Of a stretch of 64,000 nucleotides of DNA, positions 1-64,000 are shown piece by piece (positions within the stretch are counted from its first letter, which is position 1; each line of letters opens with the position of its first letter). The position numbers were made by a program, and so were the translations under genes. The stretch lies in NCBI GenBank assembly GCA_035516255.1, contig DATJAL010000018.1, positions 22,992 to 86,991 on the forward strand. The letters are read 5' to 3'. Origin of the DNA: Chitinivibrionales bacterium. Lineage in GTDB: Bacteria > Fibrobacterota > Chitinivibrionia > Chitinivibrionales > FEN-1185. The notes under the pieces were generated by a model, which saw only the letters and a program-made list of their open reading frames with translations, was not told the origin of the DNA and ran no database searches.

Positions 1-2
1 TT

Positions 3-1019
3 ATCAGCTTATTCAATCCGGCGTTCATTACTTCGCGTAAAGATAACTGGCAAAGCATGAACAGCCTTCCAGGCGTATCCCTTAACAATCAGACCTATAA
101 ATGGCCTGGAGCGGAGCTTTTTGCCGCCCAGGCCCGGGTGATTAACGGGACATTTGAGCAGCGCATCCTAATTCCAAAAAGCGTGACCTTGGATCAGAAC
201 GGGGCCAATCTTACGGCATATGCATGGAACGGGCCGACCATTGCAATGGGAGATAAAAAGGATTTTATTTTTCACGGATTCGGTCAATTACCTGTCAACG
301 ACACCACGGGGCCCACCATTTCGGTTCGGCCGGTGTATAGCAGCGGGTCGGCCGTCACCGACGCTTCGGCAAGCAAGGGCGCATCTTCCACCGACCGGAT
401 AATAGGCCCGCTCCCGTTGACTCTGGAAATCATGCTGTTTGATTCAAACGGCATCGACATCGTATCCACCGGCCCTGACGAAGGCATCACCTTTGAAGTA
501 CCTGGCGTGGTGGCGCGTACAAATATTAACTATAAATTCCAATTCGACCAAGGTGAATTCCGCAAGGGGGAGGCGAACTGGACATTCAACGACGGCGCGA
601 TATCGCCGGGCACCTATACCCTGAAGCTGAGCGCGCGGGACTTGCTGGGCAACGTTTCGAGGAAGAGCATCACCATAGAAATATCCGCGCCGCAGGAACT
701 GGCCCTGTATCACGTGTTTAATTACCCCAACCCGATGCGGATGGGCGAGTCGTGCAGGTTTTATTTCGACCTTTCACAGACAACCAGTCAATCGGCAGAC
801 GACAGGGTAAAGGTGTCCATACGGCTTTTTACGTTGTCGGGCCGTCTTGTGCGCGTTTTCAACGATATACAGCGCGGGGAGCTTTTTGACGGGAAAGACA
901 ATTTTAACAACCCGTTGTCGCCCGGCGTCTACCTGTACCAGATGATCGCTGTGGACAAGGTGCAGCAGAAAGTGGTGAAAAGCAAGATAGAAAAATTGGC
1001 GATCAATCCGCCGAGATAA
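3..1019 (+). CDS. 3' part of a secreted protein ending in a T9SS-type C-terminal sorting domain; 5' end outside window
   Basis: I translated nt 3-56 in the frame of the listed ATG (57) and found no stop, so the gene probably begins upstream of the window. The last ~100 aa (YPNPMRMGESCRFYF...LSGRLVRVF...SPGVYLYQMIAVD...KIEKLAINPPR) follow the CTD pattern shared by 7 other proteins here. Confidence 0.7.
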   Translation: MSLFNPAFITSRKDNWQSMNSLPGVSLNNQTYKWPGAELFAAQARVINGTFEQRILIPKSVTLDQNGANLTAYAWNGPTIAMGDKKDFIFHGFGQLPVNDTTGPTISVRPVYSSGSAVTDASASKGASSTDRIIGPLPLTLEIMLFDSNGIDIVSTGPDEGITFEVPGVVARTNINYKFQFDQGEFRKGEANWTFNDGAISPGTYTLKLSARDLLGNVSRKSITIEISAPQELALYHVFNYPNPMRMGESCRFYFDLSQTTSQSADDRVKVSIRLFTLSGRLVRVFNDIQRGELFDGKDNFNNPLSPGVYLYQMIAVDKVQQKVVKSKIEKLAINPPR

Positions 1020-1509
1020 AAAGATAGTCATGAACGGATTTTTGGAGTGTTTGCTGGTTTCGCGGTGGTTAAGATATTTATTTATTTAATTTAGAATCAA
1101 TGAATTCTTGCTTTATCAAGAGCGCATGACATATCTTTCAAATAAGTCAAGTAACTTCTATTAACGTTTCATAATGTCGGGATTTTTCAAGCAGCCAACT
1201 TCCTTTTTTACCTTCCAATTCTTCCTGTCTTTATCAAGTAAAACGTAATTGGTAAAAAGGAAATACGAGTTCTTTGACATTGGTCGGTGCGGCAATAACG
1301 TCAATGCCGTCGTTTTTAATGGATTGAAAGGAGGAAATTAGTATATAGAAAAAAGCAATGAAATTTTAGTAATTAACGAGGTGATATTGAAAAACGTAAG
1401 AAAACTACAAAGATGTTAAGCACAAACAAGAAAGTAAAAATGCGACAACTTGGATCAGACACCTTGAAGCGCAAGAACCAATTATTAAACCTTATGGAGT
1501 CATTTTATT

Positions 1510-2385
1510 ATGGATTTAGCACCAATAGTAATTACAGCTTCAGCTATAATTATCATTTTGCAGATTGTTTCAATAATTTTGATTGTGACAAACAAGAAGA
1601 AAGCGGTCGCGAAGCCCGATTCAGGGGTGAATCCTGTGAATAACGATAACCGGGACTTCAGGAAGAGACACGACGAAAACCGCTTCAGTAAAAAACCTGT
1701 TTTTGAACAGAGGCCAAAGCCTTTCACTCCACCGCAGGCCCCGGCCGTTGATCACGTGGAGAAATCCCTGCGGGACATTAATCTCAAGCTTAAAAACGCT
1801 GAGCGCGACCAAGAGAACGCTCGCAGGAAAATTAGGGACGTCATTCAGAATCCCCAGAACCAGGATTCCCAGAGACGGATTGACCAGAACAGCGGCAGGC
1901 CCAATAGGGGAAGAGAAGACGATTTTAGGAGACGGGACAGACACGGAAGGCATCATGGCGGCCATTTCAGGGACCGGGACCAGAACAGGGGCCAGGAGAA
2001 TTCCAGGCCGCAGGGTGAGCCGGTTTCCGGCCAGGGAACCGCACCGGGCGTCGCCGCAGATGCTGTCAGGCCGCCGCAAAATCCTGCGGTAATCCTGCCT
2101 TCAATTGAAAAAGAACCCATTGCCGTTGTTCCGGAAAATACCGAGATCCTGCACGGCAGAAAAGTGCTTGTACGCCGGAGGATTTTAACCGAAGAAGAAC
2201 AGGCGCAGGCGGCGAAGAGTGGTCAGGCGGGCGCAGATTCCCAGCAGTCAAGCCAACCGGTTATCGGTGAAGTTAGCATGCCCCAAGGTGAAAATGCGGG
2301 CAAGGAACGCTCTTCGGAACCAACGGCGCCGCAGGCGGCGGCTGAACCGGAAAGCGAAGTTCAGAGCATCAATTTCGGGAGATAA
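1510..2385 (+). CDS. membrane-anchored low-complexity (R/D/Q/N/E/P-rich) protein, function unknown
   Basis: GGAG at 1495-1498 lies upstream of the ATG. There is a single N-terminal hydrophobic helix (LAPIVITASAIIIILQIVSIILIV), then ~260 aa of charged, probably disordered sequence. No domain recognised. Confidence 0.5.
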   Translation: MDLAPIVITASAIIIILQIVSIILIVTNKKKAVAKPDSGVNPVNNDNRDFRKRHDENRFSKKPVFEQRPKPFTPPQAPAVDHVEKSLRDINLKLKNAERDQENARRKIRDVIQNPQNQDSQRRIDQNSGRPNRGREDDFRRRDRHGRHHGGHFRDRDQNRGQENSRPQGEPVSGQGTAPGVAADAVRPPQNPAVILPSIEKEPIAVVPENTEILHGRKVLVRRRILTEEEQAQAAKSGQAGADSQQSSQPVIGEVSMPQGENAGKERSSEPTAPQAAAEPESEVQSINFGR

Positions 2386-2493
2386 TAAGCAGTAATAGCA
2401 TTTGATCGATGGGTTGACAGGCCGGAGAAAATTTCCGGCCTTTTTTATTGGAAAAATGCTCAAAAAATCGGGTCACCCAACATTCAATCTAAA

Positions 2494-3702
2494 ATGGCAA
2501 TTTATCATTTTGGAAAGTATTTTCGTAATAGAGATATGATTGTTTACAAGCCGATCGCGAAAACCACCTATGATGTCTGCATCATCCACCTTGCCGATGC
2601 CCGGTTTTATCCTTTTTTTCACCGGCAGGCGCAGGCGCTCACTGAAAACGGGTATAAGGTGGCGCTGGTGTCATGGGAACGGAATCCAGGCGAGGCGGAC
2701 CCCCAATGGCCCGGCATCGACGTATATCCGATCTGCATACGTTCGGATTCGATTCGCGGAAAATGGTATTTTATACGATATTTTTTTTCGCTCACAGTTG
2801 TTTTATGCCGTTTAAAGGCGAGGCTGTACGAGGCCGTTGACCCTTTGGCCCTCCTTCCTGCGCGGCTTGCGGCACGGCGCCAAAAAAGCAGGTACAATTA
2901 TTTTTCCCTTGAATATTTCCAGGGCATTGAACAGCTTGTTGCCAAGCCAATCATGCGCTTGATCTGGCGATCGGTTGAGCGTTTCGGTGTGGCAAGGGCG
3001 CGCAATGTCGCAGCGGTCTGCAAAACGACGGAACAGCTCCTCAGGCGGGACTTCGGCCTGCTCAGGACCTCGGTGGTGCTCAATGTTCCAGCCCGCCTCG
3101 ACTATGCTGCTGCGGCGGACGGCCGGCTGCGCAGGCGCATCGGCATTCCCCCGCAAACGCCGCTGGTGATTTACAAAGGCGAGATATCGGAGAACCGGGG
3201 GCTTCTGCCCTTTATCGCCGCCATGGACCAGTTTGAGCCACTGCATTTCGTTCTGGTGGGCGGCGGCATCTACCAGGAAAGGCTCGGCCGTGAAGCAAAA
3301 CAACGGGGCCTTGACAAAAGAATTCATTTTATCAATCCGGTGCCAAGCAACGAGTTCGTCCATTACCTTAAGGATGCCAACGCCGGCCACGCCATCCACG
3401 AAGCCGTAGGCGTCAACATGACCATCACGCTTCCGAGCAAGCTGTTCGACTACATCAACGCGGGCATTCCGGTGTTCACGGGCGACGGACCCGAGATGTC
3501 GCGCATCGTCAAGGAATGGGACGTTGGATGGGTGGTTTCCGGGGCGGACGTCGAAAGCATCAGGCAGGCGATCAAGAAGTTTTTGCTTTCGCTTTCCGAC
3601 GCAGAAAAATTCCGGAAAAACTGCGCGAGGGCCGCCCAGAAATATTGCTGGGAAAACGAAAAAAAGTCATATCTGCAATTCATTGAAGAGGCAATGGGAT
3701 AG
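2494..3702 (+). CDS. glycosyltransferase, GT-B fold (GT4/GT1-like)
   Basis: The C-terminal half carries a typical GT4 region (LVGGGIYQERLG...RIHFINPVPSNEF...ITLPSKLFDYINAGIPVFTGD). An alternative start ATG at 2536 is possible. Confidence 0.8.
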   Translation: MAIYHFGKYFRNRDMIVYKPIAKTTYDVCIIHLADARFYPFFHRQAQALTENGYKVALVSWERNPGEADPQWPGIDVYPICIRSDSIRGKWYFIRYFFSLTVVLCRLKARLYEAVDPLALLPARLAARRQKSRYNYFSLEYFQGIEQLVAKPIMRLIWRSVERFGVARARNVAAVCKTTEQLLRRDFGLLRTSVVLNVPARLDYAAAADGRLRRRIGIPPQTPLVIYKGEISENRGLLPFIAAMDQFEPLHFVLVGGGIYQERLGREAKQRGLDKRIHFINPVPSNEFVHYLKDANAGHAIHEAVGVNMTITLPSKLFDYINAGIPVFTGDGPEMSRIVKEWDVGWVVSGADVESIRQAIKKFLLSLSDAEKFRKNCARAAQKYCWENEKKSYLQFIEEAMG

Positions 3703-3710
3703 GAATTGCC

Positions 3711-4811
3711 GTGAAAAGCCTTCACTTCTCCTTTTTCAATACGGTGAACGTCCCGTTGACGTTCTGTAAAGTCTATGAGGCGATGGGGCACGGCGCAAGG
3801 CTGTTGACCGTTTACAAGCACCGCGGCGCCATCCCGGAAGACATCTGCCTCAATAAAAAGCTTTTTGATCCGTGGTGGCTGCATCAGCTGCGGGGCAAGC
3901 GGGAAAAAACGGCTGAAAAATTAATTGCGAAGGAGGCCGAACGCGGCGCACTTCATGAATATAAACCCGCCACGGTCCTTGAGAGCGTTTATGTTGCGCT
4001 GCGCGACAATTGGCGGGCCCTGGAATTCGGCGGGCTGGCGAAACGGTATGATCTATTCGGGTTTGACATTTACCATTTCCACGGCGGCATTGATTTTTTC
4101 CGTGATTCCCGCTGGGCAAGAAAGCTTGCCGTAATGGGCAAACCCATTGTCTGTCACTATCACGGCCCCGACATGCGCACCCGCGGCATCGTCCGGGCGG
4201 TCGATGACGTCAGCGGCCTCAACCTCACCAGCGAATTCGACCTTCTTGGCTTGCATCCCCGCCTGAAGTACCTTGCCATTCCCTTTGATTGTTCGAACCT
4301 GCCGTCAAAGACCAGCCTGGGAAAAAGAATCCGCATCATCCATACACCGTCGAATCCGGCCGCAAAGGGAACGCATCTCATCGAGCCGGTGCTTGCGCGG
4401 CTCGCAGCCGAGCGCGGCATAGAATACGCGATTGTCACCGGCGCGAGCCGCCAGCGGGTGATTGAGGAAAAGATGCGTTCGCATATCGCCATAGAGCAAA
4501 TCGGCAATTTCGGCGGTACCGGTTACGGCGTCAATTCGCTCGAGACCCTTGCCATGGGCATGCCCACCGTGACCGAATTCACGCCGGAGTACGCGGCTTT
4601 TCTCACCGGCCATCCCTTTGTGCTTGCCGACCGGCGCTCGCTGTTCGAGGTGCTCGTAAAACTGATTGACGATGAGGAATACCGGACCACAGTGGGATCA
4701 AAAGGCAGGAGATGGGTGGAGGAACATCATTCATTTTCCGCGGTATGGCAAACTATGCTGGAATATATGGACAAGGAACTCCCTGAAGTCGCGAAACGGC
4801 TCCGAACCTGA
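3711..4811 (+). CDS. putative glycosyltransferase (GT-B-like)
   Basis: GTG start 9 nt after the previous stop. Region IHTPSNPAAKGTHLIEPVLARL...GYGVNSLETLAMGMPTVTEF resembles the donor-binding half of GT1/GT4 enzymes. Weaker match than the upstream gene. Confidence 0.6.
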   Translation: MKSLHFSFFNTVNVPLTFCKVYEAMGHGARLLTVYKHRGAIPEDICLNKKLFDPWWLHQLRGKREKTAEKLIAKEAERGALHEYKPATVLESVYVALRDNWRALEFGGLAKRYDLFGFDIYHFHGGIDFFRDSRWARKLAVMGKPIVCHYHGPDMRTRGIVRAVDDVSGLNLTSEFDLLGLHPRLKYLAIPFDCSNLPSKTSLGKRIRIIHTPSNPAAKGTHLIEPVLARLAAERGIEYAIVTGASRQRVIEEKMRSHIAIEQIGNFGGTGYGVNSLETLAMGMPTVTEFTPEYAAFLTGHPFVLADRRSLFEVLVKLIDDEEYRTTVGSKGRRWVEEHHSFSAVWQTMLEYMDKELPEVAKRLRT

Positions 4812-4877
4812 TCACGCCTGGCAAACGGGTCTTATTTCCTCTTTTAAATCCGCGTACTTGGGAGCGGCGTAATCCTG

Positions 4878-7172
4878 CTAAGGAATCACCAAAAATTTGC
4901 CCCTACAGCTTTTGCCGTTGGCCGCAGCGGCCTGATAGAAATAGGTGCCGGGAATAATAATGCTGCCGGCATTGTTGGTTCCGTCCCAGATGATGATGGA
5001 TGTATTTTGATCCGAAAGGACGCGGACAAGCGTGCCTGACGCGTCATAGATGCGTACGCGCGGCGCAAGCGGGTTCAAAGCGGTAAACTTGATGGTATGT
5101 CTGTTCTTCAGCGTGGTGCGCGACACGGGGTTGGGAAACACGGTGACGCTCGAACCCGAGGCGCCGGGCGCAAGCGGGCCGCTGCCCGTTTCGAGCCGGT
5201 ACAGCCCTATGTCGCTGGCGATCCAGAAGGCGTTCTTGTTCTTGTCCAGGTAAATCCATTTGACGGCGGCGGTAAAGCAACCGCAGTTGGTGAGGTTGGT
5301 GAGGGTGGAATCAGGATCACTGTATGAGTAGATATCGTTGTCCTTGCAGAAAACAGGCTTTCCGTCCATTCCCAAGGTAATAGCGGAGAACAAGCTGCTG
5401 GAAGTGATCTTGTCGATTTTTGTCAAGTTCGATGTTTTATTATTAGTCACATGGTAGATGCCGTCCTCCGCAGAGATCCAGACAAGGGTATCGTTTGCCA
5501 CTGCAAATCCCTGGATCATGATGCTCGTGCCCGAAGAGCTCTTCCCGAAGTGATCGGTTGTTATCTGGGTGGACGGAGACGTCGGGTCATCTGAGGAATT
5601 ATAACTTAGGATGGTCATGCCGCCGCCGGTAAAATCTTCTTTTTTATTATATCCCAGATAAATGTATTGTTTGTTTTCCTGTTTGTTCCTATTGGCTGCG
5701 ACAAGGCCTGTATAGCTTGTCCAGAATCCGAGGCTGCTGTCGGCAAGATTGAAGGACCGCCAAATACTATTGTCGCGAGGCTTACGGACATGAAGGATAT
5801 TACCATTGTAAGCCTTTTGGTTTGCAATCCATATATTGCCCAGGGAATCCTCGCATGTGCCGGAGATAAGGCTCCAATACGACGTAACGATACCGTTAGG
5901 ATCGAGAACATTGGCATATCGCGCAATGGGAGTGAGAACGCCCCGGTTCGGATCGGCTGAGTCCTGGTAGGAAGCCCACGTGTTTTGGGAACGGTCATAC
6001 CATTTGACCCCGTCGGCAAACGTGCCGACCCAGAGGTCGTTTTTTGAAGTGACCGTTATTGAGTTTTTATACTGGGGCGGACAGGCCTCCAACCTGCCGA
6101 TGCTAGGGGTGTTGTCCATGGTGACGGCGTTCCACGTTTTTCCGTCAAAACCGCCTATCCCGTTTGTCAAGTCGCTCGGCACATACCACAGCATGCCGTT
6201 CTGGTCAACAGCGCACGCGTTAATGACGGAAGCGACAGGGCCGCTGATGGCGTTATTGACGACCTCGCCGGTGGCGGTGTTCAGAAGAAAAAAATAGGAA
6301 TACTGCGTCCCCACGACCACCCATGGCCCGGTGAAGGGCTCCACACACGTGACCGGGGAAGGAAACTGGTGAGCAAGGCCGCTGTTGGCAAAGAGCCGTC
6401 CGCTTGGAAGATAATAGGGCTTGCCGCCAATCACCACCGTGTCTACGCCGCCGTATTGCCAGGTGGTAGCGCCGATTTGTGATATTTTCTCGTTTGCAAA
6501 CACCAAGGTGTCGGCCTGTTTGATGATACCAAGAATGCCGCTGCCGGAATTGCAGGTCCAGATGGAGGGATCGGAAAAGTTCGCCGTTTTGATGTCCGGG
6601 ATGACGGCGGTGGCGACCCCATCTGTTGACACGATTGCAATGGTGTCGCCGAATACATGGATAGCGGAAACGTCGGTGCTCGAAAACGAGCCGAATTTCT
6701 TGACATTTTGAAAATTTTTCTGCGTGAGGGAAAAAACGCTGAGCCCCTTGGATGTCCCGATGAAAAGGCTGTTGCCGGACCTGAATATACATTCGATGTT
6801 CCATCCCGTCGCCTGCAGCGCGTTGAATGAGGTGAAGGCGCCGGTCTGGGGATGGAGGTTGACAAGGTACCCGTCGGCGCTGCCGAACCACAGGTCACCG
6901 GATGCGTCTTTTTCCCCAGCGGTAAGGTTGAGGTCGGGAAGATCGGACATCTCGGTGTACGTTTTCATGGTTTTGCTTGATTTATCGTAACGGACGACGC
7001 CTCCCGACGTCGCCAGCCACAGCACGCTGCCGCCGTCAATAATCGCATTGACCGCTTTGAAAGAGGCGAATTGCTTGAGAATGATACCGGAATGGCCGGG
7101 GGTGACGGCACACATCACCACCCCAATGCATAGGGCTCTTAGAGAGGTCCGTAATGGCCAGTTTTTTTTCAT
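4878..7172 (-). CDS. secreted beta-propeller repeat protein with T9SS-type CTD
   Basis: Signal peptide (LRALCIGVVMCAVTPGHSG). Recurring blades (LWFGSADGYL, LWVGTFADGVKWYD, FWIASDIGLYRLE) resemble two-component-regulator propeller (Reg_prop) repeats. C-terminus VFPNPV...IYDASGTLVRVL...WDGTNNAG...GTYFYQA...GKFLVIP. Confidence 0.75.
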   Translation of the reverse strand: MKKNWPLRTSLRALCIGVVMCAVTPGHSGIILKQFASFKAVNAIIDGGSVLWLATSGGVVRYDKSSKTMKTYTEMSDLPDLNLTAGEKDASGDLWFGSADGYLVNLHPQTGAFTSFNALQATGWNIECIFRSGNSLFIGTSKGLSVFSLTQKNFQNVKKFGSFSSTDVSAIHVFGDTIAIVSTDGVATAVIPDIKTANFSDPSIWTCNSGSGILGIIKQADTLVFANEKISQIGATTWQYGGVDTVVIGGKPYYLPSGRLFANSGLAHQFPSPVTCVEPFTGPWVVVGTQYSYFFLLNTATGEVVNNAISGPVASVINACAVDQNGMLWYVPSDLTNGIGGFDGKTWNAVTMDNTPSIGRLEACPPQYKNSITVTSKNDLWVGTFADGVKWYDRSQNTWASYQDSADPNRGVLTPIARYANVLDPNGIVTSYWSLISGTCEDSLGNIWIANQKAYNGNILHVRKPRDNSIWRSFNLADSSLGFWTSYTGLVAANRNKQENKQYIYLGYNKKEDFTGGGMTILSYNSSDDPTSPSTQITTDHFGKSSSGTSIMIQGFAVANDTLVWISAEDGIYHVTNNKTSNLTKIDKITSSSLFSAITLGMDGKPVFCKDNDIYSYSDPDSTLTNLTNCGCFTAAVKWIYLDKNKNAFWIASDIGLYRLETGSGPLAPGASGSSVTVFPNPVSRTTLKNRHTIKFTALNPLAPRVRIYDASGTLVRVLSDQNTSIIIWDGTNNAGSIIIPGTYFYQAAAANGKSCRGKFLVIP

Positions 7173-7432
7173 GAAGCTGTTTAAAATGTGTAAAGGGAAG
7201 TCACCCTATTAAAGAAACGATAAATTAATTTGTGCTCTCCCCTAAAAGGAATTCAATACCTCGGATTTGCTTGTTAACCACAAGGATTACTACGTTTAAG
7301 AAAAACCTTTTGGTGTTTATTTTTATAAATTATTGAAAAAACGGCAGGTGAATTCATAAAAAATCCTGCTTTAACCTCATTTCGATAGTATTATATTCAT
7401 AGACCTTGTCAACAAGCCAAAGAGCTGCTGTC

Positions 7433-10402
7433 ATGAGAGTTTTATACCGTTGCGTCTTTTTTACCCTGGTCATTTCGCTGATTGCCGGTGGTTTACACTG
7501 CACTAATCCGGAGAACGACAGGGACAGAAAACCGCGCCTGCTTATTTCCGCGGACACCACGGTTTCTGTCAAAGACACCATTCGCCTCCATGTGCGAGTT
7601 TGGGCAGATGGCGGCCAGGCAGTTTTTTTCAAATGGCGGCTGGACGGCAGCGCCGTTCTCCGCGACACGGACAGCGTTTGTGTTTTGTATTTTGGCATTC
7701 AGGACACCGGGAAACATTCGATAACCGTCACCGGCTACAGCGACCGCGGCGTATCATCTGATCCGGTGACGGTCCAAGTCACCGTCTTGCTGAACCCGCC
7801 AACGCTTTTTCTGCTTACCCGCGATACCGTCATTTTCGCGAATGATTCCCTGGCTATCCGCGCGTCCGCCTCGGATAAAAATGGCAGTGTCGTTCGCTAC
7901 CTGTGGTCGGTCGACACCACAGGATACACCCTTGCCACGGATTCGGCGACGCTTATGGTCGGATGGGGCGAACAGGGCGGCGTGCATGTAGTGCGTGCAA
8001 AAGCCATGGACGACGACAGCATCCTGTCGCCGCCGGAGTCTGTGCTAGTGACGGTGCGCGTGACGCCGCCAGCCATACGGGCAATGCCGGACACCGCAGT
8101 GGCCATCAATGACACCTTGCGTATTATGGCGGAAAGGACCGACACCTTTGCCACCATAGTGCGATATGTGTGGGCCAAGAACGGCCGGGATTTTCTTGAC
8201 ACAACAGCCACCGGTACGTTCCCCGTCGTTTTCGACAGGCTTTCGGCTGGCAGCAGGCAGGTGCTCGTGAAGGCCGTAGACAACCGGCGGCTCGTATCGA
8301 ATGTCGATACGGTCCGGATAACGGTTCATCTGTACCGCCCGCTTGTCACGATTATTCACGACACTGCGGTTGCGATCAACGACACCATCATTCTGCATGC
8401 CACAGGGTCGGATACCAACGGCCGTATCGTGTCGTACGTATGGTTCCGGAGCGGCAGCGCGTTTCTCGACACGACCAAGTCGGGAGACCTATCGTTGCAT
8501 TTCACCAGGGCAGACACGGGCTTGCAGGTTATAAAGGTAATTGCCGTTGACGACGACACGCTCCAGTCGGCCCCGGATTCGGTCCGGCTTACCATACGCA
8601 TGAAACTGCCGCCCTCGGTCAAGTGCATGAAAGACACCTCGGTGTTCATCAACGATACCGTAATGGTGCATGCCACAGGTTCGGAGAGTGCGAGCAAGAG
8701 CCCCATCGTTTTCTATGTGTGGGCAAAGGACAGCGGTCCGTTCGGCGACACGACAACAGCATCGAGCCTCGCGCTCCGTTTTCCCCGGAACAGCGTGGGA
8801 AAGCACACGGTCAAGGTGAAGGCCGTGGACCGGGACACCCTGGAATCGCCCGCCGATTCCGTGGTCATCACCGTGGCGCTCGGCCCGCCCAAGGTGCGCG
8901 TCATGCAGGATACAGTTGTTTTTATCAACGACACGGTGTTCCTGCACGCCGCGGGCACAGACACGAACGGCAGGGTGGTTGCGTATGCATGGGCGCTTGA
9001 CGGGGCGGCATTCAGCGACACGACCGTCGCCGGCGTACTGAAAGCGGTGTGGGGAAAAGCGGGCGTCGGGAGGCACCAGGTGAAGGTGATCGCCATCGAC
9101 GACGATACGCTCGCGTCGCCGCCCGATTCCATGACCGTCACCGTGCGGCTCGGCATGCCTGTTGTCAAGCACAAGGCCGACACCTCCGTGGTGCGCGGCG
9201 ACACGGTGATGGCCACCATTGTCGCGAGCGATACCAACGGCACGATCAAAAAATATTACTGGGGCACCGGCGGAAAAGAATGGACCGACAGCAGCGACTC
9301 TCCTTCTCACCCCATCACCACGGCCGTGCATTCGGTCGTGACCGTTGCTTTCGGCGCGCGCGACGACGACGGGAACATCGCCACGGACTCGTTCAGGATT
9401 TCTTTTACGGCGGTCGCCTGCAGCATTTCGCTGACGCGCCCCCTATGGCGCGATACGTTGAACTTGTACAGCGCTGATCTGCCCCTTGGAAAGGCCGATT
9501 TTGTATTTTCGGCGCGGCGCAAGGACGCCGTTCCGGCCACCTTTACCTATGATATTTCGTGCGGAAAATCCGCAGCTGAGCTGGTCTCACGTTATTCCGG
9601 AAACGACACCGCGGTCATGGTGCCGGCGTTCGACACGGGCAGGAGTTATTTCAGGATCATTGCCGTGAGCTCGCACAACGACAGCGCACAGATCCTGGAT
9701 TCGGTCGTCGGCGTATGGCAGCGGCAGCTCTGCTTCATCGGCCATTCCATAGTCACGGGCATGTTGGGCAGCCCTGATTCCGGCGGTTTCCGGCGCATGG
9801 TCATTGACACGCTACGAAGTCTTTGTCCGTCAAAAAAATTGCTGCGGATTGTCGGCCCGTTGTGTTCCCACCTGCTTCAGCCGCCCGAGGACGATTCCTC
9901 CCTTGCCGAAGGTGGAAGAAAGGCCGTTGATATTTTTGATTCCCTGTTCAATCATCCGTCTTTAAACGCTGACGCATGGGTGTACATGATGGGCGCCAAC
10001 GATGGGTATTCCTATTACGGATGGTATTACACAATGTCCACAATAGATTTCATGCACGCCAGAAACCCCAAGGGTGAAATTTACGTGCTGAACAACCTTC
10101 CCATGCCGCATGACACGACGGACGGCGTTTACACCATAGATTCGGTGTTCCGCCAGAACCTCAATACTTTCAACCGCATGCTCGATTCGGTCGTCACCGA
10201 TCGGCGCCAGACCTGGCTGGGAAGTCAAGAGGGGGGTGTGTGGCTGGTGGATGTGTTTACGCCCATGTCGATGCTGCCGGCGGATTCGGTGTACAACCCA
10301 GTTTACTTCTCGGATTTCTTCCATCCGAACCAGAAGGGGTACGACCTGATGGGGACAAAGATTACGCAGGTGATAAGGGCGAATACGAGGATATTTAAAT
10401 GA
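7433..10402 (+). CDS. exported protein with 7 PKD/Ig-like repeats and a C-terminal SGNH/GDSL-type hydrolase domain
   Basis: The track ORF starts at TTG 7406; ATG 7433 gives a cleaner signal peptide (MRVLYRCVFFTLVISLIAGGLHC). There are seven ~90-aa repeats. The C-terminus carries SGNH blocks: FIGHSIVTG (block I-like), MMGANDG (block III) and DFFHPNQKGY (block V, DxxH). Confidence 0.75.
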   Translation: MRVLYRCVFFTLVISLIAGGLHCTNPENDRDRKPRLLISADTTVSVKDTIRLHVRVWADGGQAVFFKWRLDGSAVLRDTDSVCVLYFGIQDTGKHSITVTGYSDRGVSSDPVTVQVTVLLNPPTLFLLTRDTVIFANDSLAIRASASDKNGSVVRYLWSVDTTGYTLATDSATLMVGWGEQGGVHVVRAKAMDDDSILSPPESVLVTVRVTPPAIRAMPDTAVAINDTLRIMAERTDTFATIVRYVWAKNGRDFLDTTATGTFPVVFDRLSAGSRQVLVKAVDNRRLVSNVDTVRITVHLYRPLVTIIHDTAVAINDTIILHATGSDTNGRIVSYVWFRSGSAFLDTTKSGDLSLHFTRADTGLQVIKVIAVDDDTLQSAPDSVRLTIRMKLPPSVKCMKDTSVFINDTVMVHATGSESASKSPIVFYVWAKDSGPFGDTTTASSLALRFPRNSVGKHTVKVKAVDRDTLESPADSVVITVALGPPKVRVMQDTVVFINDTVFLHAAGTDTNGRVVAYAWALDGAAFSDTTVAGVLKAVWGKAGVGRHQVKVIAIDDDTLASPPDSMTVTVRLGMPVVKHKADTSVVRGDTVMATIVASDTNGTIKKYYWGTGGKEWTDSSDSPSHPITTAVHSVVTVAFGARDDDGNIATDSFRISFTAVACSISLTRPLWRDTLNLYSADLPLGKADFVFSARRKDAVPATFTYDISCGKSAAELVSRYSGNDTAVMVPAFDTGRSYFRIIAVSSHNDSAQILDSVVGVWQRQLCFIGHSIVTGMLGSPDSGGFRRMVIDTLRSLCPSKKLLRIVGPLCSHLLQPPEDDSSLAEGGRKAVDIFDSLFNHPSLNADAWVYMMGANDGYSYYGWYYTMSTIDFMHARNPKGEIYVLNNLPMPHDTTDGVYTIDSVFRQNLNTFNRMLDSVVTDRRQTWLGSQEGGVWLVDVFTPMSMLPADSVYNPVYFSDFFHPNQKGYDLMGTKITQVIRANTRIFK
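7550..9410 (+). repeat. 7 tandem coding repeats (~270-290 bp, PKD/Ig-like units)
   Basis: Recurrent unit DT(A/S/V)V.INDT....A.G.D.NG.IV.Y.W.....F.DTT.......V.VKA.D.D...S..DSV.ITV, read seven times in the translation. Confidence 0.7.
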
Positions 10403-10459
10403 GATGAGAGACGGTCGTGATCCATGGCGATAGACCCAATAACTCATTCATCAGCATTT

Positions 10460-11911
10460 TCATTTAACCCCTACGCTAAACAATCTCACCCAAACATTAC
10501 TCCTCAGAAAATATCTCCAATACACCACCCCCGCAACCACCACCCACCCTCCCAATTTATAAATAACACCCACGGGCAAAAACGCCGTTGCCAGCGCGGC
10601 AATCGAAAACACCGCCCATCCGGAAAAAACCCACGAGGGCAAGGGAAACAATCCCGCCTCACGTGACGCCCACGCCATGCACAGGCAGTATGAAGCCGAT
10701 GTCATGAGCGCGATTGCAAACAGCGTGAGAAAAAGGTCTGTTGTTCCAAGCAGCCGGGCGCAAACGATGGTCCCGGCAATGTTGACAATTGCGGCAACGG
10801 TAATGATAAGGGCGAGCCGCCAGATCCTGTTCTGGAAGCTCATGACCGGCGTCGCCGTAAAAAGCGTCATTTTGAAAAAATAGGCAAGGACAAGCGGCGC
10901 GACAAGCACGGCCACCGCGTGATATTGCGGGGCGATGAAGTATTTGCCGAACGCATGGAATGCCACAAGCTGCGGCAGGCATATTGCGAGAAGCGAAATA
11001 AGCAGAGATGACAATAGAACGATTTTCCGCGAAAAATCCCTGATTTCATCCTCGGGCAATTCTTTTTGGCGGCTGAGCATGAAATAATACGGAAACCACA
11101 TGGCATTGAGTGCCTCGGCGAAAAAGGAGCCGATAATCGCAACTTTGGCCGCGGCGGCAAAGTAGCCGGTTGCCTGTTCGCCGAGCATGAAAAACACCAC
11201 GTACCGGTTGGAAAGATCGTTGAGAATAATTCCGATTGACATTGCGGTAACCGGCAGGCCGATGCCGAGAAGCGGGGCGATGGCGGTCTTTGGGGCGAAT
11301 GAAGGGACAAACTTGTCAAAAGCGCAGCATAACAGAAATTCCGCCGCCGCGGCAATTGCCTCTGAGATGAAAATTGCCTTTAATCCGGTCCTGTGGTTCC
11401 AAAGGAGCGTGAGGAGCACTGCAACCATGATAATGACCCGAAGCACCCTGCCAAGGCCGCTTTGCACGATTTTCTGGTTGAACCTTAGAGAGGACTTGGG
11501 CACCATGCTCACCATTTCGGATGCGGCCTGCACAATAAGCCACAACGAGATCTGGCCTGCTATGTTCTGTTTGAAAAAGAAAAGGCCGCACAGATAAAAC
11601 ACGATACCGCCGCCTGCGCACATTCTGAATAAAAGCCAAAAGGCGGTGTTTTTAAGCGACGTATTCCCCAAAGGATCATTGGGTTTGAAACTCATCATTA
11701 TCGCGGACGGCAGGCCAAGAGGAACCATCACACACAGCAGCGAGAGCGTGGCGGTGATAAGTGAATAAACGCCGAAATCGGCGGGCGCAAGGATTCGCGT
11801 GTAAACCGCGATGAGGACAAACCGCACCGCGGCGGTAAAAACGTCCGCCGCGCCGTACAGGGCGCTTCCCTTGAAAAGGTACATCAGGTTTAGTTTTTTA
11901 TGCTCATCCAT
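10460..11911 (-). CDS. polysaccharide/oligosaccharide flippase (Wzx-like, MOP superfamily)
   Basis: 483 aa, hydrophobic almost throughout (12 or more predicted helices). The N-terminus FKGSALYGAADVFTAAVRFVLIAVYTRILAPADFGVYSL is typical of Wzx-type flippases. Sits in a glycan-locus context. Confidence 0.7.
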   Translation of the reverse strand: MDEHKKLNLMYLFKGSALYGAADVFTAAVRFVLIAVYTRILAPADFGVYSLITATLSLLCVMVPLGLPSAIMMSFKPNDPLGNTSLKNTAFWLLFRMCAGGGIVFYLCGLFFFKQNIAGQISLWLIVQAASEMVSMVPKSSLRFNQKIVQSGLGRVLRVIIMVAVLLTLLWNHRTGLKAIFISEAIAAAAEFLLCCAFDKFVPSFAPKTAIAPLLGIGLPVTAMSIGIILNDLSNRYVVFFMLGEQATGYFAAAAKVAIIGSFFAEALNAMWFPYYFMLSRQKELPEDEIRDFSRKIVLLSSLLISLLAICLPQLVAFHAFGKYFIAPQYHAVAVLVAPLVLAYFFKMTLFTATPVMSFQNRIWRLALIITVAAIVNIAGTIVCARLLGTTDLFLTLFAIALMTSASYCLCMAWASREAGLFPLPSWVFSGWAVFSIAALATAFLPVGVIYKLGGWVVVAGVVYWRYFLRSNVWVRLFSVGVK

Positions 11912-12081
11912 GGTAAGGTCCAGGGCTTTACAAGGTACGCATTGAATTAAAATATATTATTACGGATTAACGGATTTTCAGGCGGTTTTAAGGGGAATAC
12001 TTTTTACCAGGCACTTGTCCGGCGATATATTTTAGCTTTCTGCAATATATTTTACTGGATAAAATGTTGTCGGCCATGTAA

Positions 12082-15000
12082 ATGAAAGTGGATTTTAGCC
12101 GTAGTATTGCTATGACCCTTGATCATCAAATAAAGCGTATATACCGCAGGTGTATCGTTTTACTTCCAGTATTGATGCTGTTTACTTGCGCCTTTGATCC
12201 CTTTTTTCCTCGCAAGCTTACCTACGTGAACCTTTCCGTGGTCAGCGACGGCAACGGGACCGTGTCCATCGTGCCCCGCGGCGGAAAGATGTCTTCGGGC
12301 AGCGAGGTATATATTACGGCGGAAGCAAACGCCGGATATGTGTTTGCCGGGTTTTTCGGAGATTTGCGCTCCACCACAAATCCGCTGCACCTTTTTGTAA
12401 CCGAGAACATTGCCGACACCGCCCGTTTTGTAAAGCTGCCGGACTCCTCGCGCATGGCGAAAATACGGTCGGCGGGCGTGACCTTCACCATGGGATCCAG
12501 CGCCGCGCCTTCGCAGGTCAACGAGCGGCCGCCGCACCTCGTGTCGTTCACCTACGACTATTTTATGGACAAATGCGAAGTGACGCAGGGCGCATACCGC
12601 GCGGCAATGGGCGTCAACCCTGCGGTGGACAACGCAACACAGGGCACTTTCGGGGTCGGTGATTCGTTTCCCGTGTATTATGTGAGCTTCTACGACGCGG
12701 CCCTGTACTGCAACCGCAGAAGTAAAATTGACGGATACGACACGGTGTACTCCTACACGGCGGTGTGCGCCTCCGGCACGCAATGTCCCTATGTCCTCGA
12801 AAATCTCACTGCGCATTACGACCGCAGGGGATACCGCCTGCCCACCGAGGCGGAATGGGAATACGCATGTAGGGCCGGCAGTTCGTCCGAGTATTTCTGG
12901 GGCGATAGCGCTGGCGCCCAGGCGCAGAAATACGCCTGGTATAGCGGCAATTCCAACTATACCAGCCATCCCGTCGGCACGACGCAACCGAACCCGTTCG
13001 GGCTGTACGACATGACCGGCAACGTCTCGGAGTTCGTGGGAGATTGGCTGGGCACGTACGGCGATTCCCTTGCCGTCAACCCCATCGGCCCGACCGGCCT
13101 CACCCTCGAGCAGTATGAGGCTAAATGGAACCGGCCCGTGCGCGGCGGCTGCTACAGTCTCGGCCCTGAGTTCCTCAGGTCGGCTTGCCGTTCCGAACCG
13201 TATCCGGCGCCGGCGTTCATTGCCGGCCCGCACACCGGGTTCCGTACCGTGCTCGGCGTGTTTTTCGCGGACACGGGAGTCCGCGTCAACGTGCATGAAA
13301 GCGACACGCTCGGCGTCACGGTGACCTGCGCCAAATCGGATCTCATCTCGCTTATCGGCACGTCGAAGGTGAAAATTGCTTTCGTCAAGGAAGACAACGT
13401 GCGCCGCAGGCTGTGCTACATCGATTTCTCCGCGACGGACGCTGCAGTGCGCGCCATCGCGGACTCGCTGCCGGCATACGGCCCGGCGCTGTCGCCCAAC
13501 GGCGCCTCTGTGGCGTACGGGTCGCAGAGTATCGGTTTTTTCTCGCCGTCCCAGACCACGGTGCGCCTCCTGAACAACGCGACGTCCACCTGCGTGCGCA
13601 CGCCGGCCGGCAGCGCGGCCTACCTGCCGTCGTGGTGGGTGGACCCGGCAACGCTTGACACCTGCGTCATCTATGCCGAAGGCGCGTCCATGAACAATCT
13701 GCCGCAGTGGCTTTCGGAACGCACCATGCGGCTTCGCATGAGCGGACTTTCGTTTGCCGGACCGGCCGAAGCGGTCGGCATCACCGGATCGTACCACGGT
13801 GGGGCGTCGAAAAACGGCTTTTTCGCCGCCACGGGGTATCCGAACGCCTATCTCTGCGACGTCCGGCTCAACAACCGGATCAGATATTTCCTTCCGCCGT
13901 ATTCCGGACGCGACGACACCGCCCAGGTGTGCAACGTGTCCATAACGCCGGGCATTGCCCGTCCCGACGAGATCATGTTCCTTGACTTCGGCTACCCGTT
14001 AAAGGCAAGTACCGTGGTGGGAAAGCCCTACCGGTTCCATTCCATCATCTTCATCTGCAACTCGTGCGTGCTCTGCAACACGCACGTGCAGCGGTGGTAC
14101 GAAGTGCCTGCCGGATTTGACGAATGGGACTGCGTAAAATGGTCGAACCACCCGGACTTCGCCGCCGCGGCGGCGAAGCCGTCGGGCAGCGGGAGCGCAT
14201 CGTCGCTGTTCATCATCAATCTCAAGGATTCTTCGTACTTGCGGGTGGCGGACGGCGACGGGCTGTGCGACCCCTACTGCTGGATCGATCCTGCTGAGGT
14301 TTCGGAGGTGCCCGATCCCTACGCCGATTTCGCGCAGTACGATGTGCCCATGGAGGTCAACTACGGCTCCCAGCTCCAGATCACCAAGAAGCTCAAACTG
14401 TTCTGGAAGCGGTGCACCGCCTTCAACGTGGCGGTATGCGGGAGCTCGCCCGCCTACTACGGCGTCGACCCGTCGTACATGCCCTCGTTCTCGGCCGTCA
14501 ATATGGCCGTGTTCATGGACGAGATGCTGCTTTCCGAGGTGCTGTCGATGCAGTATGCCTTAATACATGATCCGAACCTGAAAGCCGTGCTGCTGGGGCT
14601 CGACCCCGGTTTTCTCAACCTCGATTCCCACTGGGCGGACCCGTTCCTCAACGGGCTTTACGATTCGGAAGGATACCGTTTTGACAAGAGCAACAATTTC
14701 TGGAGGGCGGGCGTTCCGGCGCCGGTGGCGTCGAAGATCAACGGCTTCGGCCCGGCGTCATGGGACGGGTTTGATTCCACCGGCTACACCGTTGAACGGA
14801 TTTCGGGGTCCTGGGGCCAGCCTGAAATTGACAAAGGGGATTACGCGATTACGGACACCTTCGTGCAGGTGAACCTGAAACACCTTGCCGCCCTGGCGGA
14901 CACGTTCGCCTCGCATTCCATTCAGGTGCTCATGGTGCAGTACCCTGAAAACCCGGCGTACAAAACAACCACCTCCATCGGCCGCTACGGCCCGTCGCGG

Positions 15001-15198
15001 CAGACCTTTGGCCTGCTTGCTCAATGGCTCGACAGCCTTTCACAGGCAAACCCCTTCTTCCATTTCTACGACGCGAACAACTACGGAAACCACGATTACG
15101 CCGATTCGGAGGCCGAGGACGCCAACCACCTGAACTATCTCGGCGCGCGCAAATTGAGCCCGAGGCTTGACAGCCTCCTTAAAATGTACGTCAAATAA
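12082..15198 (+). CDS. large exported protein: InlB-B-repeat-like module + FGE-sulfatase (SUMF1-type) domain + long uncharacterised C-terminal region with SGNH-like end
   Basis: Possible lipobox (LMLFTC). FGE-sulfatase signature run: PHLVSFTYDYFMDKCEVTQGAY...YRLPTEAEWEYACRAGS...NPFGLYDMTGNVSEFVGDW...RPVRGGCY. C-terminal VCGSSPAYYG ... EDANHLNYLGA resembles GDS/DxxH blocks. Confidence 0.75.
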   Translation: MKVDFSRSIAMTLDHQIKRIYRRCIVLLPVLMLFTCAFDPFFPRKLTYVNLSVVSDGNGTVSIVPRGGKMSSGSEVYITAEANAGYVFAGFFGDLRSTTNPLHLFVTENIADTARFVKLPDSSRMAKIRSAGVTFTMGSSAAPSQVNERPPHLVSFTYDYFMDKCEVTQGAYRAAMGVNPAVDNATQGTFGVGDSFPVYYVSFYDAALYCNRRSKIDGYDTVYSYTAVCASGTQCPYVLENLTAHYDRRGYRLPTEAEWEYACRAGSSSEYFWGDSAGAQAQKYAWYSGNSNYTSHPVGTTQPNPFGLYDMTGNVSEFVGDWLGTYGDSLAVNPIGPTGLTLEQYEAKWNRPVRGGCYSLGPEFLRSACRSEPYPAPAFIAGPHTGFRTVLGVFFADTGVRVNVHESDTLGVTVTCAKSDLISLIGTSKVKIAFVKEDNVRRRLCYIDFSATDAAVRAIADSLPAYGPALSPNGASVAYGSQSIGFFSPSQTTVRLLNNATSTCVRTPAGSAAYLPSWWVDPATLDTCVIYAEGASMNNLPQWLSERTMRLRMSGLSFAGPAEAVGITGSYHGGASKNGFFAATGYPNAYLCDVRLNNRIRYFLPPYSGRDDTAQVCNVSITPGIARPDEIMFLDFGYPLKASTVVGKPYRFHSIIFICNSCVLCNTHVQRWYEVPAGFDEWDCVKWSNHPDFAAAAAKPSGSGSASSLFIINLKDSSYLRVADGDGLCDPYCWIDPAEVSEVPDPYADFAQYDVPMEVNYGSQLQITKKLKLFWKRCTAFNVAVCGSSPAYYGVDPSYMPSFSAVNMAVFMDEMLLSEVLSMQYALIHDPNLKAVLLGLDPGFLNLDSHWADPFLNGLYDSEGYRFDKSNNFWRAGVPAPVASKINGFGPASWDGFDSTGYTVERISGSWGQPEIDKGDYAITDTFVQVNLKHLAALADTFASHSIQVLMVQYPENPAYKTTTSIGRYGPSRQTFGLLAQWLDSLSQANPFFHFYDANNYGNHDYADSEAEDANHLNYLGARKLSPRLDSLLKMYVK

Positions 15199-15382
15199 TT
15201 CGTGCTTGAACGCGGTCTTTTTAAGATAGCCCTTCCGGCATTTTTTCACAGTCTCATTGCTTTGATACCCCGGCGCTACAACGTATTTTTAACCAGGATT
15301 ACGCTGATAAAAAATGATGGCGCCGATTGTAATCGCGGAAATTGATTATCCTCGTTAATTGCTCTTCAGGGGAGAAAGTATA

Positions 15383-16597
15383 ATGCTGCATGGGATGGCG
15401 GGCCCCTTTTTCTGGACGCGGGCGCTCTTCGTGTTTTGCAGCCTGGTGGTTGCGGGCGTGTTTCTCAGCACCTTCTTCACCGTGTTGTACCAGCGGCTTT
15501 TCTATAAAAAGTACTACCGTTCGAAATACGACCCATCCTTTCATCCGCGATGCTCCGTGATCGTGCCCTGCAAGGGCGGCTCCCCAAAAAATTTCGAGGA
15601 AAACCTGATGTCGTTTCTGCGGCTCGACTACGACAGCTACGAAGTGCTGTTCGCGGTGGAGAGCGAAAGCGACGGAGCGGTTCCGAAAATACGAAAGGTG
15701 ATCGCAGGCAATCCGAAAGCGTCGCTCGTTATTGCAGGACTTTCAACAAAATGCGCGCAGAAGAACTTCAACCAGCTTGCGGCAGTGGCGCGGGCGAACG
15801 ACCCCGACGTGTACGTGTTCGCCGACGTCGACATCTCGCCCCGGCCGCAATGGCTTGCGGAGATCATCCTGCCGCTTTCCAACCCGAAAATCTCCGTGAC
15901 CACGGGCTTCCGGTGGCTTAACGCGGAGCGCGGCACGCTCGGCCAGCAAGCGCATTTTTACATGAACTCATTCCTGTACACGCTCTACAGCACCGCGTCG
16001 TTTGTCGGCAGCGTGGGGTTGTGGGGCGGCTCCATGGCCATACGCAAGAAAGATTTTGACGAGCTTAACGTGGCCGGCCGCTGGTCCGAGACCGTGGTGG
16101 ACGACAGCAGCCTTTCGCAGCTCATCAAGAAGCACCGGAAAAAATCCATTCTCGTGCCCACGTGCATCACCCACACCGACGACCTCATCGACAGCGTGCG
16201 GGACGCCACGCGTTGGTTCGAGCGGCAGATGATGTTCCTCAAGCTGTATCAGAAGAGCCTGTGGATCGCTGCCATGCCGGTCATTATCATCACCTTTGTC
16301 ACGCTGGTGTGGCTTCCGTGCGCCGCTGCCGTGGGACTTTGCACCTCCCGCTCTTTTTACGCCGTGGCGGGCGGGTCCTCGCTCATGTTGCTTTTAGGGA
16401 AATTCATCTCCGACCTGATGTACCCCCTCCTGGGGACTATACCGCGGCTGGGCTCTTTCATGTTCTTTCAGCCGGCGGCGCTGTGCGTGTTTCTCTTCAG
16501 CTGCATACGGACCACCTTCAGAAGAACCATCGTGTGGAGCGGCATAAAATATTATCTCTCGTTTTCGGGAAAAGTCATCCGCCTGGAAAGGCTGTAA
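15383..16597 (+). CDS. membrane glycosyltransferase, GT2/GT21-like (ceramide-glucosyltransferase/HpnI-like)
   Basis: The track start 15359 is TTG. ATG 15383 is preceded by GGAGAAAG. Motifs: SVIVPCKG...LRLDYDSYEVLFAVES...VFADVDI...(R)WFERQ (Q/RxxRW-like), with N- and C-terminal TM helices. Confidence 0.7.
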   Translation: MLHGMAGPFFWTRALFVFCSLVVAGVFLSTFFTVLYQRLFYKKYYRSKYDPSFHPRCSVIVPCKGGSPKNFEENLMSFLRLDYDSYEVLFAVESESDGAVPKIRKVIAGNPKASLVIAGLSTKCAQKNFNQLAAVARANDPDVYVFADVDISPRPQWLAEIILPLSNPKISVTTGFRWLNAERGTLGQQAHFYMNSFLYTLYSTASFVGSVGLWGGSMAIRKKDFDELNVAGRWSETVVDDSSLSQLIKKHRKKSILVPTCITHTDDLIDSVRDATRWFERQMMFLKLYQKSLWIAAMPVIIITFVTLVWLPCAAAVGLCTSRSFYAVAGGSSLMLLLGKFISDLMYPLLGTIPRLGSFMFFQPAALCVFLFSCIRTTFRRTIVWSGIKYYLSFSGKVIRLERL

Positions 16598-16598
16598 C

Positions 16599-17216
16599 AT
16601 GAACGTCGCGGTGTTCGCGTCGGGCGGCGGAAGCAATTTTCAGGCGCTCATCGACCGGGCGGAGGCCGGCGATCTCCATTGCACCTTGGCGTTATGCGTC
16701 GGCAACAACAGCGCCGCGTTTGCCTTTGAACGGGCAAAAAAGCATGGCATACCAACGCGCCACATCGCGCCGTCGCATTTTACAAATGAGCAGAGCTACG
16801 CAGAGGCACTGCTTGCCGTGCTCAGGGAATACCGCATCGATGTCATCGCGCTTGCGGGATACATGAAAAAAATTCCCCATTCCGTCATCACCACCTATCC
16901 GCAAAAAATCATCAATATCCATCCGGGACTCCTGCCCGGATTCGGCGGCAAGGGGCTCTACGGGGAGAAGGTGCATCAGGCGGTTCTCGATTACGGGGCG
17001 AAAATTTCCGGCATCACGATTCATTTCGTCGATGAAGAATACGATCACGGCCCGATCATTTTCCAGGACACGGTGAAGGTGCTTGACAGCGACGACAGCC
17101 ACACCCTCGCGGAGCGCGTGCTCAAGGTTGAGCACGCGAGCTACTGGCGGGTTCTCGAGGCCCTCACGCAGGGGCGCATTTCGGTAAAAGGCCGCAGGGT
17201 GTATGGCGCGGTGTGA
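16599..17216 (+). CDS. purN: phosphoribosylglycinamide formyltransferase
   Basis: VFASGGGSNFQALID...IALAGYMKKIP...INIHPGLLPGFGG...GITIHFVDEEYDHGPII. Typical PurN length and motifs. Confidence 0.9.
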   Translation: MNVAVFASGGGSNFQALIDRAEAGDLHCTLALCVGNNSAAFAFERAKKHGIPTRHIAPSHFTNEQSYAEALLAVLREYRIDVIALAGYMKKIPHSVITTYPQKIINIHPGLLPGFGGKGLYGEKVHQAVLDYGAKISGITIHFVDEEYDHGPIIFQDTVKVLDSDDSHTLAERVLKVEHASYWRVLEALTQGRISVKGRRVYGAV

Positions 17217-17880
17217 CACGCAGTTGCTGTACGATTTCGACCTTCGCATCGAGGCCGGGCTCGGCTGCCGCGTTGCTGGGCTTGACGAGGCGGGCCGCGG
17301 CCCCCTGGCTGGACCCGTGGTCGCCGCCGCGGTGATGCTCGACCTCGGCAGGCCGATCCCCGGGGTCAACGATTCGAAAAAGCTTTCCGCGAAAAAAAGG
17401 GACGAACTGTACGGCCTCATCATTGCCGGCGCCGCCGCCTGGGCGGTCGGGGAGGCGTCGGTGGAGGAAATTGACAAACACAACATCCTGCAGGCGAGCC
17501 TCCTTGCCATGAAACGGGCGCTCGACGCGATGTCCCGCCCCTGGTCGCTTGCGCTGGTCGACGGCAACCGCGGCATCCCGGACCTTGACAACGGCCGCCA
17601 GCTCACCGTGGTGGGAGGCGACGGCAAAAGCGCGTCCATAGCGGCGGCCTCGATCATCGCAAAGGTGACCCGCGACAGGATCATGGCGTCCTGGCACGGC
17701 CGGTATCCGGCGTACGAATTCTCCCTGCACAAGGGATACGGCACGGCGCTGCACCGCGAGAGGATCAGGCAACTCGGTCTGTGCGAGATACACCGTAAGA
17801 GCTTCTGCGCTAATCTTGTATCGCAGACCGCCATGGACCTGGCCATAACGGCGCCGTCTCCGGGGAAGGAACCGCAATGA
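17203..17880 (+). CDS. rnhB: ribonuclease HII
   Basis: VAGLDEAGRGPLAGPVVAAAV, NDSKKLSAKKR and IAAASIIAKVTRD motifs. Overlaps the purN end by 14 nt. Confidence 0.9.
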   Translation: MARCDTQLLYDFDLRIEAGLGCRVAGLDEAGRGPLAGPVVAAAVMLDLGRPIPGVNDSKKLSAKKRDELYGLIIAGAAAWAVGEASVEEIDKHNILQASLLAMKRALDAMSRPWSLALVDGNRGIPDLDNGRQLTVVGGDGKSASIAAASIIAKVTRDRIMASWHGRYPAYEFSLHKGYGTALHRERIRQLGLCEIHRKSFCANLVSQTAMDLAITAPSPGKEPQ

Positions 17881-18245
17881 ACCTTCAGGTCACCGAAGAG
17901 GGGACGTGGTACCGGTTCAAGGTCCTCGAAAAAAATACCTGGACGCCTTCCACGTTCTTTCCCCAGCTCGACAGCGTGCTGGCGCGGATAAAGACCGTGC
18001 TCGCGGAAAAGAAAGGTGCGCGGATCCTGTTCGACCTGAGCGCGCTTGACACCATAGACAGCTCGCTCATCACGGTGCTCGTCCAGACGGTGCGCATGAC
18101 CGGCGTTGACCGCGTGAGCGTGCTCGTATCGCACCCCGATGTTTACAGCTGGCTCGCCCTGCTCGGCCTCGACCGTCTCGCCGAGATATTCGACTCCGAG
18201 GAGGCATGGCGCCGGAAGCAAAAGCACCCGGAAGGACAAGGATAA
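17877..18245 (+). CDS. STAS-domain protein (anti-sigma-antagonist-like)
   Basis: 122 aa. ARILFDLSALDTIDSSLITVLVQTVRMTG is an STAS-like core. ATGA overlap with the rnhB stop. Confidence 0.55.
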   Translation: MNLQVTEEGTWYRFKVLEKNTWTPSTFFPQLDSVLARIKTVLAEKKGARILFDLSALDTIDSSLITVLVQTVRMTGVDRVSVLVSHPDVYSWLALLGLDRLAEIFDSEEAWRRKQKHPEGQG

Positions 18246-18249
18246 GACA

Positions 18250-19557
18250 ATGCCCGACGCCAGGCCCTTTAACGGTTATCGGTACGCACTTGACAAACCG
18301 GAAGATTTGGGAAGGTTCGTGGCCCCGCCGTACGATATGATCGACACTGCCATGGTAGCGAGGCTGTACGAGAAAGACGCGGCCAACGTGGTGCGGGTGA
18401 TCCAGAACAAAAAGGAGAGGTCCGACACCGAAAACCGCGACCGTCACCACCGGGCGGCAGCGTTCCTCAATGAATGGATCTCCTCCGGCGTGCTTAAAAA
18501 GGACGCGGAGCCATCGCTGTACGTGTACCGCCATGAGTTCGCGGTGCGGCAGGGGAGCAAAACCGTTTCGTACAAGCGCACGTCGGTGATCGCGCTGGTG
18601 AAGCTCGTTGACTATGAAAAAAGGCTCATCCTGCCGCACGAATACACACTTTCGGGTCCCAAGATAGACCGTTACGAGCTTTTGTCCGCAACGCGGACCC
18701 ACTCCGAGCTCATCTTCGGTATCGTGCCCGACGAGGGGCTGCTTTACAAGGTGATAACCTCATGCGCAACCGGACCTGTAGTGGGGTCGTTCGAGTCCGA
18801 TGGAGGAGTGCGGCATTCCCTGTTCCGCATCGCGGACGGCGCCGCCATTAAACGGCTCACCGACGCCCTTGCGGGAAAAAAAGTGCTCATCGCAGACGGA
18901 CACCACCGCTACGAAACCGCGCTCACATTTTTCAAAGACACGGCCAACCCCGAGCATGCCTACGTGGTCATGGCGCTCGTTTCCATGGCCGACCCAGGCC
19001 TCGTGATACGGCCCTTTCACCGTCTCGTCCGCTCATCGCCGGGCTCGCTCGACGTGCCCCTCATGCAAGCGCTGAAGCAGTTCTTCGATGTAAAGGACCT
19101 CGGCCCCGCGGCGTTCGGTGCGGTGCAGAAATTTCTTGAGAAACGCGCGCTGCCCGAAATACTTTTTCTCGATTCGTCGGACCAACGGCTCTACGGGCTC
19201 ACGCTGAGCCGGGCCGGCGGCGAGTACCTCTCAAAGAACCCGCACGGCATGTCGAAACGGTGGAACCTCCTCGACGTCTCGAAGATAAATTCCATTGTTG
19301 TCAACAAGATCCTGTCACTCCCGCTCGACGGCACCGTGCTCCACGACCTCATCGATTATCTCAACGACCCCGAAGCCGCCTATGACGAGGCCATGCGCGA
19401 CGCCAACGCGTACCGCGGCGCGTTTTTCATCCGGCCGCTCGACATCGAAACGGTCAACGCGATCGTGTCCGGCGGCGAGCGCATGCCGCAGAAGTCGACC
19501 AATTTTTTTCCGAAGTTCTTTTCGGGCCTTGTTTTCAACCGCATGGAGAACGGGTGA
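18250..19557 (+). CDS. DUF1015-family protein
   Basis: The track ORF starts at 18139, inside the STAS gene. ATG 18250 gives MPDARPFNGYRYA...FVAPPYDMID, the characteristic DUF1015 N-terminus; the later IADGHHRYETAL also fits. Confidence 0.8.
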   Translation: MPDARPFNGYRYALDKPEDLGRFVAPPYDMIDTAMVARLYEKDAANVVRVIQNKKERSDTENRDRHHRAAAFLNEWISSGVLKKDAEPSLYVYRHEFAVRQGSKTVSYKRTSVIALVKLVDYEKRLILPHEYTLSGPKIDRYELLSATRTHSELIFGIVPDEGLLYKVITSCATGPVVGSFESDGGVRHSLFRIADGAAIKRLTDALAGKKVLIADGHHRYETALTFFKDTANPEHAYVVMALVSMADPGLVIRPFHRLVRSSPGSLDVPLMQALKQFFDVKDLGPAAFGAVQKFLEKRALPEILFLDSSDQRLYGLTLSRAGGEYLSKNPHGMSKRWNLLDVSKINSIVVNKILSLPLDGTVLHDLIDYLNDPEAAYDEAMRDANAYRGAFFIRPLDIETVNAIVSGGERMPQKSTNFFPKFFSGLVFNRMENG

Positions 19558-20597
19558 GACTGTCCCGCGCCATCCAGTGGGTGTTGGGCGCCGGCCTCGC
19601 GGCCGCGGGTCTTTTGATTTTTTTCAGGAATGTCGAGCCGCACCGGCTGGCCGAGCAGCTGCTCCACACCAACCTTTTTGTTATCCTCCTCTGCGCCTTG
19701 TTAACGGTGTTCACGCTGTGGTTCAGGGCGCTGCGGTGGCGCGTTTTGCTTCCCGCAAAACAGGCAGCGCATAAAAAACGGTTGTTCTCCATTGTCTCCG
19801 TCGCGTTCATGATCAACAACATCCTTCCCGCACGCATGGGTGAGGCGGCGCGGGTCGTCCTGTTATGGAAGAGGAACGGATACGGCATCGCGGTAAGCAT
19901 CGGCACCCTCATCATGGAGCGGGGGATCGACCTTCTCATGTTCAGCGCATGCTTTTTTATGCCCGTGTTTCTGGCGCCTATTTTCAGCCCGGGCGGCGGC
20001 CTGGCATCGGAGTCGGGTTACAAAACGGCGACGCTGCACACCTTTGCGGTGATCCTGGCGGCCGGCGTAGCAGTGTCGCTGGCGCTGCTATTTGCCTATT
20101 CCCGCGCGCCGCAGGCCGTTGCATGGTTGGGCGGAAAATGCCTGAAATTGCTTCCTGTCAAGATGCATCCCCGCCTCAAGCGCATCGGCCGCGACGTGAT
20201 TTCCTCGCTCGACTGGACATTCTCGGTCAAAAAGTGGCTGGCGGTGCTCTTTTTTTCCTGCATGATCGTGTCGTGTTACGCACTCATGATCGTTTTTCTT
20301 GCCGGACCCGGGAAATTCGGATTTTTATTCGGCCTTTTTTCCCAGGCGTTCGCGGCGCTTGGCGCCGCTATCCCGCTGGCGCCGGGGTACGTGGGAACGC
20401 TCCACGCGATGATGCTCGAGGGCCTTGCTCTGTGCGGCATGGCGCACGACAAGGCCCAGGCCATCACCATCCTGTTTCACGCGGTATCGTATATCACGGC
20501 GACTCTGTTGGGACTGTATTATTTTTTCAGCATGAATATTTCATTCAAAGACATTTCCGAAGCCGAAAAGACGATTGAAAAAGAGGAAGAACAATGA
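19554..20597 (+). CDS. flippase-like integral membrane protein (UPF0104 / MprF-TM-like)
   Basis: GTG start overlapping the previous stop (GTGA). ~8 hydrophobic helices. The N-terminus WVLGAGLAAAGLLIFFRNVEPHRLAEQL is typical of this family. Confidence 0.6.
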   Translation: MRLSRAIQWVLGAGLAAAGLLIFFRNVEPHRLAEQLLHTNLFVILLCALLTVFTLWFRALRWRVLLPAKQAAHKKRLFSIVSVAFMINNILPARMGEAARVVLLWKRNGYGIAVSIGTLIMERGIDLLMFSACFFMPVFLAPIFSPGGGLASESGYKTATLHTFAVILAAGVAVSLALLFAYSRAPQAVAWLGGKCLKLLPVKMHPRLKRIGRDVISSLDWTFSVKKWLAVLFFSCMIVSCYALMIVFLAGPGKFGFLFGLFSQAFAALGAAIPLAPGYVGTLHAMMLEGLALCGMAHDKAQAITILFHAVSYITATLLGLYYFFSMNISFKDISEAEKTIEKEEEQ

Positions 20598-21571
20598 ACG
20601 ATAAAGAATTATTGTCCGGCTTTCAGCAGGCCGTGGGGAACATCAGGAAAGAGCTGTCAAAACAAATCGTTGGACAGCGCGAGGTGATCAACGATCTTCT
20701 CGCCTGCCTCATCGCCGGCGGCCACTGCCTTCTCATCGGCGTTCCAGGCCTTGCGAAAACCACGCTCATCAGGAGCCTGGGCCAGTGCCTTTCCCTCAAG
20801 TTCAACCGCATCCAGTTCACGCCCGACCTCATGCCGTCCGACATCACCGGCTCGGAGATTCTCCATGAAGACCGTGCCACCGGCCTTCGTGAATTCAGGT
20901 TTGTAAACGGTCCGGTATTCTCCAACATCGTGCTTGCCGACGAGATCAACCGTACGCCGCCTAAAACGCAGTCCGCCCTTTTGCAGGCCATGCAGGAACA
21001 CGAGGTGACCTCATCGGGCGTGACGTTCCCCCTGCCCAGGCCCTTCTGGGTGCTCGCCACCCAGAACCCCATTGAGCAGGAAGGCACTTACCCGCTGCCC
21101 GAGGCGCAGCTGGATAGGTTCATGTTCTCGGTGGAGATCGATTATCCCACCCTTGCAGAAGAGGTGGAAATAGTCCGCACCACCACCATGTCGCGCGCTG
21201 CGGCGATTTCACCGGTGCTTGACACGGCGCAGGTGGAGGCGGTCCGCGAGCTCGTGCTGCGCGTGCCGGTCGCCGACTCGGTGGTGCAGCACGCCGTAAA
21301 GCTCGCACGGTCAACCAGGCCGGACGGCCCGGAATGCCCAAAAGCCATGCAGGAGTTCATCACCTGGGGGGCAGGGCCGCGCGCCTCGCAATACCTTGTT
21401 CTTGCGGCCAAAGCTTATGCCGTACTTGATGCCAGGCCGACGCCCGATACGAGTGATGTAAAGCGCGCCGCGCCGTGCGTTTTAAGGCACCGGATCGTGC
21501 GTTCTTTCCATGCGGAAACAGAAGGGGTAAGCACGAACGAAATTGTGCGTAAATTACTAGAAAACCCGTGA
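20594..21571 (+). CDS. MoxR-family AAA+ ATPase
   Basis: Walker A GVPGLAKT, Walker B VLADEINR, and ATQNPIEQEGTYPLPEAQLDRF. ATGA overlap with the upstream gene. Confidence 0.9.
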   Translation: MNDKELLSGFQQAVGNIRKELSKQIVGQREVINDLLACLIAGGHCLLIGVPGLAKTTLIRSLGQCLSLKFNRIQFTPDLMPSDITGSEILHEDRATGLREFRFVNGPVFSNIVLADEINRTPPKTQSALLQAMQEHEVTSSGVTFPLPRPFWVLATQNPIEQEGTYPLPEAQLDRFMFSVEIDYPTLAEEVEIVRTTTMSRAAAISPVLDTAQVEAVRELVLRVPVADSVVQHAVKLARSTRPDGPECPKAMQEFITWGAGPRASQYLVLAAKAYAVLDARPTPDTSDVKRAAPCVLRHRIVRSFHAETEGVSTNEIVRKLLENP

Positions 21572-21615
21572 TTTTTATCGCTGTAACTGTTTGAATTTTA
21601 TAATGATAAAATACA

Positions 21616-21645
21616 AGAAGGCCGGACGCTCGCGTCTGGCCTTCT
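21616..21645 (+). terminator. GC-rich hairpin downstream of the MoxR-type gene
   Basis: AGAAGGCCGGACG-CTCG-CGTCTGGCCTTCT: 13-bp stem with one G-U pair, 45 nt after the stop. No clear U-tract follows. Confidence 0.45.
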
Positions 21646-21953
21646 GTAGTAAGAAGGGGGCCTCTCGAAGATACGCTGCAATCGCTATTAAACCGCAGGT
21701 TTTATTATACCACCGAAAGGTCGTTTTGTCAAGAGCCGCATTTCTTTCGAATTGCGACAATCCACGATTTACGCAAGGGAAATCTATCAGCTTAATAGTC
21801 CTCAGATAGAGAAGCTAAACTGCGTTGCGACCACATTCCGTTTCGCTAATGTGACCGCAATCACAATACGTGGAAAAACAACAATGTATTTTTTTATCCA
21901 GACGAACTGTTATATTAAGAGTCTGTTCGTTCACTTTTTTAGGGGACTTTCAG

Positions 21954-24900
21954 ATGCGCACTATCAGGTCTTTATCGTTACTTGCCGTTTCTTTTGCCTC
22001 GCTTGTCTTCCTTACCTGCACCGGGCAAGAGAATCCGTTCAAGCCCTCCGATGCAACAGTGACGCCTGAACTTGAAAATTCTGCCGGACAGAGCGGAACC
22101 ACCATTTCCGACAGTGTCGGAAAGCCGGTGAAGATCATCCTTTTGGCCTATCTTCCCTCATATATCGATTCCGTGAAAGTGATTGTTGCCAACACAACCA
22201 CGGCCGACACCGATACGGTCCGTGTTTTTAACAAGGGCACGGTCTGGACCGATACACAGATTGTCAACATTATTTTCAGAACGGCGGGGACCCGTACCGT
22301 CACCATCATTGTTTTCGCGGGCGGCACCGAAAAAACGTCAACGGTCTCAATTGACATTGCGGCAAAACCGGTGCCCAACCATCGTCCGGCGCTGGTGGTC
22401 ACCGGCCTGCTCAATATCACCACCGCACAGACTTGCTCTTTGTCGCTTTCAGTGCGGGACTCCGACACGGGGCAGACGCACCTATTTACTCTTGTCAAGG
22501 GCCCGAAGGGTGCGACCTTCACCGACTCAATCTTCAGATGGACGCCGCCCGCAGGTTTTACCGGCACCGACTCGGCCGTGTTTTCCGTCACGGACAACGG
22601 CGCGCCGCCCCTGTCGGACACGGCGACCGAGTACATTACCGTGAGCGAGTCCCTGTCCCTTCAGATAACCGCTCCGCTGCCGGCGGCCACCAATGTTGCT
22701 CAGGGGGGAAGCACCGCCTTGACGGTCGCCGTGTCCGGCACCGCGCCGATTTCATACCAGTGGTATTATAATGGGGCGGCAATCGGCGGCGCGACCGGCA
22801 ATAGCTATTCAAAGACATGGGGGGCAAGTGATGGTGGGTACTATAAAATAGTGGTGAGCAACGCCAAGGGGAAGGACTCATCAACTACCCAGGTCACGGT
22901 TTGCCCTCGCATAACCGCGGGACTGGGGCCAAGCACCAGCATCGCGATAAACAGCGCCACGGCGCTTTCCGTGACCGCCGCCGGCACACCGCCAATGTCG
23001 TATCAATGGTACCGCAACGACACCGCTATTTCCGGCGCCACCACGGGCAGCTATTCCAAGACCTGGGCCGCAAGCGACGGCGGAGTTTACAAAGTGATAG
23101 TTTCCAACGGCGCAGGAAGCGACTCGTCGGAAACCGCGGTTACCATAAATTCCTCGATCACGACCCCGCTGCCCGGGATAACCGGCGTCAAACAGGGCAG
23201 CAGCTTCGCCCTGTCGGTTGTGGCGACGGGAACGCCGCCAATAACGTATCAATGGTACTACAATAACGTTGTCATCATCGGGGCGACAAGCGCTTCTTAT
23301 TCGAAAACCTGGGGGGCCGGAGACGGCGGAATATATAAGATCGTGGTGACCAACGGCATCGGCAAGGATTCTTCGTCCACCCAATTGATCGTTGCCCCGG
23401 TGATAACGAGTACGCTGGGCGCGACGACGAACATGTCGCAGGGCGGCAATACGGCTCTTTCAGTGTCCGCAACCGGAACCGCACCGTTGAGTTACCAGTG
23501 GTATCTCAACGATGTATCAATTTCCGGCGCGACCCTGAGTGCATACTCAAAAACGTGGGGGGCAACCGACGGCGGAGTTTACAAAGTGATAGTCGGCAAT
23601 GCGGCAGGAAGCGACTCTTCTCATACTACCCTGAATGTGGGGGTGGTGATTTCGCCGCGGCTCGGCGCGAAGACCAGTTTTAACCAGGGTTCGTCCGGCC
23701 AACTGAGCGTCACCGCGACGGGAACGGCGCCGATCACGTACCAATGGTATTTCAATGGAAATCAAATCTCTGGCGCCGCTTCAAGCTCCTACTCCAAAAC
23801 GTGGCAATATGCGGATTCGGGAACCTACAAGGTGATGGCCACGAATGCGGCGGGGACCGATACGTCAAGCACCGTGGTTGCGGTGAAGGATGTGACGCCG
23901 CCCGTGATTATCCTTAAAGGATCTCTGGACACCACAATCGCGATCGGCTCAACCTGGACCGAGCCTGGCGATTCCGCGTGGGATGACAGGGACGGGGTGA
24001 TTACGAACAAGATCAAGGTAACAGGAGGACCGGTTGCTGTATCCGCTTCGGGAAAATTCACACTGGCCTACAACGTTTCCGACACGGCAGGAAATGCGGC
24101 AACAGTAAAGATGAGAACGGTAAGGGTTGTGGGGTGGGAATTGGTGAATAATACCGGAATTACTATTAATAGTTATGATGGATTTGCAATGAAATTGGTG
24201 AACAATAACCTGTATATTGCCTATGTCGATAATAGTGATATCAAAACGTATGTGAAGAAACTCAATGGTAATAGCTGGGATTTAGTTGGCGGGGGGGCGG
24301 TCGACGCATTAGAGGCGAATATGGTGTCTCTGGCGGTTTCGTCAGATGGAACAACACCGTATATAGGGTATGTATCCACTCAAACCAATAAAGCGACAAT
24401 AGTCTCCAGGTTACAGGGCGGTACCTGGCAGACAATTTTTACATCCCAGTATGATTACACGTGGTCAAATTTCGCTGATGTGGAAATTTCTCCAACCGGG
24501 GGAATTTATTTGGTGAATGATCTCTCAAATAACAGCAACCCAGTTATTACTTCCCTGATGAAATACAATACGGTTAGCGGCCAAATGGTGCCGACAGATA
24601 CTCTAAGCGGCGGCATTTACCGAAATTACTATCAAACGGAAAAAGATTACCATGTCCTTGCTTTTGCTTCCGATGGAACCCCATATATTACATATCGCGG
24701 ACCAGGCGGATTCACCATAAAAAAGAAGCCGGGAACATCGTGGATTGGCGCCGGCGCAACCGCCGCGGACAGTATTTTCGATGTTGCTTACTCCGCACCG
24801 TTACAAACTGTCTTTTCAAACAATAACCTGTTTGTTCTGGTTTCAAGTGATGGTGCAAACCCGACCGTGTATAACCTGAAAGCCGGTAGTTGGACCAATC

Positions 24901-25187
24901 TCGGGACAATTACTTCCAGTGGGTCCGTGCAGCCGTGCTTAGCTGCCCTCGGAGATACGTGTTATGTTTCGTATGCCAGTTACCCGGACTATACTGGCGG
25001 TCCTGTTTATGTTAAAAAAATCGTTAATGGCTCCCTTAAAAATGTGCCTGAAGTAAGTCCTGATGGACTCGCTATCGCAGGCACTTTCAATTACTCCTGG
25101 GTTGAAGTTGGCAATGGAATCGTGTATGCTGCGGGAAGGGACCAAAGTTCCGGGGTAATTTCTTTGATGAAATACGTTAAGCAATAA
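21954..25187 (+). CDS. large exported adhesin-like protein: putative-Ig/cadherin-like region, 5 tandem Ig-like repeats, HYR/DUF5011-like Ig domain, AT-richer C-terminal repeat region
   Basis: ATG 21954 is preceded by AGGGGA and gives MRTIRSLSLLAVSFASLVFLTC (lipobox-like). The track start 21870 is less likely. Five repeats each contain (I/M/L)(S/T)YQWY. DVTPPVIILKG...WTEPG..AWDDRDG matches the Ig-like domain type seen in surface proteins. Confidence 0.8.
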   Translation: MRTIRSLSLLAVSFASLVFLTCTGQENPFKPSDATVTPELENSAGQSGTTISDSVGKPVKIILLAYLPSYIDSVKVIVANTTTADTDTVRVFNKGTVWTDTQIVNIIFRTAGTRTVTIIVFAGGTEKTSTVSIDIAAKPVPNHRPALVVTGLLNITTAQTCSLSLSVRDSDTGQTHLFTLVKGPKGATFTDSIFRWTPPAGFTGTDSAVFSVTDNGAPPLSDTATEYITVSESLSLQITAPLPAATNVAQGGSTALTVAVSGTAPISYQWYYNGAAIGGATGNSYSKTWGASDGGYYKIVVSNAKGKDSSTTQVTVCPRITAGLGPSTSIAINSATALSVTAAGTPPMSYQWYRNDTAISGATTGSYSKTWAASDGGVYKVIVSNGAGSDSSETAVTINSSITTPLPGITGVKQGSSFALSVVATGTPPITYQWYYNNVVIIGATSASYSKTWGAGDGGIYKIVVTNGIGKDSSSTQLIVAPVITSTLGATTNMSQGGNTALSVSATGTAPLSYQWYLNDVSISGATLSAYSKTWGATDGGVYKVIVGNAAGSDSSHTTLNVGVVISPRLGAKTSFNQGSSGQLSVTATGTAPITYQWYFNGNQISGAASSSYSKTWQYADSGTYKVMATNAAGTDTSSTVVAVKDVTPPVIILKGSLDTTIAIGSTWTEPGDSAWDDRDGVITNKIKVTGGPVAVSASGKFTLAYNVSDTAGNAATVKMRTVRVVGWELVNNTGITINSYDGFAMKLVNNNLYIAYVDNSDIKTYVKKLNGNSWDLVGGGAVDALEANMVSLAVSSDGTTPYIGYVSTQTNKATIVSRLQGGTWQTIFTSQYDYTWSNFADVEISPTGGIYLVNDLSNNSNPVITSLMKYNTVSGQMVPTDTLSGGIYRNYYQTEKDYHVLAFASDGTPYITYRGPGGFTIKKKPGTSWIGAGATAADSIFDVAYSAPLQTVFSNNNLFVLVSSDGANPTVYNLKAGSWTNLGTITSSGSVQPCLAALGDTCYVSYASYPDYTGGPVYVKKIVNGSLKNVPEVSPDGLAIAGTFNYSWVEVGNGIVYAAGRDQSSGVISLMKYVKQ
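22650..23890 (+). repeat. 5 tandem coding repeats, period ~246-249 bp (82-83 aa Ig-like units)
   Basis: The YQWY-encoding sites recur near 22757, 23005, 23251, 23497 and 23743. Stretches such as ggcggagtttacaaagtgatagt and gcaggaagcgactc are shared between units 2 and 4. Confidence 0.8.
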
Positions 25188-25314
25188 GAGAATCGTTAGC
25201 GACCAAAACAACTATAATCTTGACAACCGGGGTTGCTTTGGAGGCATGTGTGAAATAGTCCCTGCACTTTCTTCTTGGTAAATCTTTACTTGACTTCTGC
25301 ATGATTTACTGCTG

Positions 25315-25345
25315 AAAAAAAGACCCTCTCAAACCAGAAAGGGCC
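25315..25345 (-). terminator. rho-independent-type terminator following the relic CTD fragment
   Basis: Minus-strand RNA GGCCCUUUC-UGGUUU-GAGAGGGUC (9 bp including 2 G-U pairs), followed by U7. Confidence 0.55.
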
Positions 25346-25378
25346 TTTTTCCAATCAAATAAAACGAAACACGGTCGT

Positions 25379-25504
25379 TTACCTGCTGAGCACCAGATCT
25401 CCAGATGCAACGGTCTTCTGGCCTTTGATTCTACATTGGCCTTCGTAAATTGCTTGTTCTCGTTCCGTCTTTGGCCGACAAAACACATTTATGATTGGTT
25501 CTCA
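25379..25504 (-). pseudogene. relic 3' end of a T9SS-CTD gene (paralog of 26478-28019)
   Basis: The frame is open for only 41 codons and has no start. It ends ...YEGQCRIKGQKTVASGDLVLSR*, compared with ...GNYIVRIKGQKTVTSGELVLSR* in the gene at 26478-28019. Confidence 0.45.
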
Positions 25505-26317
25505 TTAAAGCGTATATAATTCCCAATCGAATAGTATCGTATAATGATCCCGCCTTTGATTCCTCATTTTAGGCCCCCCATTAATTAAATTCCCAAAGCC
25601 AGAATCCGCTACTGCTTCAAGAAAAGCATTTCTTGGCATCGGCATGTTATGCGGATTTAATCGATACTCCACTTGTATGCCAATATCGGCCAAATATTGT
25701 TTTATTGCAATAGCTTCAGGTTCATAGTAAGTGGTAATGAGCAAACAACCGTTTTCATGTAAATGCCTTAGTGCCTGCACAAAAATATTTTGCCAGGAAA
25801 AAGAAACGGGGGTGTTGGCAGCCTCAGAATCAGAAATGTTATAATGCATAAAAACTTCAGGATGTCGCATAATGATTATTTCATACGTCCGTTCGAAAGC
25901 CTCCGGATAGGGCCCCTTTCCATCAAATTGCGCCAAATGAATGGTGGTTTTGCCATTATTTACACCTTGAGCATTAGCTATCGGCATGCGATCAAAGGCA
26001 TAAATATGATGGGCAAAATCATGAATAACCTGTAAATCGCTCCCGCTGCCGCACGCTACAACTAAAGCTGTCGTGTTTTCAGGATCAGGTAACGCCCGTC
26101 CCCTAAAAGCATTTATCAAAGTCTGTTTAAACAAGGTTGCAGCCTTTATGCCTGGAGCAATTAAATCCATAAACTCATTATTGGGAAACCCATTATTCAG
26201 GGCTGGGATAACTTTATCCGGATGCTGCCTGATCCATTTTTTAAAATAAGTGACTTGTTGTTTAAATTCAGCTTTTAACGCGTTTTTGAATTGTAATAAA
26301 GAAGATGCGCTCATCAT
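25505..26317 (-). CDS. hypothetical protein, possible class-I SAM-methyltransferase fold; markedly AT-rich gene
   Basis: 270 aa. ALVVACGSGSD (motif-I-like), HIYAFD and ENGCLLITTY resemble Rossmann methyltransferase motifs, but only weakly. A hand count of one 60-nt line gives ~42% GC. Confidence 0.55.
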   Translation of the reverse strand: MMSASSLLQFKNALKAEFKQQVTYFKKWIRQHPDKVIPALNNGFPNNEFMDLIAPGIKAATLFKQTLINAFRGRALPDPENTTALVVACGSGSDLQVIHDFAHHIYAFDRMPIANAQGVNNGKTTIHLAQFDGKGPYPEAFERTYEIIIMRHPEVFMHYNISDSEAANTPVSFSWQNIFVQALRHLHENGCLLITTYYEPEAIAIKQYLADIGIQVEYRLNPHNMPMPRNAFLEAVADSGFGNLINGGPKMRNQRRDHYTILFDWELYTL

Positions 26318-26419
26318 TTTTCCTGGTACTCTGCTAGCAGAAAAACAGGTGTGTTTCCCATAACAATCCCTACTGACGATAAATATATACTTGGTAAATA
26401 TTCTAAGAAACAGCTAAAC

Positions 26420-26451
26420 AAAAAAGGCCCTCTCTTCATAGAGAAGGCCTT
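26420..26451 (-). terminator. rho-independent-type terminator of the gene at 26478-28019
   Basis: Minus-strand RNA AAGGCCUUCUC-UAUGAA-GAGAGGGCCUU (11 bp, one G-U pair), followed by UUUUGUUU. Confidence 0.6.
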
Positions 26452-26477
26452 TACACGCATTTCAAGAAATCTTACTC

Positions 26478-28019
26478 CTACCTGCTGAGTACCAACTCTC
26501 CGGACGTCACGGTCTTCTGTCCCTTGATCCTCACAATGTAATTGCCAGCTTGAACAAGGCTTCCAGAATTGGTCCTGCCGTCCCAGACGATGTGGTTGCT
26601 ACCCGGATTGACGGCAAGCTTGCAGACACTTCTTCCCATAACGTTGAAGACCTCGGCATGCTGCACGGTTTCTCCTTCAGAAAGATTTATCGAAGTGGTG
26701 ATAGACCTGATTCCGCTGCCGGAAACAGAGACTTGAACTATGCCTTGGCGGGAAAGATGCGGATTCTCCCTGACTTCAGTCGAAATTGGCCAAGTAGAGG
26801 CGTCAACAAGCCCTTTTCCGGCGCCGGTTTGCGCGGTCATAAGCGTGGTTATGTCCGCCGCCGTGTAGCCGTAGATGGTTACGAACTTATCAACTATGGC
26901 CGTATTCCATGCGGGATACGCACTACCCGAATGATATTTTTGATCCCTGATCTTAATTGTTGCAGCATGATCAACGGCGCCCGCAAAGGTACCCATCACA
27001 ATGGAACGCTGGTCAGCGCCATCGCTGACACTGCCGCTCCACTGCCCCGGGTCGCCCGCCCACATACAGTCCACTATGCAGAGCTGTGCTTTTGCAGGAT
27101 AGGAAGTGGGAATATTTCCAACGACGTAGTCGCAGGAGTTGACGTACATGAGCGCCCAAATCCCGAGATCGGCGGCAGGACTATCAGAGTTACTGGGATC
27201 TCCACCTGTGTGCCCGAAGTCGATTGTCTGCTTGTTATTCTTCTGGCACATCGTAACGCCGCTGTACTCCCAATAGCGGTCATGGCCCTTGTTAACGGCG
27301 CAGTTCACTAAGATGTCGACTCCGTTGATGCTTGATGTTCCAGAGGCGTTATTCAGATTGCCCGTGAAATTAGGAAGACCGGCCGGAAACTGCACTGTCA
27401 CGCCGCCCGTACCTCCCCCGAAAACAACGCCTGTCGGGATGGGTTTGCCTGCGCCGACATAAGTCGACTTGTTGAAAGGACCGGCGTTACCACCGTCATA
27501 AATACAGATGTTTGCCGGCAGCATACCCTTGCCGATAAGCACGTTGCATACTTTTGCCACAACGGCAACAGACGGAAAAAGACCGGAAAAAGTATTCACC
27601 TTTATCGCAGCTTTTGCCGTTGCCCACGTTTTACTGGACGGAATCTTGAAAATTGTGTTCCATGCGGTAGTAATGTCATGCGTATTTGCAAGCGCGCATG
27701 CCAGCTTGTCCATGTCTGTTGCGACGACTGAGTAATTCACCACCGCATCAGTTGTATTTGCGGCTGGACTGGGATTATTGAATCCATCCCACTGCGGCCA
27801 ATGGTGGTTGGCATTCATCACGGCTTGGTCCGTTATCCACGCGACGCGAAGATTGTCGATATCCTGATTGATCGGCGTCGTGCTGAGGTTCACTAGGGTG
27901 GTGTTGATAGGTGCCGCAGCGGCCTTTTTCGCGCCAGGTCCAATCATGGCCAAGCCGACCGCACTGGCAGCCGATGCCTTCAAGAAGTTTCTCCTACTTT
28001 CCAAGGTTTTCTTGCTCAT
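26478..28019 (-). CDS. Tat-signal DUF362-like protein with T9SS-type CTD
   Basis: Near-perfect twin-arginine motif (ESRRNFLKASAASAVGLA). Core AAIKVNTFSG...ILVNCAVNKGHD aligns with the DUF362 blocks of 31671-32576 (VLKANMG...LINVPTAKSHD) and 33262-34752 (IGIKVNTLGG...LINVPVLKDHA). C-terminal CTD: VFNVMGRSV...VWDGRTNSG...GNYIVRIKG...LVLSR. Confidence 0.8.
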   Translation of the reverse strand: MSKKTLESRRNFLKASAASAVGLAMIGPGAKKAAAAPINTTLVNLSTTPINQDIDNLRVAWITDQAVMNANHHWPQWDGFNNPSPAANTTDAVVNYSVVATDMDKLACALANTHDITTAWNTIFKIPSSKTWATAKAAIKVNTFSGLFPSVAVVAKVCNVLIGKGMLPANICIYDGGNAGPFNKSTYVGAGKPIPTGVVFGGGTGGVTVQFPAGLPNFTGNLNNASGTSSINGVDILVNCAVNKGHDRYWEYSGVTMCQKNNKQTIDFGHTGGDPSNSDSPAADLGIWALMYVNSCDYVVGNIPTSYPAKAQLCIVDCMWAGDPGQWSGSVSDGADQRSIVMGTFAGAVDHAATIKIRDQKYHSGSAYPAWNTAIVDKFVTIYGYTAADITTLMTAQTGAGKGLVDASTWPISTEVRENPHLSRQGIVQVSVSGSGIRSITTSINLSEGETVQHAEVFNVMGRSVCKLAVNPGSNHIVWDGRTNSGSLVQAGNYIVRIKGQKTVTSGELVLSR

Positions 28020-28065
28020 ATCTTTCCCCTCCAGATAAAGTTTTAATATTTATAAACAGTTTTTT

Positions 28066-28656
28066 CTATTGCACTATTATCGAATGAAAGTAATTCATGA
28101 ATGCGCTGGCATCCGGTAACGCAAGACCGCTGGAAGTATACTTTGTAAATTGCATCTCAATATAAAAATTGCTGAAATGACCGTATGCGTAAATCGAAGA
28201 ACCATTATTTGTGTAAAACGCATCGGAAATTAAGTAGGGCGCCAAAGCGGATTCCGGTTCCCATGAACTGCCCTGCACCTTTCCGGCAAATATCGTCTGG
28301 GAATTTGCGGCGGTTCCATATTCAATTACTAGCATCTTGACACGCCCGGTATCCGTTGCTGACATGGCCTTGAACATGAACCTTTGAAATCCTTCTTTAA
28401 GAGTGCTGTTAAGGCATGTGCCGCAGTAGGTACTGCTACCGCCATCCACATAGTTGTAAATTGATGTGTCAACAAAATTGTCCATGCTGTCGGATACCCA
28501 CCCTGCTATTTGATTTGTTATAATAAGACTCGATAAAGGGACTGAGGTAGTTCCAGGCGAGGTCGGCCCGCACAGGGAGAAGTTAAGTCCTAAAAAGCAG
28601 GTTGTACCGAAAAGAGCCAGGAAAAGACCTTTTAATAACCTTCGTTTCATGAACAC
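28066..28656 (-). CDS. small lipoprotein, paralog family member A (unknown function)
   Basis: Signal/lipobox (LGLNFSLCG). Shares IAGWV...IYNYVDGGSSTY and the ending ...IIVQ with 28892-29482. Confidence 0.65.
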   Translation of the reverse strand: MFMKRRLLKGLFLALFGTTCFLGLNFSLCGPTSPGTTSVPLSSLIITNQIAGWVSDSMDNFVDTSIYNYVDGGSSTYCGTCLNSTLKEGFQRFMFKAMSATDTGRVKMLVIEYGTAANSQTIFAGKVQGSSWEPESALAPYLISDAFYTNNGSSIYAYGHFSNFYIEMQFTKYTSSGLALPDASAFMNYFHSIIVQ

Positions 28657-28891
28657 GACCCCCTTTTTGTTAAAATACTGTCTCTTGTAACAAATATAAG
28701 GAATTTAAGCGATTTTTTCAGATAAATCACCAAAACACGGCTTTGCTCTATCAGGTTGCATGAGATATTTCGAGAATATTGTGGTCGATATTGCAACCCC
28801 AGCCAAACTATTTCAACAATTAATATAGATTAAAATAATCACTTACTGTCAAAATTGAGCATATTTTTCTTAAAAAATCAAAGGCCTTTTT

Positions 28892-29482
28892 TTATTGGAC
28901 AATTGCCTTGTATGTATCCAAAAACTTCAAGGCCTCTGGAACAGCAATGGTGGAAATTTGAGAAACCGTAAAACCCATGACATAAAATTCAAAATATAAT
29001 GCGCCGAATGTGGCGTATACATGGATGCCTCCGCCGACCACTGATGCCTGTGCTTCATTATCGGAATATTGGCCAAGGGTGACCTTAGTTGTAATATTTA
29101 CCGCGACTTGTGCGTCATACAAGGCCTTGGCTTTTGCCGTTGTGCCATAGTTATGGACATATCCGTTGAATGCATAATCACCATTGAGCGGTGAAGCAGT
29201 TGGCCCCCCATTCATTTTTTCATGGAACCATGAGACAAGACCAGAGTCTTTATACACCTGGGCCGGGCCATCGATGTAGTTAAAGAGGCTTTCGGGAGGA
29301 TATTGGACAAAATGGCTACTCGAATCCGGGACCCAGCCTGATATTTGTGAAGTAAAATAAAGGTCTTGCAGCTTGGTCTGCGGATTTGTTCCTTTATCGC
29401 CGCAATTCCATACCAGAGCAACGCAGACAATAATAAATATTGTAATTCCGCCCCAATACTGGATTTTTCGAGAATTATTCAT
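28892..29482 (-). CDS. small lipoprotein, paralog family member B (unknown function)
   Basis: Lipobox-like ALVWNCG. ISGWV...LFNYIDGPAQVY. Same length (196 aa) and same C-terminal ..IVQ as member A. Confidence 0.65.
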   Translation of the reverse strand: MNNSRKIQYWGGITIFIIVCVALVWNCGDKGTNPQTKLQDLYFTSQISGWVPDSSSHFVQYPPESLFNYIDGPAQVYKDSGLVSWFHEKMNGGPTASPLNGDYAFNGYVHNYGTTAKAKALYDAQVAVNITTKVTLGQYSDNEAQASVVGGGIHVYATFGALYFEFYVMGFTVSQISTIAVPEALKFLDTYKAIVQ

Positions 29483-29670
29483 TGGGCCTCATCTGGTAAA
29501 CAGCCTATTCTTGTTTTGAAAATTTTAAGGAGTAACGGATAAATGCGGATCAGTCGTGTCCGGCGAAAATTTCAAAAAGCACCTGTCAAGTTTCTTTTCT
29601 CGTATCCCCCCCTTCGGGGGGATTTTAAGGGGGGCTTATAACAGCATAAAATCAGCTGGACCAAACCCCG

Positions 29671-31383
29671 CTATTCAGTAAATCCCTTTGGCAGCTCTTC
29701 CCCGGAAGAAGGAATGGCGTTCTGCGGTTTGGGCGTGGCCTGGTTTTCCGAGCCGCGGGATTTGACCGTGCCTCCTGCCTCGCCGCCCGATCCCATGGTC
29801 TCGGCGCTGATCTGGTTTTCGGCGGCAGATTCCTTGATCTCCCGGAGGACTTTCCTTTTCTCCGTGATGTAAGAACCGTTCTTTTTTCTGTCTTCACCGA
29901 TTGAATACACTTCGATCGCGGCCCGGCCGTACACCGGGCAAGCTTTTTCGCAATATCCGCAGCCGATGCACTTGTCGTCCATCACGAACGGTCGCTTGAA
30001 CGGCCCCTTGAAATTGTCCACCACCATGGAGTCGATCGCATGGATGGGGCAGATTTCGGCGCAGATGAGGCAGAGCTTTTCCTGCTCCCACGCTATGCAG
30101 CGGTGGCGGTCGATCACGGCGGTGCCGAGCTTGACAAACTGTTTTTCGGGAAGGGGCAGGGCGCGGATGGCCTGCGTGGGGCACACGTGACCGCACATGT
30201 TGCATTTGTCCTCGCACGGGCCCTTGCGCGGCACCAGGTGCGGCGTCCACAGGCCGTCGAACCCGCATTCGAGGTCGGCGGGCTGGAGGCCGTTGGTCTT
30301 GCAGGTCTTCATGCATTCGCCGCAGCGAATGCAGCGCGCAAGGAACTCGTGTTCGGGCAGGGAGCCGGGCGGCCGGATGAAACGGCCGTTGATGTTGCGC
30401 GGGGCGTTGAGGCCGGCTTTTGCCGTGGCGGCCAGCACAAGGCCGGCGAACGCGGACTGGATGAACCCGCGGCGCTCGATGCTGAGCGAGGCGTTCCCCG
30501 TTCCGGCGCCGAATGAGGCAAACCCAACGGTAATGGCGTTTTTCTTGCATCCGTCAATGCAGTCGCCGCACAGCACGCATTCGGACAGCACGGTGTGCCG
30601 CGGGTTGAGGTCAACGGCGCGCATGTCGCATTTCGCGGCGCAGACCTTGCAATCAATGCACCGCTCATCGTTCACCTTGCGTTTGATGATGCCGAAACGG
30701 GAGAACAGCGATAGGAACGCACCCGTGGGGCACACGTACCTGCACCAGAAGCGCTTGCGCCAGAAATTCGCCGCAATGATCGCGGCAAGGAACACAAATG
30801 AGGCCACGCCTGTTGAGAAAAAATACCGGTGGAAACTGAACTGGGTAAAGGAGTCGAACCCCATGGCAAGCAGCATGGGGCGGACAAGATCAATCGCGCC
30901 GTTGAAGAGCCATATCATGGGAGGATACAGTACCAAGGCAAAGGACCGCGGCGCAATGGACATGGGGCTCAAGAAAGCGAGGAGGTTCGCGCCCAGCAGG
31001 GAGCTGAACAGGACGCCGATGAGGACGTAATATTTTATCCTCCGGTTGGGCTTGGGTTCAACGGACTCCTTTTTGTGTTTTTTTCCGTGAATGAGAAAAT
31101 CCGAAACGTCAATGAGGGTGCCAAGCGGGCACACGTAGCCGCAGAAAAACCTGCCCAACACGATGGTGAGAACGAGCAGCACCCCGGCCCACAGCATGGT
31201 GGCGATCACTGCGCGCGAACCGATCATGGCAACGGTCGCCACGAGCGGATCGAGCCGCAAAAAGGCGTCCACCGGAAATTTCGCGGCATAGGGGTACATG
31301 GTGAAAATAAACAGCAGAATGAAAATGCCGAAGAAAACGGCTTGCGTGACGCGGCGGAAGGTCGAGAGTTTCATGGATTTCAA
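29671..31383 (-). CDS. membrane polyferredoxin, NapH-like N-terminal half fused to NapG/MauM-like tetra-cluster half
   Basis: Hydrophobic helices carry two CX3CP motifs (CGYVCP, CRYVCP). Ferredoxin motifs: CIDCKVCAAKC, CVLCGDCIDGC. Internal ERRGFIQSAFAGLVLAATA, then CIRCGECMKTC, CEDKCNMCGHVCP, CLICAEICP, CIGCGYCEKACP. Low-complexity C-terminal tail. Confidence 0.85.
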   Translation of the reverse strand: MKSMKLSTFRRVTQAVFFGIFILLFIFTMYPYAAKFPVDAFLRLDPLVATVAMIGSRAVIATMLWAGVLLVLTIVLGRFFCGYVCPLGTLIDVSDFLIHGKKHKKESVEPKPNRRIKYYVLIGVLFSSLLGANLLAFLSPMSIAPRSFALVLYPPMIWLFNGAIDLVRPMLLAMGFDSFTQFSFHRYFFSTGVASFVFLAAIIAANFWRKRFWCRYVCPTGAFLSLFSRFGIIKRKVNDERCIDCKVCAAKCDMRAVDLNPRHTVLSECVLCGDCIDGCKKNAITVGFASFGAGTGNASLSIERRGFIQSAFAGLVLAATAKAGLNAPRNINGRFIRPPGSLPEHEFLARCIRCGECMKTCKTNGLQPADLECGFDGLWTPHLVPRKGPCEDKCNMCGHVCPTQAIRALPLPEKQFVKLGTAVIDRHRCIAWEQEKLCLICAEICPIHAIDSMVVDNFKGPFKRPFVMDDKCIGCGYCEKACPVYGRAAIEVYSIGEDRKKNGSYITEKRKVLREIKESAAENQISAETMGSGGEAGGTVKSRGSENQATPKPQNAIPSSGEELPKGFTE

Positions 31384-31585
31384 AACCTATTATTTGATGA
31401 ATAAAATGTAAAATGTGATTCTACGCTAAATTTTTATAATCTACAATCAAAGAAATCAATTCTCTCCCGGGAGCGTTGCGGGGTGGAACCCCCGCTGAGA
31501 GGGGTGCGGGTGCACTTGGCAAAAGACATAGCAACATGGTGCGAAGCACCGATACATTACCAAGGTGAATAAAAATGACAGATCA

Positions 31586-31615
31586 CCTCCCGCCTTTTTG
31601 TTTTTTGGCGGGAGG
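31586..31615 (-). terminator. hairpin between the DUF362 gene and the polyferredoxin gene
   Basis: CCTCCCGCC-(12 nt T-rich loop)-GGCGGGAGG, 9-bp perfect stem, 56 nt downstream of the 31671 stop. The U-rich stretch is not immediately adjacent. Confidence 0.4.
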
Positions 31616-31670
31616 AAGCTGCACCCCAGGGGAGATACTTTTCCCCACCAGGAAATTTTTATTTTTGAAT

Positions 31671-32576
31671 TTATACTATCTTCACGTCCATTTTTTCCAC
31701 GTCGATTTCGCCGAGACCCATGGCGTAGGCGTTCTTAATGTGCTTGACCTGGTTGCCCTTGAATTCCTTGTTGTACCAGCGTGCAATGCCCACGGTGTAG
31801 GAATCCGCGGCAACCGGGTCTGCGCTTGCCACTACCGTATTGAGCTCGTCGGTTTTTCCCGGGCCGCTCGGACCGTTGGTGACCAGCGCGTATACGGCGT
31901 TGACAATAGTTAACGTCGGCTTGATAACGAGCAAAAGGTCGGCAATGGCCTGGTTGAGCTCCACCTGCTCGTGCATGAACTGGCGGTCCCACACCAATCC
32001 CATGAGGTTTTTGATGCCCAGGCTCACGCCGGTTGCGTCATGCGATTTTGCCGTGGGAACGTTGATGAGGCAGTTCGCGCGCAGCACCTCCTTGGCAATG
32101 GCCGTGGTCTTGAGCTGCTTGCCGTTCGGAATGGGGGTGTCCTGGTAGAACTTCTGGTCTTCGAGAAGCGCCACCACCACGCCTTTGAGGCTTTCAACCG
32201 CTGCTCCGATGCCGCTTTTTTCCTTGCAGACTTTCCCGTCGCGCAGGGGATGGTCGATCACGATCACGCGCTGCGCTCCCGCGTCGAGGCAGAGCTGGGC
32301 GGTTGCCTTGACGATTTCCGGGTGCGTGGTAGTACCCCATTCGGGCGGGTTGGGGAAGCCCATGTTGGCCTTGAGCACCACGCGGTCGCCCAGTTTCACG
32401 AATTTCTTCATTCCGCCGAGCGCATCGACCGCTTTCTTCACCAGCTCTTCGGGCTTGCCCTTTGCAACCGCGACAAGCGGCTTTTTATTGTCTTGGGCCA
32501 GCACGGGAACAGACGCCAATGCGGCGCCCGCGGCTGCCGCGCTTCCTGTTTTGAGAAAATCTCTGCGCGATATCAC
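31671..32576 (-). CDS. Tat-signal DUF362 domain protein
   Basis: MISRRDFLKTGSAAAAGAALA (twin-arginine). DRVVLKANMGFPNPPEWGTTTHPEIV...RVIVIDH...CLINVPTAKSHDATGVSLGIKNLMG...ADPVAADSY is the canonical DUF362 layout. Confidence 0.85.
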   Translation of the reverse strand: MISRRDFLKTGSAAAAGAALASVPVLAQDNKKPLVAVAKGKPEELVKKAVDALGGMKKFVKLGDRVVLKANMGFPNPPEWGTTTHPEIVKATAQLCLDAGAQRVIVIDHPLRDGKVCKEKSGIGAAVESLKGVVVALLEDQKFYQDTPIPNGKQLKTTAIAKEVLRANCLINVPTAKSHDATGVSLGIKNLMGLVWDRQFMHEQVELNQAIADLLLVIKPTLTIVNAVYALVTNGPSGPGKTDELNTVVASADPVAADSYTVGIARWYNKEFKGNQVKHIKNAYAMGLGEIDVEKMDVKIV

Positions 32577-32707
32577 GGTATCACTCCTTGTTTATAAGTA
32601 ATGACGCTTTTTTACCCATGAATTGATAAATATACATCCTTTGACCATACTCAAACTAATCCGACAACACAAGGCGCGAATCAATTGTCAATCAAAATTA
32701 TTATTGC

Positions 32708-33265
32708 TCATTCGACTCCGATTTTCTTGTCAATGTTCCAGTAAAACTGCTTTGCCATGTTGAGCGCGAAGTCGGATTTCTCGGTGGTGGATATCCTGAG
32801 GAATATGCTCTGTTTGGCGTACTGGATGGTGTACGAGGTTGCCTGGGAAAGGTCCACCACGACGATGGGGTTCTTCGTGCTTATCAGATCGGGCGAGGTG
32901 GGGTAGAAGAAGTTGAAAAGGTCAAGCGCGTTTTGCTCGGTGCCCTGATTGAAAATCGCCACGTTGATGTCGATGCTGCCGTTGCTGTACAGCTGCACCA
33001 CGCCCTCCTGGAACCCGTAGGTGATGTAAGTCTGCGCCGCGCCGTCGATGGCGGCATAAATCGACTGCTCGTCGGTCATGGTGGAGACGCTGCCTTTCTT
33101 GACAAATCCGCTTATGTCGTTGTCGATGGGCAGATAGTCGGCCGGGTCGGCCCCTGCGCCGGGATCCTTGCTGATGCGGCATTGGGAGAGAAATATCAGT
33201 GGAAGCGCAATTATTGCGATACGGTAAACGGGAGATCTGAAACTTGTAAAGCCAAACGCGTTCAT
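32708..33265 (-). CDS. small lipoprotein, paralog family member C (divergent)
   Basis: Lipobox-like LIFLSQC. ISGFV...IYAAIDGAAQTY matches the family motif. The start overlaps the upstream stop (ATGA at 33262-33265). Confidence 0.6.
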   Translation of the reverse strand: MNAFGFTSFRSPVYRIAIIALPLIFLSQCRISKDPGAGADPADYLPIDNDISGFVKKGSVSTMTDEQSIYAAIDGAAQTYITYGFQEGVVQLYSNGSIDINVAIFNQGTEQNALDLFNFFYPTSPDLISTKNPIVVVDLSQATSYTIQYAKQSIFLRISTTEKSDFALNMAKQFYWNIDKKIGVE

Positions 33266-34752
33266 ACGAGGGAAACCTTCCCCGAAACGAAATTGGTGGA
33301 TCCAAGATTGTATTGAATGGCGGCATCCAAGATGTGCCGCGCATCGGACTGATTCGGGTTAGTGCTTTGCGTCCAGGAGATTTCCGGAAGGGTGGGCGCG
33401 TATTTGGCCCGTAATGCATTAATTGTTTTCAAAGCCCATGTATCTATCGCCACCGGATCAGTGCCTACGACAATAGAATTTGGTTGGCATGTGGGCGGCC
33501 CGTCTGGCCCTCCCGAAAAGCATCCCTGGAGCGCGTCTCCGACAATGAGAGCAAGCTTGGATGCGCCGGTTCTTGCATTCGGTATTGCTCTAACGGCTTG
33601 ATACAGGGCAGGGATCGACGGACTGCACATCGTGTCATGGAGCGTCGCCGGGCCGTTCCAAATGTCGGTAATGCCGTAAAGGTTCTTCATCGAGAATGAT
33701 ATTCCGGACTGCGCATGATCCTTGAGCACCGGAACGTTGATCAGAAAGTCAACGGCTTCGAATATGGCGGTTAGCCTTTTGTCTGTGCCGGCGATGTTGA
33801 CGGTGGATCCCCACAAAGCGGAACCCGGCTCCTGCTGACTTACAGGAACACCATCATTGAGCGTGGTGTTGAAGCTGGCCGACGCGATCCGGCTGGTTCC
33901 TTTCACGTTTCGCAAGGGAAACCCGGCCGCCGCCATCTGAGAGCCCGGAGCCCTGTCGTCGAAAATAATGATTTGGTACGCCGGGAACGTTCCGCCAAGC
34001 ATTGCTGTCAAACTGCTTACGATGGCGGTTACAACCTCTGGCCTCGTACTCACATTTGACCCGCCGAGGGTGTTGACTTTGATTCCTATAAGCGAAGATG
34101 CAGTCAACCCCGGGAACAGCGATTCCCACGCGGCCGTTGCGACCGCCGGATCCTGGGTGCTTCCCGAGGGAATTGCGCCGTTGTCAATCTGCATCTGTGC
34201 GACCGCCGCGTCAATCATCGACTTCAACAGGGTCGCCTGAATATTCGGTTTTCCAATGGTGCCCGTGTTGACGGTGGCATTGGTGACAGGATACACATGC
34301 GACGGCTTCTGAATTGGAACAAGCAGACGATCGGACGGCGGGCTTTGGTTTCCCATCTGGCCATTTGGCCCGGTAACGGGACTGGAGTCGACTGCCCTCA
34401 CTGTGTAAGCGCAGGTACTGCCTACGGCAAACCCACTGGCATCCACGAAACCCGGATTGGTTACCTGTGCAAGCAGGGTGTCGTCGCGGTACACATCATA
34501 CGCACGGATTCCAGTCCACAACTTTGCTCCCGTAACATCGGTAAGGGGCCTGTCCCAGGTGATCATGACCGAATCGACGGCTCCGGAATCGCTTGTGGCC
34601 AAGTTGTAAGACAAACCTGTCGGCGCGGCCGGCAGCCGGATATCCGGCTCAACGACTGTTCGCTTATCGCAGCTTGCGAGAACGCCTATTCCTGCTGCTG
34701 CCTCAAGCGAATTGATCAGGAACTTCCTTCGGTTGATTTTCTTTGCATTCAT
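33262..34752 (-). CDS. Tat-signal lipoprotein with FN3-like module and DUF362-like domain
   Basis: INRRKFLINSLEAAAGIGVLASC (RR motif plus lipobox). The FN3-like stretch is PTGLSYNL...ITWDRP...YDVYRDD...YTVRAVDS. DUF362 blocks: IGIKVNTLGG, LINVPVLKDHAQSGISFSMKNLYG, TDPVAIDTW. Confidence 0.8.
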   Translation of the reverse strand: MNAKKINRRKFLINSLEAAAGIGVLASCDKRTVVEPDIRLPAAPTGLSYNLATSDSGAVDSVMITWDRPLTDVTGAKLWTGIRAYDVYRDDTLLAQVTNPGFVDASGFAVGSTCAYTVRAVDSSPVTGPNGQMGNQSPPSDRLLVPIQKPSHVYPVTNATVNTGTIGKPNIQATLLKSMIDAAVAQMQIDNGAIPSGSTQDPAVATAAWESLFPGLTASSLIGIKVNTLGGSNVSTRPEVVTAIVSSLTAMLGGTFPAYQIIIFDDRAPGSQMAAAGFPLRNVKGTSRIASASFNTTLNDGVPVSQQEPGSALWGSTVNIAGTDKRLTAIFEAVDFLINVPVLKDHAQSGISFSMKNLYGITDIWNGPATLHDTMCSPSIPALYQAVRAIPNARTGASKLALIVGDALQGCFSGGPDGPPTCQPNSIVVGTDPVAIDTWALKTINALRAKYAPTLPEISWTQSTNPNQSDARHILDAAIQYNLGSTNFVSGKVSLV

Positions 34753-34889
34753 AAGAACCTACCGTTTCTAGAGAACCTGCGAAAAAACACAAATTTACCC
34801 TTTTGGCTTAAATCCTAGATCTTGACCCAATTACATATACGCACAGGTCTCCCTTGTAATTTGGCCTTTTTTCCGCTTTTTCGCTACTA

Positions 34890-37800
34890 TTAGAAGAGCG
34901 CCGTTGCCTTCAGCTCGGCCATGTTATAATTCAATACCTTCTGGTCGAACAAATAGTCCACTTCCAACAGCAAACGTAAGAAGAAATTAGCCCCTGCCTT
35001 CACCTGTATGTCGAGCTTGTTCTGCCATGCCTTGTCATAGCTCCTGAATGAATAATTCGCCCCGTTTGAAAGCATGGCTCCTATATAATATTGAGTTCGC
35101 CATTCCCTGATTACTTTTCCCTGAATGCGCCAGTCGAACAGGATCCCTGGTGTGATGGTGTTGAGATAGCCGGTCACGGTGTCCCTGGTGATATTGGTGC
35201 CAAGGTTGGTGAATGTGGAGTCCAGGTTCTGCCAGAGGATGTCCACCGTGGATTCAGTCCTAAGGTTCGGCACCCACCGTTCGGTCCACTTTATTCTGAA
35301 TTCATCCTGGTAGTTCTTGAGCGCAAACGTGTCGAGCTTTTGCGTGTAATCCGGCATATGTAAGTTGTCGAAAAACATGTTGAAATCGATGTCGAACCTG
35401 GTTTTCCTTTCTCTAAAGGCAAGACGCGCCTCGTTGTACCATTTGAGGCCGTCGTCGGTTGCGAGGGTGAAATTCGTTGAGTTCGTTTTCTCCAGCCTGC
35501 TGTCGAAATGAAGGTCTTGTGAAAAATCAAATATAGGCTTAATAGAGTAAGTTTGATTTAATGTATTCGTTCTTGTTTCGATTGTATCGGGTATTAACTC
35601 CAGGGAATCCCCGTTGGAAAATCCATATCCCAGGTTGAGCTGAAACGGGTTGAGAAACGTCAGGTAGACCCCGGGAACAAGAAGCAGGCTTCCATTTACC
35701 AGGTTCGCGGTTGTTGTTATCCGATCATCCGATGCAATGACGTTTTCCGAGGTTTGCAGCTGGTAATCGCCGTACAGGGTGATACCGGGGATCAGTTCCT
35801 GGGAAAAAAGTTTGAATTCGGGCCGCAATGTGTTCCCTCTATAGTCCATTGCCCCGTTAAGACTATCGCGGCCCTGAAAGATCCTGAAAACGCTCTTGGT
35901 TTCGAGCTGCAATTTTTTAAGGGGAGAAAACCTGATCCAGGCAAAAATATTATGGTCGAGCTTCTGATCGAACCGCGACTGCAGGTCGTAGGTGCCGGGT
36001 GCCGCGCCGGGGACAATGTTCGTGTCAACCGAATCGGTGAGGAGGTTGACGGAATACGAAGCGTCGAGCCATATCCTGTCGAGCACCTTGAAGGTGCGGC
36101 CCCATTCGGTCTCGATGATGCCGTTCCACCGGTCGGACCTCAGGGAATCGCGGTCGCCGCCGGGCAGGGAATCGCGCGTCAGGCGGGTGTAGTTTCTCAT
36201 GTCCTGATGCATGCCGAACAGCCTGAGCGACGGGATGTCCGGCGGCGAGATGAGATACTGCGCATACTCCCTTACCTCGCTGCCGCACGAGGCGTCGGTC
36301 ATATTCGCTCCCACCGTGATGGGCATGTACTGTTTCCAAACGTCCCAAACCAATTCGCCCTGCTCCTGGTGGTTGATCCTTCCGTACACCGAATTCTGGT
36401 CGGCGAGGGTGACGTAGTCGGGCGTCTCGTACATTCCCGAGGCCTTGAGCTTGAGGTTGTGGGCCACGGAGTACAGGTCGAGTTTCGCCGCGGTCCCCTG
36501 TTTTGTCACGAGAATGGAATCGTTGTAGCTCCCCGACACCTCGGGCACGGCCCTAAGATACAGTTTGCTGTCGGCGGATTTCATCTCTATCTTGCTGTTC
36601 ACGCTGCCGGCAAAGTCGCGGTTGTAAACGCTGTCGAGGCCGTTGCGGCTGGGCTCCTTGAACCCCCGGTACGCGCCGTTGACGCCCAGCGCGACCTTGT
36701 CGCTCAGCTCCACGACATTTTCGGCCGCGGCCATCTGGTTGGTGTATACCCCGATGGTGGGCTGGTACTGGCACGAGACCTCGATGCGGGAGTCGGGGTT
36801 GGCCAGCCCCTCGTTCTTGAACGTGAGCAGGCCCATGGTCCGCTCGATGCTGTAGTCGCTCGGGTCGACGAGCTGTCCGTCAACCAGGATCTGCACGCTC
36901 TCGGTGACGATGTTCTCCACGCCGAGCTCGTAGAAGTTGTCTTCACGGAAGGGAATGAGCTTCCTGAAATACTCGGCCTTGCCGAAGCCCGCCCACAGGC
37001 CGGTGTTGACGCGGCGCAGCTTCTTGTCGCCCACGCGGTCGCCGAACTCCGCGCGGACGCCCGCGCCCTCGAGGTAGGTGGGGTTAATGAGCGAGCTGTA
37101 GAAATAGTCGGTCTTCTGGTCGGTGCGCCAGCCGATCCTGCGCAGGTTGTCGTCGCCGAACCCGCGGTATTCGGCGCCGTAACGCAGGTCGCCGAGCGGG
37201 TCGGTGTTGTCGTAGGTGGCGCGCAGCGTGCGGCCGTTGTTCAGGTCGGCGTTGAGGTTGAGGTTGGCCTTTGCCCATCCGTACAAAAAGTCCTTGTAGG
37301 TCGCCACGGTGTCGACGGGCGCGCGCGTGATGGCGCCGCCCGCGGCCGTGTCGTAGGCGTACACGACGGAGTCGAGGTTCTTGTTTGTCAAATAGTTGCC
37401 GATGCTCGTGGCGAGCGGCGCGGGAAACTCGGCCTTGTTTTCGACCTTGTATTCGGCGGTGCCGCGGAGGTTCAGGCTCTGGCCGCCCGGCGCCTCAACG
37501 CCGAGCCCGGTCTCGTCCATGTGCCCCTTCCACTTGGGCTTCTGCCCGCCGCCGGCCACCTTGATCTGGGTGGCGTACCAGAGGTCCTGGTCGGTTTTCA
37601 AATAGGAGAACGTGGTGCCCTTTCTGCACAGCGTGGTCTGGCCCGAGGTGTACACCTCGTCCTGTACGTCGTCGCTGAGGCCGTCCACCGACGTGTAGGT
37701 TTTCCAGAGCCGCTTGTCCTCGTCGAACGAATACACGCCGTCGGACGTGGCAAACCATTCGGTGGTCCCGGAGGTGGAGAGCGAATACACCGTTTTCTTC

Positions 37801-38609
37801 TCGATGGGCATGTTGCGCGAGAAGTTTTCCCAGGTCTGGTTCTTGCCGTTGAACCGCGCCACGCCCTCGGGCGACATCACCCAGATGTACGACGCGTCGA
37901 CGAGCATGTAGTTGACCGCCGAACCCACGATGCCGTTGTTGAGCGGGTAGGAGTTCCATGCCTTCATGGCGATGGAGTAGCGCGAGAAGCCCTTGTCGGT
38001 CTCGGCCCAGATGTAGTCGCTGAAGCTGAAAAGCCTGAACACCGTGTTCGAGATGAGCCCGGTGCCCGCGGTGTAGCTTTCCCATTTCTCGAATTTCTTG
38101 TCAAAGTAGAATACGCCCTGGTCGGTGGCCACCCACAACTGGGCCTGGTTGGAGTATAGGTCGTAGATGCGCTTGCCCGCAAAATCCCCCATGGGCTCCC
38201 ACTGCATCACCAGCTTGTTGAACCGAGCCAGGCCGTGCGGGCCCGCCGCGTACACGTAGTCGAGGTCGGCCACGAGCCTTACCACGGTGTCGGACGGCAT
38301 GCCCTGCTTTGCCGAATAGGGTTTCCAATCGAGGTACCGCATGTCGGCGTAGAGCGCGCCGCGGTTGGTGCCCACCCACAGTTCCTTGTCGTCAAGGCAC
38401 AGGTCGTTCACGGCCTCGGGCCTGATGTTGCCCCATGCCTCGTTTTCGGTCTGGAACCGTTGCAGGCCGAAGTCGGTGCCCCACCATACCGAGTTATCAT
38501 ACTGGAAAAACAGTTGGCGCGGCGGGGGAGTGGCGGCGAAGAGGCCGCACAACATGCCCGCACCCGTGATCAAAAGGATTTTTTTTATGACCGCTGATGA
38601 ATAAGACAT
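34890..38609 (-). CDS. very large envelope protein: N-terminal propeller repeats + long probable outer-membrane beta-barrel
   Basis: ATG 38609 gives the signal-like MSYSSAVIKKILLITGAGMLCGLFAA; the track start is 38693. There are five blades of the type LWVGTNRGALYAD / LWVATDQGVFYFD / IWAETDKGFSRYS / IWVMSPEGVARFN / EWFATSDGVYSFD. About 850 aa of Y/G/N/D/T-rich alternating sequence then end in ...ELKATALF (C-terminal Phe, as in OM barrels). Confidence 0.7.
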   Translation of the reverse strand: MSYSSAVIKKILLITGAGMLCGLFAATPPPRQLFFQYDNSVWWGTDFGLQRFQTENEAWGNIRPEAVNDLCLDDKELWVGTNRGALYADMRYLDWKPYSAKQGMPSDTVVRLVADLDYVYAAGPHGLARFNKLVMQWEPMGDFAGKRIYDLYSNQAQLWVATDQGVFYFDKKFEKWESYTAGTGLISNTVFRLFSFSDYIWAETDKGFSRYSIAMKAWNSYPLNNGIVGSAVNYMLVDASYIWVMSPEGVARFNGKNQTWENFSRNMPIEKKTVYSLSTSGTTEWFATSDGVYSFDEDKRLWKTYTSVDGLSDDVQDEVYTSGQTTLCRKGTTFSYLKTDQDLWYATQIKVAGGGQKPKWKGHMDETGLGVEAPGGQSLNLRGTAEYKVENKAEFPAPLATSIGNYLTNKNLDSVVYAYDTAAGGAITRAPVDTVATYKDFLYGWAKANLNLNADLNNGRTLRATYDNTDPLGDLRYGAEYRGFGDDNLRRIGWRTDQKTDYFYSSLINPTYLEGAGVRAEFGDRVGDKKLRRVNTGLWAGFGKAEYFRKLIPFREDNFYELGVENIVTESVQILVDGQLVDPSDYSIERTMGLLTFKNEGLANPDSRIEVSCQYQPTIGVYTNQMAAAENVVELSDKVALGVNGAYRGFKEPSRNGLDSVYNRDFAGSVNSKIEMKSADSKLYLRAVPEVSGSYNDSILVTKQGTAAKLDLYSVAHNLKLKASGMYETPDYVTLADQNSVYGRINHQEQGELVWDVWKQYMPITVGANMTDASCGSEVREYAQYLISPPDIPSLRLFGMHQDMRNYTRLTRDSLPGGDRDSLRSDRWNGIIETEWGRTFKVLDRIWLDASYSVNLLTDSVDTNIVPGAAPGTYDLQSRFDQKLDHNIFAWIRFSPLKKLQLETKSVFRIFQGRDSLNGAMDYRGNTLRPEFKLFSQELIPGITLYGDYQLQTSENVIASDDRITTTANLVNGSLLLVPGVYLTFLNPFQLNLGYGFSNGDSLELIPDTIETRTNTLNQTYSIKPIFDFSQDLHFDSRLEKTNSTNFTLATDDGLKWYNEARLAFRERKTRFDIDFNMFFDNLHMPDYTQKLDTFALKNYQDEFRIKWTERWVPNLRTESTVDILWQNLDSTFTNLGTNITRDTVTGYLNTITPGILFDWRIQGKVIREWRTQYYIGAMLSNGANYSFRSYDKAWQNKLDIQVKAGANFFLRLLLEVDYLFDQKVLNYNMAELKATALF

Positions 38610-38802
38610 GGATTTCCGGACTGACAAAGATGGTTTAACCGGCGAACGTAAAAACAAAAATGAGCCAAAACCGGTTAAATGGGATCTTTTCACTGCGCGC
38701 GTTCAACAAACTCAGTTCGGTGTACGGGGGGCATAACCGGAACCATCAAACGGCAAATAAAATATATGAAAATACGGGGGGGTTCAATATAGTTGTCTAA
38801 AA

Positions 38803-39420
38803 TTATTTCCACGATTTCACGATTTTCACCGCGTCCCGCATCTTGTAATGGTTTTTGATGCCGGGCTTGATCTCCACGCCGCTGTTAAATTCCACAGCAT
38901 AGGGCGAGACGTTTTCAAGCGCCTCGCGAATGTTGGACGGATTAAGCCCGCCCGACAGGATGATGTTAGGGTATTTCTGCGCGGCCTTTTTCGCGATCGA
39001 CCAGTCAAACGTTTTGCCGCTGCCGCCGCGGCCCTCGCTCCAGGTGTCGAGCAGATAGCCGCTCACCTTGTAACGGCCGAGCGAATCGAGCGAGAAATCA
39101 GGGCCGACGCCGAATGCCTTGATCACGCCGCAGGAAAACCCCGCGGCAAGCTCGGGGGTTTCATCGCCGTGGAGCTGTACGGTATCGATGCCGGTCTGCT
39201 GATAAATTGACATTATGGTATCTGCAGTGTCGTTAACAAACACGCCGACCTTTGACACGAACGGCGGCAGCCTGTTAATGATGTCTTTTGCCGCGAACGG
39301 ATGGATGTAGCGCGGGCTCTGGGGGTAAAAAATGAACCCGAGCGCGTCAACGCCGAGGCCCACCGCGGTCTTGGCGTCTTCATACTGCGTGATGCCGCAG
39401 ATTTTTATTCGGATGGGCAT
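38803..39420 (-). CDS. trpF: phosphoribosylanthranilate isomerase
   Basis: MPIRIKICGITQYEDA...GVDALGFIFYPQSPRYI...VQLHGDE...ILSGGLNPSN. Confidence 0.9.
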   Translation of the reverse strand: MPIRIKICGITQYEDAKTAVGLGVDALGFIFYPQSPRYIHPFAAKDIINRLPPFVSKVGVFVNDTADTIMSIYQQTGIDTVQLHGDETPELAAGFSCGVIKAFGVGPDFSLDSLGRYKVSGYLLDTWSEGRGGSGKTFDWSIAKKAAQKYPNIILSGGLNPSNIREALENVSPYAVEFNSGVEIKPGIKNHYKMRDAVKIVKSWK

Positions 39421-39700
39421 AGGTAGAGTTTAAAATAAATCGGGGCGTTCCCCCTTGTTGAGGCGCGTTTTATCGCGCCTCAACAAGGGGTCGGTTCTCC
39501 CTCCGGGCTCGGCCTTGTTGCCGGACCGCCCGATGCCGCTTGCGCGGCAGGGTCGACCGGCATGAGGCAAATGATACAATAAAAAGCGCGAAGCGCAACT
39601 ACCTTACCTCAGGGAACGAAGTGACAATGCGCTCCGGCGCACCACTCCGGTCGCCCCTAACGCGGCGGCGGAGTTCTGTTGCGTAAAGAAGGTACAGTTG
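39421..39700 (-). promoter_or_regulatory. structured leader-like region upstream of trpF, related to the trpE leader
   Basis: Blocks 39630-39676 and 39442-39510 align with 44641-44685 and 44483-44524 respectively. Contains a 16-bp hairpin (39453-39490) followed on the RNA by GGGGGAACGCCCCGAUUUAUUUU. Confidence 0.35.
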
Positions 39701-39801
39701 CGCCGAGCGGAGGGTTAAATGAATAACAGAAGAATTATTCCGAAATAAATGCGGTCGGGAGTTTTAAGATGATTATCGAGGATCGATTCAACCCTTATTG
39801 T

Positions 39802-40032
39802 TTATTTTTCTTTTTCCGTTAATTTCTTCGCGGCTTTTGTCGGAAACAATTTCGCGTAAATGTCTTGTTGCCACTTGACAATTTTTTGAACGCACTCGGT
39901 GCAAATGTCCGCGGAACGGGTATCGTTAATAGGTATGTGATTAAAAACGGGATTATAATTTTTGATTTGGCTGCCGCATAAGGTGCAGTTCATGTTGTTT
40001 ACTTCTGCGGACGCTGCCGATTTGTTATTCAT
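39802..40032 (-). CDS. small zinc-ribbon-like protein
   Basis: ATG 40032 overlaps the upstream stop (ATGA). Two CxxC pairs (CTLCG ... CTECV). 76 aa, basic C-terminus. Confidence 0.5.
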   Translation of the reverse strand: MNNKSAASAEVNNMNCTLCGSQIKNYNPVFNHIPINDTRSADICTECVQKIVKWQQDIYAKLFPTKAAKKLTEKEK

Positions 40033-40799
40033 TTCAGAACCCCTTCCCTCAGCAACCTCATCAACCCCTCCTTCCACACCGGCCAGTCATGACCGCCCTC
40101 CAATTCGACCACATGTCCTTTTGGCAGCGCCTGCTCGAGAATGCGGATCCCTGGCGCAAGCTTGTCTTTAACGCCGTATGCGACATAAATCCGCGGACAT
40201 CCTGGACCGCCGCCTGCGCACCCTTTGAGCCATTGCCACAGGGGCCGTTCCCAATCCTTTTCGTCCACCTTGGCGGGCATTGACCACGCGCTGAGACCGC
40301 CTGCCTTCGTGATCTCCTGTATCGGCCCTTTCGATGTGGTATAAGGCCCCATTAAAATTATGCCTTCGATCACGCCCGGATGTTTCCATGCGTAAAGCTG
40401 CGAGCCCAGCCCGCCCATCGAATTTCCCAGAAACCAGATGCGGCGGTAGCCCTTGGCATTCGCGGGATCGATGATGTCTTTGGTGACACGCTCGTGGAGC
40501 GTGCGGTCGGCATAATAACCATAATGCACGTCGGCGGAGACAACGTCAAATGACGGCGCATAGGCCTTTATCGAATCGATAATGCCGTTGCCCTGCAGCA
40601 CCGTGATCGAGTCGCCGAAACCGGGAAGATAGACCAGGAGGCCGTCCTTGTGGGGTGCCCGTTCGTAGGTGATGGTGCGCAAGGGGATGACGGTGCGGGG
40701 GAGGCACAATAAAAATAAAGGTACGCAGAGAAAGGCAACAATCGGATGGATTAATGTGCTTGTTTTGATTGACATACGGCATTTGCCTTTTGTTTGCAT
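40029..40799 (-). CDS. alpha/beta-hydrolase (esterase/lipase-like), probably exported or membrane-anchored
   Basis: N-terminal hydrophobic segment. LVYLPGFGDS, nucleophile elbow GNSMGG, C-terminal GGHDW. Confidence 0.8.
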   Translation of the reverse strand: MQTKGKCRMSIKTSTLIHPIVAFLCVPLFLLCLPRTVIPLRTITYERAPHKDGLLVYLPGFGDSITVLQGNGIIDSIKAYAPSFDVVSADVHYGYYADRTLHERVTKDIIDPANAKGYRRIWFLGNSMGGLGSQLYAWKHPGVIEGIILMGPYTTSKGPIQEITKAGGLSAWSMPAKVDEKDWERPLWQWLKGCAGGGPGCPRIYVAYGVKDKLAPGIRILEQALPKGHVVELEGGHDWPVWKEGLMRLLREGVLK

Positions 40800-41259
40800 T
40801 TTGACAAATGTTATGGCGTTATGAGTTGTGCTAATTACTTTTCGCCGGGTTCTATAATGTCATGAAAAAATATAAATCTCCTACCTGACAATTCCAACTC
40901 CACACATGCCATTATATTCGTTCACATTTTCCGAGTTGCTTATAAGAATATATCGCTGCGAAGCGGCATACCACTGAGGATGCGTTACGAAGGGGCGACG
41001 CCTCGCGAGCTTTAATGCGAGCGAACTGGCGCGCCCCTTTGCAGGAAAGGGTGTGCTCCCGGATCATCCCGCGCCGGGCTATGCAACGTATTGATTGACT
41101 CTGCAGGCGCATGCGGCGCGGGCCAGGGGTAACCGCGAAGTGGTGTCCACGCCAGATACGAGCCCAATTGTTTTTTGGGGAGGCACGGTGCCGTGACCGG
41201 TAGGCGCCATGATTATTTAGCCAGTTATGAGACAGGCTGAACTTCTCCCCCGACTATTT

Positions 41260-42039
41260 TTATTCTTTCATTTCAGATAGTTCTTTTATCAACTTCCCGG
41301 GCTCATCCAACCTCATCAGGCTTTCTCCGACTAATAATGCCGAAACTCCCGTTTTGTAAAGCTGCTTCGCCTGTTCTCCGGTTTCAATTCCGCTTTCAGA
41401 AACAAGAACAATTTCTTTCGGCACATGCGGCGCGATAAAAAGCGTGGTGTTGCTGTCGGTCTTGAACGTGGCCAGGTCGCGGTTGTTAACGCCGACGCAA
41501 GCGGGGAGCGGCGACAGCTTGAACACTTTGTCAAGTTCCTTTGTCGAATGTATTTCGATGAGAATGTCGAGTGTTCTTTCCAGGCCCGCGTGGTACAATT
41601 CGTCCATCTGGCCGTTGGAGAGGCATGCGGCGATAAGCAGCATCGCGTCGGCGTTCATCGAAGCGGTCTGTTCAACCTGGACCGGATCAATGATGAAATC
41701 CTTTCTGAGCACGGGCAGCGGCACGGCGTTGCGGGCGGCTTCGAGATACGCCGTCGCGCCCATGAAGAATTTTTCATCAGTAAGGACTGAAAGGGCCGCC
41801 GCGCCGCCCGCGGCATACTTTTCCGCAATGGTCTTCGGATTGAAATCTTTCGCGATTACGCCCCTGCTCGGCGACGCCTTCTTGATTTCAGCGATTATGG
41901 CAAGGCCGTCTTGCTTTCGCAATGATTTTACGAACGGCCGAAGGTCCGAGGATCGTCCCGCAAAACGCCCGCGTTCTTTACGAAGGCGTTTGACCTCTTC
42001 TTTCTTTTCGGCAATGATGGTGTCGAGGATGGTAGCCAT
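41260..42039 (-). CDS. trpC: indole-3-glycerol-phosphate synthase
   Basis: ILDTIIAEKKEEV...IIAEIKKASPSRG...ALSVLTDEKFF...LRKDFIID...VGVNNRDL...VSESGI. Confidence 0.9.
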   Translation of the reverse strand: MATILDTIIAEKKEEVKRLRKERGRFAGRSSDLRPFVKSLRKQDGLAIIAEIKKASPSRGVIAKDFNPKTIAEKYAAGGAAALSVLTDEKFFMGATAYLEAARNAVPLPVLRKDFIIDPVQVEQTASMNADAMLLIAACLSNGQMDELYHAGLERTLDILIEIHSTKELDKVFKLSPLPACVGVNNRDLATFKTDSNTTLFIAPHVPKEIVLVSESGIETGEQAKQLYKTGVSALLVGESLMRLDEPGKLIKELSEMKE

Positions 42040-42060
42040 TTTATCTTGGTTGATTTAAAA

Positions 42061-42171
42061 AACATTCACCGCAAAGGCGCAAGGAGCGCAAGGATGAATA
42101 TTGTTTCCGAAGGGTGCCTCATTATAGTCTATGATTTACTTTGCGTCCTTTGCGCCTTTGCGGTGAATGTT
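42061..42171. repeat. long inverted repeat filling the trpG-trpC spacer
   Basis: aacattcaccgcaaaggcgcaa (42061-42082) is the perfect reverse complement of 42150-42171. The arms extend imperfectly for ~10 more nt, and the loop is ~45 nt. Confidence 0.8.
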
Positions 42172-42183
42172 TTGTGAGACAGA

Positions 42184-42756
<573 letters not shown>

Positions 42757-42810
42757 GGATGTTTATTCTCTCGTTTTTTTTTCATGACTTTAAAGATGAC
42801 CTATAAACAT

Positions 42811-42888
42811 TGTCATTCCCGCGGAAGCGGGAATCCATGGATGGTAATTTATTGGAGAAGAAGGACTCCCGCTTTCGCGGGAGTGACA
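42811..42888. mobile_element. MITE-like element, ~78 bp, with 26-nt hairpin-forming terminal inverted repeats
   Basis: tgtcattcccgcggaagcgggaatcc (42811-42836) and ggactcccgctttcgcgggagtgaca (42863-42888) are inverted copies. A related pair occurs at 61933-62065. Confidence 0.5.
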
Positions 42889-42988
42889 ATATCCCGTTTC
42901 CTGATTTTTTTAGAGTATCCATGAAATTGAATAAAATCTTTTTTCATAGTTAAATCAGCGTCATCATTGTAATCAGCGAAATCAGGGG

Positions 42989-44464
<1,476 letters not shown>

Positions 44465-44700
44465 AGTTATTTAATATTCGTATGGGTGTTCCCCCGTTTC
44501 GCGGGGTCGGCCGTCCTTCCGGTCCACCCCTTCGGGTGCTTCTCCCTCGTCAGGGATTTCCAAGGGTCACAAGGGTCGTCGTCTTTCGGCTCGGGCTGCC
44601 ACGGCCCCTCTATGCCTATCGGCGAGGGCCGGGCAGCGCCGCGCTCCAGCGCACCCTCCGGTCTACCGAACGCGGCGGCGAAGTTCCATTGTGCAAATTA
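44465..44700 (-). promoter_or_regulatory. structured leader-like region upstream of trpE, related to the trpF leader
   Basis: See 39421-39700. The conserved 3' block starts 18 nt upstream of the trpE ATG (21 nt upstream for trpF). Confidence 0.35.
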
Positions 44701-44753
44701 CTGACATGACGCCGATCAAACATTTTTCAAAAAACCGATATTTTTATCATGAA

Positions 44754-47414
<2,661 letters not shown>

Positions 47415-47530
47415 GACGCAAGGGCTCCAAAATATTTTTTTTCTGGTCTGTCATTAATCAAGGCGGAAAACGAAGGATAAAATATACAATAGCGCTGGAA
47501 AATTTGAAGGAGAAAAGAGGAAATAAAATT

Positions 47531-47558
47531 CTGGTGGGGGAAGTCTCCCCCCAGGCCC
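47531..47558. repeat. REP-like palindromic element (copy 1)
   Basis: ctggtgggggaagtctccccccaggccc. The reverse complement of 59533-59559 is ctggagggggaagtctccccctggccc. Core hairpin GGGGGA-AGTC-TCCCCC. Confidence 0.7.
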
Positions 47559-47749
47559 CCGGCATCCGCCGCACACAGGCAAGTCAAAAAGATTAATGTG
47601 CGGCGGCGATCCAGGGGCACACCCCCTCTTTAGCGCCGGAGCTCCCGCGGCCGGCGATCATTCGGGTGGCTGTCGATCCGGTAGTGGTAATAGAGAGTTT
47701 GCACGGCGGAAGGAAGAGATATTGTAAAGGGCAGATGTAAATAATGCCG

Positions 47750-47807
47750 TTTTCCCCTCCCCTGGTGGGAGCGGGGTGGCCTGAAAGGCCGAGGTGAGGC
47801 TAAAATC
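47750..47807 (+). repeat. GC-rich hairpin repeat (family shared with 51764-51856)
   Basis: ttcccctcccctggtgggagcgggg...gaggtgaggctaaaatc, compared with ttccccctctccgacggcggagagggg...ggggtgaggcgaaaatc. Confidence 0.55.
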
Positions 47808-47884
47808 TTATCAATAACAAGCAATCTTCCTTTATAAAAACATATATTTGCAAAACCAATAATCACACAACAAAGGACTTATCC

Positions 47885-48274
47885 GTGCCCATCGTCACCA
47901 TCAGCTTGCTAAAAGGCAAATCAAAAGAAGAAAAGCAACAAATCCTCGCCGCCGTACACGAGGCGCTGGTCGCCGCGTTTAAAATTCCGGATTGGGACAG
48001 GACGCAGAAGATCGTTGAATTCGACAGGGAGAATTTTGAAATACCCGACGGAAAAACCGGGCAATACACCATCATAGAGATTTCCGTGTTTCCGGGAAGG
48101 TCGCGTAAGGCGAAAAAAGAGTTGTACCGGGTCGTCGTGGAAAAGCTTTCGAAACTCGGCATCGCGGGTAACGACGTGTTTATCCTTCTCAACGAGCAGC
48201 CGCTTGACAACTGGGGAATCAGGGGAGGGAAAATGGCGAGCGAGATACAACTGGGGTATAAGCTGGATGTGTAA
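47885..48274 (+). CDS. tautomerase-superfamily protein (4-OT/MSAD-like)
   Basis: GTG start followed by PIVTISLLKGKS, so Pro1 is exposed after Met removal (the catalytic hallmark). 129 aa. Confidence 0.7.
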   Translation: MPIVTISLLKGKSKEEKQQILAAVHEALVAAFKIPDWDRTQKIVEFDRENFEIPDGKTGQYTIIEISVFPGRSRKAKKELYRVVVEKLSKLGIAGNDVFILLNEQPLDNWGIRGGKMASEIQLGYKLDV

Positions 48275-48817
48275 TGGTGGTTTTTATTTTGAGTTGTTTT
48301 GAATTGTCCGTCGCAATTGGGATTGCAATGTTGACCGCTTTAAATTTGTGGTTGATTTTTGCCGTTGTTTTTATTTCTTGTTCTCAATTAATGTTTCTGG
48401 AGCATAGTTCTCGCATTATTATTCTTTTTGATTATTTGAATCTTCCCGGTAATCAAGTTTAATTTGAGTTTTTCATCCGCCTCGTTATCAATAAACAGGC
48501 CGTCATTCTTGATTGTCAAATGCGTTATAAATACATCTTGAACATCCTTTTCAAGGTTGGAATCGTACCGGATTACATAAACCAGTTTTGTCCAAGTTAT
48601 TAATTTTGAAGCAGTGTCTATAGCGGCAATGAAAATCCGTCTGAATTTATTAGTGGAAGAAAGCGCCTTTTTTTACTTCAAGTTCCTGTATTTTAAATTT
48701 CATGCCGTCTTGCCTGGTTTTTGCATTTTGTAATTTCTGTTTTGCGTCCTTTACCGCACTGGAGCCTGTCCACTTCTGCTCAATATCGGAAATGAAATGC
48801 GGGGGCAACAAACCTGC

Positions 48818-51640
48818 CTACCTTATCTTTTCCACCACCCTTAACCCTTCAACTCCTCCGCTCTTCACCTTTACAATATATATTCCCGTTCCGCAATTAA
48901 ATCTCACCATTGCCTTTCCCGGTCCGGCAATTATCCGATGTAAAATCCTTCTTCCTCCCATATCAAACACGTTTATTGTGTATTGGTCCCTCGAAAGGCC
49001 ATGGAACCATAATAGGCCATCTTTTAAAGCAATCGAAGGTATAACTGTGGCGGGCGTAGCAATTACCTTTTTGTCATTCTTTATCCCCGCCTTTATCTCC
49101 ACGCCCGTCGGATTTGCCGAGTCAACGTCAATATCAGGCCATACGGTCCTTCCCAGCCGCTGCGAGTCCTGGGCCGCGGGCTGGTACACGCCGAACTCGT
49201 TGGCGTTGCAGTCGAGCCACAGCGTGATGCGGCGGTATTCCTCGTTTGTCAAGGTCACGGCGTGGTGCGTTGAGTCCAGATGGTGCAGAAGGCCTGACGC
49301 GCGCGCGCCTACATAGGCGACGGTGGCGCGCGAGCCGCCCGTGTTCGGCAGCGTCATGGCATCGCTGTCGCCGGGCAGCGCGTACACGTAATCGGCGAGC
49401 GACGCGTAGCTCATGTCCGGGCCTTTTCCCTGCTGCGCGTGGCAGGGCGCGCATTTCGCGTCGAGCACGGGCTGGGCAAGGGTGTAAAAATTGAACGGCA
49501 TTGCGCCGTTCGGCACTTCGGGCGCAATGGTTGACGGCTGCCTGCGCCACGCCGTGGGAAAATTGACCGGCGGAGTGGACCATTTGTCGTCGTGGCAGCC
49601 GATGCACATGAGCTGCTCGCCCGGATGCACGTAGGTGGCGGTGCGCATGGACATCGCGGCGAGGCCGTTGTCGTCGAGCGCCTGGAAAAGAATGCATTTT
49701 CCCACGGGCGCTTCGAAATATGCGCTGCCGTCAAGCTCGACCGGCACGATGCCCAGCGGCATGCGGCACATTGATTCGGAAGCGTACCCGGTGGTCGGAT
49801 CGTTCTTGTCGGGAGTTGTTTTTGGAATGAGCTGGATGATGCGCAGCCATTTTATGGAGCCGTCGAACGACCAGGTGAAATCGGAATTCATGACGTTCAT
49901 CAGCTTGATCGTCGCCATTGGCGCCGCTGCGGAGGCGCGCTCGCCCTGCCATGTCTGGGTCGCGATCGCGGGCGGGGCCTGCCGCGGCGCCACGGGAATG
50001 GGGGAGAGCGCCCGCACCATGCCCACGCCGTAGGGGATGCTGTCGCATTGGTAAAGCAGGGTCCTGTTGCCGAACATGTCGAGGCTGTAGATGCCGCGGC
50101 CGAAGTTGCACAGGTACAGCGATGTGTCGATGGGCCACGGCGTTCCGTACGAGCCGGCGGTGTCGCCATTGGCGGGCGCCTCGGTTTCCGGAAATTTCAC
50201 CGCGGGGGTGAGGCGCGTGACCTGCGCCATGGCGCCGTCGTCGCGCACGCTCGTGTTGATGAGGACAAGGGAGCCGAACGATTCGCCGTGCATCGGGACC
50301 GCGGCGGCAACGTAGCGGCCCTGCAGGCCGGGAATGGAGCGGATGTACGTTTCCATTGCCGGCCTGTCAACGCGGCCGTCGGTCCACGGGCCCACGCCGA
50401 AGGTTGAAAGCGGCAGGGGATAATTGCCGTGATAGGAGCGCGGGTCGCGGCCGTCGGGATACGTGAGCCACAGGTGGGCTGCCATGGAGTTCGCGCGGTC
50501 GATATGGTCCCAGCGCGTGTAGATGATCCTGCCGTCGTTGTCCACGCTCGGAAAGAACTCGTTTGCCTCGTGATAGCTCAGGCAGATGAGGTCGGTGCCG
50601 TCGGCATTCATGGAATGAAGGGTGAAGGCAGGAACGGGCCGCATGAAGCTGCGGCCGAACCCGCCGCGCCGCGTTGACATGAACGCGATCCTGCCGCCGG
50701 GCAGCACGCAGGGATGAATGTCGTCGAAGTTGCCTGATGTCAATTGCCGCAAGCCGGTGCCGTCGATGTTGACGCAAAAGATGTGGTAGCGGTTCGCCTC
50801 GGCCCATTTCTGGGTTCCGCCGCTGGACCAGGAAAAGTAAACGGTCCTCGCGTCCCACGAAAGTTCGGGCGACAAAAACGAGCCGCCGGTTATTTTCTGG
50901 CCGGCCAAGGGCCCGTTTTCCACAAGGGAACTGTCAAAAACATTGACAAGCGAGGGAGACGTAGAAAAGGGGTCGTTGAGAAGGTAAAGCCCGCCCGGCC
51001 TTCCATTGTGGCCAAAGTATTGGTCACAGAAATGCTCGCCGTCATATTCCGATTTTGTCCCCACCTGTCCGCCCAAAACACCATGCACCACAAAAAGAAT
51101 TTGTTTGATGCTGTCGAGCCTTGCGTCTGAGGTTGCAAGCGCGCGGTTGAGTGCCATTGCCTCGGCAAAAAGGTTTTTTCTGAGTATTGAATTTCCCGCA
51201 GCAGATTTTGCAAGACCGGCCGCGGGCTCGCATGCGGCGCTTGAACTCATCAGGCTTTCCAAACGTTTTTCGAGCGACGCGAATTTTTGAGGGCCCTGGC
51301 GCTGTTTCAGGTATTGTAACTGCGCGTTGGTGCGGCGGAGAGCAACGTCGAGCGGGTCGCGGTCGGTGTCGAGGATCAATGCTTGACGGTTGAGAACCCT
51401 GTTTGAATTGTTGATTGTTTTTGCCAGTGCGGACTCCCCGCGGCCATAATTTTCGATTTGGCGGGCCAGATCGGCATACTGCTGTTCGATGTCATATTGG
51501 ATGACCCGCGGTGAATTCACCACCGTTGCGGCATATGCTGGTTTGTCAAGTATAAATGTGGGGAAGATTAATGATAATAAAACAATAAGGCATGTGACAA
51601 TCCCGGTGTGAGCAGGAAAATACCTTTTAATGTTTTTCAT
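48818..51640 (-). CDS. secreted TolB-like propeller protein with two CXXCH motifs and T9SS-type CTD
   Basis: Signal peptide. The repeats YFSWSSGG..., RIAFMSTRRG..., DGRIIYTRWDH are typical of WD40-like/PD40 propellers. CIGCH and CAPCH lie ~50 aa apart. C-terminus VFDMGGRRILHRI...GIYIVKVKSG...VVEKIR. Confidence 0.75.
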   Translation of the reverse strand: MKNIKRYFPAHTGIVTCLIVLLSLIFPTFILDKPAYAATVVNSPRVIQYDIEQQYADLARQIENYGRGESALAKTINNSNRVLNRQALILDTDRDPLDVALRRTNAQLQYLKQRQGPQKFASLEKRLESLMSSSAACEPAAGLAKSAAGNSILRKNLFAEAMALNRALATSDARLDSIKQILFVVHGVLGGQVGTKSEYDGEHFCDQYFGHNGRPGGLYLLNDPFSTSPSLVNVFDSSLVENGPLAGQKITGGSFLSPELSWDARTVYFSWSSGGTQKWAEANRYHIFCVNIDGTGLRQLTSGNFDDIHPCVLPGGRIAFMSTRRGGFGRSFMRPVPAFTLHSMNADGTDLICLSYHEANEFFPSVDNDGRIIYTRWDHIDRANSMAAHLWLTYPDGRDPRSYHGNYPLPLSTFGVGPWTDGRVDRPAMETYIRSIPGLQGRYVAAAVPMHGESFGSLVLINTSVRDDGAMAQVTRLTPAVKFPETEAPANGDTAGSYGTPWPIDTSLYLCNFGRGIYSLDMFGNRTLLYQCDSIPYGVGMVRALSPIPVAPRQAPPAIATQTWQGERASAAAPMATIKLMNVMNSDFTWSFDGSIKWLRIIQLIPKTTPDKNDPTTGYASESMCRMPLGIVPVELDGSAYFEAPVGKCILFQALDDNGLAAMSMRTATYVHPGEQLMCIGCHDDKWSTPPVNFPTAWRRQPSTIAPEVPNGAMPFNFYTLAQPVLDAKCAPCHAQQGKGPDMSYASLADYVYALPGDSDAMTLPNTGGSRATVAYVGARASGLLHHLDSTHHAVTLTNEEYRRITLWLDCNANEFGVYQPAAQDSQRLGRTVWPDIDVDSANPTGVEIKAGIKNDKKVIATPATVIPSIALKDGLLWFHGLSRDQYTINVFDMGGRRILHRIIAGPGKAMVRFNCGTGIYIVKVKSGGVEGLRVVEKIR

Positions 51641-51763
51641 TCGGGACGCGACCCGGCTAAATATTATTCGCAGAAATAAAAGGCTCGGGCATTACCACAA
51701 TGAATAATATAATGAAAAAGCTCTCTGTGCTGTCAAAATAGAAAAGGTGAGCCAATTGGTTCG

Positions 51764-51856
51764 CGCCTCACCCTTTCACCCCGCCCTCCGGGCGCCCCTC
51801 TTCCCCCTCTCCGACGGCGGAGAGGGGCTGGGGGAGATGGGGTGAGGCGAAAATCA
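51764..51856 (+). repeat. long imperfect GC-rich hairpin repeat
   Basis: The outer arms cgcctcaccc (51764-51773) and ggggtgaggcg (51839-51849) pair. The inner perfect hairpin is cccctctccg-acgg-cggagagggg (51804-51827). Confidence 0.6.
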
Positions 51857-51939
51857 AAAAGCGGAATATGCAGGATGAGTCAAATGATTCACTGCTTGAG
51901 GGGAGAAACCGAAGGAGTCACGTCAATCAACCAACGAGC

Positions 51940-53394
51940 CTATTTCTTCTTCTTTTTCATCTTCGCGTACTCGGTGTTTACCGTCGAGTCAAGCGCGACG
52001 AACGACGGCGTGGCAACGTAACGGGCGAGAAACGACTGGCGGTCGAGGTATTCGTCGTAGGCCTTCTGGACTTCCTTGCGTTCGAGCCAGACGTAGATGT
52101 TGATGATGATCTGGTTCGCCTTGATCTTGTTCTCCTTCATCATCTCCTCGCTGCGCCGCTGCTGGTTCTCCTGCGCAACGCGCATGTTGGCGAGCCGAAG
52201 CTCCTCGGTGGAGGTGAGCCGCGCGCTGCTCGCCTGCGCCGCCTTTTCGCTGTCGGCCTTCGCCTGCGCCTTTTTCTTCGCCGCGCTCATGAGGTCCGAC
52301 ATCATGGACGACGAATCGGCCGCGGCGGTCGTGGATGCCGACGCGAGCTCCTTGCCGACCGCGGTGTCCTGCGTCTTGCGGCCGGCCATGGCTTTTTCGA
52401 GGATCGCAAATTCGACTTTCGATGTTTTTTCCGGGCTCACGCCGTACTTCTTGAGCCGTTTCTCGAGAAAATCGCTTGCCGCGATCACACCCTGGTCGTT
52501 GATCATGAAGATGTTCACCCGTACCAGCGAATCCTCCTTGCGCACCATGGCGTCGCGCAGGCGCTTGTTGCGGAAATAGAATTTGTCCCATTCCACCTTG
52601 CGCGCCATGTTTTTTATGCTCTCGAGGCGGTCATCGAGCACGTCAAGCGCGCTGCGTGCCTCGAAAAAGCAATGGTTGGCGATGAGGAGCTCCGTGATGT
52701 CCTCGTTGCGCACGATGAATTCCCGCTCGTTGTCGAGCGTTATCTTCGATTGGATCTTCGCCGCGATCTGGCTGTATTGAGTGATGGAGATGCCGAGATA
52801 GTCCTTGTTGTTCTTGAGATACACGAGTTCCTGCCATGCGACGTCGAAATCGCCCGAGGACAACGCCTTGTTGAACGACGCCTCGGCCTCGCGGAGAATG
52901 TTGTTTTTCCTGTTTTCGAGGGACGTGCCGAACTCGTACGACTTTGCGCGATCGATCGAAAGCGCCTGGTTGTATAGCTGCGAGAGTATCAAGAAATCCG
53001 GACGGGGTTTGGCGAGCTCCGCGTTGAACGTGCCCACGAGGTCGTTGACCTGCTTCTGGCGCTTCTGGTTTTTCTCGAGCAGCAGGCCGCTTTCCTCGAG
53101 GTAGATCTGGCCCTCGAGCTCGTTTACTTTCCACAATATGTATTTCTCGTTGGGGTTTCCTTTTGCGATGTTCTTGAGACGGCTCGCTATCTGTTTCGCC
53201 GACGCGATGGCATCCTCCAGCTTCATGCCCATGCCCGAAACGTCGGTCGCGGCATTGAGGTTGTAGTACGCGCGCTGGATTGAGGTATCGATGTAGGTCT
53301 GGCTGATGTACTGCTCGGCAGGCGCGGCCGCAAAAAATAGCAGAATCACCGGCAGCGGAAGAACGGCTTTAAACAGGGGGATCCTGAGTCTCAT
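51940..53394 (-). CDS. secreted alpha-helical/coiled-coil protein with K/E-rich C-terminal half, unknown function
   Basis: ATG 53394 gives the signal peptide MRLRIPLFKAVLPLPVILLFFAAAPA; the track start 53463 overlaps the upstream gene. The C-terminus is charged and ends KMKKKKK. Confidence 0.55.
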   Translation of the reverse strand: MRLRIPLFKAVLPLPVILLFFAAAPAEQYISQTYIDTSIQRAYYNLNAATDVSGMGMKLEDAIASAKQIASRLKNIAKGNPNEKYILWKVNELEGQIYLEESGLLLEKNQKRQKQVNDLVGTFNAELAKPRPDFLILSQLYNQALSIDRAKSYEFGTSLENRKNNILREAEASFNKALSSGDFDVAWQELVYLKNNKDYLGISITQYSQIAAKIQSKITLDNEREFIVRNEDITELLIANHCFFEARSALDVLDDRLESIKNMARKVEWDKFYFRNKRLRDAMVRKEDSLVRVNIFMINDQGVIAASDFLEKRLKKYGVSPEKTSKVEFAILEKAMAGRKTQDTAVGKELASASTTAAADSSSMMSDLMSAAKKKAQAKADSEKAAQASSARLTSTEELRLANMRVAQENQQRRSEEMMKENKIKANQIIINIYVWLERKEVQKAYDEYLDRQSFLARYVATPSFVALDSTVNTEYAKMKKKKK

Positions 53395-53446
53395 GGTGGT
53401 ATAAACTATATCATGGATTGGCGGAAAAAACCACCCCTTTATTGCC

Positions 53447-54946
53447 TCACCGGCACACGGCAATTTTTGCCTTGACCGCCTGTCCCCTTGACGTGACGGT
53501 AATCAAATATATTCCGTTTGTCACCCTGCAGCCGTTTTGTCCGGAATAGTCCCATACAAATGTTTTTGATGACCCGGCAAAGGTGCGGACCAGCTGTCCC
53601 TCCAGGGAAAAAACCGATGCCGAATATTCCGCGGGAGCGGAGCGTTTTGTTGCAATGACGCAAAAGTTCCTGCCCGGCAATACGCTTATAAATGATTGAT
53701 CGTGCACCATGCCGGTTTTTGGAGCCGGCAGCGCCGCTGTTGACGAAGGCCCGTACACCTCGAATTCGAACATCGAATAGCCGAATCCCGAGAGGCGCTG
53801 GAGGCACCGTACGCGCACGAATCGGGCCTGTGTCTGAGCTATTTTGATGGGCCGCTTTTCCCAACCCTTACCGTCGGTGATGTGGCTGACGGTCGTCCAT
53901 CCCTGGTCGTTGTCCGAGGCGGCGTTGGCGACCTGAAGCAGATACTCCTTTGCGCCGGAGTCTTCCCAATTGAGAAAAACCGAGTCTATGAAGCAAACGC
54001 TCCCCAGGTCCACGTACACCCAGGCCGAATCCTTGTTCGGATCGTTTTTGTAATCCGTGCCCCACCTGGTTGATGAATCGTCGTCCACAACATTCGAGGC
54101 GACGAGATCGCCGCCTTCCGCGCTCGTGCATTTCGCGAATTTCTTGCAGGCGAGGTTGATCCTGGCCTTTTGGGACCACGAAAGCGACGCCGCGTTCGAG
54201 GTGTCGCCGCCGCAGGGGGAGGAGACGACGCACCGGAACAGGGCGCCGCTGTCCGCCGCAACGGGCTTGAACGCGTAGTACGCGCTTGTCGCATTTGTAA
54301 TGTCCGCCCATGCAAGGCCGGACGGCGAACTTCTCTGCCATTGGAACAGCATGTCGGTGCCGTTTGCATAGACGTTGAAGGAAGTGTTGAGCCCGGCATT
54401 GAACGTCCGGTCGGCGGGATCGGCGGCCACGACCGGCGGCACGCATCCGCTGTAGTTCCCGTACACTTCAAACTCCCATATCGAATACCCGAAAATGGAC
54501 GCGCGCTTGTACCCGCTGAGCCGCACGAAGCGCGCCTGAACGGGCGCGAAGGTGATGGAGCGTTTCTCACCCTGCGTGCCGTCGGTGATGTGCGCGGCCG
54601 TGGTCCACCCCGCGTCCGAGGTCGGCAGGGTGGTCGCGGTCTGGATCGCGTAGTCCTGGCCCGCGGCGGTCTCCCAGTTGACAAAAACGGAATCAACGGC
54701 GTAGGGAACGCCGAGGTCGACCATGATCCACTCTGAGTCCGTCGTGTTGCTTTCCCAGCGGTCGCTCGTCACGCCGTTCACGGCCTTTCCCGGCGGATTG
54801 TCCTCGCCCACGCTCGAGGCCCACACGGGCCGGTACAGGGCGAGGTTGGGACGGGCGAACACATCCGCGGAGCTTGAAATCAGCAGGGCAATGAAAATGA
54901 TGGCCGCGGAATGATGGACATAATGCGGAGTTTTGATTGCTTTCAT
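53447..54946 (-). CDS. T9SS cargo: discoidin(F5/8-C)-Ig-discoidin-CTD protein
   Basis: Two copies of NLAL...ASS...AVNG/VDD..S.RW.....W..VDLG...IDSVF.NWE...A.EY..Q, separated by an Ig-like module (FQWQRS...ADSGALFRCVVSS). The CTD ends KAKIAVCR. Confidence 0.8.
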   Translation of the reverse strand: MKAIKTPHYVHHSAAIIFIALLISSSADVFARPNLALYRPVWASSVGEDNPPGKAVNGVTSDRWESNTTDSEWIMVDLGVPYAVDSVFVNWETAAGQDYAIQTATTLPTSDAGWTTAAHITDGTQGEKRSITFAPVQARFVRLSGYKRASIFGYSIWEFEVYGNYSGCVPPVVAADPADRTFNAGLNTSFNVYANGTDMLFQWQRSSPSGLAWADITNATSAYYAFKPVAADSGALFRCVVSSPCGGDTSNAASLSWSQKARINLACKKFAKCTSAEGGDLVASNVVDDDSSTRWGTDYKNDPNKDSAWVYVDLGSVCFIDSVFLNWEDSGAKEYLLQVANAASDNDQGWTTVSHITDGKGWEKRPIKIAQTQARFVRVRCLQRLSGFGYSMFEFEVYGPSSTAALPAPKTGMVHDQSFISVLPGRNFCVIATKRSAPAEYSASVFSLEGQLVRTFAGSSKTFVWDYSGQNGCRVTNGIYLITVTSRGQAVKAKIAVCR

Positions 54947-54974
54947 GGCTTCTCCCCCGAAAGGCGTGAAATTC

Positions 54975-56504
54975 CTATCTGCAAACCTTTGTCGTTCGCA
55001 TCACGATTCCGTCACCGCAGGTAATTCTCGCGATATACGTGCCGTTCTTCACCGTTTTCCCCGCCTGGCCGCGAAAATCCCAGAATGGCGCATCGGTCAA
55101 GTGCCTCACCAGTTTGCCCTGACAGGAAAAGATGTCGATGAAAGAAATTTTGCCCGTGTTTGACAGGAAGCGCATCCCATCCGTTCCGTAAACTACGTTG
55201 ATTTCCCGCCCCGGGCTCGCATCGACAGGCGCTCCCTTTGCAAAGACCGGTACCGGCGTGCCATACACCTCGAGCTCGAAAATCGAGCACCCGTAATTGG
55301 TCAGCCGCTGATAGCACCGGATGCGCACGAACTGCGCCGCGGTGGGCGGCACCTTGAGAAACGACGTGCACCAGTCCGCCGGCGGCGGCTGGTAATACAG
55401 GGTCGTATCTGTCAACAGCATGGTCCAGCCGTTGTCGTTGTAGGCGGGCGTATCAACGTCGGAGCTCCAGACCTGCACCGAATATTTCTTCGCGCCCGCG
55501 TGTTCCCAGTAAATGGCAAGGGAGTCGATGGTGTATTTCGCGCCGAGGTCGACGAAGATCCACGACGAATCGCCGCCGGCGCTTGACCAGCGCGAGGCCT
55601 GGCTGACGGTGCCGTCCACGGAGAGGCCGGGGAAAAAACCGCTCTGGATCGCCGACGATTTGGCAATGGTGTTGAGCGCGATGTTGGTGCGCGCCGGTTT
55701 CTTCGAGGGCACCGAAAGCACCGCGGCTCTGCTCGTGTCGATGCCGCACGGCGAGGAGACCACGCAACGGAACATGGCCCCGCTGTCGGATGCCGCGGGC
55801 GAGAATGAATACGCGGCGGCGGCGGCGCCCGTCCCGACAGCGGCGTCGGCCCATAACGCGCCCTTGGTGTCGCTGCGCTGCCACTGGTACGAAAGGTCGA
55901 GGCCGAGCGCGCTTATCCTGAACGGGACCGGCCAGCCGATGATGCCGATGGTGTTCACCGGCTGCTTGGTGATCGCCGGAATCGGGCAGGCGGGCGTGTT
56001 GCCGTATGCCTCGAATTCGTACATCGAGACGCCGTAGGTCGTAGCGCGCGTCATGCACCGCATGCGCAGGTACCGCGCGGGCGTCGGGGTGAAGGTGATG
56101 GACCGTTTCTCGCCGGAAACCCCATCGGAGACATGCGCGACGGAGGTCCAGCCGATGTCGTTATACGCCGGCGTGTCGATGTCCGACGACCACACCTGGA
56201 GGTAATAATCCTTTGCCGCCGCGGTCTCCCAGGTGATGAACACCGAATCGACGGTGTCTTTTTCGCCGAAGTCAACGAACAGCCACTGGGAATCGGCGGT
56301 GGCGCTGCCCCAGCGCGTGGAATAGTCGCCGTCCACGGCGTTCGCGGCCGCCAGGTCGGCGCTCTGCACCGACGACGCCTTTGCGGTGCGGCTCAAGGCA
56401 AGGTTGGGCCGGGCAGAAACAGGAATAACCGCCGCCGCGGCCAGCATCGTCGATAAAAAAAGGATTGAAGCGTTTTTCAGGAATAATTTTGACACGGAAT
56501 GCAT
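54975..56504 (-). CDS. T9SS cargo: discoidin-Ig-discoidin-CTD protein (paralog)
   Basis: Same architecture as 53447-54946 (YQWQRS...SDSGAMFRCVVSS). The CTD ends RTTKVCR. Confidence 0.8.
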   Translation of the reverse strand: MHSVSKLFLKNASILFLSTMLAAAAVIPVSARPNLALSRTAKASSVQSADLAAANAVDGDYSTRWGSATADSQWLFVDFGEKDTVDSVFITWETAAAKDYYLQVWSSDIDTPAYNDIGWTSVAHVSDGVSGEKRSITFTPTPARYLRMRCMTRATTYGVSMYEFEAYGNTPACPIPAITKQPVNTIGIIGWPVPFRISALGLDLSYQWQRSDTKGALWADAAVGTGAAAAAYSFSPAASDSGAMFRCVVSSPCGIDTSRAAVLSVPSKKPARTNIALNTIAKSSAIQSGFFPGLSVDGTVSQASRWSSAGGDSSWIFVDLGAKYTIDSLAIYWEHAGAKKYSVQVWSSDVDTPAYNDNGWTMLLTDTTLYYQPPPADWCTSFLKVPPTAAQFVRIRCYQRLTNYGCSIFELEVYGTPVPVFAKGAPVDASPGREINVVYGTDGMRFLSNTGKISFIDIFSCQGKLVRHLTDAPFWDFRGQAGKTVKNGTYIARITCGDGIVMRTTKVCR

Positions 56505-56519
56505 TGTTGAGCTCCCCTA

Positions 56520-57356
56520 TTATCTGTAAACGGCTATTTTTTTCTGATACATTTGTCCAGTGGCGTCAATCTTTACCAGATAGACGCCGTTGGTGACGCT
56601 CCGATTAAAAAGGTCCTTATAATTCCAGAATGCTTCGACGGACCCGGAGCAGCGGCAGACGAGTTGGCCTGAAGGGGAGAGAATCTCCGCCGAAAGAGGT
56701 CGCGCCTGCATTCTGCCAAACGAGATGCGCGCACCGGACCTGGCGCAGGTCACGCTGAGCCCGTCGTCGACACGCCGCATTTCGGATTTTGGCCGAACAG
56801 CGGTGATGGCATTTCCGTACACTTCAAATTCATATATCGAAATTCCCCAGCCCGGGTTCCAGAGCCGTTTATAAGAATGCATGCGGACGTACCTGGTTTC
56901 ACGGGGCGGCAGTTTCAAGAAACTGAGGCACCGCTGCACGGCGTCGGTATAGGTGAGCGTGGTGTCGATCAGCAGCGTTGTCCATCCCGTGTCGTTGTTC
57001 GAGGGAAGCGCAATGGTTGAGTCCCACTCCTGAATCGCGTATTTCCCTGAGCCGGAATGCTCCCAGTAGATTGCCACGGAGTCGACCAGATACCGTGTTC
57101 CCAGATCCACGTAAATCCAAGCGTTGCCTTTCATGGAGTCCGGCCTTCCGTCAATGTAGTTGTTCTCCCACCGGGATTCTCCGGAGTTTATTCCGTCAAC
57201 CGCCATGGCCGGCGTGCGCGCTCCCACGTAGCTGTCGGCGATTGCGGTCTTGTCCAAGGCGAGATTGGTTCGGGGCGCCGAAAAAATATTGGCGGAAAAT
57301 GCGGAGATAAAAATGCTGGAGAATAAAAGAATTGAAATGATGGCAAACCTATTCAT
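56520..57356 (-). CDS. T9SS cargo: single discoidin domain + CTD (paralog)
   Basis: NLALDKTAIADS...AVDGINSGESRWENN...WIYVDLGTRYLVDSVAIYWEHSGSGKYAIQEW. The CTD ends QKKIAVYR. Confidence 0.8.
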   Translation of the reverse strand: MNRFAIISILLFSSIFISAFSANIFSAPRTNLALDKTAIADSYVGARTPAMAVDGINSGESRWENNYIDGRPDSMKGNAWIYVDLGTRYLVDSVAIYWEHSGSGKYAIQEWDSTIALPSNNDTGWTTLLIDTTLTYTDAVQRCLSFLKLPPRETRYVRMHSYKRLWNPGWGISIYEFEVYGNAITAVRPKSEMRRVDDGLSVTCARSGARISFGRMQARPLSAEILSPSGQLVCRCSGSVEAFWNYKDLFNRSVTNGVYLVKIDATGQMYQKKIAVYR

Positions 57357-57476
57357 GTTCCCCCTCTTCCTAAAAACATGAAAATGGTTTTAAAATTGTG
57401 TCACCGAATTGACGGTTTGGAAAAAAAGAGGGCCCTGCTTGGCCCCCTTTTCTTTCCATTTTAATAATGCTCCCGC

Positions 57477-58340
57477 TTATCTGTAAACCGCAACCTTGCC
57501 TTGTAACGAATTTCCACCCGCTGAAACCTTAATGAAATAGGTCCCGTTCGGCACGTTCCTCCCATTGACATCTTTGTAATTCCATAATGACGCCTCGGAC
57601 CCGGAGAGATGACGGATCATTTGACCGGAAGGAGAAACGATTTCAGCAGAGGTTACGTGCAGGTTTCCCGATTTAATCTGCACACCGGACTTTGTATTTA
57701 TCAAAGACAAGCCGGCTGGAGAATGACGCATTTCAGGGTTCGGCTGTGTAGCGGTGCTCGGTGTACCAAAAATCATAAATTCAATTATTGAAACACCCCA
57801 CGAGAAAATTCTTTTGTAAGAATGCATCCGAACATAGCGTGTATTCGTCGTGGGCAGTTTTAAAAAGCTAAGACACATATCAGCAGTGGCGTTATACGTC
57901 AAGGTGGTATCGCGTATCAACGTGGTCCAGTTGCTGTCACAGTTGGCTGCCAGGGGCGGATATGCGGTTGGCGTATCTGTCCCTGCCCACGCCTGAATTT
58001 TGTAATTCGCCGAGCCGGAATGTTCCCAATATATGGCAACCGAATCAACTGAATATATTGCTCCCAGGTCAATGCAGAGCCAAGCATTGCCTCGAACAGT
58101 ATCGACATCTGGATTTTCAGCGCTCCAGTTGTTCTCCCATCTCGAGCTTTGACCGACCCCGCCGCCACCCCATATGCTGTCGACCGCTTTATTTGGCGTG
58201 TTTCCCGTAGCATAGCTGTCGGCAGTTGCTGTCTTATGCAAAGCAATGTCCACCCTTGCCGCCTCGGTCATTGATCCTAATGCTGTCACACATCCAACAA
58301 CCGCTGCAACATTGACCAATCCCCCCCATTTGATCTTCAT
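57477..58340 (-). CDS. T9SS cargo: single discoidin domain + CTD (paralog)
   Basis: DIALHKTATADS...SSRWENNW...WLCIDLGAIYSVDSVAIYWEHSGSANYKIQAW. The CTD ends QGKVAVYR. Confidence 0.8.
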   Translation of the reverse strand: MKIKWGGLVNVAAVVGCVTALGSMTEAARVDIALHKTATADSYATGNTPNKAVDSIWGGGGVGQSSRWENNWSAENPDVDTVRGNAWLCIDLGAIYSVDSVAIYWEHSGSANYKIQAWAGTDTPTAYPPLAANCDSNWTTLIRDTTLTYNATADMCLSFLKLPTTNTRYVRMHSYKRIFSWGVSIIEFMIFGTPSTATQPNPEMRHSPAGLSLINTKSGVQIKSGNLHVTSAEIVSPSGQMIRHLSGSEASLWNYKDVNGRNVPNGTYFIKVSAGGNSLQGKVAVYR

Positions 58341-58715
58341 ACCTCTTCCTTTCTGTTAAAACCGGTTCATAAAGCAGAATCAATCAGATGTAAATACTAC
58401 AATAGGAATAGTACTACAAAAACCGTTGCATTTCAAATCAAATCGACAGATAGTATTCAGAAATCTTGAATTTTCTAAAGGGAAAAGTTCCACGATGAGG
58501 AAAATCAACGCGAGAATCCTCTATTTTACAACTGGCCCCCCATAATTTCCAGTTGTATCTGTCTGGCGCCTCCCAAAATATAAGTATTTTTTCGTGTTTA
58601 TGAAGGAAAATTGTTGCGTGTTACCCAAAGAGGCGGTTGGTATTAATGGGATCAGAATATGGATGACATTTTTAATGGAAACCGATACCGCTCGTGGTGA
58701 GCTTGTCGAACCGGA

Positions 58716-59273
58716 TTAATAACTGTGCTGACTGGTCTCAATCAAATAGAGAATGAGAGTTTTGAGGACAAATGGTTTCACGCGTTGCAACCCGGCTTTT
58801 TGCGCCGCATTCCCTACATCATCCGGTCTCAACCGGTGCAGCAGCGGCGGCCCGATTTCCTCCTGCCGGTATTGCCACTCAAGAACCGCGATCCTTTTCT
58901 TTGCGATTCGCCTGCATTCGGCGAGCGTAATTGCCGGATCGTCAACCTCGTGCAGCAGGTGCGCCATGAAAACGATGTCGAAAGATTTGTCGCGAAAAGG
59001 CATTTGGTCGGCCAATGACGCGGCAACACGCGCCAAAGGCAGGAACCCTCGTGCGGCGCGAAGCATTGCCGGGTTGAAATCGATTCCGGCGCAAAAAAGT
59101 CCGCGCGAAGAAAACGCCTCGAGAAAAATCCCGCTTCCGGACCCGGCATCCAGAATGCTGGCCGCGTTCATGCCCTTGATGCAGAGCTCTGCAACACGGC
59201 TGACCTCCAGCACCGCCATGCGTTCCGGACGCCGGAGCTGCGCAATATCACCCGAATAAGTGCGTTCGTTCAT
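58716..59273 (-). CDS. class I SAM-dependent methyltransferase
   Basis: ILDAGSGSGIFLEAF (motif I), GIDFNPAML, FDIVFMAHLLHEV and IAVLEW are typical of the Methyltransf_11/25 type. Confidence 0.8.
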   Translation of the reverse strand: MNERTYSGDIAQLRRPERMAVLEVSRVAELCIKGMNAASILDAGSGSGIFLEAFSSRGLFCAGIDFNPAMLRAARGFLPLARVAASLADQMPFRDKSFDIVFMAHLLHEVDDPAITLAECRRIAKKRIAVLEWQYRQEEIGPPLLHRLRPDDVGNAAQKAGLQRVKPFVLKTLILYLIETSQHSY

Positions 59274-59489
59274 TTGATCCTCGATGGAAAAAAGCAGCCG
59301 GCAATTACCGGTCAGCAGCCAGCCAAGATCATTGTCGCTTAGATATTTTTTGATTCAGAATATAGACCATTCTTTTCCATAAAATAATAGCGGCGGCGCT
59401 GCTTCAGCGACGCCTACAACCGGCGTGCCGCCAGCCACCGCCGAAGTGTGCTTTGTCAATGAAAGCAACGGCGCCAAAGAGGGGGTGTG

Positions 59490-59535
59490 CCCGGCAATAA
59501 AAAAGACGCATCTTAGCGCCTTTTTTATTGCCGGG
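59490..59535 (-). terminator. 15-bp perfect hairpin downstream of gltA
   Basis: cccggcaataaaaaa (59490-59504) and ttttttattgccggg (59521-59535) with a 16-nt loop. The stem contains A/U runs, so it could act bidirectionally. Confidence 0.5.
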
Positions 59536-59559
59536 CCAGGGGGAGACTTCCCCCTCCAG
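59533..59559. repeat. REP-like palindromic element (copy 2, inverted relative to 47531-47558)
   Basis: gggccagggggagacttccccctccag; core hairpin AGGGGGA-GACT-TCCCCCT. Confidence 0.7.
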
Positions 59560-59575
59560 ATGAATTTTATCTTGT

Positions 59576-60895
59576 TTATTTCATCCTTTTGTCAATCGCC
59601 ACGAACTCCCGTTTCCTCGGTCCCATGTAGATCTGCCGGGGCCGCCATATCTTGCCCTTCTCGTTCTCCATGGTCTCTTTCCAATGCGCGATCCAGCCCG
59701 GCAGCCGGCCGATGGTGAACATCACGGTGAGCATATTGGTGGGAATGCCCATGGCGCGGTAGATGATGCCGGAGTAGAAATCCACGTTGGGATACAGCTT
59801 GCGCTCGATGAAATACTCGTCTTTAAGCGCCGCCTCCTCAAGTTCCAAGGCAAGGTCAAGGAGCGGATCCGCGATATTGAGCTTGGGCAGCAGGTCGTGG
59901 CAGATCTTCTTCACGATCCTGGCGCGCGGGTCGTAGTTCTTGTAAATGGCATGGCCGAACCCCATGAGCTTGAACTTGTTTTTCTTGTTCTTCGCCTTTT
60001 CCAGATATTTTTTGATGTTGCCGCGGTCTTGATATATCGTGTCGAGCATCTCGACGACCGCCTGGTTGGCGCCGCCGTGCAGCGGCCCCCACAGCGCCGA
60101 GATGCCGGCCGAAATCGCGGCGTACAGGTTAACGCCCGTGCTCGCCACGAGCTTGACGGCGGAGGTCGAGCAGTTCTGCTCGTGGTCCGCGTGGAGGATG
60201 AGCAGCTGGTTGAGCGTCTTGACAAGATCGGGATTGATCTCGTATTCCGCCACGGGCGACGAGAACATCATGTTGAGGAAGTTCGCGCAGTAGCTGAGAT
60301 CGTGGCGCGGATACACCACGGGCTCGCCGCGCGACTTCTTGTACGAAAACGCGGCAATGGTCCGCACCTTGGAAAGAAGGCGCGCCTCGGTGATGTCGAA
60401 GCTCGGGTCGTCGTAGCCGAGGTACGGGTAAAAACTCGACAGCGACGTCACCATGCCCGACAGGATCGCCATTGGATGCGAGTTGGGCGGGAACCCGGTG
60501 AAGAAATGGTGCATGTCCTCGTGGATCATGGAGTGCTGGTTGAGGTACCCGGAAAATTTCCGCAGCTCGGCCGCCGTGGGCAGCTTGCCCTGCACCAGCA
60601 GGTAGGCGACTTCGACAAACGTGCAGTTCTCGACCAGGTCCCCGATGTCGTACCCGCGGTAGCGGAGAATGCTTTTATCGCCGTCCACAAACGTAATTTG
60701 GGACAGCGTGGACGAGGTGTTGGCAAAGCCGTTGTCAAATACGAAACAGCCCGTTTCGGCCTTGAGTCTGCTTATGTCGATGCCTTTCTGCCCTTCGGTG
60801 CCCTCGATGAGCGGGAGCTCAATGCGCTTTCCCTCAATGATGATGGCGGCTTTTTTTGAGGGCGCCGGGATGGAATGCGATGGCCGTTTTTTCAT
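59576..60895 (-). CDS. gltA: citrate synthase
   Basis: 439 aa. RGYDI..L, LILHADHEQNCSTS, GPLHGGAN, GFGHAIYKNYDPRA and NVDFYSG motifs. Confidence 0.9.
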   Translation of the reverse strand: MKKRPSHSIPAPSKKAAIIIEGKRIELPLIEGTEGQKGIDISRLKAETGCFVFDNGFANTSSTLSQITFVDGDKSILRYRGYDIGDLVENCTFVEVAYLLVQGKLPTAAELRKFSGYLNQHSMIHEDMHHFFTGFPPNSHPMAILSGMVTSLSSFYPYLGYDDPSFDITEARLLSKVRTIAAFSYKKSRGEPVVYPRHDLSYCANFLNMMFSSPVAEYEINPDLVKTLNQLLILHADHEQNCSTSAVKLVASTGVNLYAAISAGISALWGPLHGGANQAVVEMLDTIYQDRGNIKKYLEKAKNKKNKFKLMGFGHAIYKNYDPRARIVKKICHDLLPKLNIADPLLDLALELEEAALKDEYFIERKLYPNVDFYSGIIYRAMGIPTNMLTVMFTIGRLPGWIAHWKETMENEKGKIWRPRQIYMGPRKREFVAIDKRMK

Positions 60896-61118
60896 GATGA
60901 TTTGACCTTTTTTAATGTAAAAAACAACCCGGTTCCTGTATCAAGATAGTATCTCCGGATTGGTTTTCAAATGATAAAAATAATTCTTTATTATGCAAAT
61001 GGGGAAACAGTGCAATTGAATGATTTATTTTTTGTGTATAACGCAAAATCAACGGACACCGGCGGGACTATATTTATTTTAATAAAACACGCGAACATTC
61101 ATTAAAGGAAGCAAGAGC

Positions 61119-61865
61119 ATGGCCGAACAGGAAGCATCTGCGAAAAGAACCGCGATCGTCACCGGCGGGAGCAGGGGGATCGGCAGGGCGATAAGCGAGC
61201 GGCTCGCGGCGGACGGGTTTCACGTGGTGGTCAACTACCGCTCAAACACGAAGGAGGCGGAAGAAACGCTCGGGCGCATCCAAAAGGCCGGCGGGTCCGG
61301 CGAGCTGTGCAGGTTTGACGTGACAGACAGGAACGCCGTTAAAACCGCCATGGAAAACCTGCTCAAACGCCATGCCGCCGTCTCCGCCCTGGTGGTGTGC
61401 GCCGGCATCCGCCACGATGAACTGCTCATTTTCATGACCGAGGAGCATTGGGACAGCGTTCTTGCCACCGACCTGTTCAGCTTTCACGCCGTGGTGAAGC
61501 CGGTGGTGAAGCAGATGGTGCTCAACCACCGGGGGCGCATCATCGTGATTTCATCGACCTCGGGCGAGAGCGGTCTGCCGGGCCAGGTGAATTATTCCGC
61601 GGCAAAAGCCGGACTCATCGGCGCGGTCAAGGCGCTCGCGCTCGAATGCGCGAAGCGCAACGTGCTGGTCAACGCAGTGACGCCGGGATTCATAGAAACC
61701 GACATGACCGAGGCGCTCGTGACCAAGGAGCTCAAACAGCGGATCCCCATGTTCCGGGTGGGAAAACCCGAGGAGGTCGCGGGCGTAGTCTCGTTTTTGG
61801 CTTCGGATGACGCGAGCTACATCACGGGGCAAGTGATCGGGGTGAACGGCGGGATTTACATGTAG
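61119..61865 (+). CDS. fabG: 3-oxoacyl-ACP reductase-like short-chain dehydrogenase
   Basis: AIVTGGSRGIGRAI, NAGI-like CAGI, S...YSAAKAG, VNAVTPGFIETDM, GQVIGVNGGIYM. The symbol is by family resemblance only. Confidence 0.8.
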   Translation: MAEQEASAKRTAIVTGGSRGIGRAISERLAADGFHVVVNYRSNTKEAEETLGRIQKAGGSGELCRFDVTDRNAVKTAMENLLKRHAAVSALVVCAGIRHDELLIFMTEEHWDSVLATDLFSFHAVVKPVVKQMVLNHRGRIIVISSTSGESGLPGQVNYSAAKAGLIGAVKALALECAKRNVLVNAVTPGFIETDMTEALVTKELKQRIPMFRVGKPEEVAGVVSFLASDDASYITGQVIGVNGGIYM

Positions 61866-61932
61866 ACGAGTAAACGCGTTAACAAGTTGATGAGGTGGAG
61901 TGTTAATAGTTCAGTTTTTTTACAATGTTGAT

Positions 61933-62065
61933 TGTCATTCCCGTGAAAACGGGAAAACGACTATGATTGCATGCAATGACTAATGAAGTTTGGGTTCTTA
62001 CCAATCCATTTTTCCTTGTAGAAAGACTGGATCCCCGGTCAGGTCGGGGATGACAAATCTTGAAG
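61933..62065. mobile_element. MITE-like element, ~133 bp, same terminal-hairpin family as 42811-42888
   Basis: tgtcattcccgtgaaaacgggaaaac (61933-61958) and ggatccccggtcaggtcggggatgaca (62039-62065) are oriented as inverted termini (TGTCAT...ATGACA). Confidence 0.45.
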
Positions 62066-62131
62066 CGATGGTCCTGTTGTCGCGAGCAAGTCAAGCGTGG
62101 TACCGACCGGCACAATTCGATATTTCATCGT

Positions 62132-64000
62132 ATGTGTAAAGAGAAAAAATTATCCCCCCTTTTCTCTGCTTTGAAAGCAACAAGTGCACCCCTATTTCTT
62201 ATTCTCTCCGCAGGAACCGTTCTCGCTTTTCCCCCCCTCGACACCGCCGGCTCCGGCGCCCTCATCACCGGCGACTGCCGGCTCGCGCTCGAGGTCCTCA
62301 AGCGCGACAGCAGCGTCACCGACTCGGCATACTGGCATTTCAAGCAGGGGGTGGCGTATTTCAAATGCCAGGATTACGAACGGGCAATCCCGCAGTTCAG
62401 GCAGTGCCTGGCGGATTCGTCGAGGTTCCGCGGCATCGCGTACGAATTCATCGGCGACGTCGAGACCGCCCGCTCCCGGTTTTCCGACGCCGCGACGGCC
62501 TACCTTTTCGCGAGGCGCGATTCGCTGCCGCAGGCCCTGCTGCAGGAGATCAGCGAAAAACTCTATGCGCTTGTCAAGGCCCAGCCGCTGCTTGCCGGGC
62601 CGTTCCCCGAACTCGCGGCGCTTGCCGCCGAGAAAACAATCCTGCTCGAACAGGCCGCCGACACCGTGGGGCCGAAAATCGATTCGCTGCTGAAGTCGGA
62701 ACAATGGCAGGCGGCCGACAGCATGCTCGCGGCGCAGATCGATACGGCATTGACAAAAAGGAACTGCCGGATCGTTGACGTGGTCGCGGCGCACAAGCTG
62801 CCGGACTCCGTGTTCTCCACGGCGCTGGTGTTCAGGCTGTCGCGCGCCGCATATGCGTGCAAGGAGTGGGCGGTGGCCGACACGCTGCTCGCCCGGGCCG
62901 AGGCCCGGCGGGATTTCGGCGCGGCCGTGCCGCGCAAGGACTATTGCTTTCAAAAAGGCATGGTCTCCTATTCGTTGTCCCGGTACGCCGCGGCGATCAA
63001 GGCGCTTATGGAATTCCAGAAAAAATTCGGCCCCACGCCCGACGCGGTGCTGACGCTCGGACGGGCCAACCGCTCCACGGGCCATGATACACTGGCGGAA
63101 TACTGGTATAACCAGTTTGCAAAGCTATATCCCAAGCATCCGAATACGCCGGACGTGTACTGGTACCTTGCGGGGAAAGAAGAAGAGGACGGCCATTTCG
63201 CGAAAGCGGCGGGACTGTACCAGAAACTGGCGAAACTTAAGAAATTCCCGCGGGCGGAAGAGGCGTTTTTCCGGAAAGGCCTGTGCTGGTACAAGGCGGG
63301 CGCCTATGCGCGGGCATGCTCCACGTTCATCGCGTTTACAAGAGGGAACGTTGATGCTCCCCTTGAAAGCGGCGCCCAGTACTGGAAGGCCAAATGCCTT
63401 CTGGCGCTGGGAAAACACCGGGAGACCGCGGAGGCGTTCCGCGTCGTGGTACGCACCGCGCCCGCGGATTATTACGCGTTTCGGGCGCGCGAGATGCTGA
63501 CGCTCTCGGGGGACACGGTCGGTTTTCCGGTTCTCGACACCACCTATGATGCCGCGTCCACCCGTGCATGGATCGACTCGGTCTCCCCGCCGCAAAAGAT
63601 CGCCCTTGCGCCGGCCGACAGCGCCTGTCTTGAGCGCGGCACCATGTTCGCCCTGTGCGGCCTTACCGGTCTTGCGGGCCGTTTTCTTGACGGGCTCGAG
63701 ATGCGGTATCCCTCGAACCTCGGCCTCGAGTTCGACCTGGCATGGCTTTACAAACGCGCAAACGACCCCACCCTGTCGTTCAGGGTGGCGCGGCGGCTGT
63801 CGTGGCGGGTGCCGCCGGAGGCGCGTGCGATCATGCCCCTTCCCCTGTATGAGCTGCTATATCCGCTGACCTACGGCGGGGAGGTGGCGCGGGAAGCGAG
63901 CCGGTACGGCGTGGACCCGTATCTCGTGCTCGCGGTCATGCGGCAGGAAAGCATTTTCGACCCCTGCGTGCAGTCGCGCGCGGGCGCGATCGGCCTCATG
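62132..64000 (+). CDS. soluble lytic murein transglycosylase (Slt70-like), 3' end outside window
   Basis: Not in the supplied ORF track because it has no in-window stop. I translated this frame over 62132-62460 and 63062-64000 and saw no stops. It starts MCKEKKLSPLFSALKATSAPLFLILSAGTVLAF (signal) and continues with TPR-like helices (YWHFKQGVAYFKCQDYERAIPQF, YWKAKCLLALGKHRETAEAF). It ends in the SLT catalytic motif GVDPYLVLAVMRQESIFDPCVQSRAGAIGLM. Confidence 0.8.
   Translation, partial: MCKEKKLSPLFSALKATSAPLFLILSAGTVLAFPPLDTAGSGALITGDCRLALEVLKRDSSVTDSAYWHFKQGVAYFKCQDYERAIPQFRQCLADSSRFRGIAYEFIGDVETARSRFSDAATAYLFARRDSLPQALLQEISEKLYALVKAQPLLAGPFPELAALAAEKTILLEQAADTVGPKIDSLLKSEQWQAADSMLAAQIDTALTKRNCRIVDVVAAHKLPDSVFSTALVFRLSRAAYACKEWAVADTLLARAEARRDFGAAVPRKDYCFQKGMVSYSLSRYAAAIKALMEFQKKFGPTPDAVLTLGRANRSTGHDTLAEYWYNQFAKLYPKHPNTPDVYWYLAGKEEEDGHFAKAAGLYQKLAKLKKFPRAEEAFFRKGLCWYKAGAYARACSTFIAFTRGNVDAPLESGAQYWKAKCLLALGKHRETAEAFRVVVRTAPADYYAFRAREMLTLSGDTVGFPVLDTTYDAASTRAWIDSVSPPQKIALAPADSACLERGTMFALCGLTGLAGRFLDGLEMRYPSNLGLEFDLAWLYKRANDPTLSFRVARRLSWRVPPEARAIMPLPLYELLYPLTYGGEVAREASRYGVDPYLVLAVMRQESIFDPCVQSRAGAIGLM

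Follow-up and report, generated by a model that had tools for sequence, protein, structure and literature searches.

Polyferredoxins with both Sec and Tat targeting form the 'PFD' family, in which Tat dependence was shown by experiment (Tooke et al. 2017, PMC5449189). This work describes the Sec/Tat biogenesis of PFD only and names neither partner nor substrate. The second family relevant here, DUF362, is included in the LarA clan CL0471 (PMC11770544), and Fe-S-binding domains are reported to accompany DUF362 often within proteins (PMC5742341). We found no functional description of a DUF362–polyferredoxin system in the searchable literature.

The DNA analysed here (the window, 64,000 nucleotides) belongs to a MAG assigned to the Chitinivibrionales (Fibrobacterota). 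The original prediction, made from the sequence of the window, was that eight consecutive minus-strand ORFs constitute a candidate envelope redox/transport system. An ORF check recovered all eight at the predicted coordinates; they are given below in order of transcription, together with the hairpin that follows them.

34890..38609, minus strand: giant envelope protein, 1,239 aa when started at ATG 38609 (ORF reaches GTG 38693)
33262..34752, minus strand: large DUF362 paralogue, 496 aa, Pfam DUF362
32708..33265, minus strand: small lipoprotein C, 185 aa, short DUF6599-like protein
31671..32576, minus strand: core DUF362 protein, 301 aa, Pfam DUF362 and TAT_signal
29671..31374, minus strand: polytopic polyferredoxin PFD, 567 aa from ATG 31374
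28892..29482, minus strand: small lipoprotein B, 196 aa, paralogue of A
28066..28656, minus strand: small lipoprotein A, 196 aa, paralogue of B
26478..28019, minus strand: divergent DUF362-like protein, 513 aa, linked to the large-paralogue family by profile–profile comparison
26423..26452, minus strand: intrinsic-terminator-like hairpin, strong, with a T run after its 13-bp stem

The true starts of the giant protein and the polyferredoxin are likely ATG 38609 and ATG 31374. The stop of the large DUF362 paralogue overlaps the start of lipoprotein C by ATGA (33262-33265), as predicted. The hairpin begins 26 nt past the last gene of the block, and no other strong minus-strand terminator-like site lies between 26200 and 39000, thus none inside the block. 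Because the spacer between the core DUF362 and PFD genes measures about 290 nt in the window and contains a weak hairpin, it is not certain that the whole block is co-transcribed.

Proteins encoded by the block

The core DUF362 protein scores 163.5 bits against a Pfam DUF362 cut-off of 24, and a protein of 100% identity is annotated in a Chitinivibrionales MAG. Invariant in its family are K69, N71, T83, T84, C96, D108, K177, H179, K189, R198 and H202, as well as GPxGPG, D253 and D258. The presence of a single invariant Cys implies that DUF362 itself lacks an Fe-S site. Judged from the alignments, the constellation KxN, D, KxH, K, H, GPxGPG and DPVAxD, invariant in the core family and retained in the large paralogues, is catalytic-looking. 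The best 19 PDB matches of the AF2 model (pLDDT 86.3) are all LarA-family, with probability 1.0: 18 annotated LarA/malate-racemase entries and the unannotated Thermotoga entry 4nar. The modelled resemblance to LarA, a nickel-pincer enzyme, is one of two-domain fold, not mapped residue-wise onto the NPN ligands. The three twin-arginine motifs of the block had been correctly read from the translations, and that of the core protein is SRRDFLK. Being exported folded via Tat, the protein presumably carries a cofactor. It is a soluble, periplasmic protein and probably the catalytic subunit.

The large paralogue (78.5 bits in Pfam DUF362) combines the Tat signal NRRKFLI with a canonical lipobox, VLASC. 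Beside its DUF362 domain lies a lineage-specific beta-rich insert of about 110 aa; the FN3 module proposed for this protein was not confirmed, weak Ig-like matches (E 0.0026) being all that was obtained. When compared by hhalign, its family and the core family match with 99.7% probability (E 1e-26), and the motifs KxN, D, LINxPxxKxH, MKN, GGPxGP and DPVAxD are kept. The third protein, with the twin-arginine motif SRRNFLK, gives no Pfam DUF362 match at E<=0.01. Its family matches that of the large paralogue in hhalign (99.4%, E 1.6e-21), and direct profile comparison with core DUF362 yields just 50% (E 1.6e-4), so by sequence profiles it is tied to DUF362 only indirectly. Three DUF362-like proteins had been announced; two of them pass in Pfam, and the third joins them through profile–profile comparison. 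The first of the sequence blocks said to be common to all three fits the core protein incompletely, since it reads LKANMGF there. The T9SS-type C-terminal domain attributed to the third protein falls below the NCBIfam cut-off (Por_Secre_tail, 20.9 vs 23), but when tested alone it passes Pfam FlgD_ig (28.6 vs 27).

The polyferredoxin of the window corresponds to the PFD family of PMC5449189, and its type of fusion has therefore already been described. It is a NapH–NapG fusion with matches to two Fer4_5 (NapH-type) modules and NapG/MauM-like dicluster domains (Pfam, NCBIfam). The NapH-like N-terminal half contains transmembrane helices, two CX3CP motifs and two [4Fe-4S] motifs; the NapG-like C-terminal half contains four [4Fe-4S] motifs. 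Inside the protein, before TM5, sits the twin-arginine motif ERRGFIQ, whose arginines (R304, R305) are invariant. The Cys motifs, RPPG and P565/G567/F568 are likewise invariant. The protein ends with a variable linker and a conserved LPxGF tail. NapH, NapG and MauM are its best NCBIfam matches, all of them under the cut-offs (NapH/MauN 110.5 vs 213; NapG 102.3 vs 269; MauM/NapG 90.2 vs 178.85), and quinol-dehydrogenase activity is for this reason itself an analogy.

BLASTP clearly identifies small lipoproteins A and B as paralogues (3e-14); they have in common a Cys after the signal h-region and the motifs ISGW, IDG..Y and YGT. Lipoprotein C, predicted to be a third paralogue, turned out to be only distantly related to them (4e-5 with A, 0.007 with B). 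Its Pfam DUF6599 match is weak (21.7 bits vs cut-off 27); same-position orthologues in WOR-3, Rhodothermales and KSB3 pass this cut-off with 35-52 bits. The AF2 model of C (pLDDT 85.7) is similar to TiME, RseB and the sensor domain of PknH.

The giant protein possesses a Sec signal peptide, a Reg_prop-type beta-propeller at residues ~35-390 and a C-terminal region of about 850 aa. The propeller part of the predicted propeller-plus-barrel architecture is well founded: the family profile matches the periplasmic sensor propeller of BT4663 (4A2L, E 3e-16), and there are weak PorZ_N/Reg_prop matches. The barrel part was not confirmed. The C-terminal region belongs to no Pfam family and has only 44 matches among 1.84 billion representative proteins. 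A conserved terminus (...ATALF / ...ITGQF, with terminal Phe), an excess of alternating 9-mers (32 vs 23.9±3.1) and the lack of any transmembrane helix suggest that this region is probably an outer-membrane beta-barrel. Cys and His make up 0.2% and 0.7% of the protein.

Conservation of the gene neighbourhood

We surveyed 80 GTDB species-representative loci with PFD orthologues of 36-82% identity, from about 10 phylum-level groups. Three of them lack flanking DNA; in all the remaining 77, a Tat-signal DUF362 gene lies beside PFD, 75 times immediately upstream, once immediately downstream and once upstream across a 778-nt gap. The median intergenic distance of −4 nt suggests translational coupling of the two genes. 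Viewed from the DUF362 side, 64 metagenomic core-DUF362 loci include downstream DNA; PFD is adjacent in 48 of them, and within ~1.5 kb or overlapping in 5 more. L124, L128 and L161 have no PFD in their downstream DNA, which measures 3.6 kb or more. All components are extracytoplasmic: twin-arginine motifs are present in 71/72 core DUF362 proteins, 11/11 large paralogues and 3/3 members of the third family, and the internal RR with its TM in 74/76 PFDs.

In a larger set, core DUF362 and PFD are joined by the large Tat-DUF362 paralogue, a small DUF6599-like lipoprotein and the ~1,250-aa giant protein. This set occurs in Fibrobacterota, in WOR-3, TA06 and Stahlbacteria, and in several metagenomic lineages, at protein identities down to 21-31%. 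Order is conserved across distant phyla, and two different gene orders occur; collinear homologues of the giant protein (~1,279 aa) adjoin PFD in WOR-3, TA06 and Stahlbacteria. Thermodesulfobacteriota and NC10 instead possess DUF6599, a Tat-exported aldo-keto reductase (AKR) with its own C-terminal Fe-S domain (twin-arginine motif in 11/12), DUF362 and PFD. DUF6599, the family to which the small lipoproteins belong, thus accompanies the pair even in Thermodesulfobacteriota, which agrees with the predicted tie of the small lipoproteins to the module. These proteins are lipoproteins in the window and Sec-secreted in Thermodesulfobacteriota. When neighbouring ORFs of the 80 loci were clustered all against all, the only families to recur were DUF362, DUF6599, AKR and the giant protein. 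The association of the block genes is real and conserved. On the points where the original prediction could be challenged in silico, namely DUF362 membership, conservation of the gene combination and linkage of PFD to a known reductase, the outcome was in its favor.

Possible function and alternative explanations

We suggest, with a probability of roughly 55%, that the block encodes a cytochrome-free, Fe-S-wired periplasmic or surface oxidoreductase system of the cell envelope. Its core would be a two-gene unit: a Tat-exported soluble DUF362 enzyme of LarA-like two-domain fold and a dedicated membrane PFD. The NapH-like half of PFD would reside in the inner membrane, with the CX3CP motifs and two [4Fe-4S] clusters facing the cytoplasm; the NapG-like half with four [4Fe-4S] clusters would be moved to the periplasm by Tat through the motif before TM5. 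By analogy with NapGH, NosGH and MsrQ, PFD might connect the DUF362 active site in the periplasm with the menaquinone pool, or with a donor in the cytoplasm, and exchange electrons between them. We infer electron transfer, its direction and the substrate; architecture, export signals and fold are observed, as is the very close linkage of the genes. The chemistry is probably of the hydride or carbonyl/hydroxyl type, if LarA and AKR enzymes are a guide. DUF6599-type proteins, with their PknH-sensor-like ligand-binding fold, may act as substrate-binding or docking accessories. In the extended form, additional DUF362 paralogues would be placed farther out via a lipid anchor or T9SS-type C-terminal domain, and the giant outer-membrane protein would bind a probably organic substrate from outside and deliver it inward. 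The Tat-exported AKR with Fe-S domain that joins the pair fits a periplasmic Fe-S relay hub. Since the surface-exposed paralogues lie beyond the reach of PFD and the giant protein is nearly free of Cys and His, there is no support for an uninterrupted electron path to the surface, and these paralogues may work without external electrons.

The same paralogues keep the conserved residues, as would be expected of electron-independent enzymes, and the sole structural relatives of DUF362 are LarA-type racemases/epimerases. DUF362 proteins could therefore be redox-neutral isomerases with a LarA-like internal hydride shuttle, PFD serving only to activate reductively or repair an oxidation-sensitive cofactor; LarA is oxidation-sensitive. 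We regard this as a serious but clearly less probable alternative, because a six-cluster dual-translocase PFD in strict 1:1 linkage, with genes often overlapping, is costly for repair alone, and the co-occurring AKR points to real periplasmic redox turnover. It is rather unlikely that the functional unit is limited to the DUF362–PFD pair, with the giant protein, the lipoproteins and the larger DUF362-like proteins as lineage-specific syntenic neighbours involved, for example, in surface/T9SS biology. The Eisenbacteria locus and most of those from Thermodesulfobacteriota do contain the pair alone, or the pair with DUF6599 and AKR, and the third DUF362-like family was encountered only in close Fibrobacterota relatives of the window and in 5 weaker-scoring metagenomic loci (E down to 2e-9). 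However, the low identities and two gene orders of the larger set make simple inherited synteny improbable, and DUF6599 is found with the pair on both sides of the deepest split, that of FCB-type lineages from Thermodesulfobacteriota/NC10.

A role in metal handling seems very improbable. The Fer4_5/CX3CP module is common to PFD and the NapH/CcoG family, CcoG is a cupric reductase, and the invariant His, Asp and Cys of DUF362 could bind metal; PFD would then be a CcoG-like, periplasm-facing metal reductase, and DUF362 and DUF6599 periplasmic metal- or metallophore-binding proteins. Yet the enzyme-like LarA fold, the glycine-rich GPxGPG loop and the many invariant Lys/Arg are more typical of a nucleotide or anionic-cofactor site, the use of Tat suggests that assembly precedes export, and metal transporter genes are not recurrent in the neighbourhoods. 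The rank of NapH, NapG and MauM at the top of the NCBIfam list could mean that the block derives from a known Nap, Nos or Mau pathway as a degenerate or relocated fragment. PFD reaches only about half of the family cut-offs, though, and no NapA, NosZ, MauA/B or cytochrome genes were detected in the block by Pfam and NCBIfam; likewise, the Pfam-annotated loci L001-L008 contain none of these genes. The partner is invariably DUF362, and the 80 loci share no further recurrent family besides DUF6599, AKR and the giant protein. The neighbourhood survey refutes this explanation for practical purposes.

Taken together, the block is an uncharacterised, conserved cell-envelope system. The pairing of an exported DUF362 protein with its own membrane Fe-S carrier provides a testable context for two families that have long been of 'unknown function'.

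The gene block and its DUF362 proteins

The eight consecutive minus-strand ORFs of the original prediction are all present where it had placed them, and a terminator-like hairpin follows the last of them:

34890-38609 (-), ORF to 38693: giant protein
33262-34752 (-): large DUF362 paralogue, 496 aa
32708-33265 (-): small lipoprotein C
31671-32576 (-): core DUF362 protein, 301 aa
29671-31374/31383 (-): polytopic polyferredoxin (PFD), a NapH–NapG fusion
28892-29482 (-): small lipoprotein B
28066-28656 (-): small lipoprotein A
26478-28019 (-): third, divergent DUF362-like protein, 513 aa
26452-26423 (-): strong terminator-like hairpin

The predicted ATGA overlap of 33262-34752 with 32708-33265 was confirmed (4 nt), and the three quoted twin-arginine motifs had been read correctly. 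The flanks are unrelated to the block. On one side lie trpF, trpC, trpG, trpE and an alpha/beta hydrolase gene, on the other a methyltransferase-like gene and a 1,105-aa Ig-repeat protein. trpF immediately precedes the giant gene and has the same orientation, as it does in a relative at 80% identity (locus L001). The trp genes of the window (trpE, trpG, trpC, trpF) are split by the hydrolase gene and a small ORF. Three Fibrobacterota lineages, among them L001 and another relative's locus, L003, have genes for very large surface proteins with Ig repeats (Ig_2, I-set, Bact_surface_Ig-like) beside the locus, which may be part of the system or chance neighbours:

38803-39420 (-) in the window; L001:2209-2829: trpF
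40029-40799 in the window: alpha/beta-hydrolase gene
21870-25187 (+) in the window; L001:16992-21704; L003:1755-5849 and 18652-21677: Ig-repeat surface proteins

Three DUF362-like proteins had been claimed, and two of them pass Pfam: the core protein matches PF04015 at 163.5 bits (gathering score 24), together with TAT_signal, and the large paralogue matches DUF362 at 78.5 bits (cut-off 24). The third protein fails, with no Pfam DUF362 match at E<=0.01 and, over its full length, only sub-threshold Pfam/NCBIfam matches to TAT_signal, FlgD_ig and a T9SS tail. It is tied to the others only by hhalign, in which its family aligns with that of the large paralogues (99.4%, E 1.6e-21) and far more weakly with core DUF362 directly (50%, E 1.6e-4); from these profiles it is best called a divergent DUF362-like protein. 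The large-paralogue family itself aligns with the core (99.7% probability, E 1e-26), and its members retain the core's constellation of motifs. An FN3 module had also been assigned to 33262-34752, but it was not confirmed: the insert has no Pfam fn3 match.

The core protein is 100% identical to a DUF362 protein annotated in a Chitinivibrionales MAG, which places the window in Fibrobacterota, class Chitinivibrionia. At equal phylogenetic distance, core DUF362 is better conserved than the PFD (about 50-54% versus about 42% identity). Its invariant residues are K69, N71, T83, T84, C96, D108, K177, H179, K189, R198, H202, the GPxGPG motif (235-240), D253, D258 and W267-Y268. Only one cysteine is invariant, and therefore there is no Fe-S site. 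The AF2 model of the core protein (pLDDT 86.3) has the two-domain fold of LarA: its top 19 PDB matches all belong to the LarA family (Foldseek probability 1.0, E 7e-8 to 3e-5), comprising lactate and malate racemases, LarA-like nickel-pincer enzymes and one unannotated Thermotoga structural-genomics entry, and are followed by generic Rossmann-type methyltransferases at E>1e-4. Identity to the LarA structures is 11-16%. The query-normalised TM-scores are low (0.39-0.50), which would fit a hinge or a size difference. The fold matches agree with the placement of DUF362 and DUF2088 (LarA_N) in one Pfam clan, CL0471 (PMC11770544). Searches of PDB chains with the core sequence, alone and as a profile, gave no meaningful match, neither LarA nor a solved DUF362 member, and the annotated neighbourhoods (64 kb in the window, ±10 kb in other genomes) contain no larB, larC or larE. 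In LarA, NPN binding and catalysis depend on a Lys tether, a Ni-binding His and two catalytic His; the invariant K177, H179 and H202 of DUF362 are at most candidates for such roles.

The twin-arginine motif occurs in 71/72 core proteins, 11/11 large paralogues and 3/3 proteins of the third family. The large paralogues of WOR-3, TA06 and Stahlbacteria join their Tat signal to a C-terminal T9SS-like domain of ~80 aa. In the window, judging from sequence motifs, the two routes appear to be shared out: one Tat protein has a lipobox (VLASC), another a FlgD_ig/T9SS-like tail. The latter, the third protein, reaches 20.9 bits against the T9SS sorting domain TIGR04183 (cut-off 23), and its isolated C-terminal domain reaches 28.6 against FlgD_ig (27), with a weak CHU_C match. 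Such a combination implies that a folded protein, once exported by Tat, would be carried over the outer membrane by T9SS; a surface-level literature search found no discussion of it. Tat signals combined with C-terminal T9SS-like (FlgD_ig / Por_Secre_tail-like) domains are found at:

26478-28019 (-) in the window: third DUF362-like protein
L046:7170-8486, L063:7068-8378, L068:4059-5360, L084:36-1349: proteins in relatives' loci

We found no functional study of DUF362 (PF04015, COG2006) or of NapGH fusions in the searchable literature. DUF362 is reported often to co-occur with Fe-S-binding domains (PMC5742341), and one paper on cellulolytic consortia notes it attached to CBM9 and dockerin modules, which hints weakly at substrates related to carbohydrates.

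The polyferredoxin and its linkage to DUF362

In the PFD (570 aa), two Fer4_5 modules of NapH type precede dicluster domains resembling those of NapG/MauM (Pfam, NCBIfam). Its description as a NapH-NapG-type polyferredoxin stands in so far as both modules are present with their Cys motifs, but the NCBIfam scores are about half of the cut-offs: 110.5 bits against 213 and 105.4 against 234 for the NapH/MauN models (TIGR02163, NF007013), and 90.2 against 178.85 and 102.3 against 269 for the NapG/MauM models (TIGR00397, NF007012). An alignment of 18 homologues, 41-80% identical to the window protein, shows as invariant, in the NapH-like half, two CX3CP and two [4Fe-4S] Cys motifs, then an RPPG motif and the four [4Fe-4S] motifs of the NapG-like half. 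The arginine pair R304 R305, just ahead of a moderately hydrophobic helix, is invariant as well (18/18 aligned sequences) and is followed by FIQSAFAGLVLAATAKAG...PRN; twin arginines plus a transmembrane helix are present in 74/76 orthologues. The C-terminus carries, after a variable low-complexity linker, an LPxGF tail (29671-29700, -), kept in 18/18 aligned sequences and 65/76 orthologues, which looks like a docking peptide.

The protein thus has the features by which the 'PFD' type was found bioinformatically by Tooke et al. 2017 (eLife, PMC5449189), who call it a NapH–NapG fusion: the fusion itself, twin arginines directly before the last transmembrane helix, and positive charges thereafter. 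Their published example (Q1NSB0, delta proteobacterium MLMS-1) has the same fusion, with the twin arginines before TM5 and the positive charges after it, and for this protein alone E. coli reporters showed that both Sec and Tat are required for insertion. Their Table 5 gives examples from Latescibacteria, Nitrospirae, Caldithrix, Anaerolinea, Anaeroarcus and a Thermoplasmatales archaeon. The accessible text treats membrane insertion only; it names no PFD substrate or partner beyond the NapGH analogy and does not use terms such as 'genomic context' or 'neighbour'.

The gene context of homologues at 80, 59, 43, 42 and 41% identity was examined first. A close relative keeps the full eight-gene order and the upstream trpF, a second Chitinivibrionales lineage keeps the DUF362–PFD pair, Eisenbacteria have the pair alone, and Syntrophaceae-type contigs have the order DUF6599 – AKR (aldo/keto reductase) – DUF362 – PFD. 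We then used the PFD alignment to survey GTDB at one genome for each species, taking the best 80 of 557 relatives (36-82% identity) and searching their neighbouring ORFs with HMMs built from our own alignments. These 80 loci come from Fibrobacterota, Raymondbacteria, Eisenbacteria, KSB3, Thermodesulfobacteriota and other 'Deltaproteobacteria', as well as NC10/Methylomirabilis, WOR-3, TA06, Stahlbacteria, Rhodothermales and Bacteriovoracaceae. Core DUF362 lies directly upstream of the PFD in 75 of them and directly downstream in 1; in another, a MAG with a frameshifted PFD, it lies upstream at a 778-nt gap. The remaining 3 lack upstream DNA, so that all informative loci among the best 80 of 557 (77/77) have DUF362, at a median gap of −4 nt. 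The association claimed for the gene combination is thereby borne out for this pair.

The reverse survey retrieved 80 metagenomic loci with the DUF362 alignment, 64 of them with downstream DNA. The PFD adjoins core DUF362 in 48 of these 64 and overlaps it or lies within about 1.5 kb in 5 more, three of which have a short-chain dehydrogenase gene in between; in a few of the 64, no PFD was found within 3.6-5 kb. From the counts in both directions, the PFD therefore looks dedicated to DUF362, and DUF362 is usually, not always, encoded beside a PFD. NapH/NapG-like proteins more distant than the best 80 of 557 may have other partners. The inserted gene belongs to one metagenomic lineage, encodes a 261-aa short-chain dehydrogenase/reductase-like protein (GASSGIG), and is another carbonyl/hydroxyl oxidoreductase associated with the pair:

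L097:3124-3909, L099:5941-6726, L109:4784-5569: short-chain dehydrogenase/reductase-like genes between core DUF362 and PFD

As had been predicted, the block is free of NapA and MauA/B: no napA or mau gene was found in it or in the Pfam-annotated loci L001-L008, and no such family recurs among the best 80 of 557. All-against-all clustering of the neighbouring ORFs of these 80 revealed no recurrent family beyond DUF362, DUF6599, AKR and the giant protein. The largest extra clusters were discarded, being shadow ORFs within DUF362/PFD and a single-linkage mixture of regulators.

In six Thermodesulfobacteriota loci (L022, L025, L029, L047, L058, L086), divergent ORFs of ~235 and ~470 aa lie upstream of the pair on the opposite strand. 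Their sizes suggest response-regulator and sigma-54-activator genes, which may hint that expression of the pair is regulated rather than housekeeping. The window differs from most lineages in having, instead of a 4-nt overlap, a spacer of ~290 nt between core DUF362 and PFD (31384-31670). Within it are a weak hairpin with a T run (31594-31577, minus strand) and, ahead of the ATG at 31374, an AT-rich stretch. The spacer has no Rfam match and may be an internal promoter or attenuator particular to this lineage. Rfam searches for a riboswitch that would betray a cofactor or ligand, in the block (E<=1) and in eight related loci (gathering score), yielded chance-level matches and one tRNA only.

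Extended gene sets, DUF6599-like lipoproteins and the giant protein

Around the pair, we distinguish two extended gene sets. Flavour I comprises the large Tat-DUF362 paralogue, a ~185-aa lipoprotein, core DUF362, the PFD and a protein of ~1,250 aa, whose gene comes first or last. It was found in Fibrobacterota, WOR-3, TA06, Stahlbacteria, Rhodothermales (where the giant protein is absent from the DNA in view) and many metagenomic contigs. Flavour II, found in Thermodesulfobacteriota, Syntrophaceae and NC10, comprises DUF6599 (~290 aa, Sec signal), an AKR of ~400 aa, core DUF362 and the PFD. The AKR bears a twin-arginine signal (GRRDFMK; motif in 11/12 AKRs) and a C-terminal Cys-rich Fer4-like domain. 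Because NAD(P)H is not available in the periplasm, this enzyme may be powered through Fe-S clusters.

L007:5720-6925, L008:5734-6939 and 13 further loci: AKR between DUF6599 and DUF362–PFD

The three small lipoproteins had been described as paralogues. This holds for A and B (3e-14), and C is only a distant relative of them (4e-5 and 0.007), tied to them by BLASTP and by a joint profile. Against DUF6599 (PF20244), C scores a weak 21.7 bits (gathering score 27) and A and B have no match; positional orthologues of C score 35.5 in WOR-3, 38.4 in Rhodothermales and 52 bits in KSB3, against the cut-off of 27, and the long Thermodesulfobacteriota form reaches 166 bits. No mention of DUF6599 was found in the searchable literature (8 million papers). 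The model of lipoprotein C (pLDDT 85.7) resembles the extracellular sensor domain of PknH (4ESQ, E 6e-6, TM 0.53), 7CU8, TiME and RseB. The PknH sensor, TiME and RseB domains are ligand-binding alpha/beta domains. Identity to such structures is only 7-12%, and the proteins here are lipoproteins or Sec-secreted and encoded with DUF362 rather than kinase ectodomains.

The propeller predicted for the giant protein is indeed of Reg_prop type and occupies the N-terminal ~350 residues; positions 36-307 of the family profile match 4A2L (BT4663) at E 3e-16. For the C-terminal ~850 residues there is no Pfam match, and 1.84 billion representative proteins contain just 44 relatives. An outer-membrane barrel is plausible for this part from its sequence: alternating 9-mers number 32 versus 23.9±3.1 in shuffles, no transmembrane helix or long apolar run was found, and the OMP-like end ...ATALF / ...ITGQF is kept in 9/9 true homologues. 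The giant proteins of WOR-3, TA06 and Stahlbacteria are collinear with that of the window over the whole length (full-length E 1e-22 to 1e-29). Giant-protein counts were made with an HMM that excludes the 1,234-aa protein encoded downstream of the PFD in relatives' loci L003 and L013, which phmmer ruled out as a homologue. An electron-conduit role was rejected as unlikely, because the giant protein is almost devoid of Cys (0.2%) and His (0.7%). In a second Chitinivibrionales/Fibrobacterota lineage, the gene just before core DUF362 encodes a stand-alone Reg_prop-type propeller of ~320-370 aa:

L003:7675-8673, L011:2-904, L012:148-1263, L017:7805-8758: stand-alone propeller proteins

A possible redox module and its significance

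Every component of the module is extracytoplasmic. The PFD is a two-sided Fe-S membrane protein of NapGH type, DUF362 is a Tat-exported protein with, according to its model, a LarA fold, and their genes are coupled about as tightly as those for subunits of one enzyme. DUF6599 travels with the pair; so does the Fe-S AKR in some lineages and, in others, the giant protein along with additional DUF362 paralogues.

Part of this is familiar. NapGH, NosGH and MauMN have the same NapH-type transmembrane helices with two CX3CP and two [4Fe-4S] motifs and the same NapG-type domain with four [4Fe-4S] motifs, and they follow the same logic, in which a membrane Fe-S module serves a Tat-exported periplasmic enzyme (PMC5449189). 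Here, in contrast, the halves are fused in one polypeptide scoring under the NCBIfam cut-offs, there is no cytochrome, and the partner is DUF362, not a molybdo-, copper- or TTQ-enzyme. DUF362 for its part differs from LarA (the DUF2088, nickel-pincer nucleotide or NPN, superfamily) in being shorter (270 aa mature versus about 420 aa), in its export by Tat and in its coupling to an Fe-S protein. No solved LarA matches it at sequence level, and NPN is only a possible cofactor of it. MsrPQ likewise pairs a membrane electron donor with a Tat-exported periplasmic enzyme. The FCB-type version would repeat the layout of MtrCAB/Pcc: inner-membrane quinol dehydrogenase, periplasmic redox protein, outer-membrane barrel and surface redox lipoprotein. 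These last two resemblances concern layout only, not homology; the present system has no haems and no molybdenum cofactor, and its putative outer-membrane protein has no evident redox-cofactor ligands. The layout of a membrane Fe-S quinol module with a Tat-exported enzyme is already known and the PFD scaffold is published as a Sec/Tat substrate. New are DUF362 as the partner, the near-obligate linkage, the conserved LPxGF tail of the PFD, the extensions by DUF6599 and AKR or giant protein, and the way in which paralogues join Tat export to a lipid anchor or a T9SS route.

By analogy with NapGH–NapAB, NosGH–NosZ and MsrQ–MsrP, we hypothesize that DUF362 would be the catalytic subunit and that the PFD would mediate electron exchange between it and the quinone pool. 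The second Tat-exported Fe-S enzyme, the AKR, is consistent with a periplasmic Fe-S relay. As in LarA and AKR enzymes, the chemistry may involve a hydride transferred at carbonyl or hydroxyl carbons; thermodynamically, oxidation of substrates of this kind towards menaquinone would seem no less plausible than their reduction. The main rival explanation is that DUF362 proteins are redox-neutral isomerases and that the PFD merely activates or repairs their cofactor, and it is somewhat favoured by the presumably surface-located paralogues, which would lie beyond the reach of the PFD.

The FCB-type version could be a new trans-envelope machine, a cytochrome-free, PUL-like 'redox utilisation locus'. 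In such a machine, DUF362 enzymes with a LarA-like organometallic/nucleotide cofactor would be exported folded by Tat, some of them onward to the surface by T9SS; the putative propeller–barrel outer-membrane protein would capture and import the modified external substrate; DUF6599 lipoproteins would shuttle it; and periplasmic DUF362 would swap electrons with the quinone pool via the PFD. For this assembly with all its parts, we estimate a chance of about one in five.

Taken together, DUF362, an old and widespread Pfam family without assigned function or solved structure, DUF6599, and the PFD, until now merely a curiosity in the biogenesis of membrane proteins, make up a single extracytoplasmic module with tight linkage, and each of them thereby gains a concrete context that can be tested. 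Among the best 80 of 557, 77/77 species loci with flanking DNA show the linkage, and they represent about 10 phyla, mostly of anaerobic bacteria. What the module suggests is a redox activity in the periplasm that works without haem or molybdenum and that may employ a LarA-type cofactor outside the cytoplasm. The combination of Tat signal and T9SS-type sorting domain bears on how cofactor-loaded proteins might get to the FCB surface. Record names (fen_1185, SPRUCE, LacPavin) suggest that much of the metagenomic and MAG material came from peat, fen, lake sediment and groundwater, and an unrecognised respiratory or substrate-processing step in such habitats could matter for models of anaerobic carbon turnover. 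If the trans-envelope reading is true, it would provide the first function for DUF362 and a widespread anaerobic route from extracellular organic matter, for example polysaccharide- or humic-derived hydroxy/carbonyl compounds, to respiration.

Follow-up and report, generated by a model that had tools for sequence, protein, structure and literature searches.

A twin-arginine signal peptide and a T9SS-like C-terminal domain are paired in a DUF362-like protein family of Fibrobacterota

The gene and its conserved cluster

The window analysed here, a stretch of 64,000 nucleotides from a Chitinivibrionales bacterium, contains on its minus strand an open reading frame of 513 aa (26478-28019) which combines a Tat signal, a DUF362-like passenger and a C-terminal tail. 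A sequence-only reading of this DNA had given the same coordinates and had left out the strand. A ribosome-binding site read from the sequence (GGAGGGG, 28026-28032, minus strand) has the ATG 6 nt downstream, the gap to the upstream gene is 46 nt and the N-terminus is conserved, which together speak against a mis-called start codon. A hairpin resembling an intrinsic terminator (26423-26452, minus strand), with a stem of 13 bp and a T-run behind it, starts at 26452, 26 nt past the stop codon, and marks the end of the gene cluster.

The target stands last in a conserved cluster of eight genes. Synteny extends over more than 20 loci of Fibrobacterota, with identities as low as 27-30%. The first gene (34890-38693, minus strand, as are all those that follow) encodes a 1267-aa protein that matched no family; its N-terminal half is propeller-like and its C-terminus (...ATALF) OMP-like. 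After it come a 496-aa DUF362 protein (33262-34752) carrying RRKFL and the lipobox LASC, a predicted Tat-exported lipoprotein, and a predicted lipoprotein of 185 aa (32708-33265) with a weak DUF6599 match, the gene of which overlaps the upstream one by 4 nt. A second DUF362 protein (31671-32576, 301 aa) bears a Tat signal with neither lipobox nor tail and is predicted to be periplasmic. Next comes a membrane polyferredoxin (29671-31383) that joins a NapH-like module (aa 1-290) and a NapG-like one (aa 301-520) in a single chain, the two being separated by an internal RRGFIQSAFAGLVLAATA segment. Two paralogous predicted lipoproteins of 196 aa complete the cluster, one with the lipobox VWNC (28892-29482) and one with FSLC (28066-28656); the latter lies immediately upstream of the target, and a homologue of it adjoins the DUF362 gene in many loci. 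The sequence-only reading had proposed that the neighbouring system possesses a cell-surface arm; since the target gene is a conserved part of this polyferredoxin/DUF362 cluster, we consider this a fair reading.

Type IX secretion systems (T9SS) have been reported for Fibrobacter and Chitinispirillum. Of the T9SS machinery, only PorU and PorZ homologues were seen in the window, and not SprA, PorV or PorKLMN. The 3' part of a gene for a homologue of the sortase PorU (1-1019, plus strand) is cut by the window edge; the fragment covers model positions 804-1094 with a score of 138 bits, and its own C-terminal domain (CTD) passes TIGR04183 with 31.3 bits. A PorZ-like protein (4878-7172, minus strand) reaches 90 bits on NF052228 against a cut-off of 260, and its CTD also passes TIGR04183 (27.4 bits). 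No tat gene, neither tatA nor tatC, was noticed in the scanned part of the window's open reading frames.

A conserved twin-arginine signal peptide

Motif and hydrophobicity mark a predicted Tat signal peptide over aa 1-35 (27915-28019, minus strand). The N-terminus, MSKKTLESRRNFLKASAASAVGLAMIGPGAKKAAAAP, includes S8-R9-R10-N11-F12-L13-K14 (27978-27998, minus strand) at the n/h boundary, as the sequence-only reading had recognized when it matched this region to the S/T-R-R-x-F-L-K consensus. The n-region is MSKKTLESRRNFLK and the h-region ASAASAVGLAMIGPGA, with a max KD12 of 1.78, and in the c-region, KKAAAA with an AxA site, KK stands ahead of AAAA. AF2 confidence is low over aa 1-32. The target passes TIGR01409 (TAT_signal_seq) narrowly, with 17.1 bits for a cut-off of 16.7, and stays under that of Pfam TAT_signal (PF10518; 20.7 bits, cut-off 22.7).

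To the single protein can be added its family. TIGR01409 was passed in 52 of 60 aligned homologues (E<=0.01) and in 8 of 10 relatives scored individually (18.7-29.1 bits). Over these 60 homologues, which share 29-80% identity and provide the conservation alignment, R9, R10 and F12 are invariant and L13 and K14 at least 90% conserved, and the RR pair is found in 187/187 family proteins with intact N-termini. The h-region is only weakly hydrophobic (1.78 in the target, family mean 1.63), and the window's six tail proteins with Sec-type signals all lie above it (max KD12 2.2-3.2). A basic c-region residue is present in 61 of 72 family members. Low hydrophobicity and a Lys or Arg before the cleavage site are classical 'Sec-avoidance' features. 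Motif, hydrophobicity and c-region charge thus support the assignment of the N-terminus as a predicted Tat-type signal, and a chance motif or a Sec signal is unlikely because these features are conserved family-wide.

The passenger is a divergent member of the DUF362/LarA fold

The passenger (aa 36-415; 26775-27914, minus strand) is a divergent alpha-beta domain of the DUF362/LarA fold. It is acidic (pI 5.6) and contains the conserved motif N243-K244-G245-H246 ... K260-N261 together with D235, D317 and D350. The label 'DUF362-like' given by the sequence-only reading is justified at the profile level and not by Pfam itself. DUF362 (PF04015) did not match the target even at E<1, and a precomputed PF04015 match exists for about 30 of 83 homologues. 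When the family was aligned by hhalign to the 496-aa DUF362 paralogue of the cluster, the probability was 96.4% (E 1.3e-9, 210 columns), and for the 301-aa paralogue it was 69.7% (E 4e-5); the motifs K-x-H ... K-N and Q-L-x-I-V-D align between the family and these paralogues.

The nearest solved fold is that of the LarA/DUF2088 nickel-pincer-nucleotide racemases (9q3j, 9eia; Foldseek probability 0.94-0.97), although the structural match is weak (TM ~0.25, 8-15% identity) and the cofactor residues are not alignable. LarA/DUF2088 and DUF362 belong to one Pfam clan, CL0471 (PMC11770544). LarA enzymes are cytoplasmic, unlike the target, which is predicted to be secreted. By sequence, the 301-aa DUF362 paralogue matched no PDB entry even at E<=10. 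As a lead for further work, DUF362 may retain the LarA cofactor residues His174 and Lys184. C314 is the sole cysteine conserved in at least 90% of the 60 homologues and no Fe-S motif occurs in the passenger, on which ground an Fe-S cluster was rejected as the reason for Tat export; nor did the passenger yield any cofactor motif that would explain a need for Tat. With a single conserved cysteine, no Fe-S motif and no cofactor identified, the suggestion that the protein may be cofactor-bearing is conjecture.

The C-terminal domain resembles T9SS sorting domains

A flexible linker in the predicted structure (aa 416-426; 26742-26774, minus strand; pLDDT <50 at 416-423) leads to the tail and is the likely place of any cleavage by a sortase. 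The tail (aa 427-513; 26481-26741, minus strand) comprises the final 87 residues and reaches the stop codon. Its seven strands are predicted with a pLDDT of 94 as an Ig-like beta-sandwich; it is basic (pI 9.6), ends in Arg and contains the motif G462...W479-D-G481...G486...G492-x-Y494. T9SS type A CTDs are compact seven-strand Ig-like beta-sandwiches at the extreme C-terminus (PMC11285876), and the modelled tail has this architecture and position. Its charge agrees with that of the T9SS CTD of Fibrobacter, which is basic (PMC6851124), as is every other tail of this kind in the window. The top Foldseek matches of the tail are translocon-bound T9SS substrate CTDs, those of NucA and RemA (8glk_D, 8gl6_D; probability 0.97-1.00), followed by the CTDs of PorU, PorZ and RgpB; the Ig fold being a generic one, the E-values (1.5e-2) do not reach significance.

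On whether this region scores as a T9SS CTD, a point on which the sequence-only reading had made its proposal depend, the result is borderline: the target reaches 20.9 bits on TIGR04183, under the curated cut-off of 23, yet 34 of 60 relatives match at E<=0.01. None of 10 further relatives scored individually reached 23 bits, and PF18962 did not match the target tail. Pfam FlgD_ig also remains below its cut-off (23.5 bits, cut-off 27). The best match of the family tail profile is to FlgD Ig domains (PF13860; PDB 7eh9, 3osv), with E-values of 1e-10 to 1e-8; those for solved T9SS CTDs are 5.6e-4 (P. gingivalis PorZ, 5m11) and 0.098 (RgpB). FlgD, the hook-cap protein, differs in being a type III-exported flagellar scaffold with its Ig domain inserted inside a larger protein, and the FlgD equivalog models gave 18.2 bits for the target (cut-off 230) and at most 36 bits for its relatives, over the Ig-like segment only. 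Giant proteins contain this type of Ig domain internally, as 14-21 tandem repeats, and for this reason it is not exclusively a terminal tag.

A CTD profile built from the family was required to detect the related tails of the window, single-sequence phmmer being insufficient (searched against the window's open reading frames, the target tail found the PorZ-like protein alone). Six other window proteins match this profile, each at its extreme C-terminus: 57477-58340 (5e-11), the PorZ-like protein 4878-7172 (9e-11), 53447-54946 (3e-10), 54975-56504 (5.5e-8), 56520-57356 (6.5e-8) and the PorU homologue 57-1019 (1.6e-4). Seven had been claimed to share the domain; six are borne out by the profile, and the remaining one, 48818-51640, is not (E 0.76; only 20.1 bits with TIGR04183). 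The window passengers bearing this tail are unrelated to each other (discoidin, propeller and DUF362 domains). The tail of the target is homologous to those of T9SS components, as indicated by the E-values for the PorZ-like protein, PorU and 5m11. The PorU and PorZ homologues share with it the motif I[FY]..G.LVR ... W[DN]G ... G.Y ... R, a basic pI and placement at the C-terminal extremity, and agreement in position, size, fold, charge and motif is supported for both. They differ from the target in that their tails pass TIGR04183, and the PorZ-like protein has a Sec-type signal (the N-terminus of PorU lies beyond the window). When all eight tails of the window were combined into a profile and a large protein database was searched with it, 10 short proteins only were retrieved, and PF18962 and PF13860 both match the same small proteins in that search.

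Distribution of the paired signals

RR and tail occur together in 141 of the 187 family proteins with intact N-termini, and no tail-bearing member of the family has a Sec-type signal. All but one of 40 tail-bearing loci from species-representative genomes belong to Fibrobacterota, the exception being an 'uncultured bacterium' record (L014). Tat signal and tail are conserved together, and they are found alongside both T9SS genes and the gene cluster. Outside Fibrobacterota, approximately 25 homologues (Myxococcota, Planctomycetota and others) retain RR and lack the tail. Across the window and 1.35 Mb of further loci, RR and tail were otherwise combined only in seven additional DUF362 paralogues, and the pairing was not found outside the DUF362 superfamily. 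Periplasmic Tat-DUF362 proteins (PF04015; 31671-32576 and the Myxococcota and Planctomycetota homologues) share the twin-arginine signal, the fold and K-x-H ... K-N with the target and differ by the absence of a C-terminal sorting domain. Myxococcota homologues have a Gly/Ser-rich linker and a hydrophobic tail in place of the sorting domain; one of these tails (P0082) was compared with the NCBIfam models as a possible MYXO-CTERM tag, without any match at E<=0.01.

Export route

Reviews describe T9SS cargo as Sec-dependent, in agreement with the sequence-only reading. One T9SS cargo predictor has the absence of a Tat signal as a rule, such that Tat candidates are discarded, and a Tat signal occurs in 0/102 of the experimentally verified T9SS cargoes compiled for T9GPred. 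The proposed passage from Tat to T9SS, presented in the sequence-only reading as an unusual two-step route, is less exotic than implied because the T9SS moves folded proteins (PMC9251779) and because Tat followed by the T2SS is an established route, which serves the phospholipases of Pseudomonas aeruginosa among other Tat-dependent exoproteins (PMC4899797). No Tat-dependent T9SS cargo was found in the literature searched, most subscription journals falling outside its scope, and relative to that literature the predicted pairing of a Tat signal with a T9SS-like tail would be new.

We propose that the target, as a secreted DUF362-family (LarA-fold) protein, probably follows a Tat-then-T9SS route. 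Folding would take place in the cytoplasm, perhaps together with a cofactor or a partner protein, and the SRRNFLK signal would direct the protein through the Tat translocase across the inner membrane, where signal peptidase I would cut after the KKAAAA region. The folded, basic seven-strand C-terminal domain would then be recognized by the type IX system and the outer membrane crossed, after which the PorU/PorZ attachment complex may remove the tail and fix the enzyme to the cell surface. At the surface, the target would thereby lie further out than the other two DUF362 paralogues, the periplasmic protein and the lipoprotein, and act alongside the NapH-NapG polyferredoxin, the three lipoproteins and the large OMP-like protein of the cluster. 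We infer use of the T9SS, on good support, and do not read it directly from the tail because the latter is nearer to FlgD Ig domains and scores 20.9 for a cut-off of 23 bits.

The same two observations would suit a Tat-exported protein that stays in the periplasm and uses a FlgD-type Ig module for binding, oligomerisation or docking (for instance onto the adjacent lipoprotein or the 1267-aa protein); the module would then not be a secretion signal. Sub-threshold TIGR04183 scores of the target and of all 10 relatives scored individually, the internal tandem repeats of this domain type and the absence of a Tat-dependent protein from the verified T9SS cargoes (T9GPred set, n=102) point the same way. 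Against this, the module is always the last domain, within a few residues of the stop, and recurs on unrelated passengers of the window and, with the same motif, as the tails of PorU and PorZ homologues that do pass TIGR04183. The tail is moreover confined to a T9SS-bearing phylum, homologues elsewhere being without it, and is basic like T9SS CTDs. We therefore regard a periplasmic location as rather unlikely, while giving it more weight than any other alternative to the Tat-then-T9SS route.

Doubt could also fall on the signal and not on the tail. Some RR signal peptides are promiscuous, and the target could be an ordinary Sec-dependent T9SS cargo, like all those described so far, in which RR is tolerated or is a vestige of periplasmic DUF362 ancestors, with Sec or either pathway being used; the sub-threshold Pfam TAT_signal score would fit. 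Yet a vestigial motif would be lost from a fast-evolving signal peptide, whereas RR-x-F is invariant over 29-80% identity and RR is present in every intact sequence. Low hydrophobicity, the conserved Lys/Arg before the cleavage site and the lack of any switch to a Sec-type signal among tail-bearing members make Sec export very improbable. Only the second step changes if, after Tat export, the protein leaves by outer-membrane vesicles or through a different system, such as the cluster's OMP-like protein acting as a dedicated pore. A conserved protein of ~1200 aa with an OMP-like C-terminus is indeed encoded in the cluster, and the passenger is not bound to one system since the Myxococcota homologues appear to bear a different C-terminal tag. 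Nothing marks the 1267-aa protein as a translocon, however, and in its tail the target resembles PorU and PorZ, so that we grant such an exit just as little probability as Sec export.

Relation to known systems and implications

The target differs from the canonical type A cargo of the T9SS (RgpB of P. gingivalis; ChiA, RemA and NucA of F. johnsoniae; TIGR04183/PF18962) at its N-terminus, where the predicted signal is twin-arginine and not Sec. Both have a cleavable N-terminal signal and, after a linker, a seven-strand Ig-like C-terminal domain of ~80 aa with a G-x-Y motif in the penultimate strand, and homologues of T9SS attachment genes lie near the target. Canonical cargo comes from Bacteroidota whereas the host of the target belongs to Fibrobacterota, and the sequence of the target tail departs from the canonical one by its sub-cut-off score and its proximity to FlgD. 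The closest parallel in logic is provided by Tat-dependent T2SS substrates, which pass folded through Tat and are then taken by an outer-membrane system accepting folded cargo. The T2SS relies on a pseudopilus and a secretin and reads no linear signal; for the target, a discrete C-terminal sorting domain and sortase-type attachment are proposed.

Current descriptions of the T9SS, and at least one predictor, presume that cargo enters unfolded via Sec. The joint retention of a Tat signal and a T9SS-like tail suggests that this Sec-only view is incomplete and that the T9SS, like the T2SS, may take proteins that have already folded in the cytoplasm and have perhaps received a cofactor there. If so, a wider range of enzymes could be displayed on the cell surfaces of the FCB group, secretome prediction would have a blind spot, and a reporter carrying this signal and tail could probe how folded T9SS substrates may be.

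The Fibrobacterota DUF362/polyferredoxin cluster stands out as a candidate multi-compartment system worth biochemical study. A more speculative reading, which we consider decidedly unlikely, is that it forms a cytochrome-free trans-envelope system in which the NapH-NapG polyferredoxin would pass its periplasmic Fe-S module through the membrane by an internal twin-arginine segment and would supply, or be supplied by, three LarA-fold DUF362 enzymes, located in the periplasm, on a membrane as a lipoprotein and at the cell surface. The surface unit would be loaded in the cytoplasm with a cofactor (e.g., a nickel-pincer-type nucleotide) and moved folded via Tat and then T9SS, in which case the T9SS would display cofactor-containing redox or isomerase enzymes on insoluble substrates, for instance chitin or lignocellulose. 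DUF362-CBM9-dockerin proteins are known from lignocellulose-degrading consortia; they rely on the dockerin/cohesin device of Gram-positive cellulosomes, with no Tat or T9SS signals reported, and would resemble the target in that a display device particular to the lineage brings DUF362 to the cell exterior (PMC5742341).

Gene and domain organization

The 513-amino-acid protein, identical to the database protein P0001 (annotated at NCBI as 'twin-arginine translocation signal domain-containing protein'; MAG, Chitinivibrionales bacterium), is encoded on the minus strand by a single ORF (28019 to 26478), which confirms the observation that a real gene carries the proposed N- and C-terminal features. 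A ribosome-binding site, GGAGGGG, can be read 6 nt ahead of the ATG, and a 13-bp hairpin with a T-run (26452-26423) lies 26 nt past the stop codon. In the AlphaFold2 model (overall pLDDT 88.7), an N-terminal helix predicted at low confidence (aa 1-35) precedes a well-folded alpha-beta domain (aa 37-415), which a linker, also of low confidence (aa 416-423), connects to a seven-stranded beta-sandwich (aa 427-511).

The alpha-beta passenger domain has no match to Pfam DUF362. A profile of its family nevertheless recovers the neighbouring 496-aa (probability 96%, E 1.3e-9) and 301-aa (probability 70%) DUF362 proteins, and the motifs N-K-G-H ... K-N and Q-L-C-I-V-D are common to the family and these paralogues. 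Its nearest solved folds are the LarA-type nickel-pincer enzymes 9q3j and 9eia (probability 0.94-0.97; TM about 0.25), which fits the placement of DUF362 and LarA in the same Pfam clan, CL0471 (PMC11770544). Since just one cysteine is conserved in the family, an Fe-S centre is unlikely. The 301-aa DUF362 protein (31671-32576, minus strand) contains around aa 170-185 the stretch K-S-H-D-A-T-G-V-S-L-G-I-K-N, in which His and Lys stand 10 residues apart, as do the catalytic His174 and cofactor-tethering Lys184 of LarA (PMC11770544); this spacing by itself, LarA and DUF362 not being alignable here, hints at a nucleotide-derived cofactor.

Conservation of the Tat signal

The N-terminus reads MSKKTLE-SRRNFLK-ASAASAVGLAMIGPGA-KKAAAA-P and contains a complete Tat consensus motif. 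Taken alone it is a borderline Tat call, scoring 17.1 bits against TIGR01409 (cut-off 16.7) and 20.7 bits against Pfam TAT_signal (cut-off 22.7). R9, R10 and F12 never vary in an alignment of 60 full-length homologues (29-80% identity); L13 and K14 are each kept in at least 90% of them, and 52 of the sequences match TIGR01409 at E<=0.01; 8 of 10 relatives scanned singly pass its cut-off (18.7-29.1 bits). An exhaustive family profile search of 1.84 billion representatives returned 261 clusters at E<=1e-30. All 187 family sequences with intact N-termini possess the twin arginines (one reads RRKSL), and 141 of them combine these with the C-terminal domain. The hydrophobic core is weak (best 12-residue Kyte-Doolittle mean 1.78; family mean 1.63 +/- 0.22; 2.2-3.2 in the six window proteins that pair the tail with a Sec-type signal) and a Lys or Arg stands just ahead of the cleavage region in 61/72 relatives. 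Low hydrophobicity and c-region charge exclude Tat signal peptides from Sec. By its family-wide conservation, beyond the borderline single-sequence scores, the signal is thus classified as Tat-type, and this part of the sequence-only reading stands firmly. Neither tatA nor tatC was noticed among the ORFs scanned in the 64-kb window.

The C-terminal tail

The last 87 residues (aa 427-513) form a basic tail (pI 9.6 vs 5.6 for the passenger) with the motif G462 ... W479-D-G481 ... G486 ... G492-x-Y494 ... R513. Curated models do not accept this domain: it scores 20.9 against TIGR04183 (cut-off 23), 23.5 against Pfam FlgD_ig (cut-off 27) and 13.3 against CHU_C, and has no PF18962 match. All 10 further relatives scanned singly remain below 23 bits with TIGR04183 (best 20.8), which 34/60 relatives match at E<=0.01. 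Among solved structures, the family tail profile best matches the FlgD Ig domain (7eh9, 1.1e-10); its matches to solved T9SS CTDs are those of Porphyromonas gingivalis PorZ (5.6e-4), RgpB (0.098) and PorU (0.27). The same Ig type forms 14-21 tandem repeats within the giant proteins P0196 (2295 aa), P0198 (4065 aa) and P0212 (2194 aa), so it also serves as an internal repeat.

The window itself encodes a PorU sortase homologue at its start (NF033707, 138 bits on model positions 804-1094; frame open to the window edge) and a PorZ-like protein, the tails of which pass TIGR04183 (31.3 and 27.4 bits, respectively). The family tail profile matches both tails (PorU 1.6e-4, PorZ-like 9e-11). It also matches four proteins with discoidin domains (5e-11 to 6.5e-8), and all six matches finish at the stop codon. 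The discoidin genes lie in tandem on the minus strand (53447-58340). Their products, of 499, 509, 278 and 287 aa, start with a Sec-type signal, contain 1-2 F5/8 type C (discoidin, NedA-like) domains each and end in the same basic tail. Of the seven other window proteins said to share the CTD, these six are recovered by the profile; the protein encoded at 48818-51640 is the least convincing, its tail being weak (TIGR04183 20.1 bits). That 940-aa protein (minus strand) combines a hydrazine-synthase-alpha middle domain (PF18582, 64.5 bits) with PD40/TolB-like propeller repeats.

Two glycines and a tyrosine are invariant in an alignment of eight window tails, all of them basic (pI 9.6-10.4); the CTD of Fibrobacter succinogenes is likewise basic, and is missing from mature cell-envelope proteins (PMC6851124). 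Modelled alone, the tail folds into seven strands (pLDDT 94.4), and a fold search ranks first the NucA CTD bound in the T9SS translocon of F. johnsoniae (8glk_D, probability 1.00), followed by the RemA, PorU and RgpB CTDs, with non-significant E-values of at least 1.5e-2. Together, the PorU/PorZ neighbours, the tail profile, the basic pI, the fold and the phyletic pattern point to a sorting function. The T9SS-type CTD first proposed is well supported by context and stays sub-threshold in curated models.

Distribution of the tail-bearing form

In a survey of one genome per species, the tail-bearing form was found at 40 loci, all in Fibrobacterota (Chitinivibrionales, Chitinispirillaceae, Fibrobacteria, Fibrobacter) except L014, titled 'uncultured bacterium'. 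About 25 homologues from Myxococcota, other 'Deltaproteobacteria', Planctomycetota and Syntrophobacteria retain the twin arginines and lack the tail. In its place, many Myxococcota homologues (L057, L060, L063-L068, L075, L084; P0082) have a linker rich in Gly, Ser and Thr, a 'GC..G' element and, before an RR, a hydrophobic segment, as in GAMLAFGAVVAAKLRRLVSGDDQSS. This end, which no NCBIfam model matched, resembles a -CTERM sorting tag. Such lineage-specific ends on a shared passenger suggest that the passenger takes up whichever surface-sorting device its lineage has.

Proposed route to the cell surface

T9SS substrates enter the periplasm via Sec according to reviews (PMC9127263, PMC7073777, PMC9251779), in agreement with the sequence-only reading, and the T9GPred pipeline, built from 102 experimentally verified cargoes, includes the rule 'no Tat signal'. 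A full-text literature search, of incomplete coverage such that absence is not proof, returned no report of a Tat-dependent T9SS cargo. The combination is mechanistically plausible because the T9SS exports folded proteins (PMC9251779) and because Pseudomonas is known to secrete proteins by Tat and then the T2SS (PMC4899797), likewise a two-step route with Tat first, although the second step here would be the T9SS. The protein would fold in the cytoplasm and be moved by Tat over the inner membrane, where signal peptidase I would cut off about 35 residues. Its folded tail would then engage the T9SS and, beyond the outer membrane, the PorU/PorZ attachment complex would swap the tail for a surface anchor. 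The exposed DUF362 enzyme could thereby constitute the outer arm of a polyferredoxin/DUF362 system; DUF362 domains are also found outside the cell as CBM9/dockerin fusions in lignocellulose consortia (PMC5742341).

The analysis shows that the two signals are present and conserved together, that T9SS genes lie nearby and that the cluster is syntenic, and from this we infer the transport steps, the anchoring and any cofactor; we consider this whole mechanism fairly probable. The main competing explanation, in which Tat exports the protein to the periplasm and the Ig domain does not serve as a secretion signal, is appreciably less probable. The sub-threshold scores, the preference for FlgD and the internal repeats would, taken alone, permit 'just an Ig domain', but the tail profile matches the PorU and PorZ-like tails right at the stop codon, and the tail-bearing form is limited to Fibrobacterota (bar L014). 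Export by Sec instead of Tat is improbable given the invariant twin arginines, and no tail-bearing member among the 187 sequences with intact N-termini has a Sec-type signal. A different outer-membrane route seems just as improbable. The earlier Tat-to-T9SS interpretation is partly supported: it is strong in its Tat part and, in its T9SS part, well supported by context but sub-threshold on curated models. If true, two-step secretion with Tat upstream of the T9SS would be conserved across a phylum-wide family, as a variant of known two-step secretion.

Gene cluster and neighbours

The gene is the last of a co-directional eight-gene cluster on the minus strand. The first gene (38693-34890), conserved at this position in many Fibrobacterota loci, encodes a 1267-aa protein that matched no family, with a propeller-like N-terminal half (weak Reg_prop match) and a long OMP/barrel-like C-terminal region ending ...ELKATALF. 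It is followed by genes for the 496-aa DUF362 protein (34752-33262; RRKFL and lipobox LASC), a lipoprotein with a weak DUF6599 match (33265-32708), the 301-aa Tat-DUF362 protein (32576-31671; RR signal, no second sorting cue), a membrane polyferredoxin (31383-29671), two paralogous 196-aa lipoproteins (29482-28892 and 28656-28066; E 1.6e-15 between them) and the RR-plus-tail protein (28019-26478). More than 20 Fibrobacterota loci have the same gene set around a homologue with 27-54% identity. The three DUF362 paralogues, all with twin arginines, thus have three predicted destinations: the periplasm (no cue), a membrane as a Tat lipoprotein (LASC) and the surface (tail). Seven further RR-plus-tail proteins in those Fibrobacterota loci are all additional DUF362 paralogues.

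In the polyferredoxin, a NapH-like module (aa 1-290; two CxxCP motifs and two Fe-S motifs) is joined to a four-cluster NapG-like module (aa 301-520) via an internal RRGFIQSAFAGLVLAATA segment. The twin-arginine stretch between the modules, SIERRGFIQSAFAGLVLAATAKAG, has the look of a NapG Tat signal that was kept as a fifth transmembrane helix, in which case Sec and Tat would jointly insert the protein. A homologue of the 196-aa lipoproteins directly adjoins DUF362 genes in many loci (L006, L017, L022, L041-L049), some of them in Myxococcota, which suggests an obligate pair.

Elsewhere in the window, the plus strand encodes a 1038-aa TIGR02171 (Fibrobacter succinogenes family) lipoprotein (12082-15198) with an FGE-sulfatase domain that is also GldK/PorK-like (64.6 bits, far under the cut-off); the presence of this family, like the NCBI label of P0001, indicates Fibrobacterota DNA. 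In a 1105-aa protein (21870-25187, plus strand), Ig_2/I-set repeats (QWY..G..I.GAT...Y motif) occur at least five times and a Bact_surface_Ig-like domain is also present, but there is no C-terminal tail; in L004, its 1631-aa homologue is found at the corresponding place beside the cluster.

Follow-up and report, generated by a model that had tools for sequence, protein, structure and literature searches.

The gene at positions 29671..31383 (minus strand) of the window, by which is meant the whole 64,000-nucleotide stretch of Chitinivibrionales DNA analyzed here, specifies a protein in which a NapH-like and a NapG-like half are joined through a twin-arginine segment, and it raises the question of how such a chain is assembled across the membrane and which partners it serves. 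Tooke et al. 2017 (eLife 6:e26577, PMC5449189) have described the polytopic polyferredoxin (PFD) family, tested what its internal twin-arginine signal does, and explicitly refer to PFD as a NapH-NapG fusion. On the basis of its sequence, the window protein is a member of this family and, as an internal-Tat-signal fusion, represents another case, from the Fibrobacterota/Chitinivibrionales, of a biogenesis problem that has been solved. What appears to be new is the conserved pairing of PFD with exported proteins of uncharacterized function, i.e., DUF362 and often DUF6599.

Domain architecture of the window PFD

The open reading frame encodes 570 aa if translation starts at a TTG codon and 567 aa from the ATG at 31374, the latter being the probable start because close homologues begin with MKLSTFRR. 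All motifs listed for this protein in the first-pass annotation were recovered by motif scan, and the set is far beyond what chance would produce: CGYVCP is located at residue 81, CRYVCP at residue 214, CxxCxxCxxxC at residues 242 and 269, ERRGFIQSAFAGLVLAATAKA at residues 303-323, and the later cluster motifs at residues 351-361, 390-402, (429)438-446, and 472-483. In alignment A1, which is composed of 26 PFD homologues of 40-85% identity, 28 cysteines (seven times four), R304, R305, and RPPG are invariant; 12 of these cysteines precede the fifth transmembrane (TM) helix and 16 follow it, corresponding to approximately seven 4Fe-4S sites, with three predicted to be cytoplasmic and four extracytoplasmic. 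More than 5,500 homologues were retrieved at E<=1e-10, the best 120 of which are, without exception, full-length fusions of 510-592 aa.

The proposal that NapH-like and NapG/MauM-like proteins are united here in a single polypeptide was borne out by Pfam and NCBIfam matches to both halves. NapH is described as possessing four TM helices, two CX3CP motifs, and two cytoplasmic 4Fe-4S motifs, and NapG as possessing a Tat signal and four 4Fe-4S motifs (as given in PMC5449189). The NapH-like membrane module (residues 1-290; 30514..31383, minus strand), which was delineated by hydropathy, motif scan, NCBIfam, and an AF2 model with pLDDT values of 70-86, matches NapH/MauN (TIGR02163) with an E value of 9.5e-32 and displays each of the NapH hallmarks, namely, four helices assigned from hydropathy (TM1, residues 12-30; TM2, 58-76; TM3, 120-138; TM4, 187-205), two CX3CP motifs (residues 81-86 and 214-219), and two C-terminal 4Fe-4S motifs of the cytoplasmic ferredoxin domain (residues 242-252 and 269-279), the motifs being placed by motif scan.

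The NapG/MauM-like domain (residues 341-490; 29914..30363, minus strand), recognized from NCBIfam matches and from its 16 invariant cysteines, carries four [4Fe-4S] sites and is predicted to be periplasmic. It retains the hallmark order of NapG, in which a twin-arginine signal is followed by four 4Fe-4S motifs, with the signal being internal here and the domain being fused to the NapH-like module instead of forming a separate soluble polypeptide. The asserted NapG/MauM likeness of this half withstood alignment, as residues 301-520 align to positions 8-233 of the 254-position NapG model (NCBIfam NF007012) with an E value of 2.3e-29, while the C half matches MauM/NapG (TIGR00397) at 1.4e-25. All scores lie below the curated cut-offs, both for NapH (NF007013, 105.4 versus 234 bits; TIGR02163, 110.5 versus 213 bits) and for NapG (NF007012, 102.3 versus 269 bits; TIGR00397, 90.2 versus 178.85 bits), and because they do so by far, quinol dehydrogenase activity is not transferable by orthology. 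A search of the PDB with the PFD profile returned generic polyferredoxins only (MvhB and FwdF) and no NapH or NapG structure. The AF2 model computed from a 26-sequence alignment was usable for the N half and TM5; the NapG-like half had a pLDDT of <50.

The protein terminates in a low-complexity tail (residues 491-570, approximately 80 aa; 29674..29913, minus strand) that ends in a clade-conserved P-x-G-F motif (residues 565-568; 29680..29691, minus strand). This motif is found within the last 14 aa of 112 of the 120 close homologues and of 11 of the 69 distant ones; as it is confined to a subclade at approximately 40% identity or more, it was rejected as a family-wide PFD motif.

The internal twin-arginine signal and TM5

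Between the two halves lies an internal twin-arginine signal-anchor (residues 301-325; 30409..30483, minus strand), which was defined from RR conservation, hydropathy, AF2, and the alignment to the tested homologue Q1NSB0. Within it, RR304-305 (30469..30474, minus strand) directly precedes TM5 (residues 307-325), which is in turn followed by a positively charged stretch (NAPRNINGRFIRPPG; 30364..30408, minus strand) whose 15 aa include three K/R and no acidic residue and which ends in the invariant RPPG. The arginine pair is kept in 119 of 120 close and 68 of 69 distant homologues, where homologue alignments place it in a Tat-like [DN]-φ-S-R-R-G-F-φ context (S-R-R-x-F), and the distance from RR to RPPG is fixed at 30-34 residues across homologues.

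TM5 is of low mean hydropathy (KD 1.41), and simple Hessa-scale sums, which are crude, position-independent, and hence approximate (the dGpred server being the tool of Tooke et al.), yield a dG of +5.4 for this helix, against -0.3, -2.9, -0.3, and +0.5 for TM1 to TM4, respectively. Across the 26 homologues, the corresponding approximate sums are +5.3 +/- 0.9 for TM5 and -1.3 to +0.5 for TM1-4, with a net charge of +2.7 after TM5. Low hydrophobicity combined with C-terminal positive charges constitutes the rule for Tat-dependent TM helices that was shown experimentally for Q1NSB0 (PMC5449189). The charge bias of PFD furthermore fits the positive-inside rule for an N-in topology, and AF2 places a confident 22-residue helix at residues 304-325 (pLDDT of approximately 84).

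Q1NSB0 is the PFD of the delta proteobacterium MLMS-1. As reported by Tooke et al., its TM1-4 are inserted by Sec, whereas insertion of TM5 and export of the domain behind it are the work of Tat; when fused to MBP or AmiA in E. coli, the relevant segment brought about export of these reporters that required both Tat and RR, and the Tat dependence was confirmed by substituting the twin arginines (PMC5449189). In a BLASTP comparison with the N-terminal residues 1-364 of Q1NSB0, taken from the supplement of that paper, residues 36-318 of the window PFD proved collinear with residues 41-354 of Q1NSB0 (30% identity across 320 aa; E=5e-28), and the RR motifs of the two proteins coincide. In both, there are five TM helices, seven cluster sites (three in the cytoplasm and four outside it), an RR directly before a weak TM5, and positive charges after it; they differ in that the window protein derives from another phylum (a Chitinivibrionales MAG) and that its subclade bears the long low-complexity tail ending in PxGF. 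By analogy with Q1NSB0, we infer that translocation of the C-terminal domain of the window PFD would likewise be Tat and RR dependent.

The suggestion that RR and the adjoining hydrophobic stretch form a fifth TM helix, leaving the four-cluster module outside the cytoplasm, is most likely correct, on the basis of hydropathy, charge bias, the AF2 helix, homology to Q1NSB0, and the experiments performed on that homologue (PMC5449189). How Fe-S clusters could be inserted into such a module without Tat export had been put forward as an open problem; since the domain after TM5 of Q1NSB0 is exported via Tat and requires RR, as reported in the same paper, this problem has already been answered.

Alternative interpretations of the twin-arginine segment

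The first-pass annotation also regarded the twin-arginine segment as a relic, a view in which TM5 would be put in by Sec or YidC and the periplasmic clusters acquired by some other route. The internal position of the signal is compatible with this, and nothing further favors it; drift would be expected of a relic, yet RR and the S and F on either side of it persist down to 30% identity, as does the distance from RR to RPPG, TM5 shows Sec-avoidance features, and the substitution experiment in the homologue confirmed Tat dependence (PMC5449189), such that a vestigial signal is extremely unlikely. A functional signal could, on the other hand, be removed by signal peptidase I after export, splitting the chain into a membrane subunit of the NapH type and a NapG-like one that is soluble in the periplasm, in which case the fusion would serve only to couple their translation. 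An A-K-A|G motif is indeed present where the hydrophobic stretch ends (residues 321-324), the Tat signal of canonical NapG is cleavable, and the NapG HMM aligns from position 8, i.e., inside the signal. A suitably placed A-x-A is, however, found in only 34 of 120 homologues, indicating that cleavage is not a conserved feature of PFD, and TM5 is the membrane anchor in the family model of Tooke et al. (PMC5449189); such processing is therefore considered unlikely.

The weak hydrophobicity of TM5 (KD 1.41; simple, approximate dG of about +5), together with the reported tendency of Fe-S regions to confuse TM predictors (PMC5449189), might also be taken to mean that residues 307-325 do not span the membrane and that both ferredoxin halves are cytoplasmic, as parts of a membrane-anchored polyferredoxin. 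A Tat-dependent TM helix is, however, expected to be of low hydrophobicity, almost all members of the family retain RR and the Tat-like motif, the Q1NSB0 segment directed the Tat- and RR-dependent export of both reporters (PMC5449189), and the conserved partners bear Tat signals, which would render them periplasmic. An entirely cytoplasmic arrangement is, for these reasons, highly improbable.

Gene neighborhood and conserved partners

The genes surrounding that of PFD are likewise located on the minus strand. A 301-aa protein with a Tat signal, a DUF362 domain (Pfam DUF362, E=8.5e-48, plus TAT_signal), and a predicted LarA-like fold is encoded at 31671..32576, beyond which lie the genes for a small DUF6599-like lipoprotein of 185 aa (32708..33265; Pfam DUF6599, E=1.7e-4, below the cut-off) and for a second DUF362 protein of 496 aa, which combines a Tat signal with a lipobox (RRKFL...LASC) (33262..34752; Pfam DUF362, E=9.4e-22). 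On the other side of PFD, two paralogous 196-aa lipoproteins (28892..29482 and 28066..28656) have no Pfam match and are distantly similar to the DUF6599-like protein, BLASTP E values being 1.4e-13 between the two and 1.6e-4 and 0.03 against the 185-aa protein; both are conserved in loci L005 and L006. The product of the last gene of this same-strand cluster (26478..28019), a 513-aa protein that is conserved in L005, combines a Tat signal with a C-terminal T9SS sorting domain. Assignment of the latter protein to DUF362 was considered and rejected, as the seed-HMM match (to a homologue) was weak and hhalign matched the Tat signal only.

A same-strand DUF362 gene adjoins that of PFD in 67 of 80 genomes from many phyla, and 4 of the 13 loci in which it is not adjacent are truncated; a reciprocal check of the partner linkage was positive in three of three cases. 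Tat signals of the form RRxF[LI]K were identified in 83 of 91 PFD-linked DUF362 open reading frames, from which it follows that the partner proteins are predicted to be periplasmic. Homologues of DUF6599 often adjoin PFD or DUF362, in other phyla also, and PFD-DUF6599 fusion proteins exist. In the window, the DUF362 and PFD genes lie 296 bp apart, with a weak hairpin in the gap, a spacing that counts against our preferred explanation, whereas overlap of the two genes is seen in other genomes; scans of the cluster for consensus promoters and terminators performed no better than scans of shuffled sequences. The linkage of PFD with Tat-exported DUF362 (and DUF6599) spans Fibrobacterota, Thermodesulfobacteriota, Acidobacteriota, NC10, KSB3, and others, and it provides a concrete three-gene target that could reveal a periplasmic redox activity common among anaerobes. 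The Q1NSB0 paper does not deal with physiological function, and those portions of it on which we draw make no mention of the DUF362/DUF6599 linkage (PMC5449189).

The AF2 model of the DUF362 protein encoded at 31671..32576 (pLDDT of 91) has a LarA-like fold, the top 19 Foldseek matches in the PDB all being LarA or LarA-like (best E=5e-8; probability, 1.0; TMq, approximately 0.46). DUF362 belongs to the same Pfam clan (CL0471) as DUF2088/LarA_N. Sequence and profile searches of the PDB with DUF362 returned no LarA match, and no lar gene was present among the open reading frames scanned in the window. Residues K177, H179, K189, and H202 are invariant in the DUF362 alignment (A2), a possible correspondence of H179, K189, and H202 to active-site residues of LarA, which has an NPN-tethering Lys and Ni-binding/catalytic His residues, being a lead only. 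The literature searched contained no study assigning a function to DUF362 and no mention of DUF6599. DUF362 often occurs together with Fe-S domains.

Proposed assembly and role of PFD

The window PFD is likely to be a single-chain equivalent of NapH/NapG that is assembled by Sec and Tat in succession and that acts as the probable electron wire of a periplasmic redox module, the biogenesis part of this explanation being derived from sequence and homologue experiments and the functional part from gene context. Sec would insert TM1-4 cotranslationally, with both CX3CP motifs and the 2x[4Fe-4S] ferredoxin domain remaining in the cytoplasm. TM5 presumably lacks the hydrophobicity that insertion by Sec requires, and the positive charges after it are too numerous, so that the NapG-like domain would fold and gain its four [4Fe-4S] clusters while still in the cytoplasm. 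The Tat translocase would then recognize the internal S-R-R-x-F, export the folded domain, and leave TM5 behind as a signal-anchor. The resulting chain of seven clusters, three inside and four outside, may connect an electron pool in the membrane or cytoplasm with periplasmic partners, for which the Tat-exported DUF362 protein of LarA-like fold and the DUF6599 protein are the candidates. Given the conservation of these partners, PFD is probably the electron wire of an uncharacterized periplasmic oxidoreductase module and would not be part of nitrate respiration.

It is possible, if somewhat short of probable, that PFD, the Tat-exported LarA-fold DUF362 protein, and DUF6599 together constitute a self-contained periplasmic redox module that is widespread among phyla and uncharacterized, in which the wire would feed or drain a DUF362 enzyme that bears a cofactor and performs new chemistry. 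On this more tentative reading, the module would have grown in the Chitinivibrionales locus to two DUF362 proteins, three lipoproteins, and the surface protein with Tat and T9SS signals, which may carry the pathway on to the cell surface, and the clade-specific C-terminal PxGF of PFD would represent a docking element, for which a fused DUF6599 domain may substitute in some genomes.

Relationship to other electron transfer systems

NapGH of Escherichia coli and Wolinella succinogenes provides the best NCBIfam match for each half of PFD, the N half being NapH-like and the C half NapG-like. It differs in that NapG and NapH of the periplasmic nitrate reductase are two polypeptides, that PFD scores far below the equivalog cut-offs, and that the conserved partner of PFD is DUF362 and not a molybdoenzyme; no napA, napB, napC, or molybdopterin oxidoreductase gene was detected among the scanned predicted proteins of the window. 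The MauM/MauN proteins of methylamine utilization clusters belong to the same two subfamilies, TIGR02163 and TIGR00397, whereas in PFD the halves are fused, the scores fall below the cut-offs, and there is no mau gene context. The NosR/NirI/PceC-type proteins (Meheust et al. 2021, PMC8238504) have a NapH-like membrane core (Pfam Fer4_5, PF12801) in common with PFD, along with the concept of a transmembrane electron conduit that is modular and supplies a variety of extracytoplasmic enzymes. Those proteins bear an N-terminal periplasmic flavinylated FMN-binding domain, in contrast to the C-terminal NapG-like four-cluster domain of PFD, which would be exported by Tat; Pfam returned no FMN_bind match in the window PFD, and the NCBIfam NosR model matches residues 197-275 only (E=4.8e-10). 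Biogenesis follows the same logic in other dual Sec/Tat membrane proteins, namely, Sco2149 (an actinobacterial Rieske protein) and Sco3746 (a heme-MoCo protein), which, as reported by Tooke et al. (PMC5449189), combine Sec-inserted N-terminal helices with a Tat-dependent last helix that is preceded by RR and followed by a cofactor-containing exported domain, although their folds and cofactors are unrelated to those of PFD.

Architecture and distribution of the polytopic polyferredoxin

The polytopic polyferredoxin (PFD) gene of the window (29671..31383, minus strand) encodes 570 aa when counted from a TTG codon; the probable start is the ATG at 31374, since close homologues are 567 aa long and begin at the position of residue 4 (MKLSTFRR). 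A motif scan recovered every motif listed in the first-pass annotation, namely, CX3CP motifs at residues 81 and 214, CxxCxxCxxxC motifs at residues 242 and 269, a twin arginine (RR) at residues 304-305 followed by a hydrophobic stretch (307-325), four later cluster motifs (Cys351/354/357/361, Cys390/394/397/401, Cys429/438/441/445, and Cys472/475/478/482), and a C-terminal low-complexity tail of ~80 aa. Pfam matches comprised Fer4_5 (the NapH-type motif) and several 4Fe-4S dicluster models. The best NCBIfam matches were NapH/MauN (E=9.5e-32) and NapH (2.8e-30) for the N-terminal half and NapG (2.3e-29; model positions 8-233 of 254) and MauM/NapG (1.4e-25) for residues 301-520, the start of the NapG match falling within that model's own Tat-signal region. 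The previously suggested NapH+NapG-type fusion is upheld. All four scores were far under the curated cut-offs, and the halves are considered NapH-like and NapG-like rather than orthologues of NapH and NapG; no nap, mau, or nos genes were found among the predicted proteins scanned within the 64-kb window.

A “polytopic polyferredoxin” of the delta proteobacterium MLMS-1, Q1NSB0, has been described by Tooke et al. (2017, eLife 6:e26577, PMC5449189), in whose words it “is a fusion of NapH ... with NapG”; they assign it five TM domains and predict seven 4Fe-4S clusters, of which three are cytoplasmic and four extracellular. Their fusions to MBP, AmiA, and Bla, together with substitution of the twin arginines, showed that the segment downstream of TMD5 needs the Tat pathway to be translocated, and that the Sec-to-Tat handover requires low TMD5 hydrophobicity and positive charges after TMD5 (PMC5449189). 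When compared with residues 1-364 of Q1NSB0, taken from the supplementary file of Tooke et al., the window protein was found to be collinear (30% identity over 320 aa, E=5e-28), residues ERRGFIQSAFAGLV being paired with GRRRLLGAAAAGLV of Q1NSB0, and all testable PFD-family features were present. The window protein is a further member of this experimentally studied family.

A search of 5.8 billion proteins, in which 8,000 candidates were scored, returned more than 5,500 PFD homologues at E<=1e-10, the best 120 of which are all full-length fusions (510-592 aa); named sources include Chitinivibrionales, Fibrobacterota, Eisenbacteria, KSB3, Syntrophaceae, and Deltaproteobacteria. A genome scan (one genome per species) identified 80 PFD loci across many more lineages than the protein search named, among them Thermodesulfobacteriota, NC10, Acidobacteriota, Verrucomicrobiia, Bacteroidota, Aminicenantes, Clostridia, and Geobacteraceae. 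The fusion architecture, for which a database search had been proposed in the first-pass annotation, is widespread and not unusual.

The internal Tat-type signal and predicted PFD topology

Across an alignment of 26 homologues (40-85% identity), 28 cysteines are invariant, as are R304, R305, and the motif RPPG (residues 337-340). An RR is located <=50 aa upstream of RPPG in 119 of 120 close homologues, and in the genome scan 68 of 69 full-length fusions sharing ~30-40% identity have RR, the lone exception in each set being KR. The surrounding consensus, [DN]-φ-S-R-R-G-F-[ILV]-x-S, contains the S-R-R-x-F core of Tat signals, and the RR-to-RPPG spacing is constant at 30-34 residues. Such conservation, context, and spacing argue against the earlier view of this segment as a relic; RR and TM5 are instead interpreted as a conserved, functional-looking internal Tat signal-anchor.

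Expressed as a simple position-independent Hessa-scale sum over the best 19-mer per helix, values for TM1-4 of the window protein are -0.3, -2.9, -0.3, and +0.5, with +5.4 for TM5; the corresponding means for the 26 homologues are +0.5, -0.7, -1.3, and +0.1, with +5.3 (sd 0.9) for TM5, and the net charge of the 15 residues that follow TM5 averages +2.7. Enrichment of Lys/Arg is seen in three places, the N terminus (4), loop 2 (9), and the loop 4/ferredoxin region (17), which is consistent with an N-in topology in which the CX3CP motifs and first ferredoxin domain would be cytoplasmic. The AF2 model contains a continuous helix at residues 304-325 (pLDDT about 84); its NapG-like half is poor (pLDDT below 50). 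Signal peptidase I could cleave at the end of TM5, where the window protein carries a possible site (AKA|G), but A-x-A occupies the matching position in just 34 of 120 homologues, and cleavage is thus not a conserved property. The earlier interpretation was half right: its architecture and topology hold, whereas the “relic” does not, nor does the “open problem” of Fe-S insertion without Tat export, to which Tat export of the homologue Q1NSB0 is a published answer (PMC5449189).

The PFD gene cluster

The PFD gene belongs to a minus-strand cluster which, in the direction of transcription, is headed by a gene for a 1267-aa protein (34890..38693), followed by those for a 496-aa DUF362 protein with a Tat signal and lipobox (33262..34752), a weakly DUF6599-like 185-aa protein with a lipoprotein-type signal (32708..33265), and a 301-aa DUF362 protein with a Tat signal (31671..32576), after which lies the PFD gene itself. 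Downstream are genes for two paralogous 196-aa proteins with lipoprotein-type signals (28892..29482 and 28066..28656), which gave no Pfam match, and, lastly, a 513-aa protein (26478..28019) that combines a twin-arginine signal at its N terminus with a T9SS sorting domain at its C terminus. By eye, the 185-aa lipoprotein has no Cys/His that would point to a redox cofactor. The DUF362 protein adjacent to PFD shows 100% identity to one from a Chitinivibrionales MAG, which gives the source organism.

The DUF362 and PFD genes are separated by 296 bp (31375..31670) harboring a weak terminator-like hairpin (31594..31577), so their co-transcription is not assured in this genome; the gap is 87 bp in a relative (locus L005), and the genes overlap in other phyla. 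T9SS cargo is generally regarded as Sec-dependent, and the combination of Tat and T9SS signals in the 513-aa protein therefore looks unusual; both matches are weak, around curated cut-offs. This protein is conserved in L005, and hhalign ruled out that it is a DUF362 protein. The sole Pfam match of the 1267-aa protein is a weak propeller-repeat match, and its C-terminal end is ...ATALF, a terminal Phe being typical of outer-membrane beta-barrels; in L005 and in a further locus, L006, its gene likewise precedes the DUF362 genes.

A conserved PFD-DUF362-DUF6599 module

An HMM derived from four of the neighbouring DUF362 proteins detected a same-strand DUF362 gene beside PFD in 67 of the 80 genome loci, spanning many phyla: directly upstream in 50 and just downstream in 17, the latter mostly Acidobacteriota and often with two copies. 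Four of the 13 loci without such a neighbour are truncated contigs. The DUF362 gene overlaps the PFD gene start in a Syntrophaceae contig and an Eisenbacteria genome, and an RRxF[LI]K-type signal is found at the start of 83 of 91 neighbouring DUF362 ORFs. Reciprocally, DUF362 orthologues of Ca. Vecturithrix, a 6.5-Mb contig of an ENA assembly, and Raymondbacteria are each directly followed by a 552-562-aa PFD gene, with DUF6599 immediately upstream in one of these three loci and nearby upstream in another. Since other neighbours vary between genomes, the module appears self-contained.

DUF6599-like genes occur in at least 29 loci (simple phmmer). The domain is fused to the PFD C terminus, in place of the low-complexity tail, in Ca. 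Anammoxibacter (L030 1907..4414, 835 aa) and a Bryobacteraceae MAG (L026 5830..7929, 699 aa), gene fusions which link DUF6599 to the predicted periplasmic end of PFD. In homologues of about 40% identity or more, a P-x-G-F motif lies at the extreme C terminus (112 of 120); in the window protein it occupies residues 565-568 (29680..29691, minus strand) after a variable ~70-aa linker. Its presence in just 11 of 69 more distant members indicates that the motif, which may, speculatively, be a docking peptide, is clade-specific; acidobacterial PFD proteins have another conserved tail, ...SQILL....

The AF2 model of the 301-aa DUF362 protein is confident (pLDDT 91), and its significant PDB matches are all lactate racemase LarA or LarA-like nickel-pincer-nucleotide enzymes (best match E=5e-8, probability 1.0, TMq ~0.46). 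The LarA-like fold thus confidently predicted agrees with the membership of DUF362 and DUF2088/LarA_N in a common Pfam clan, CL0471 (PMC11770544). Invariant residues include K177, H179, K189, and H202, possible counterparts of the LarA cofactor ligands. The Tat signal implies that a cofactor or fold is acquired in the cytoplasm. DUF362 is reportedly common in proteins with Fe-S domains and is also found in fusions with CBM9 and dockerin modules (PMC5742341); no published functional assignment was found in the literature searched.

We propose that, as shown for Q1NSB0, Sec would insert TM1-4, and Tat would insert TM5 and export the pre-folded, cluster-loaded domain. The topology predicted from the sequence is N-in, with three cluster sites inside and four outside. 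Gene context suggests that electrons would pass, in either direction, between the periplasmic four-cluster domain and the Tat-exported DUF362 enzyme, with DUF6599 as a putative accessory or docking protein. The inner donor may be a quinol, as proposed for NapH, or a cytoplasmic reductant. NapH-like cores are already seen as modular electron conduits that serve a variety of extracytoplasmic enzymes (PMC8238504), and PFD would be the NapG-fused version of such a conduit, serving DUF362. The conserved module is the lead worth following.

Other features of the window

Flanking the cluster are genes for enzymes of tryptophan biosynthesis, for ValRS, and for numerous surface proteins. The sole Pfam match of a 940-aa protein (48818..51640, minus strand) is the hydrazine synthase alpha-subunit middle domain (PF18582, E=1.3e-17). 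Predicted surface proteins are encoded at 53447..57356 (minus strand), 21870..25187 (plus strand), and 7406..10402 (plus strand), and include three F5/8 type C (NedA-like galactose-binding) paralogues, a 1105-aa multi-Ig-domain protein, and a PKD-repeat protein, a run consistent with a T9SS-using, polysaccharide-degrading Fibrobacterota organism.

Follow-up and report, generated by a model that had tools for sequence, protein, structure and literature searches.

A seven-bladed propeller fused to a giant predicted outer-membrane barrel with similarity to SprA is encoded beside NapGH-type and DUF362 genes in Chitinivibrionales

An eight-gene cluster with a propeller-barrel gene

We analyzed a 64,000-nucleotide stretch (the window, to which all positions refer) of contig DATJAL010000018.1 from a Chitinivibrionales bacterium. 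On its minus strand lies a cluster of eight genes with the following features.

34890..38609, minus strand: coding sequence of the 1239-aa propeller-barrel protein through its stop codon (from the ORF and the orthologue N-termini)
33262..34752, minus strand: 496-aa DUF362 protein (named DUF362L) that has a Tat-like motif, RRKFL, and a LASC lipobox; the invariant downstream neighbour
32708..33265, minus strand: 185-aa DUF6599-like lipoprotein whose start overlaps the upstream stop by 4 bp
31671..32576, minus strand: 301-aa DUF362 protein, exported by Tat and presumably periplasmic (TAT_signal score above the cut-off)
29671..31383, minus strand: NapH-NapG fusion, a membrane polyferredoxin of the quinol-dehydrogenase type containing 29 Cys
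28892..29482, minus strand: paralogous DUF6599-like lipoprotein of 196 aa
28066..28656, minus strand: another paralogous DUF6599-like lipoprotein of 196 aa
26478..28019, minus strand: 513-aa protein with a Tat signal (above the cut-off), divergently related to DUF362
26423..26452, minus strand: strong intrinsic-terminator-like hairpin (13-bp stem, then a T-run), closing the eight-gene cluster

The reading frame of the first gene is uninterrupted over 34890..38693 on the minus strand (1267 codons counted from GTG). The GTG at 38693, which the ORF finder took as the start, is probably not the true one. The likely start is the ATG at 38609, which agrees with the N-termini of the orthologues and gives a 1239-aa product identical to the NCBI MAG protein VLX68_06330. 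Read by eye, the protein begins with a Sec-like signal peptide, MSYSSAVIKKILLITGAGMLCGLFA/A, and no conserved lipobox Cys was found among the aligned orthologues. The first-pass annotation of this DNA had described an ORF of about 1240 aa with a signal-like N-terminus, and this reading frame is real.

A single strong terminator-like hairpin lies 3' of the last gene. CxxCH motifs are absent from all eight proteins of the cluster, and neither the DUF362 proteins nor the barrel contain Fe–S or haem motifs. The 185-aa lipoprotein is predicted to adopt a PknH-sensor/TiME/RseB-like alpha/beta fold, and no T9SS component is among the matches listed for this fold. The 513-aa protein ends in a tail resembling a T9SS type-A CTD or FlgD_ig that scores below the cut-off (20.9 vs 23 bits); the T9SS-like tails of the DUF362 paralogues are mostly under the curated cut-off. 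Its homologues at three other loci (L003, L006 and L037) carry both DUF362 and FlgD_ig. DUF362L, the invariant neighbour, lacks a T9SS-like tail. Elsewhere in the same window there are a PorZ-like gene and many genes for CTD-bearing proteins. Since T9SS-type components (the PorZ-like protein and the CTD cargo) are present in the organism, it probably has a canonical T9SS, which could export the tailed proteins.

Domain architecture of the propeller-barrel protein

The protein can be divided into five parts.

38535..38609, minus strand: Sec-type signal peptide, about aa 1–25 (KK, hydrophobic core, LFA/A; read by eye)
37590..38522, minus strand: seven-bladed Reg_prop-type beta-propeller, about aa 30–340, presumed periplasmic (from motif repeats and homology)
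36975..37577, minus strand: linker and first predicted long strands, aa 345–545 (from the superfamily consensus; moderate pLDDT of 50–87)
36483..36971, minus strand: SprA-homologous module, aa 547–709, a small beta-sandwich and then about five barrel strands (from hhalign and the library search)
34893..36482, minus strand: rest of the predicted barrel, aa 710–1239, with about 24 long hairpin-linked strands in the AF2 model (pLDDT 80–94)

Five propeller blades had been counted before, but the motif occurs seven times (residues 41, 77, 119, 158, 200, 242 and 284) with a spacing of 36–42 aa. The Pfam Reg_prop model scores 16.7 bits, under its own cut-off of 20.4, while the domain matches Reg_prop- or PorZ_N-annotated proteins with E-values down to 4e-78, well past chance. 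The propeller is retained in distant family members. It shares the repeat motif and the seven-blade periodicity with the Reg_prop sensors and PorZ (PF07494 and PF21544), and its profile matches to annotated members are strong. On the other hand, the protein has one propeller instead of the two in these systems, misses the Pfam threshold and, unlike the Reg_prop hybrid sensors, lacks a transmembrane helix, Y_Y_Y and a kinase/GGDEF output. In the Pfam search, neither Y_Y_Y (PF07495) nor any output domain was found; what comes after the propeller here, unlike in the sensors, is a predicted outer-membrane barrel.

Among the C-terminal 869 residues, L, D, T, G and N are abundant and Y makes up 5.4%. 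An AF2 model of residues 345–1239 is all-beta (mean pLDDT 76.7, pTM 0.52) and has 46 strands after merging, of which 36 are at least 9 aa long and about 35 of these lie outside the sandwich. In the model they run up and down as a long meander of hairpins whose turns have 2 residues, and the longest inter-strand loop has 18 aa. The most conserved motifs of the family (GRxxxGxYDNTD, YGxEYRG and RR..N.G) fall in aa 345–545, while the beta-sandwich within aa 547–709 has the consensus NIxxESVxIxVDGxxxDPxDYSIERTxGLLTFKNEG..PDSRIEIS.QYQP. The predicted barrel ends with a C-terminal beta-signal (...AELKATALF); the C-terminus reads ...YNMAELKATALF, of which ...KATALF is conserved, and T1236 and F1239 are invariant across 29 orthologues. 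The signal peptide, the modelled all-beta meander and the aromatic-ended beta-signal are those expected of a BAM-dependent outer-membrane barrel. All 98 Foldseek matches listed at E <=1e-3 are outer-membrane barrels, with the sole exception of apoB. The AF2 and Foldseek results thus agree with the earlier proposal of a very large outer-membrane barrel behind the propeller, and the strand number falls within its estimate of 30 or more. The gene product is a real, uncharacterized protein that, judging from the model, joins a propeller to a giant outer-membrane beta-barrel.

Relationship to SprA

The best Foldseek matches in the PDB are SprA chains (8gl6_A, E 3.9e-9; 8gl8_A; 6h3i_A, TMq 0.38), which precede SlpA, MtrB, LptD and TonB-dependent transporters, although the TM-scores are low (0.33–0.38) and other giant barrels do nearly as well. 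Deinococcus SlpA (PDB 8AE1 and 7ZGX), the next-best match behind the top SprA chains, is also a very large barrel (30 strands) with an N-terminal periplasmic domain. Unlike SlpA, the present protein lacks an SLH domain and a coiled coil; the two share no sequence similarity, and there is no sign of trimerization.

A profile of the C-terminal region was searched with hmmsearch over a library of 1.84 billion proteins, and bona fide SprA/Sov proteins were reached. Four library matches also match the curated SprA model TIGR04189, and three of them (P0119 with E 1.8e-12, P0160 and P0176) exceed its 200-bit cut-off, the fourth (P0153) lying below it. In hhalign, the C-terminal profile aligned with an SprA alignment at 98.8% probability (E 1.4e-16, 161 columns) and with a single SprA at 95.9%. 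The homology spans about 18% of the C-terminal region, with the remaining barrel aligning only at a non-significant E of 0.05–0.14. Intermediate family members match TIGR04189 directly (E 5.5e-11 and 1.4e-9; 36–40 bits over about 70 aa). The window protein itself has no match at E <=1 to TIGR04189 or SprA_N, and none among the PDB sequences, even as a profile. SprA is the only characterized family with significant sequence similarity to it. These comparisons of sequences and models point to the barrel being a distant and compact relative of SprA/Sov, the T9SS translocon, although the curated models do not place the protein in the SprA family. Because the significant similarity is confined to about 160 aa, it could instead reflect one domain that two otherwise unrelated barrels share. 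The first-pass annotation had held that no standard class fits, SprA included, and this has to be revised for SprA in view of the Foldseek and hhalign results. For Plug/TonB_dep_Rec, LptD and Omp85/POTRA there was no Pfam or NCBIfam match, and the Foldseek matches were only low-TM ones (TMq about 0.2).

SprA forms a single-chain barrel of 36 strands with a lumen of about 7 nm, and the present model has about 35 long strands. SprA/Sov is the largest known single-chain outer-membrane barrel, and its only known role to date is that of T9SS translocon. SprA/Sov (TIGR04189 and PF14349; PDB 6H3I, 6H3J, 8GL6 and 8GL8) and the propeller-barrel protein are alike in being giant single-chain outer-membrane beta-barrels (the latter by prediction), in the module of about 160 aa made of the beta-sandwich and the next strands, in the C-terminal aromatic residue and in being found in FCB-group lineages that use T9SS-type CTD cargo; the CTD-like tails of co-encoded proteins are a further likeness to T9SS. 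However, the barrel region here, at about 860 aa, is less than half the size of SprA (about 1850–2400 aa). Since the inter-strand loops do not exceed 18 aa, the predicted barrel has no room for an SprA-type cap, and its region of about 860 aa contrasts with the at least 1850 aa of SprA also in this respect. At the N-terminus, a seven-bladed propeller is found where SprA has an extension binding SkpA and SprE. Moreover, the propeller-barrel gene is tied to a NapGH/Tat/DUF362 module, whereas SprA stands alone, and no PorV, Plug, SprE or GldKLMN genes are present in the cluster or the related loci.

Conservation of the gene cluster

About 33 full-length orthologues (42–86% identity) were found in MAGs of Fibrobacterota/Chitinivibrionales and Raymondbacteria, and about 70 representatives of more distant relatives retain the propeller-plus-barrel layout. 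Downstream sequence was readable at 15 ortholog-group loci, and at every one of them the barrel gene is followed by the DUF362 gene and the DUF6599-like lipoprotein gene, with a single extra gene at one locus. Across three subfamilies with about 20% identity between them, the gene is linked to a NapH-NapG-like protein, Tat-exported DUF362 proteins (periplasmic, lipid-anchored or T9SS-like-tailed) and small lipoproteins. The TA06 locus L006 has the same five genes in a changed order, the link to NapGH, Tat-DUF362 and tailed Tat-DUF362 being kept. The order in the subfamily of about 20% identity is NapGH, Tat-DUF362, barrel, lipoprotein and Tat-DUF362-FlgD_ig/CTD, with at least one partner gene in 18 of the 23 fetched loci, and at locus L037 tatC adjoins the cluster. 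The 301-aa Tat-DUF362 protein shows 46–51% identity in the distant-subfamily loci and 50% in TA06. The adjacency to the DUF362 cluster, for which a check had been suggested, is therefore retained across the orthologues, TA06 and the distant subfamily, and this synteny strongly supports the earlier idea of an outer-membrane component of the adjacent DUF362 system. As the gene lies beside genes for exported redox-type proteins, its product is probably an outer-membrane gateway for those proteins.

Discussion

The domain architecture, the SprA relationship (at the level of the module and the fold) and the gene linkage are supported directly. We propose that the propeller-barrel protein serves this module as its outer-membrane component, with a wide pore or docking site for DUF362 proteins in their folded state as the most likely role, and consider the chances of this explanation to be about even. 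What follows on topology, on a role as translocon and on the direction in which electrons flow is inferred. A BAM-type protein with a Sec signal peptide, a propeller facing the periplasm and a cap-less barrel of about 35 strands would work with an inner-membrane polyferredoxin of the NapH-NapG type, a Tat-exported periplasmic DUF362 protein, small PknH-like lipoproteins and Tat-exported DUF362 paralogues bearing a surface anchor (a lipobox or a T9SS-like C-terminal tail). The lumen of SprA, about 7 nm, lets folded cargo through (PMC7463736). Through the wide barrel, Tat-exported DUF362 proteins that are already folded may cross the outer membrane, or they may dock there, which would bring a NapGH-fed redox enzyme to the cell surface. 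Gating or occupying the pore might fall to the propeller, the small lipoproteins or both. Several observations speak against this reading: the short span of the SprA similarity, the low TM-scores, T9SS-like tails that mostly miss the cut-off and are lacking on DUF362L, the missing Fe–S and haem motifs, a cluster with no energizing components (GldKLMN, SprE or PorV), and a probable canonical T9SS as another exporter of the tailed proteins. More tentatively, the protein might represent a second, compact and cap-less SprA-type translocon for folded, Tat-exported, cofactor-bearing DUF362 enzymes. This would be an unrecognized Tat-to-outer-membrane secretion or display route, by which bacteria of the FCB group (Fibrobacterota, Raymondbacteria, TA06 and relatives) would assemble an extracellular redox module that is free of cytochromes and connected to the quinone pool by NapGH.

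Alternatively, the barrel may be a sheath like MtrB or DmsF, which permanently encloses the periplasmic Tat-DUF362 protein and contacts the surface one, forming a NapGH-fed, cytochrome-free trans-outer-membrane conduit with no protein translocation. The MtrB/DmsF porins (PDB 6R2Q) are also barrels encoded with an inner-membrane quinol dehydrogenase and with periplasmic and surface-anchored redox proteins. In the Dms system of Shewanella, too, Tat substrates end up on the outside of the cell. The conserved link to NapGH and to two DUF362 classes (periplasmic and anchored) and the presence of MtrB among the Foldseek matches (6r2q_B, E 4e-6) would fit such a sheath, as would the short loops and the missing cap, with which the pore needs an occupant. 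However, MtrB/DmsF conduits use multihaem partners, while the present cluster is without CxxCH; with no such haem motif and no Fe–S motif in the DUF362 proteins or the barrel, no electron wire is evident. MtrB has 26 strands, far fewer than the about 35 of this much wider barrel, and no propeller; its fold-level match is weak (TMq 0.25) and there is no sequence similarity. The sole significant sequence relative is SprA, a protein translocon. We regard a sheath as rather unlikely.

Somewhat less likely still is a channel that imports or exports large substrates for a periplasmic NapGH/DUF362 enzyme system, its periplasmic propeller binding a substrate such as an oligosaccharide in the manner of the Reg_prop propellers of hybrid two-component sensors. 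The propeller is of the Reg_prop type, the small lipoproteins have a ligand-binding-type fold, and the host lineages degrade polysaccharide. Fusions of DUF362 with CBM9 and dockerins have been reported (PMC5742341); they are found in lignocellulose degraders. On the other hand, a pore of about 35 strands exceeds known nutrient channels by far, a TonB box or plug domain is absent (Pfam/NCBIfam), and the anchored Tat-exported DUF362 paralogues are left unaccounted for.

The resemblance to SprA, together with the many CTD-bearing proteins and the PorZ-like gene in the window, could also mean that this lineage uses the protein, as a reduced SprA/Sov, for its general T9SS translocon. This is quite improbable: the protein fails both TIGR04189 and SprA_N, separate full-size SprA proteins of 1850–2260 aa are present in the library, and strict co-location with one cargo-type module over very deep divergence is unlike a housekeeping translocon. 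Least credible of all is that the AF2 model misleads and the C-terminal region forms a beta-rich repeat protein that is soluble or on the surface, as the pTM of just 0.52 and the pLDDT of 40–75 over residues 345–660 might suggest, in the face of the hairpin meander with its 2-residue turns, the Foldseek matches to outer-membrane barrels bar apoB, the invariant terminal aromatic beta-signal and the signal peptide.

If our preferred reading is true, a widespread, half-sized, cap-less relative of SprA with a propeller would offer a minimal way of building and gating such pores, and would suggest that the SprA fold was recruited to a second envelope system. The linkage to Tat and NapGH gives the uncharacterized DUF362 proteins a testable context, that of a quinone-linked redox enzyme in the periplasm or at the surface. 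It also raises the broader, testable question of how, in FCB bacteria, Tat substrates that are already folded get to the cell surface.

A propeller fused to a predicted outer-membrane barrel

We examined the reading frame that runs without interruption through 34890..38693 on the minus strand, for which the ORF finder had taken a GTG as the start. An ATG at 38609 yields a 1239-aa product with the same sequence as the deposited Chitinivibrionales MAG protein VLX68_06330, and the N-terminus from this ATG agrees with the N-termini of the orthologues. It looks like a Sec signal peptide, with KK, a 15-residue hydrophobic core and LFA/A, and no lipobox cysteine is conserved at the N-terminus across orthologues. 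An antisense 801-aa ORF inside the barrel gene (35754-38159 (+)), in a region of 62% GC, is most likely a shadow ORF of the GC-rich gene.

The blade motif W-x-x-T/G-x-x-G-hydrophobic-x-x-aromatic starts at residues 41, 77, 119, 158, 200, 242 and 284, with a spacing of 36-42 aa. This makes seven propeller blades instead of the five counted in the first-pass annotation. When scanned against Pfam and NCBIfam, the protein matched nothing beyond Reg_prop, slightly below its threshold, and CyaY, spuriously; the propeller domain nonetheless matches many proteins annotated as Reg_prop or PorZ_N (E down to 4e-78). The library proteins P0034-P0043 (1400-1570 aa) were rejected as larger relatives, as their match is confined to the propeller.

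We modelled residues 345-1239 with AF2 from 30 aligned sequences (mean pLDDT 76.7, mostly 80-94 in the last ~550 residues; pTM 0.52). The model is wholly beta, with 46 strands after merging, of which 36 reach 9 aa or more: about six long strands come before a small beta-sandwich, and an unbroken series of 29 (mean length 16 aa) comes after it. Short turns, many of two residues, connect the strands, and the longest loop is at most 18 aa. The protein ends in AELKATALF, in which the terminal F and the T at position -4 are invariant in 29 orthologues. In Foldseek searches of the PDB, the model matched almost exclusively outer-membrane barrels, at low TM-scores. The rival reading of the C-terminal region as a mis-modelled non-barrel has to be weighed against this all-beta model and its matches. 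Together with the seven repeats, they show that the protein joins a propeller to a giant barrel predicted to lie in the outer membrane, and bear out the first-pass observation of such a fusion, with the blade count corrected.

Relationship to SprA

[quoted passage not shown] Deinococcus SlpA, MtrB, LptD and TonB-dependent transporters follow. Searched against PDB sequences, neither the single protein nor the C-terminal profile (E up to 10) gave a match. In a HMMER search of 1.84 billion representative proteins, a profile of the C-terminal region (A2) found 128 proteins, which fall into three groups: orthologues; a set of about 70, 1100-1440 aa in length, in which a local hmmsearch also detected the N-terminal propeller; and some 15 propeller-less proteins of 1850-2260 aa. 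When the C-terminal profile was used in a word-indexed homologue search, only orthologues came back, and the distant relatives were reached solely through the exhaustive representative search. Four long proteins were compared with TIGR04189, the curated SprA model (E 8.9e-42 to 8.5e-170); P0119, P0160 and P0176 score above the 200-bit cut-off, and P0153 below it (142.5 bits).

In a profile-profile comparison, A2 and an alignment of these SprA proteins match over 161 columns (probability 98.8%, E 1.4e-16). The matched stretch, residues 547-709 of the window protein, comprises the sandwich and about five strands after it; for the remaining barrel, extending the alignment to SprA gave just weak, collinear segments (E 0.05-0.14). 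Members of a TA06-like subfamily match TIGR04189 directly (E 5.5e-11 and 1.4e-9), over only ~70 aa. Because of these profile and library matches and the top Foldseek chains, SprA is the closest known relative of the window protein by sequence and fold, contrary to the first-pass annotation, which had excluded SprA as a class. The window protein itself matches neither TIGR04189 nor SprA_N and lies outside the curated SprA family; the evidence shows the relationship at the level of module and fold. SprA has 36 strands, a lumen of ~7 nm, a cap, a lateral opening and the partners PorV and Plug (PMC7463736, PMC10994853). Unlike in SprA, the predicted short loops make an extracellular cap impossible in the window protein. 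Our literature search found nothing on 'SprA-like' proteins.

A conserved gene neighbourhood

Seven more genes follow the barrel gene on the same strand, with a strong terminator-like hairpin 3' of the last one:

(-), DUF362L, a DUF362 protein (496 aa) bearing a lipobox and the motif RRKFL
32708-33265 (-), DUF6599-like lipoprotein, 185 aa; its start overlaps the stop of the preceding gene
(-), DUF362 protein, 301 aa, with a Tat signal above its cut-off
29671-31383 (-), NapH-NapG fusion (NapGH), 570 aa, 29 Cys; NapH and NapG models match at E around 1e-30
28892-29482 and 28066-28656 (-), two more DUF6599-like lipoproteins, paralogues of about 190 aa
26478-28019 (-), Tat-signal protein, 513 aa, with a sub-threshold T9SS type-A-CTD-like / FlgD_ig tail

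Upstream lie trp genes and valS. The genes trpE, trpG-like, trpC and trpF are directly upstream on the same strand (38803-44464 (-)), with an alpha/beta-hydrolase ORF (40029-40799) between trpC and trpF. The trpF-barrel adjacency is probably incidental, since it is found only in close relatives (76-80% identity).

Fifteen loci of the ortholog group (39-78% identity; Fibrobacterota, Chitinivibrionales and Raymondbacteria) have downstream sequence that can be read, and all show the order barrel, DUF362L, DUF6599 lipoprotein, with one additional gene within it in the Raymondbacteria locus; the closer relatives retain all eight cluster genes. In a TA06 genome, a barrel homologue of 23% identity is adjoined, in another order, by DUF362-FlgD_ig, DUF6599, Tat-DUF362 and NapGH genes. 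A separate subfamily (21 representatives, ~20% identity to the window protein) has at least one partner gene in 18 of 23 metagenome loci: either NapGH and/or Tat-DUF362 (this protein being 46-51% identical to its window counterpart) upstream, or, downstream, a lipoprotein together with one or more Tat-DUF362-FlgD_ig/CTD proteins. In L037, a locus of this subfamily, tatC and a TatA-like segment (4811-6390 (-)) lie directly upstream of the NapGH-DUF362-barrel cluster; the TatA-like segment is fused to a 5-formyltetrahydrofolate cyclo-ligase-like ORF. The barrel gene is thus in obligate genetic association with a Tat/NapGH/DUF362/lipoprotein module, and the adjacency of barrel and DUF362 genes, checked as the first-pass annotation had proposed, is kept among orthologues, the link to the module reaching further to TA06 and the ~20%-identity subfamily. 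Because the linkage outlasts such divergence and rearrangement, it is strong evidence that these genes form a functional unit. The conserved linkage also lends good support to the earlier suggestion that the barrel is the outer-membrane component of the adjacent system. The barrel family is broad among uncultivated FCB-group bacteria, all genome-level matches being MAGs. In some MAG contigs the barrel or NapGH gene is frame-split (L015 10001-13707 and 17685-19384; L008 17729-19371; L020 10001-13502), likely through indel or assembly errors; alternatively, these are pseudogenes.

Partner proteins and T9SS-type sorting

NapGH is the only cluster protein with Fe-S motifs. Its NapH-like membrane domain, with two CxxxCP-type motifs and cytoplasmic Fe-S clusters, is joined to the NapG-like polyferredoxin part by an internal RRGF-plus-hydrophobic segment, and the fusion is kept at 38-41% identity in the majority of distant loci carrying NapGH. 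The confident model of the DUF6599 lipoprotein (pLDDT 86, pTM 0.82) is similar to TiME, RseB and the extracellular sensor domain of PknH (TMq 0.62), all of them small ligand-binding alpha/beta folds, suggesting a putative small-ligand or glycolipid-binding partner. An LptE-like or T9SS-Plug-like stopper is not supported by this PknH/TiME/RseB-like model, and no T9SS component is among its listed structure matches. The first DUF6599-like lipoprotein (32708-33265) is more conserved than the barrel in distant orthologues (55-82% versus 39-78% identity); a literature search found nothing on DUF6599. The uncharacterised DUF362 and the LarA N-terminal domain share one Pfam clan (PMC11770544), and DUF362 fusions to CBM9 and dockerin have been seen in lignocellulose-degrading consortia (PMC5742341). 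Other genomes have more DUF362 paralogues close to the barrel gene, their tails being of the CHU_C (type-B CTD-like) or FlgD_ig kind; they cluster in the related loci L003 (17271-18539 (-)) and L031 (14091-20601), which indicates a probable expansion of surface-targeted DUF362 proteins.

A Tat signal is combined with a T9SS type-A-CTD-like / FlgD_ig tail in the last cluster protein (26478-28019 (-)) and in two L037 proteins (14367-15794 (-) and 16242-17648 (+)), both of which additionally contain a DUF362 domain. Since T9SS cargo is usually said to depend on Sec, the pairing of Tat with a CTD is unusual; our literature search found nothing on a Tat-T9SS link. A 764-aa PorZ-like protein (4878-7172 (-)) matches NF052228 below its cut-off (E 1e-25) and passes the T9SS type-A sorting domain model (27.4 bits, cut-off 23), indicating that the organism has putative T9SS attachment-complex parts. 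Four tandem paralogous secreted proteins (53447-58340 (-)) share N-terminal '...ARPNLAL..T' motifs; they and a 940-aa protein (48818-51640 (-)) all have CTD-like tails, which, where they match TIGR04183, score 17-21 bits, below its cut-off. They look like T9SS-type cargo that has expanded locally. Given the threshold-passing CTD of the PorZ-like protein and these several CTD-like secreted proteins, the organism has T9SS-type sorting.

Proposed role of the barrel

We propose that the propeller would lie on the periplasmic side and that the barrel may offer folded, Tat-exported DUF362 proteins a wide pore or a dock. DUF362 paralogues anchored by a lipid or a CTD-like tail would reach the cell surface, NapGH would link the system to the quinone pool, and the cap-less pore could be gated or filled by the propeller and/or the small lipoproteins. 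Other roles are conceivable for such a barrel. It could be a reduced general T9SS translocon, a reading for which the T9SS-type sorting of the organism speaks and against which the specific module linkage speaks; it could be a substrate channel; or it could form a permanent Mtr-like sheath, MtrB being among the Foldseek matches. An Mtr-like haem conduit is contradicted by the absence of haem motifs (CxxCH) from all cluster proteins. We rate the window protein as an SprA-like barrel whose architecture and system context are both new. A propeller-fused SprA-like barrel will be of interest to researchers in secretion and the cell envelope.
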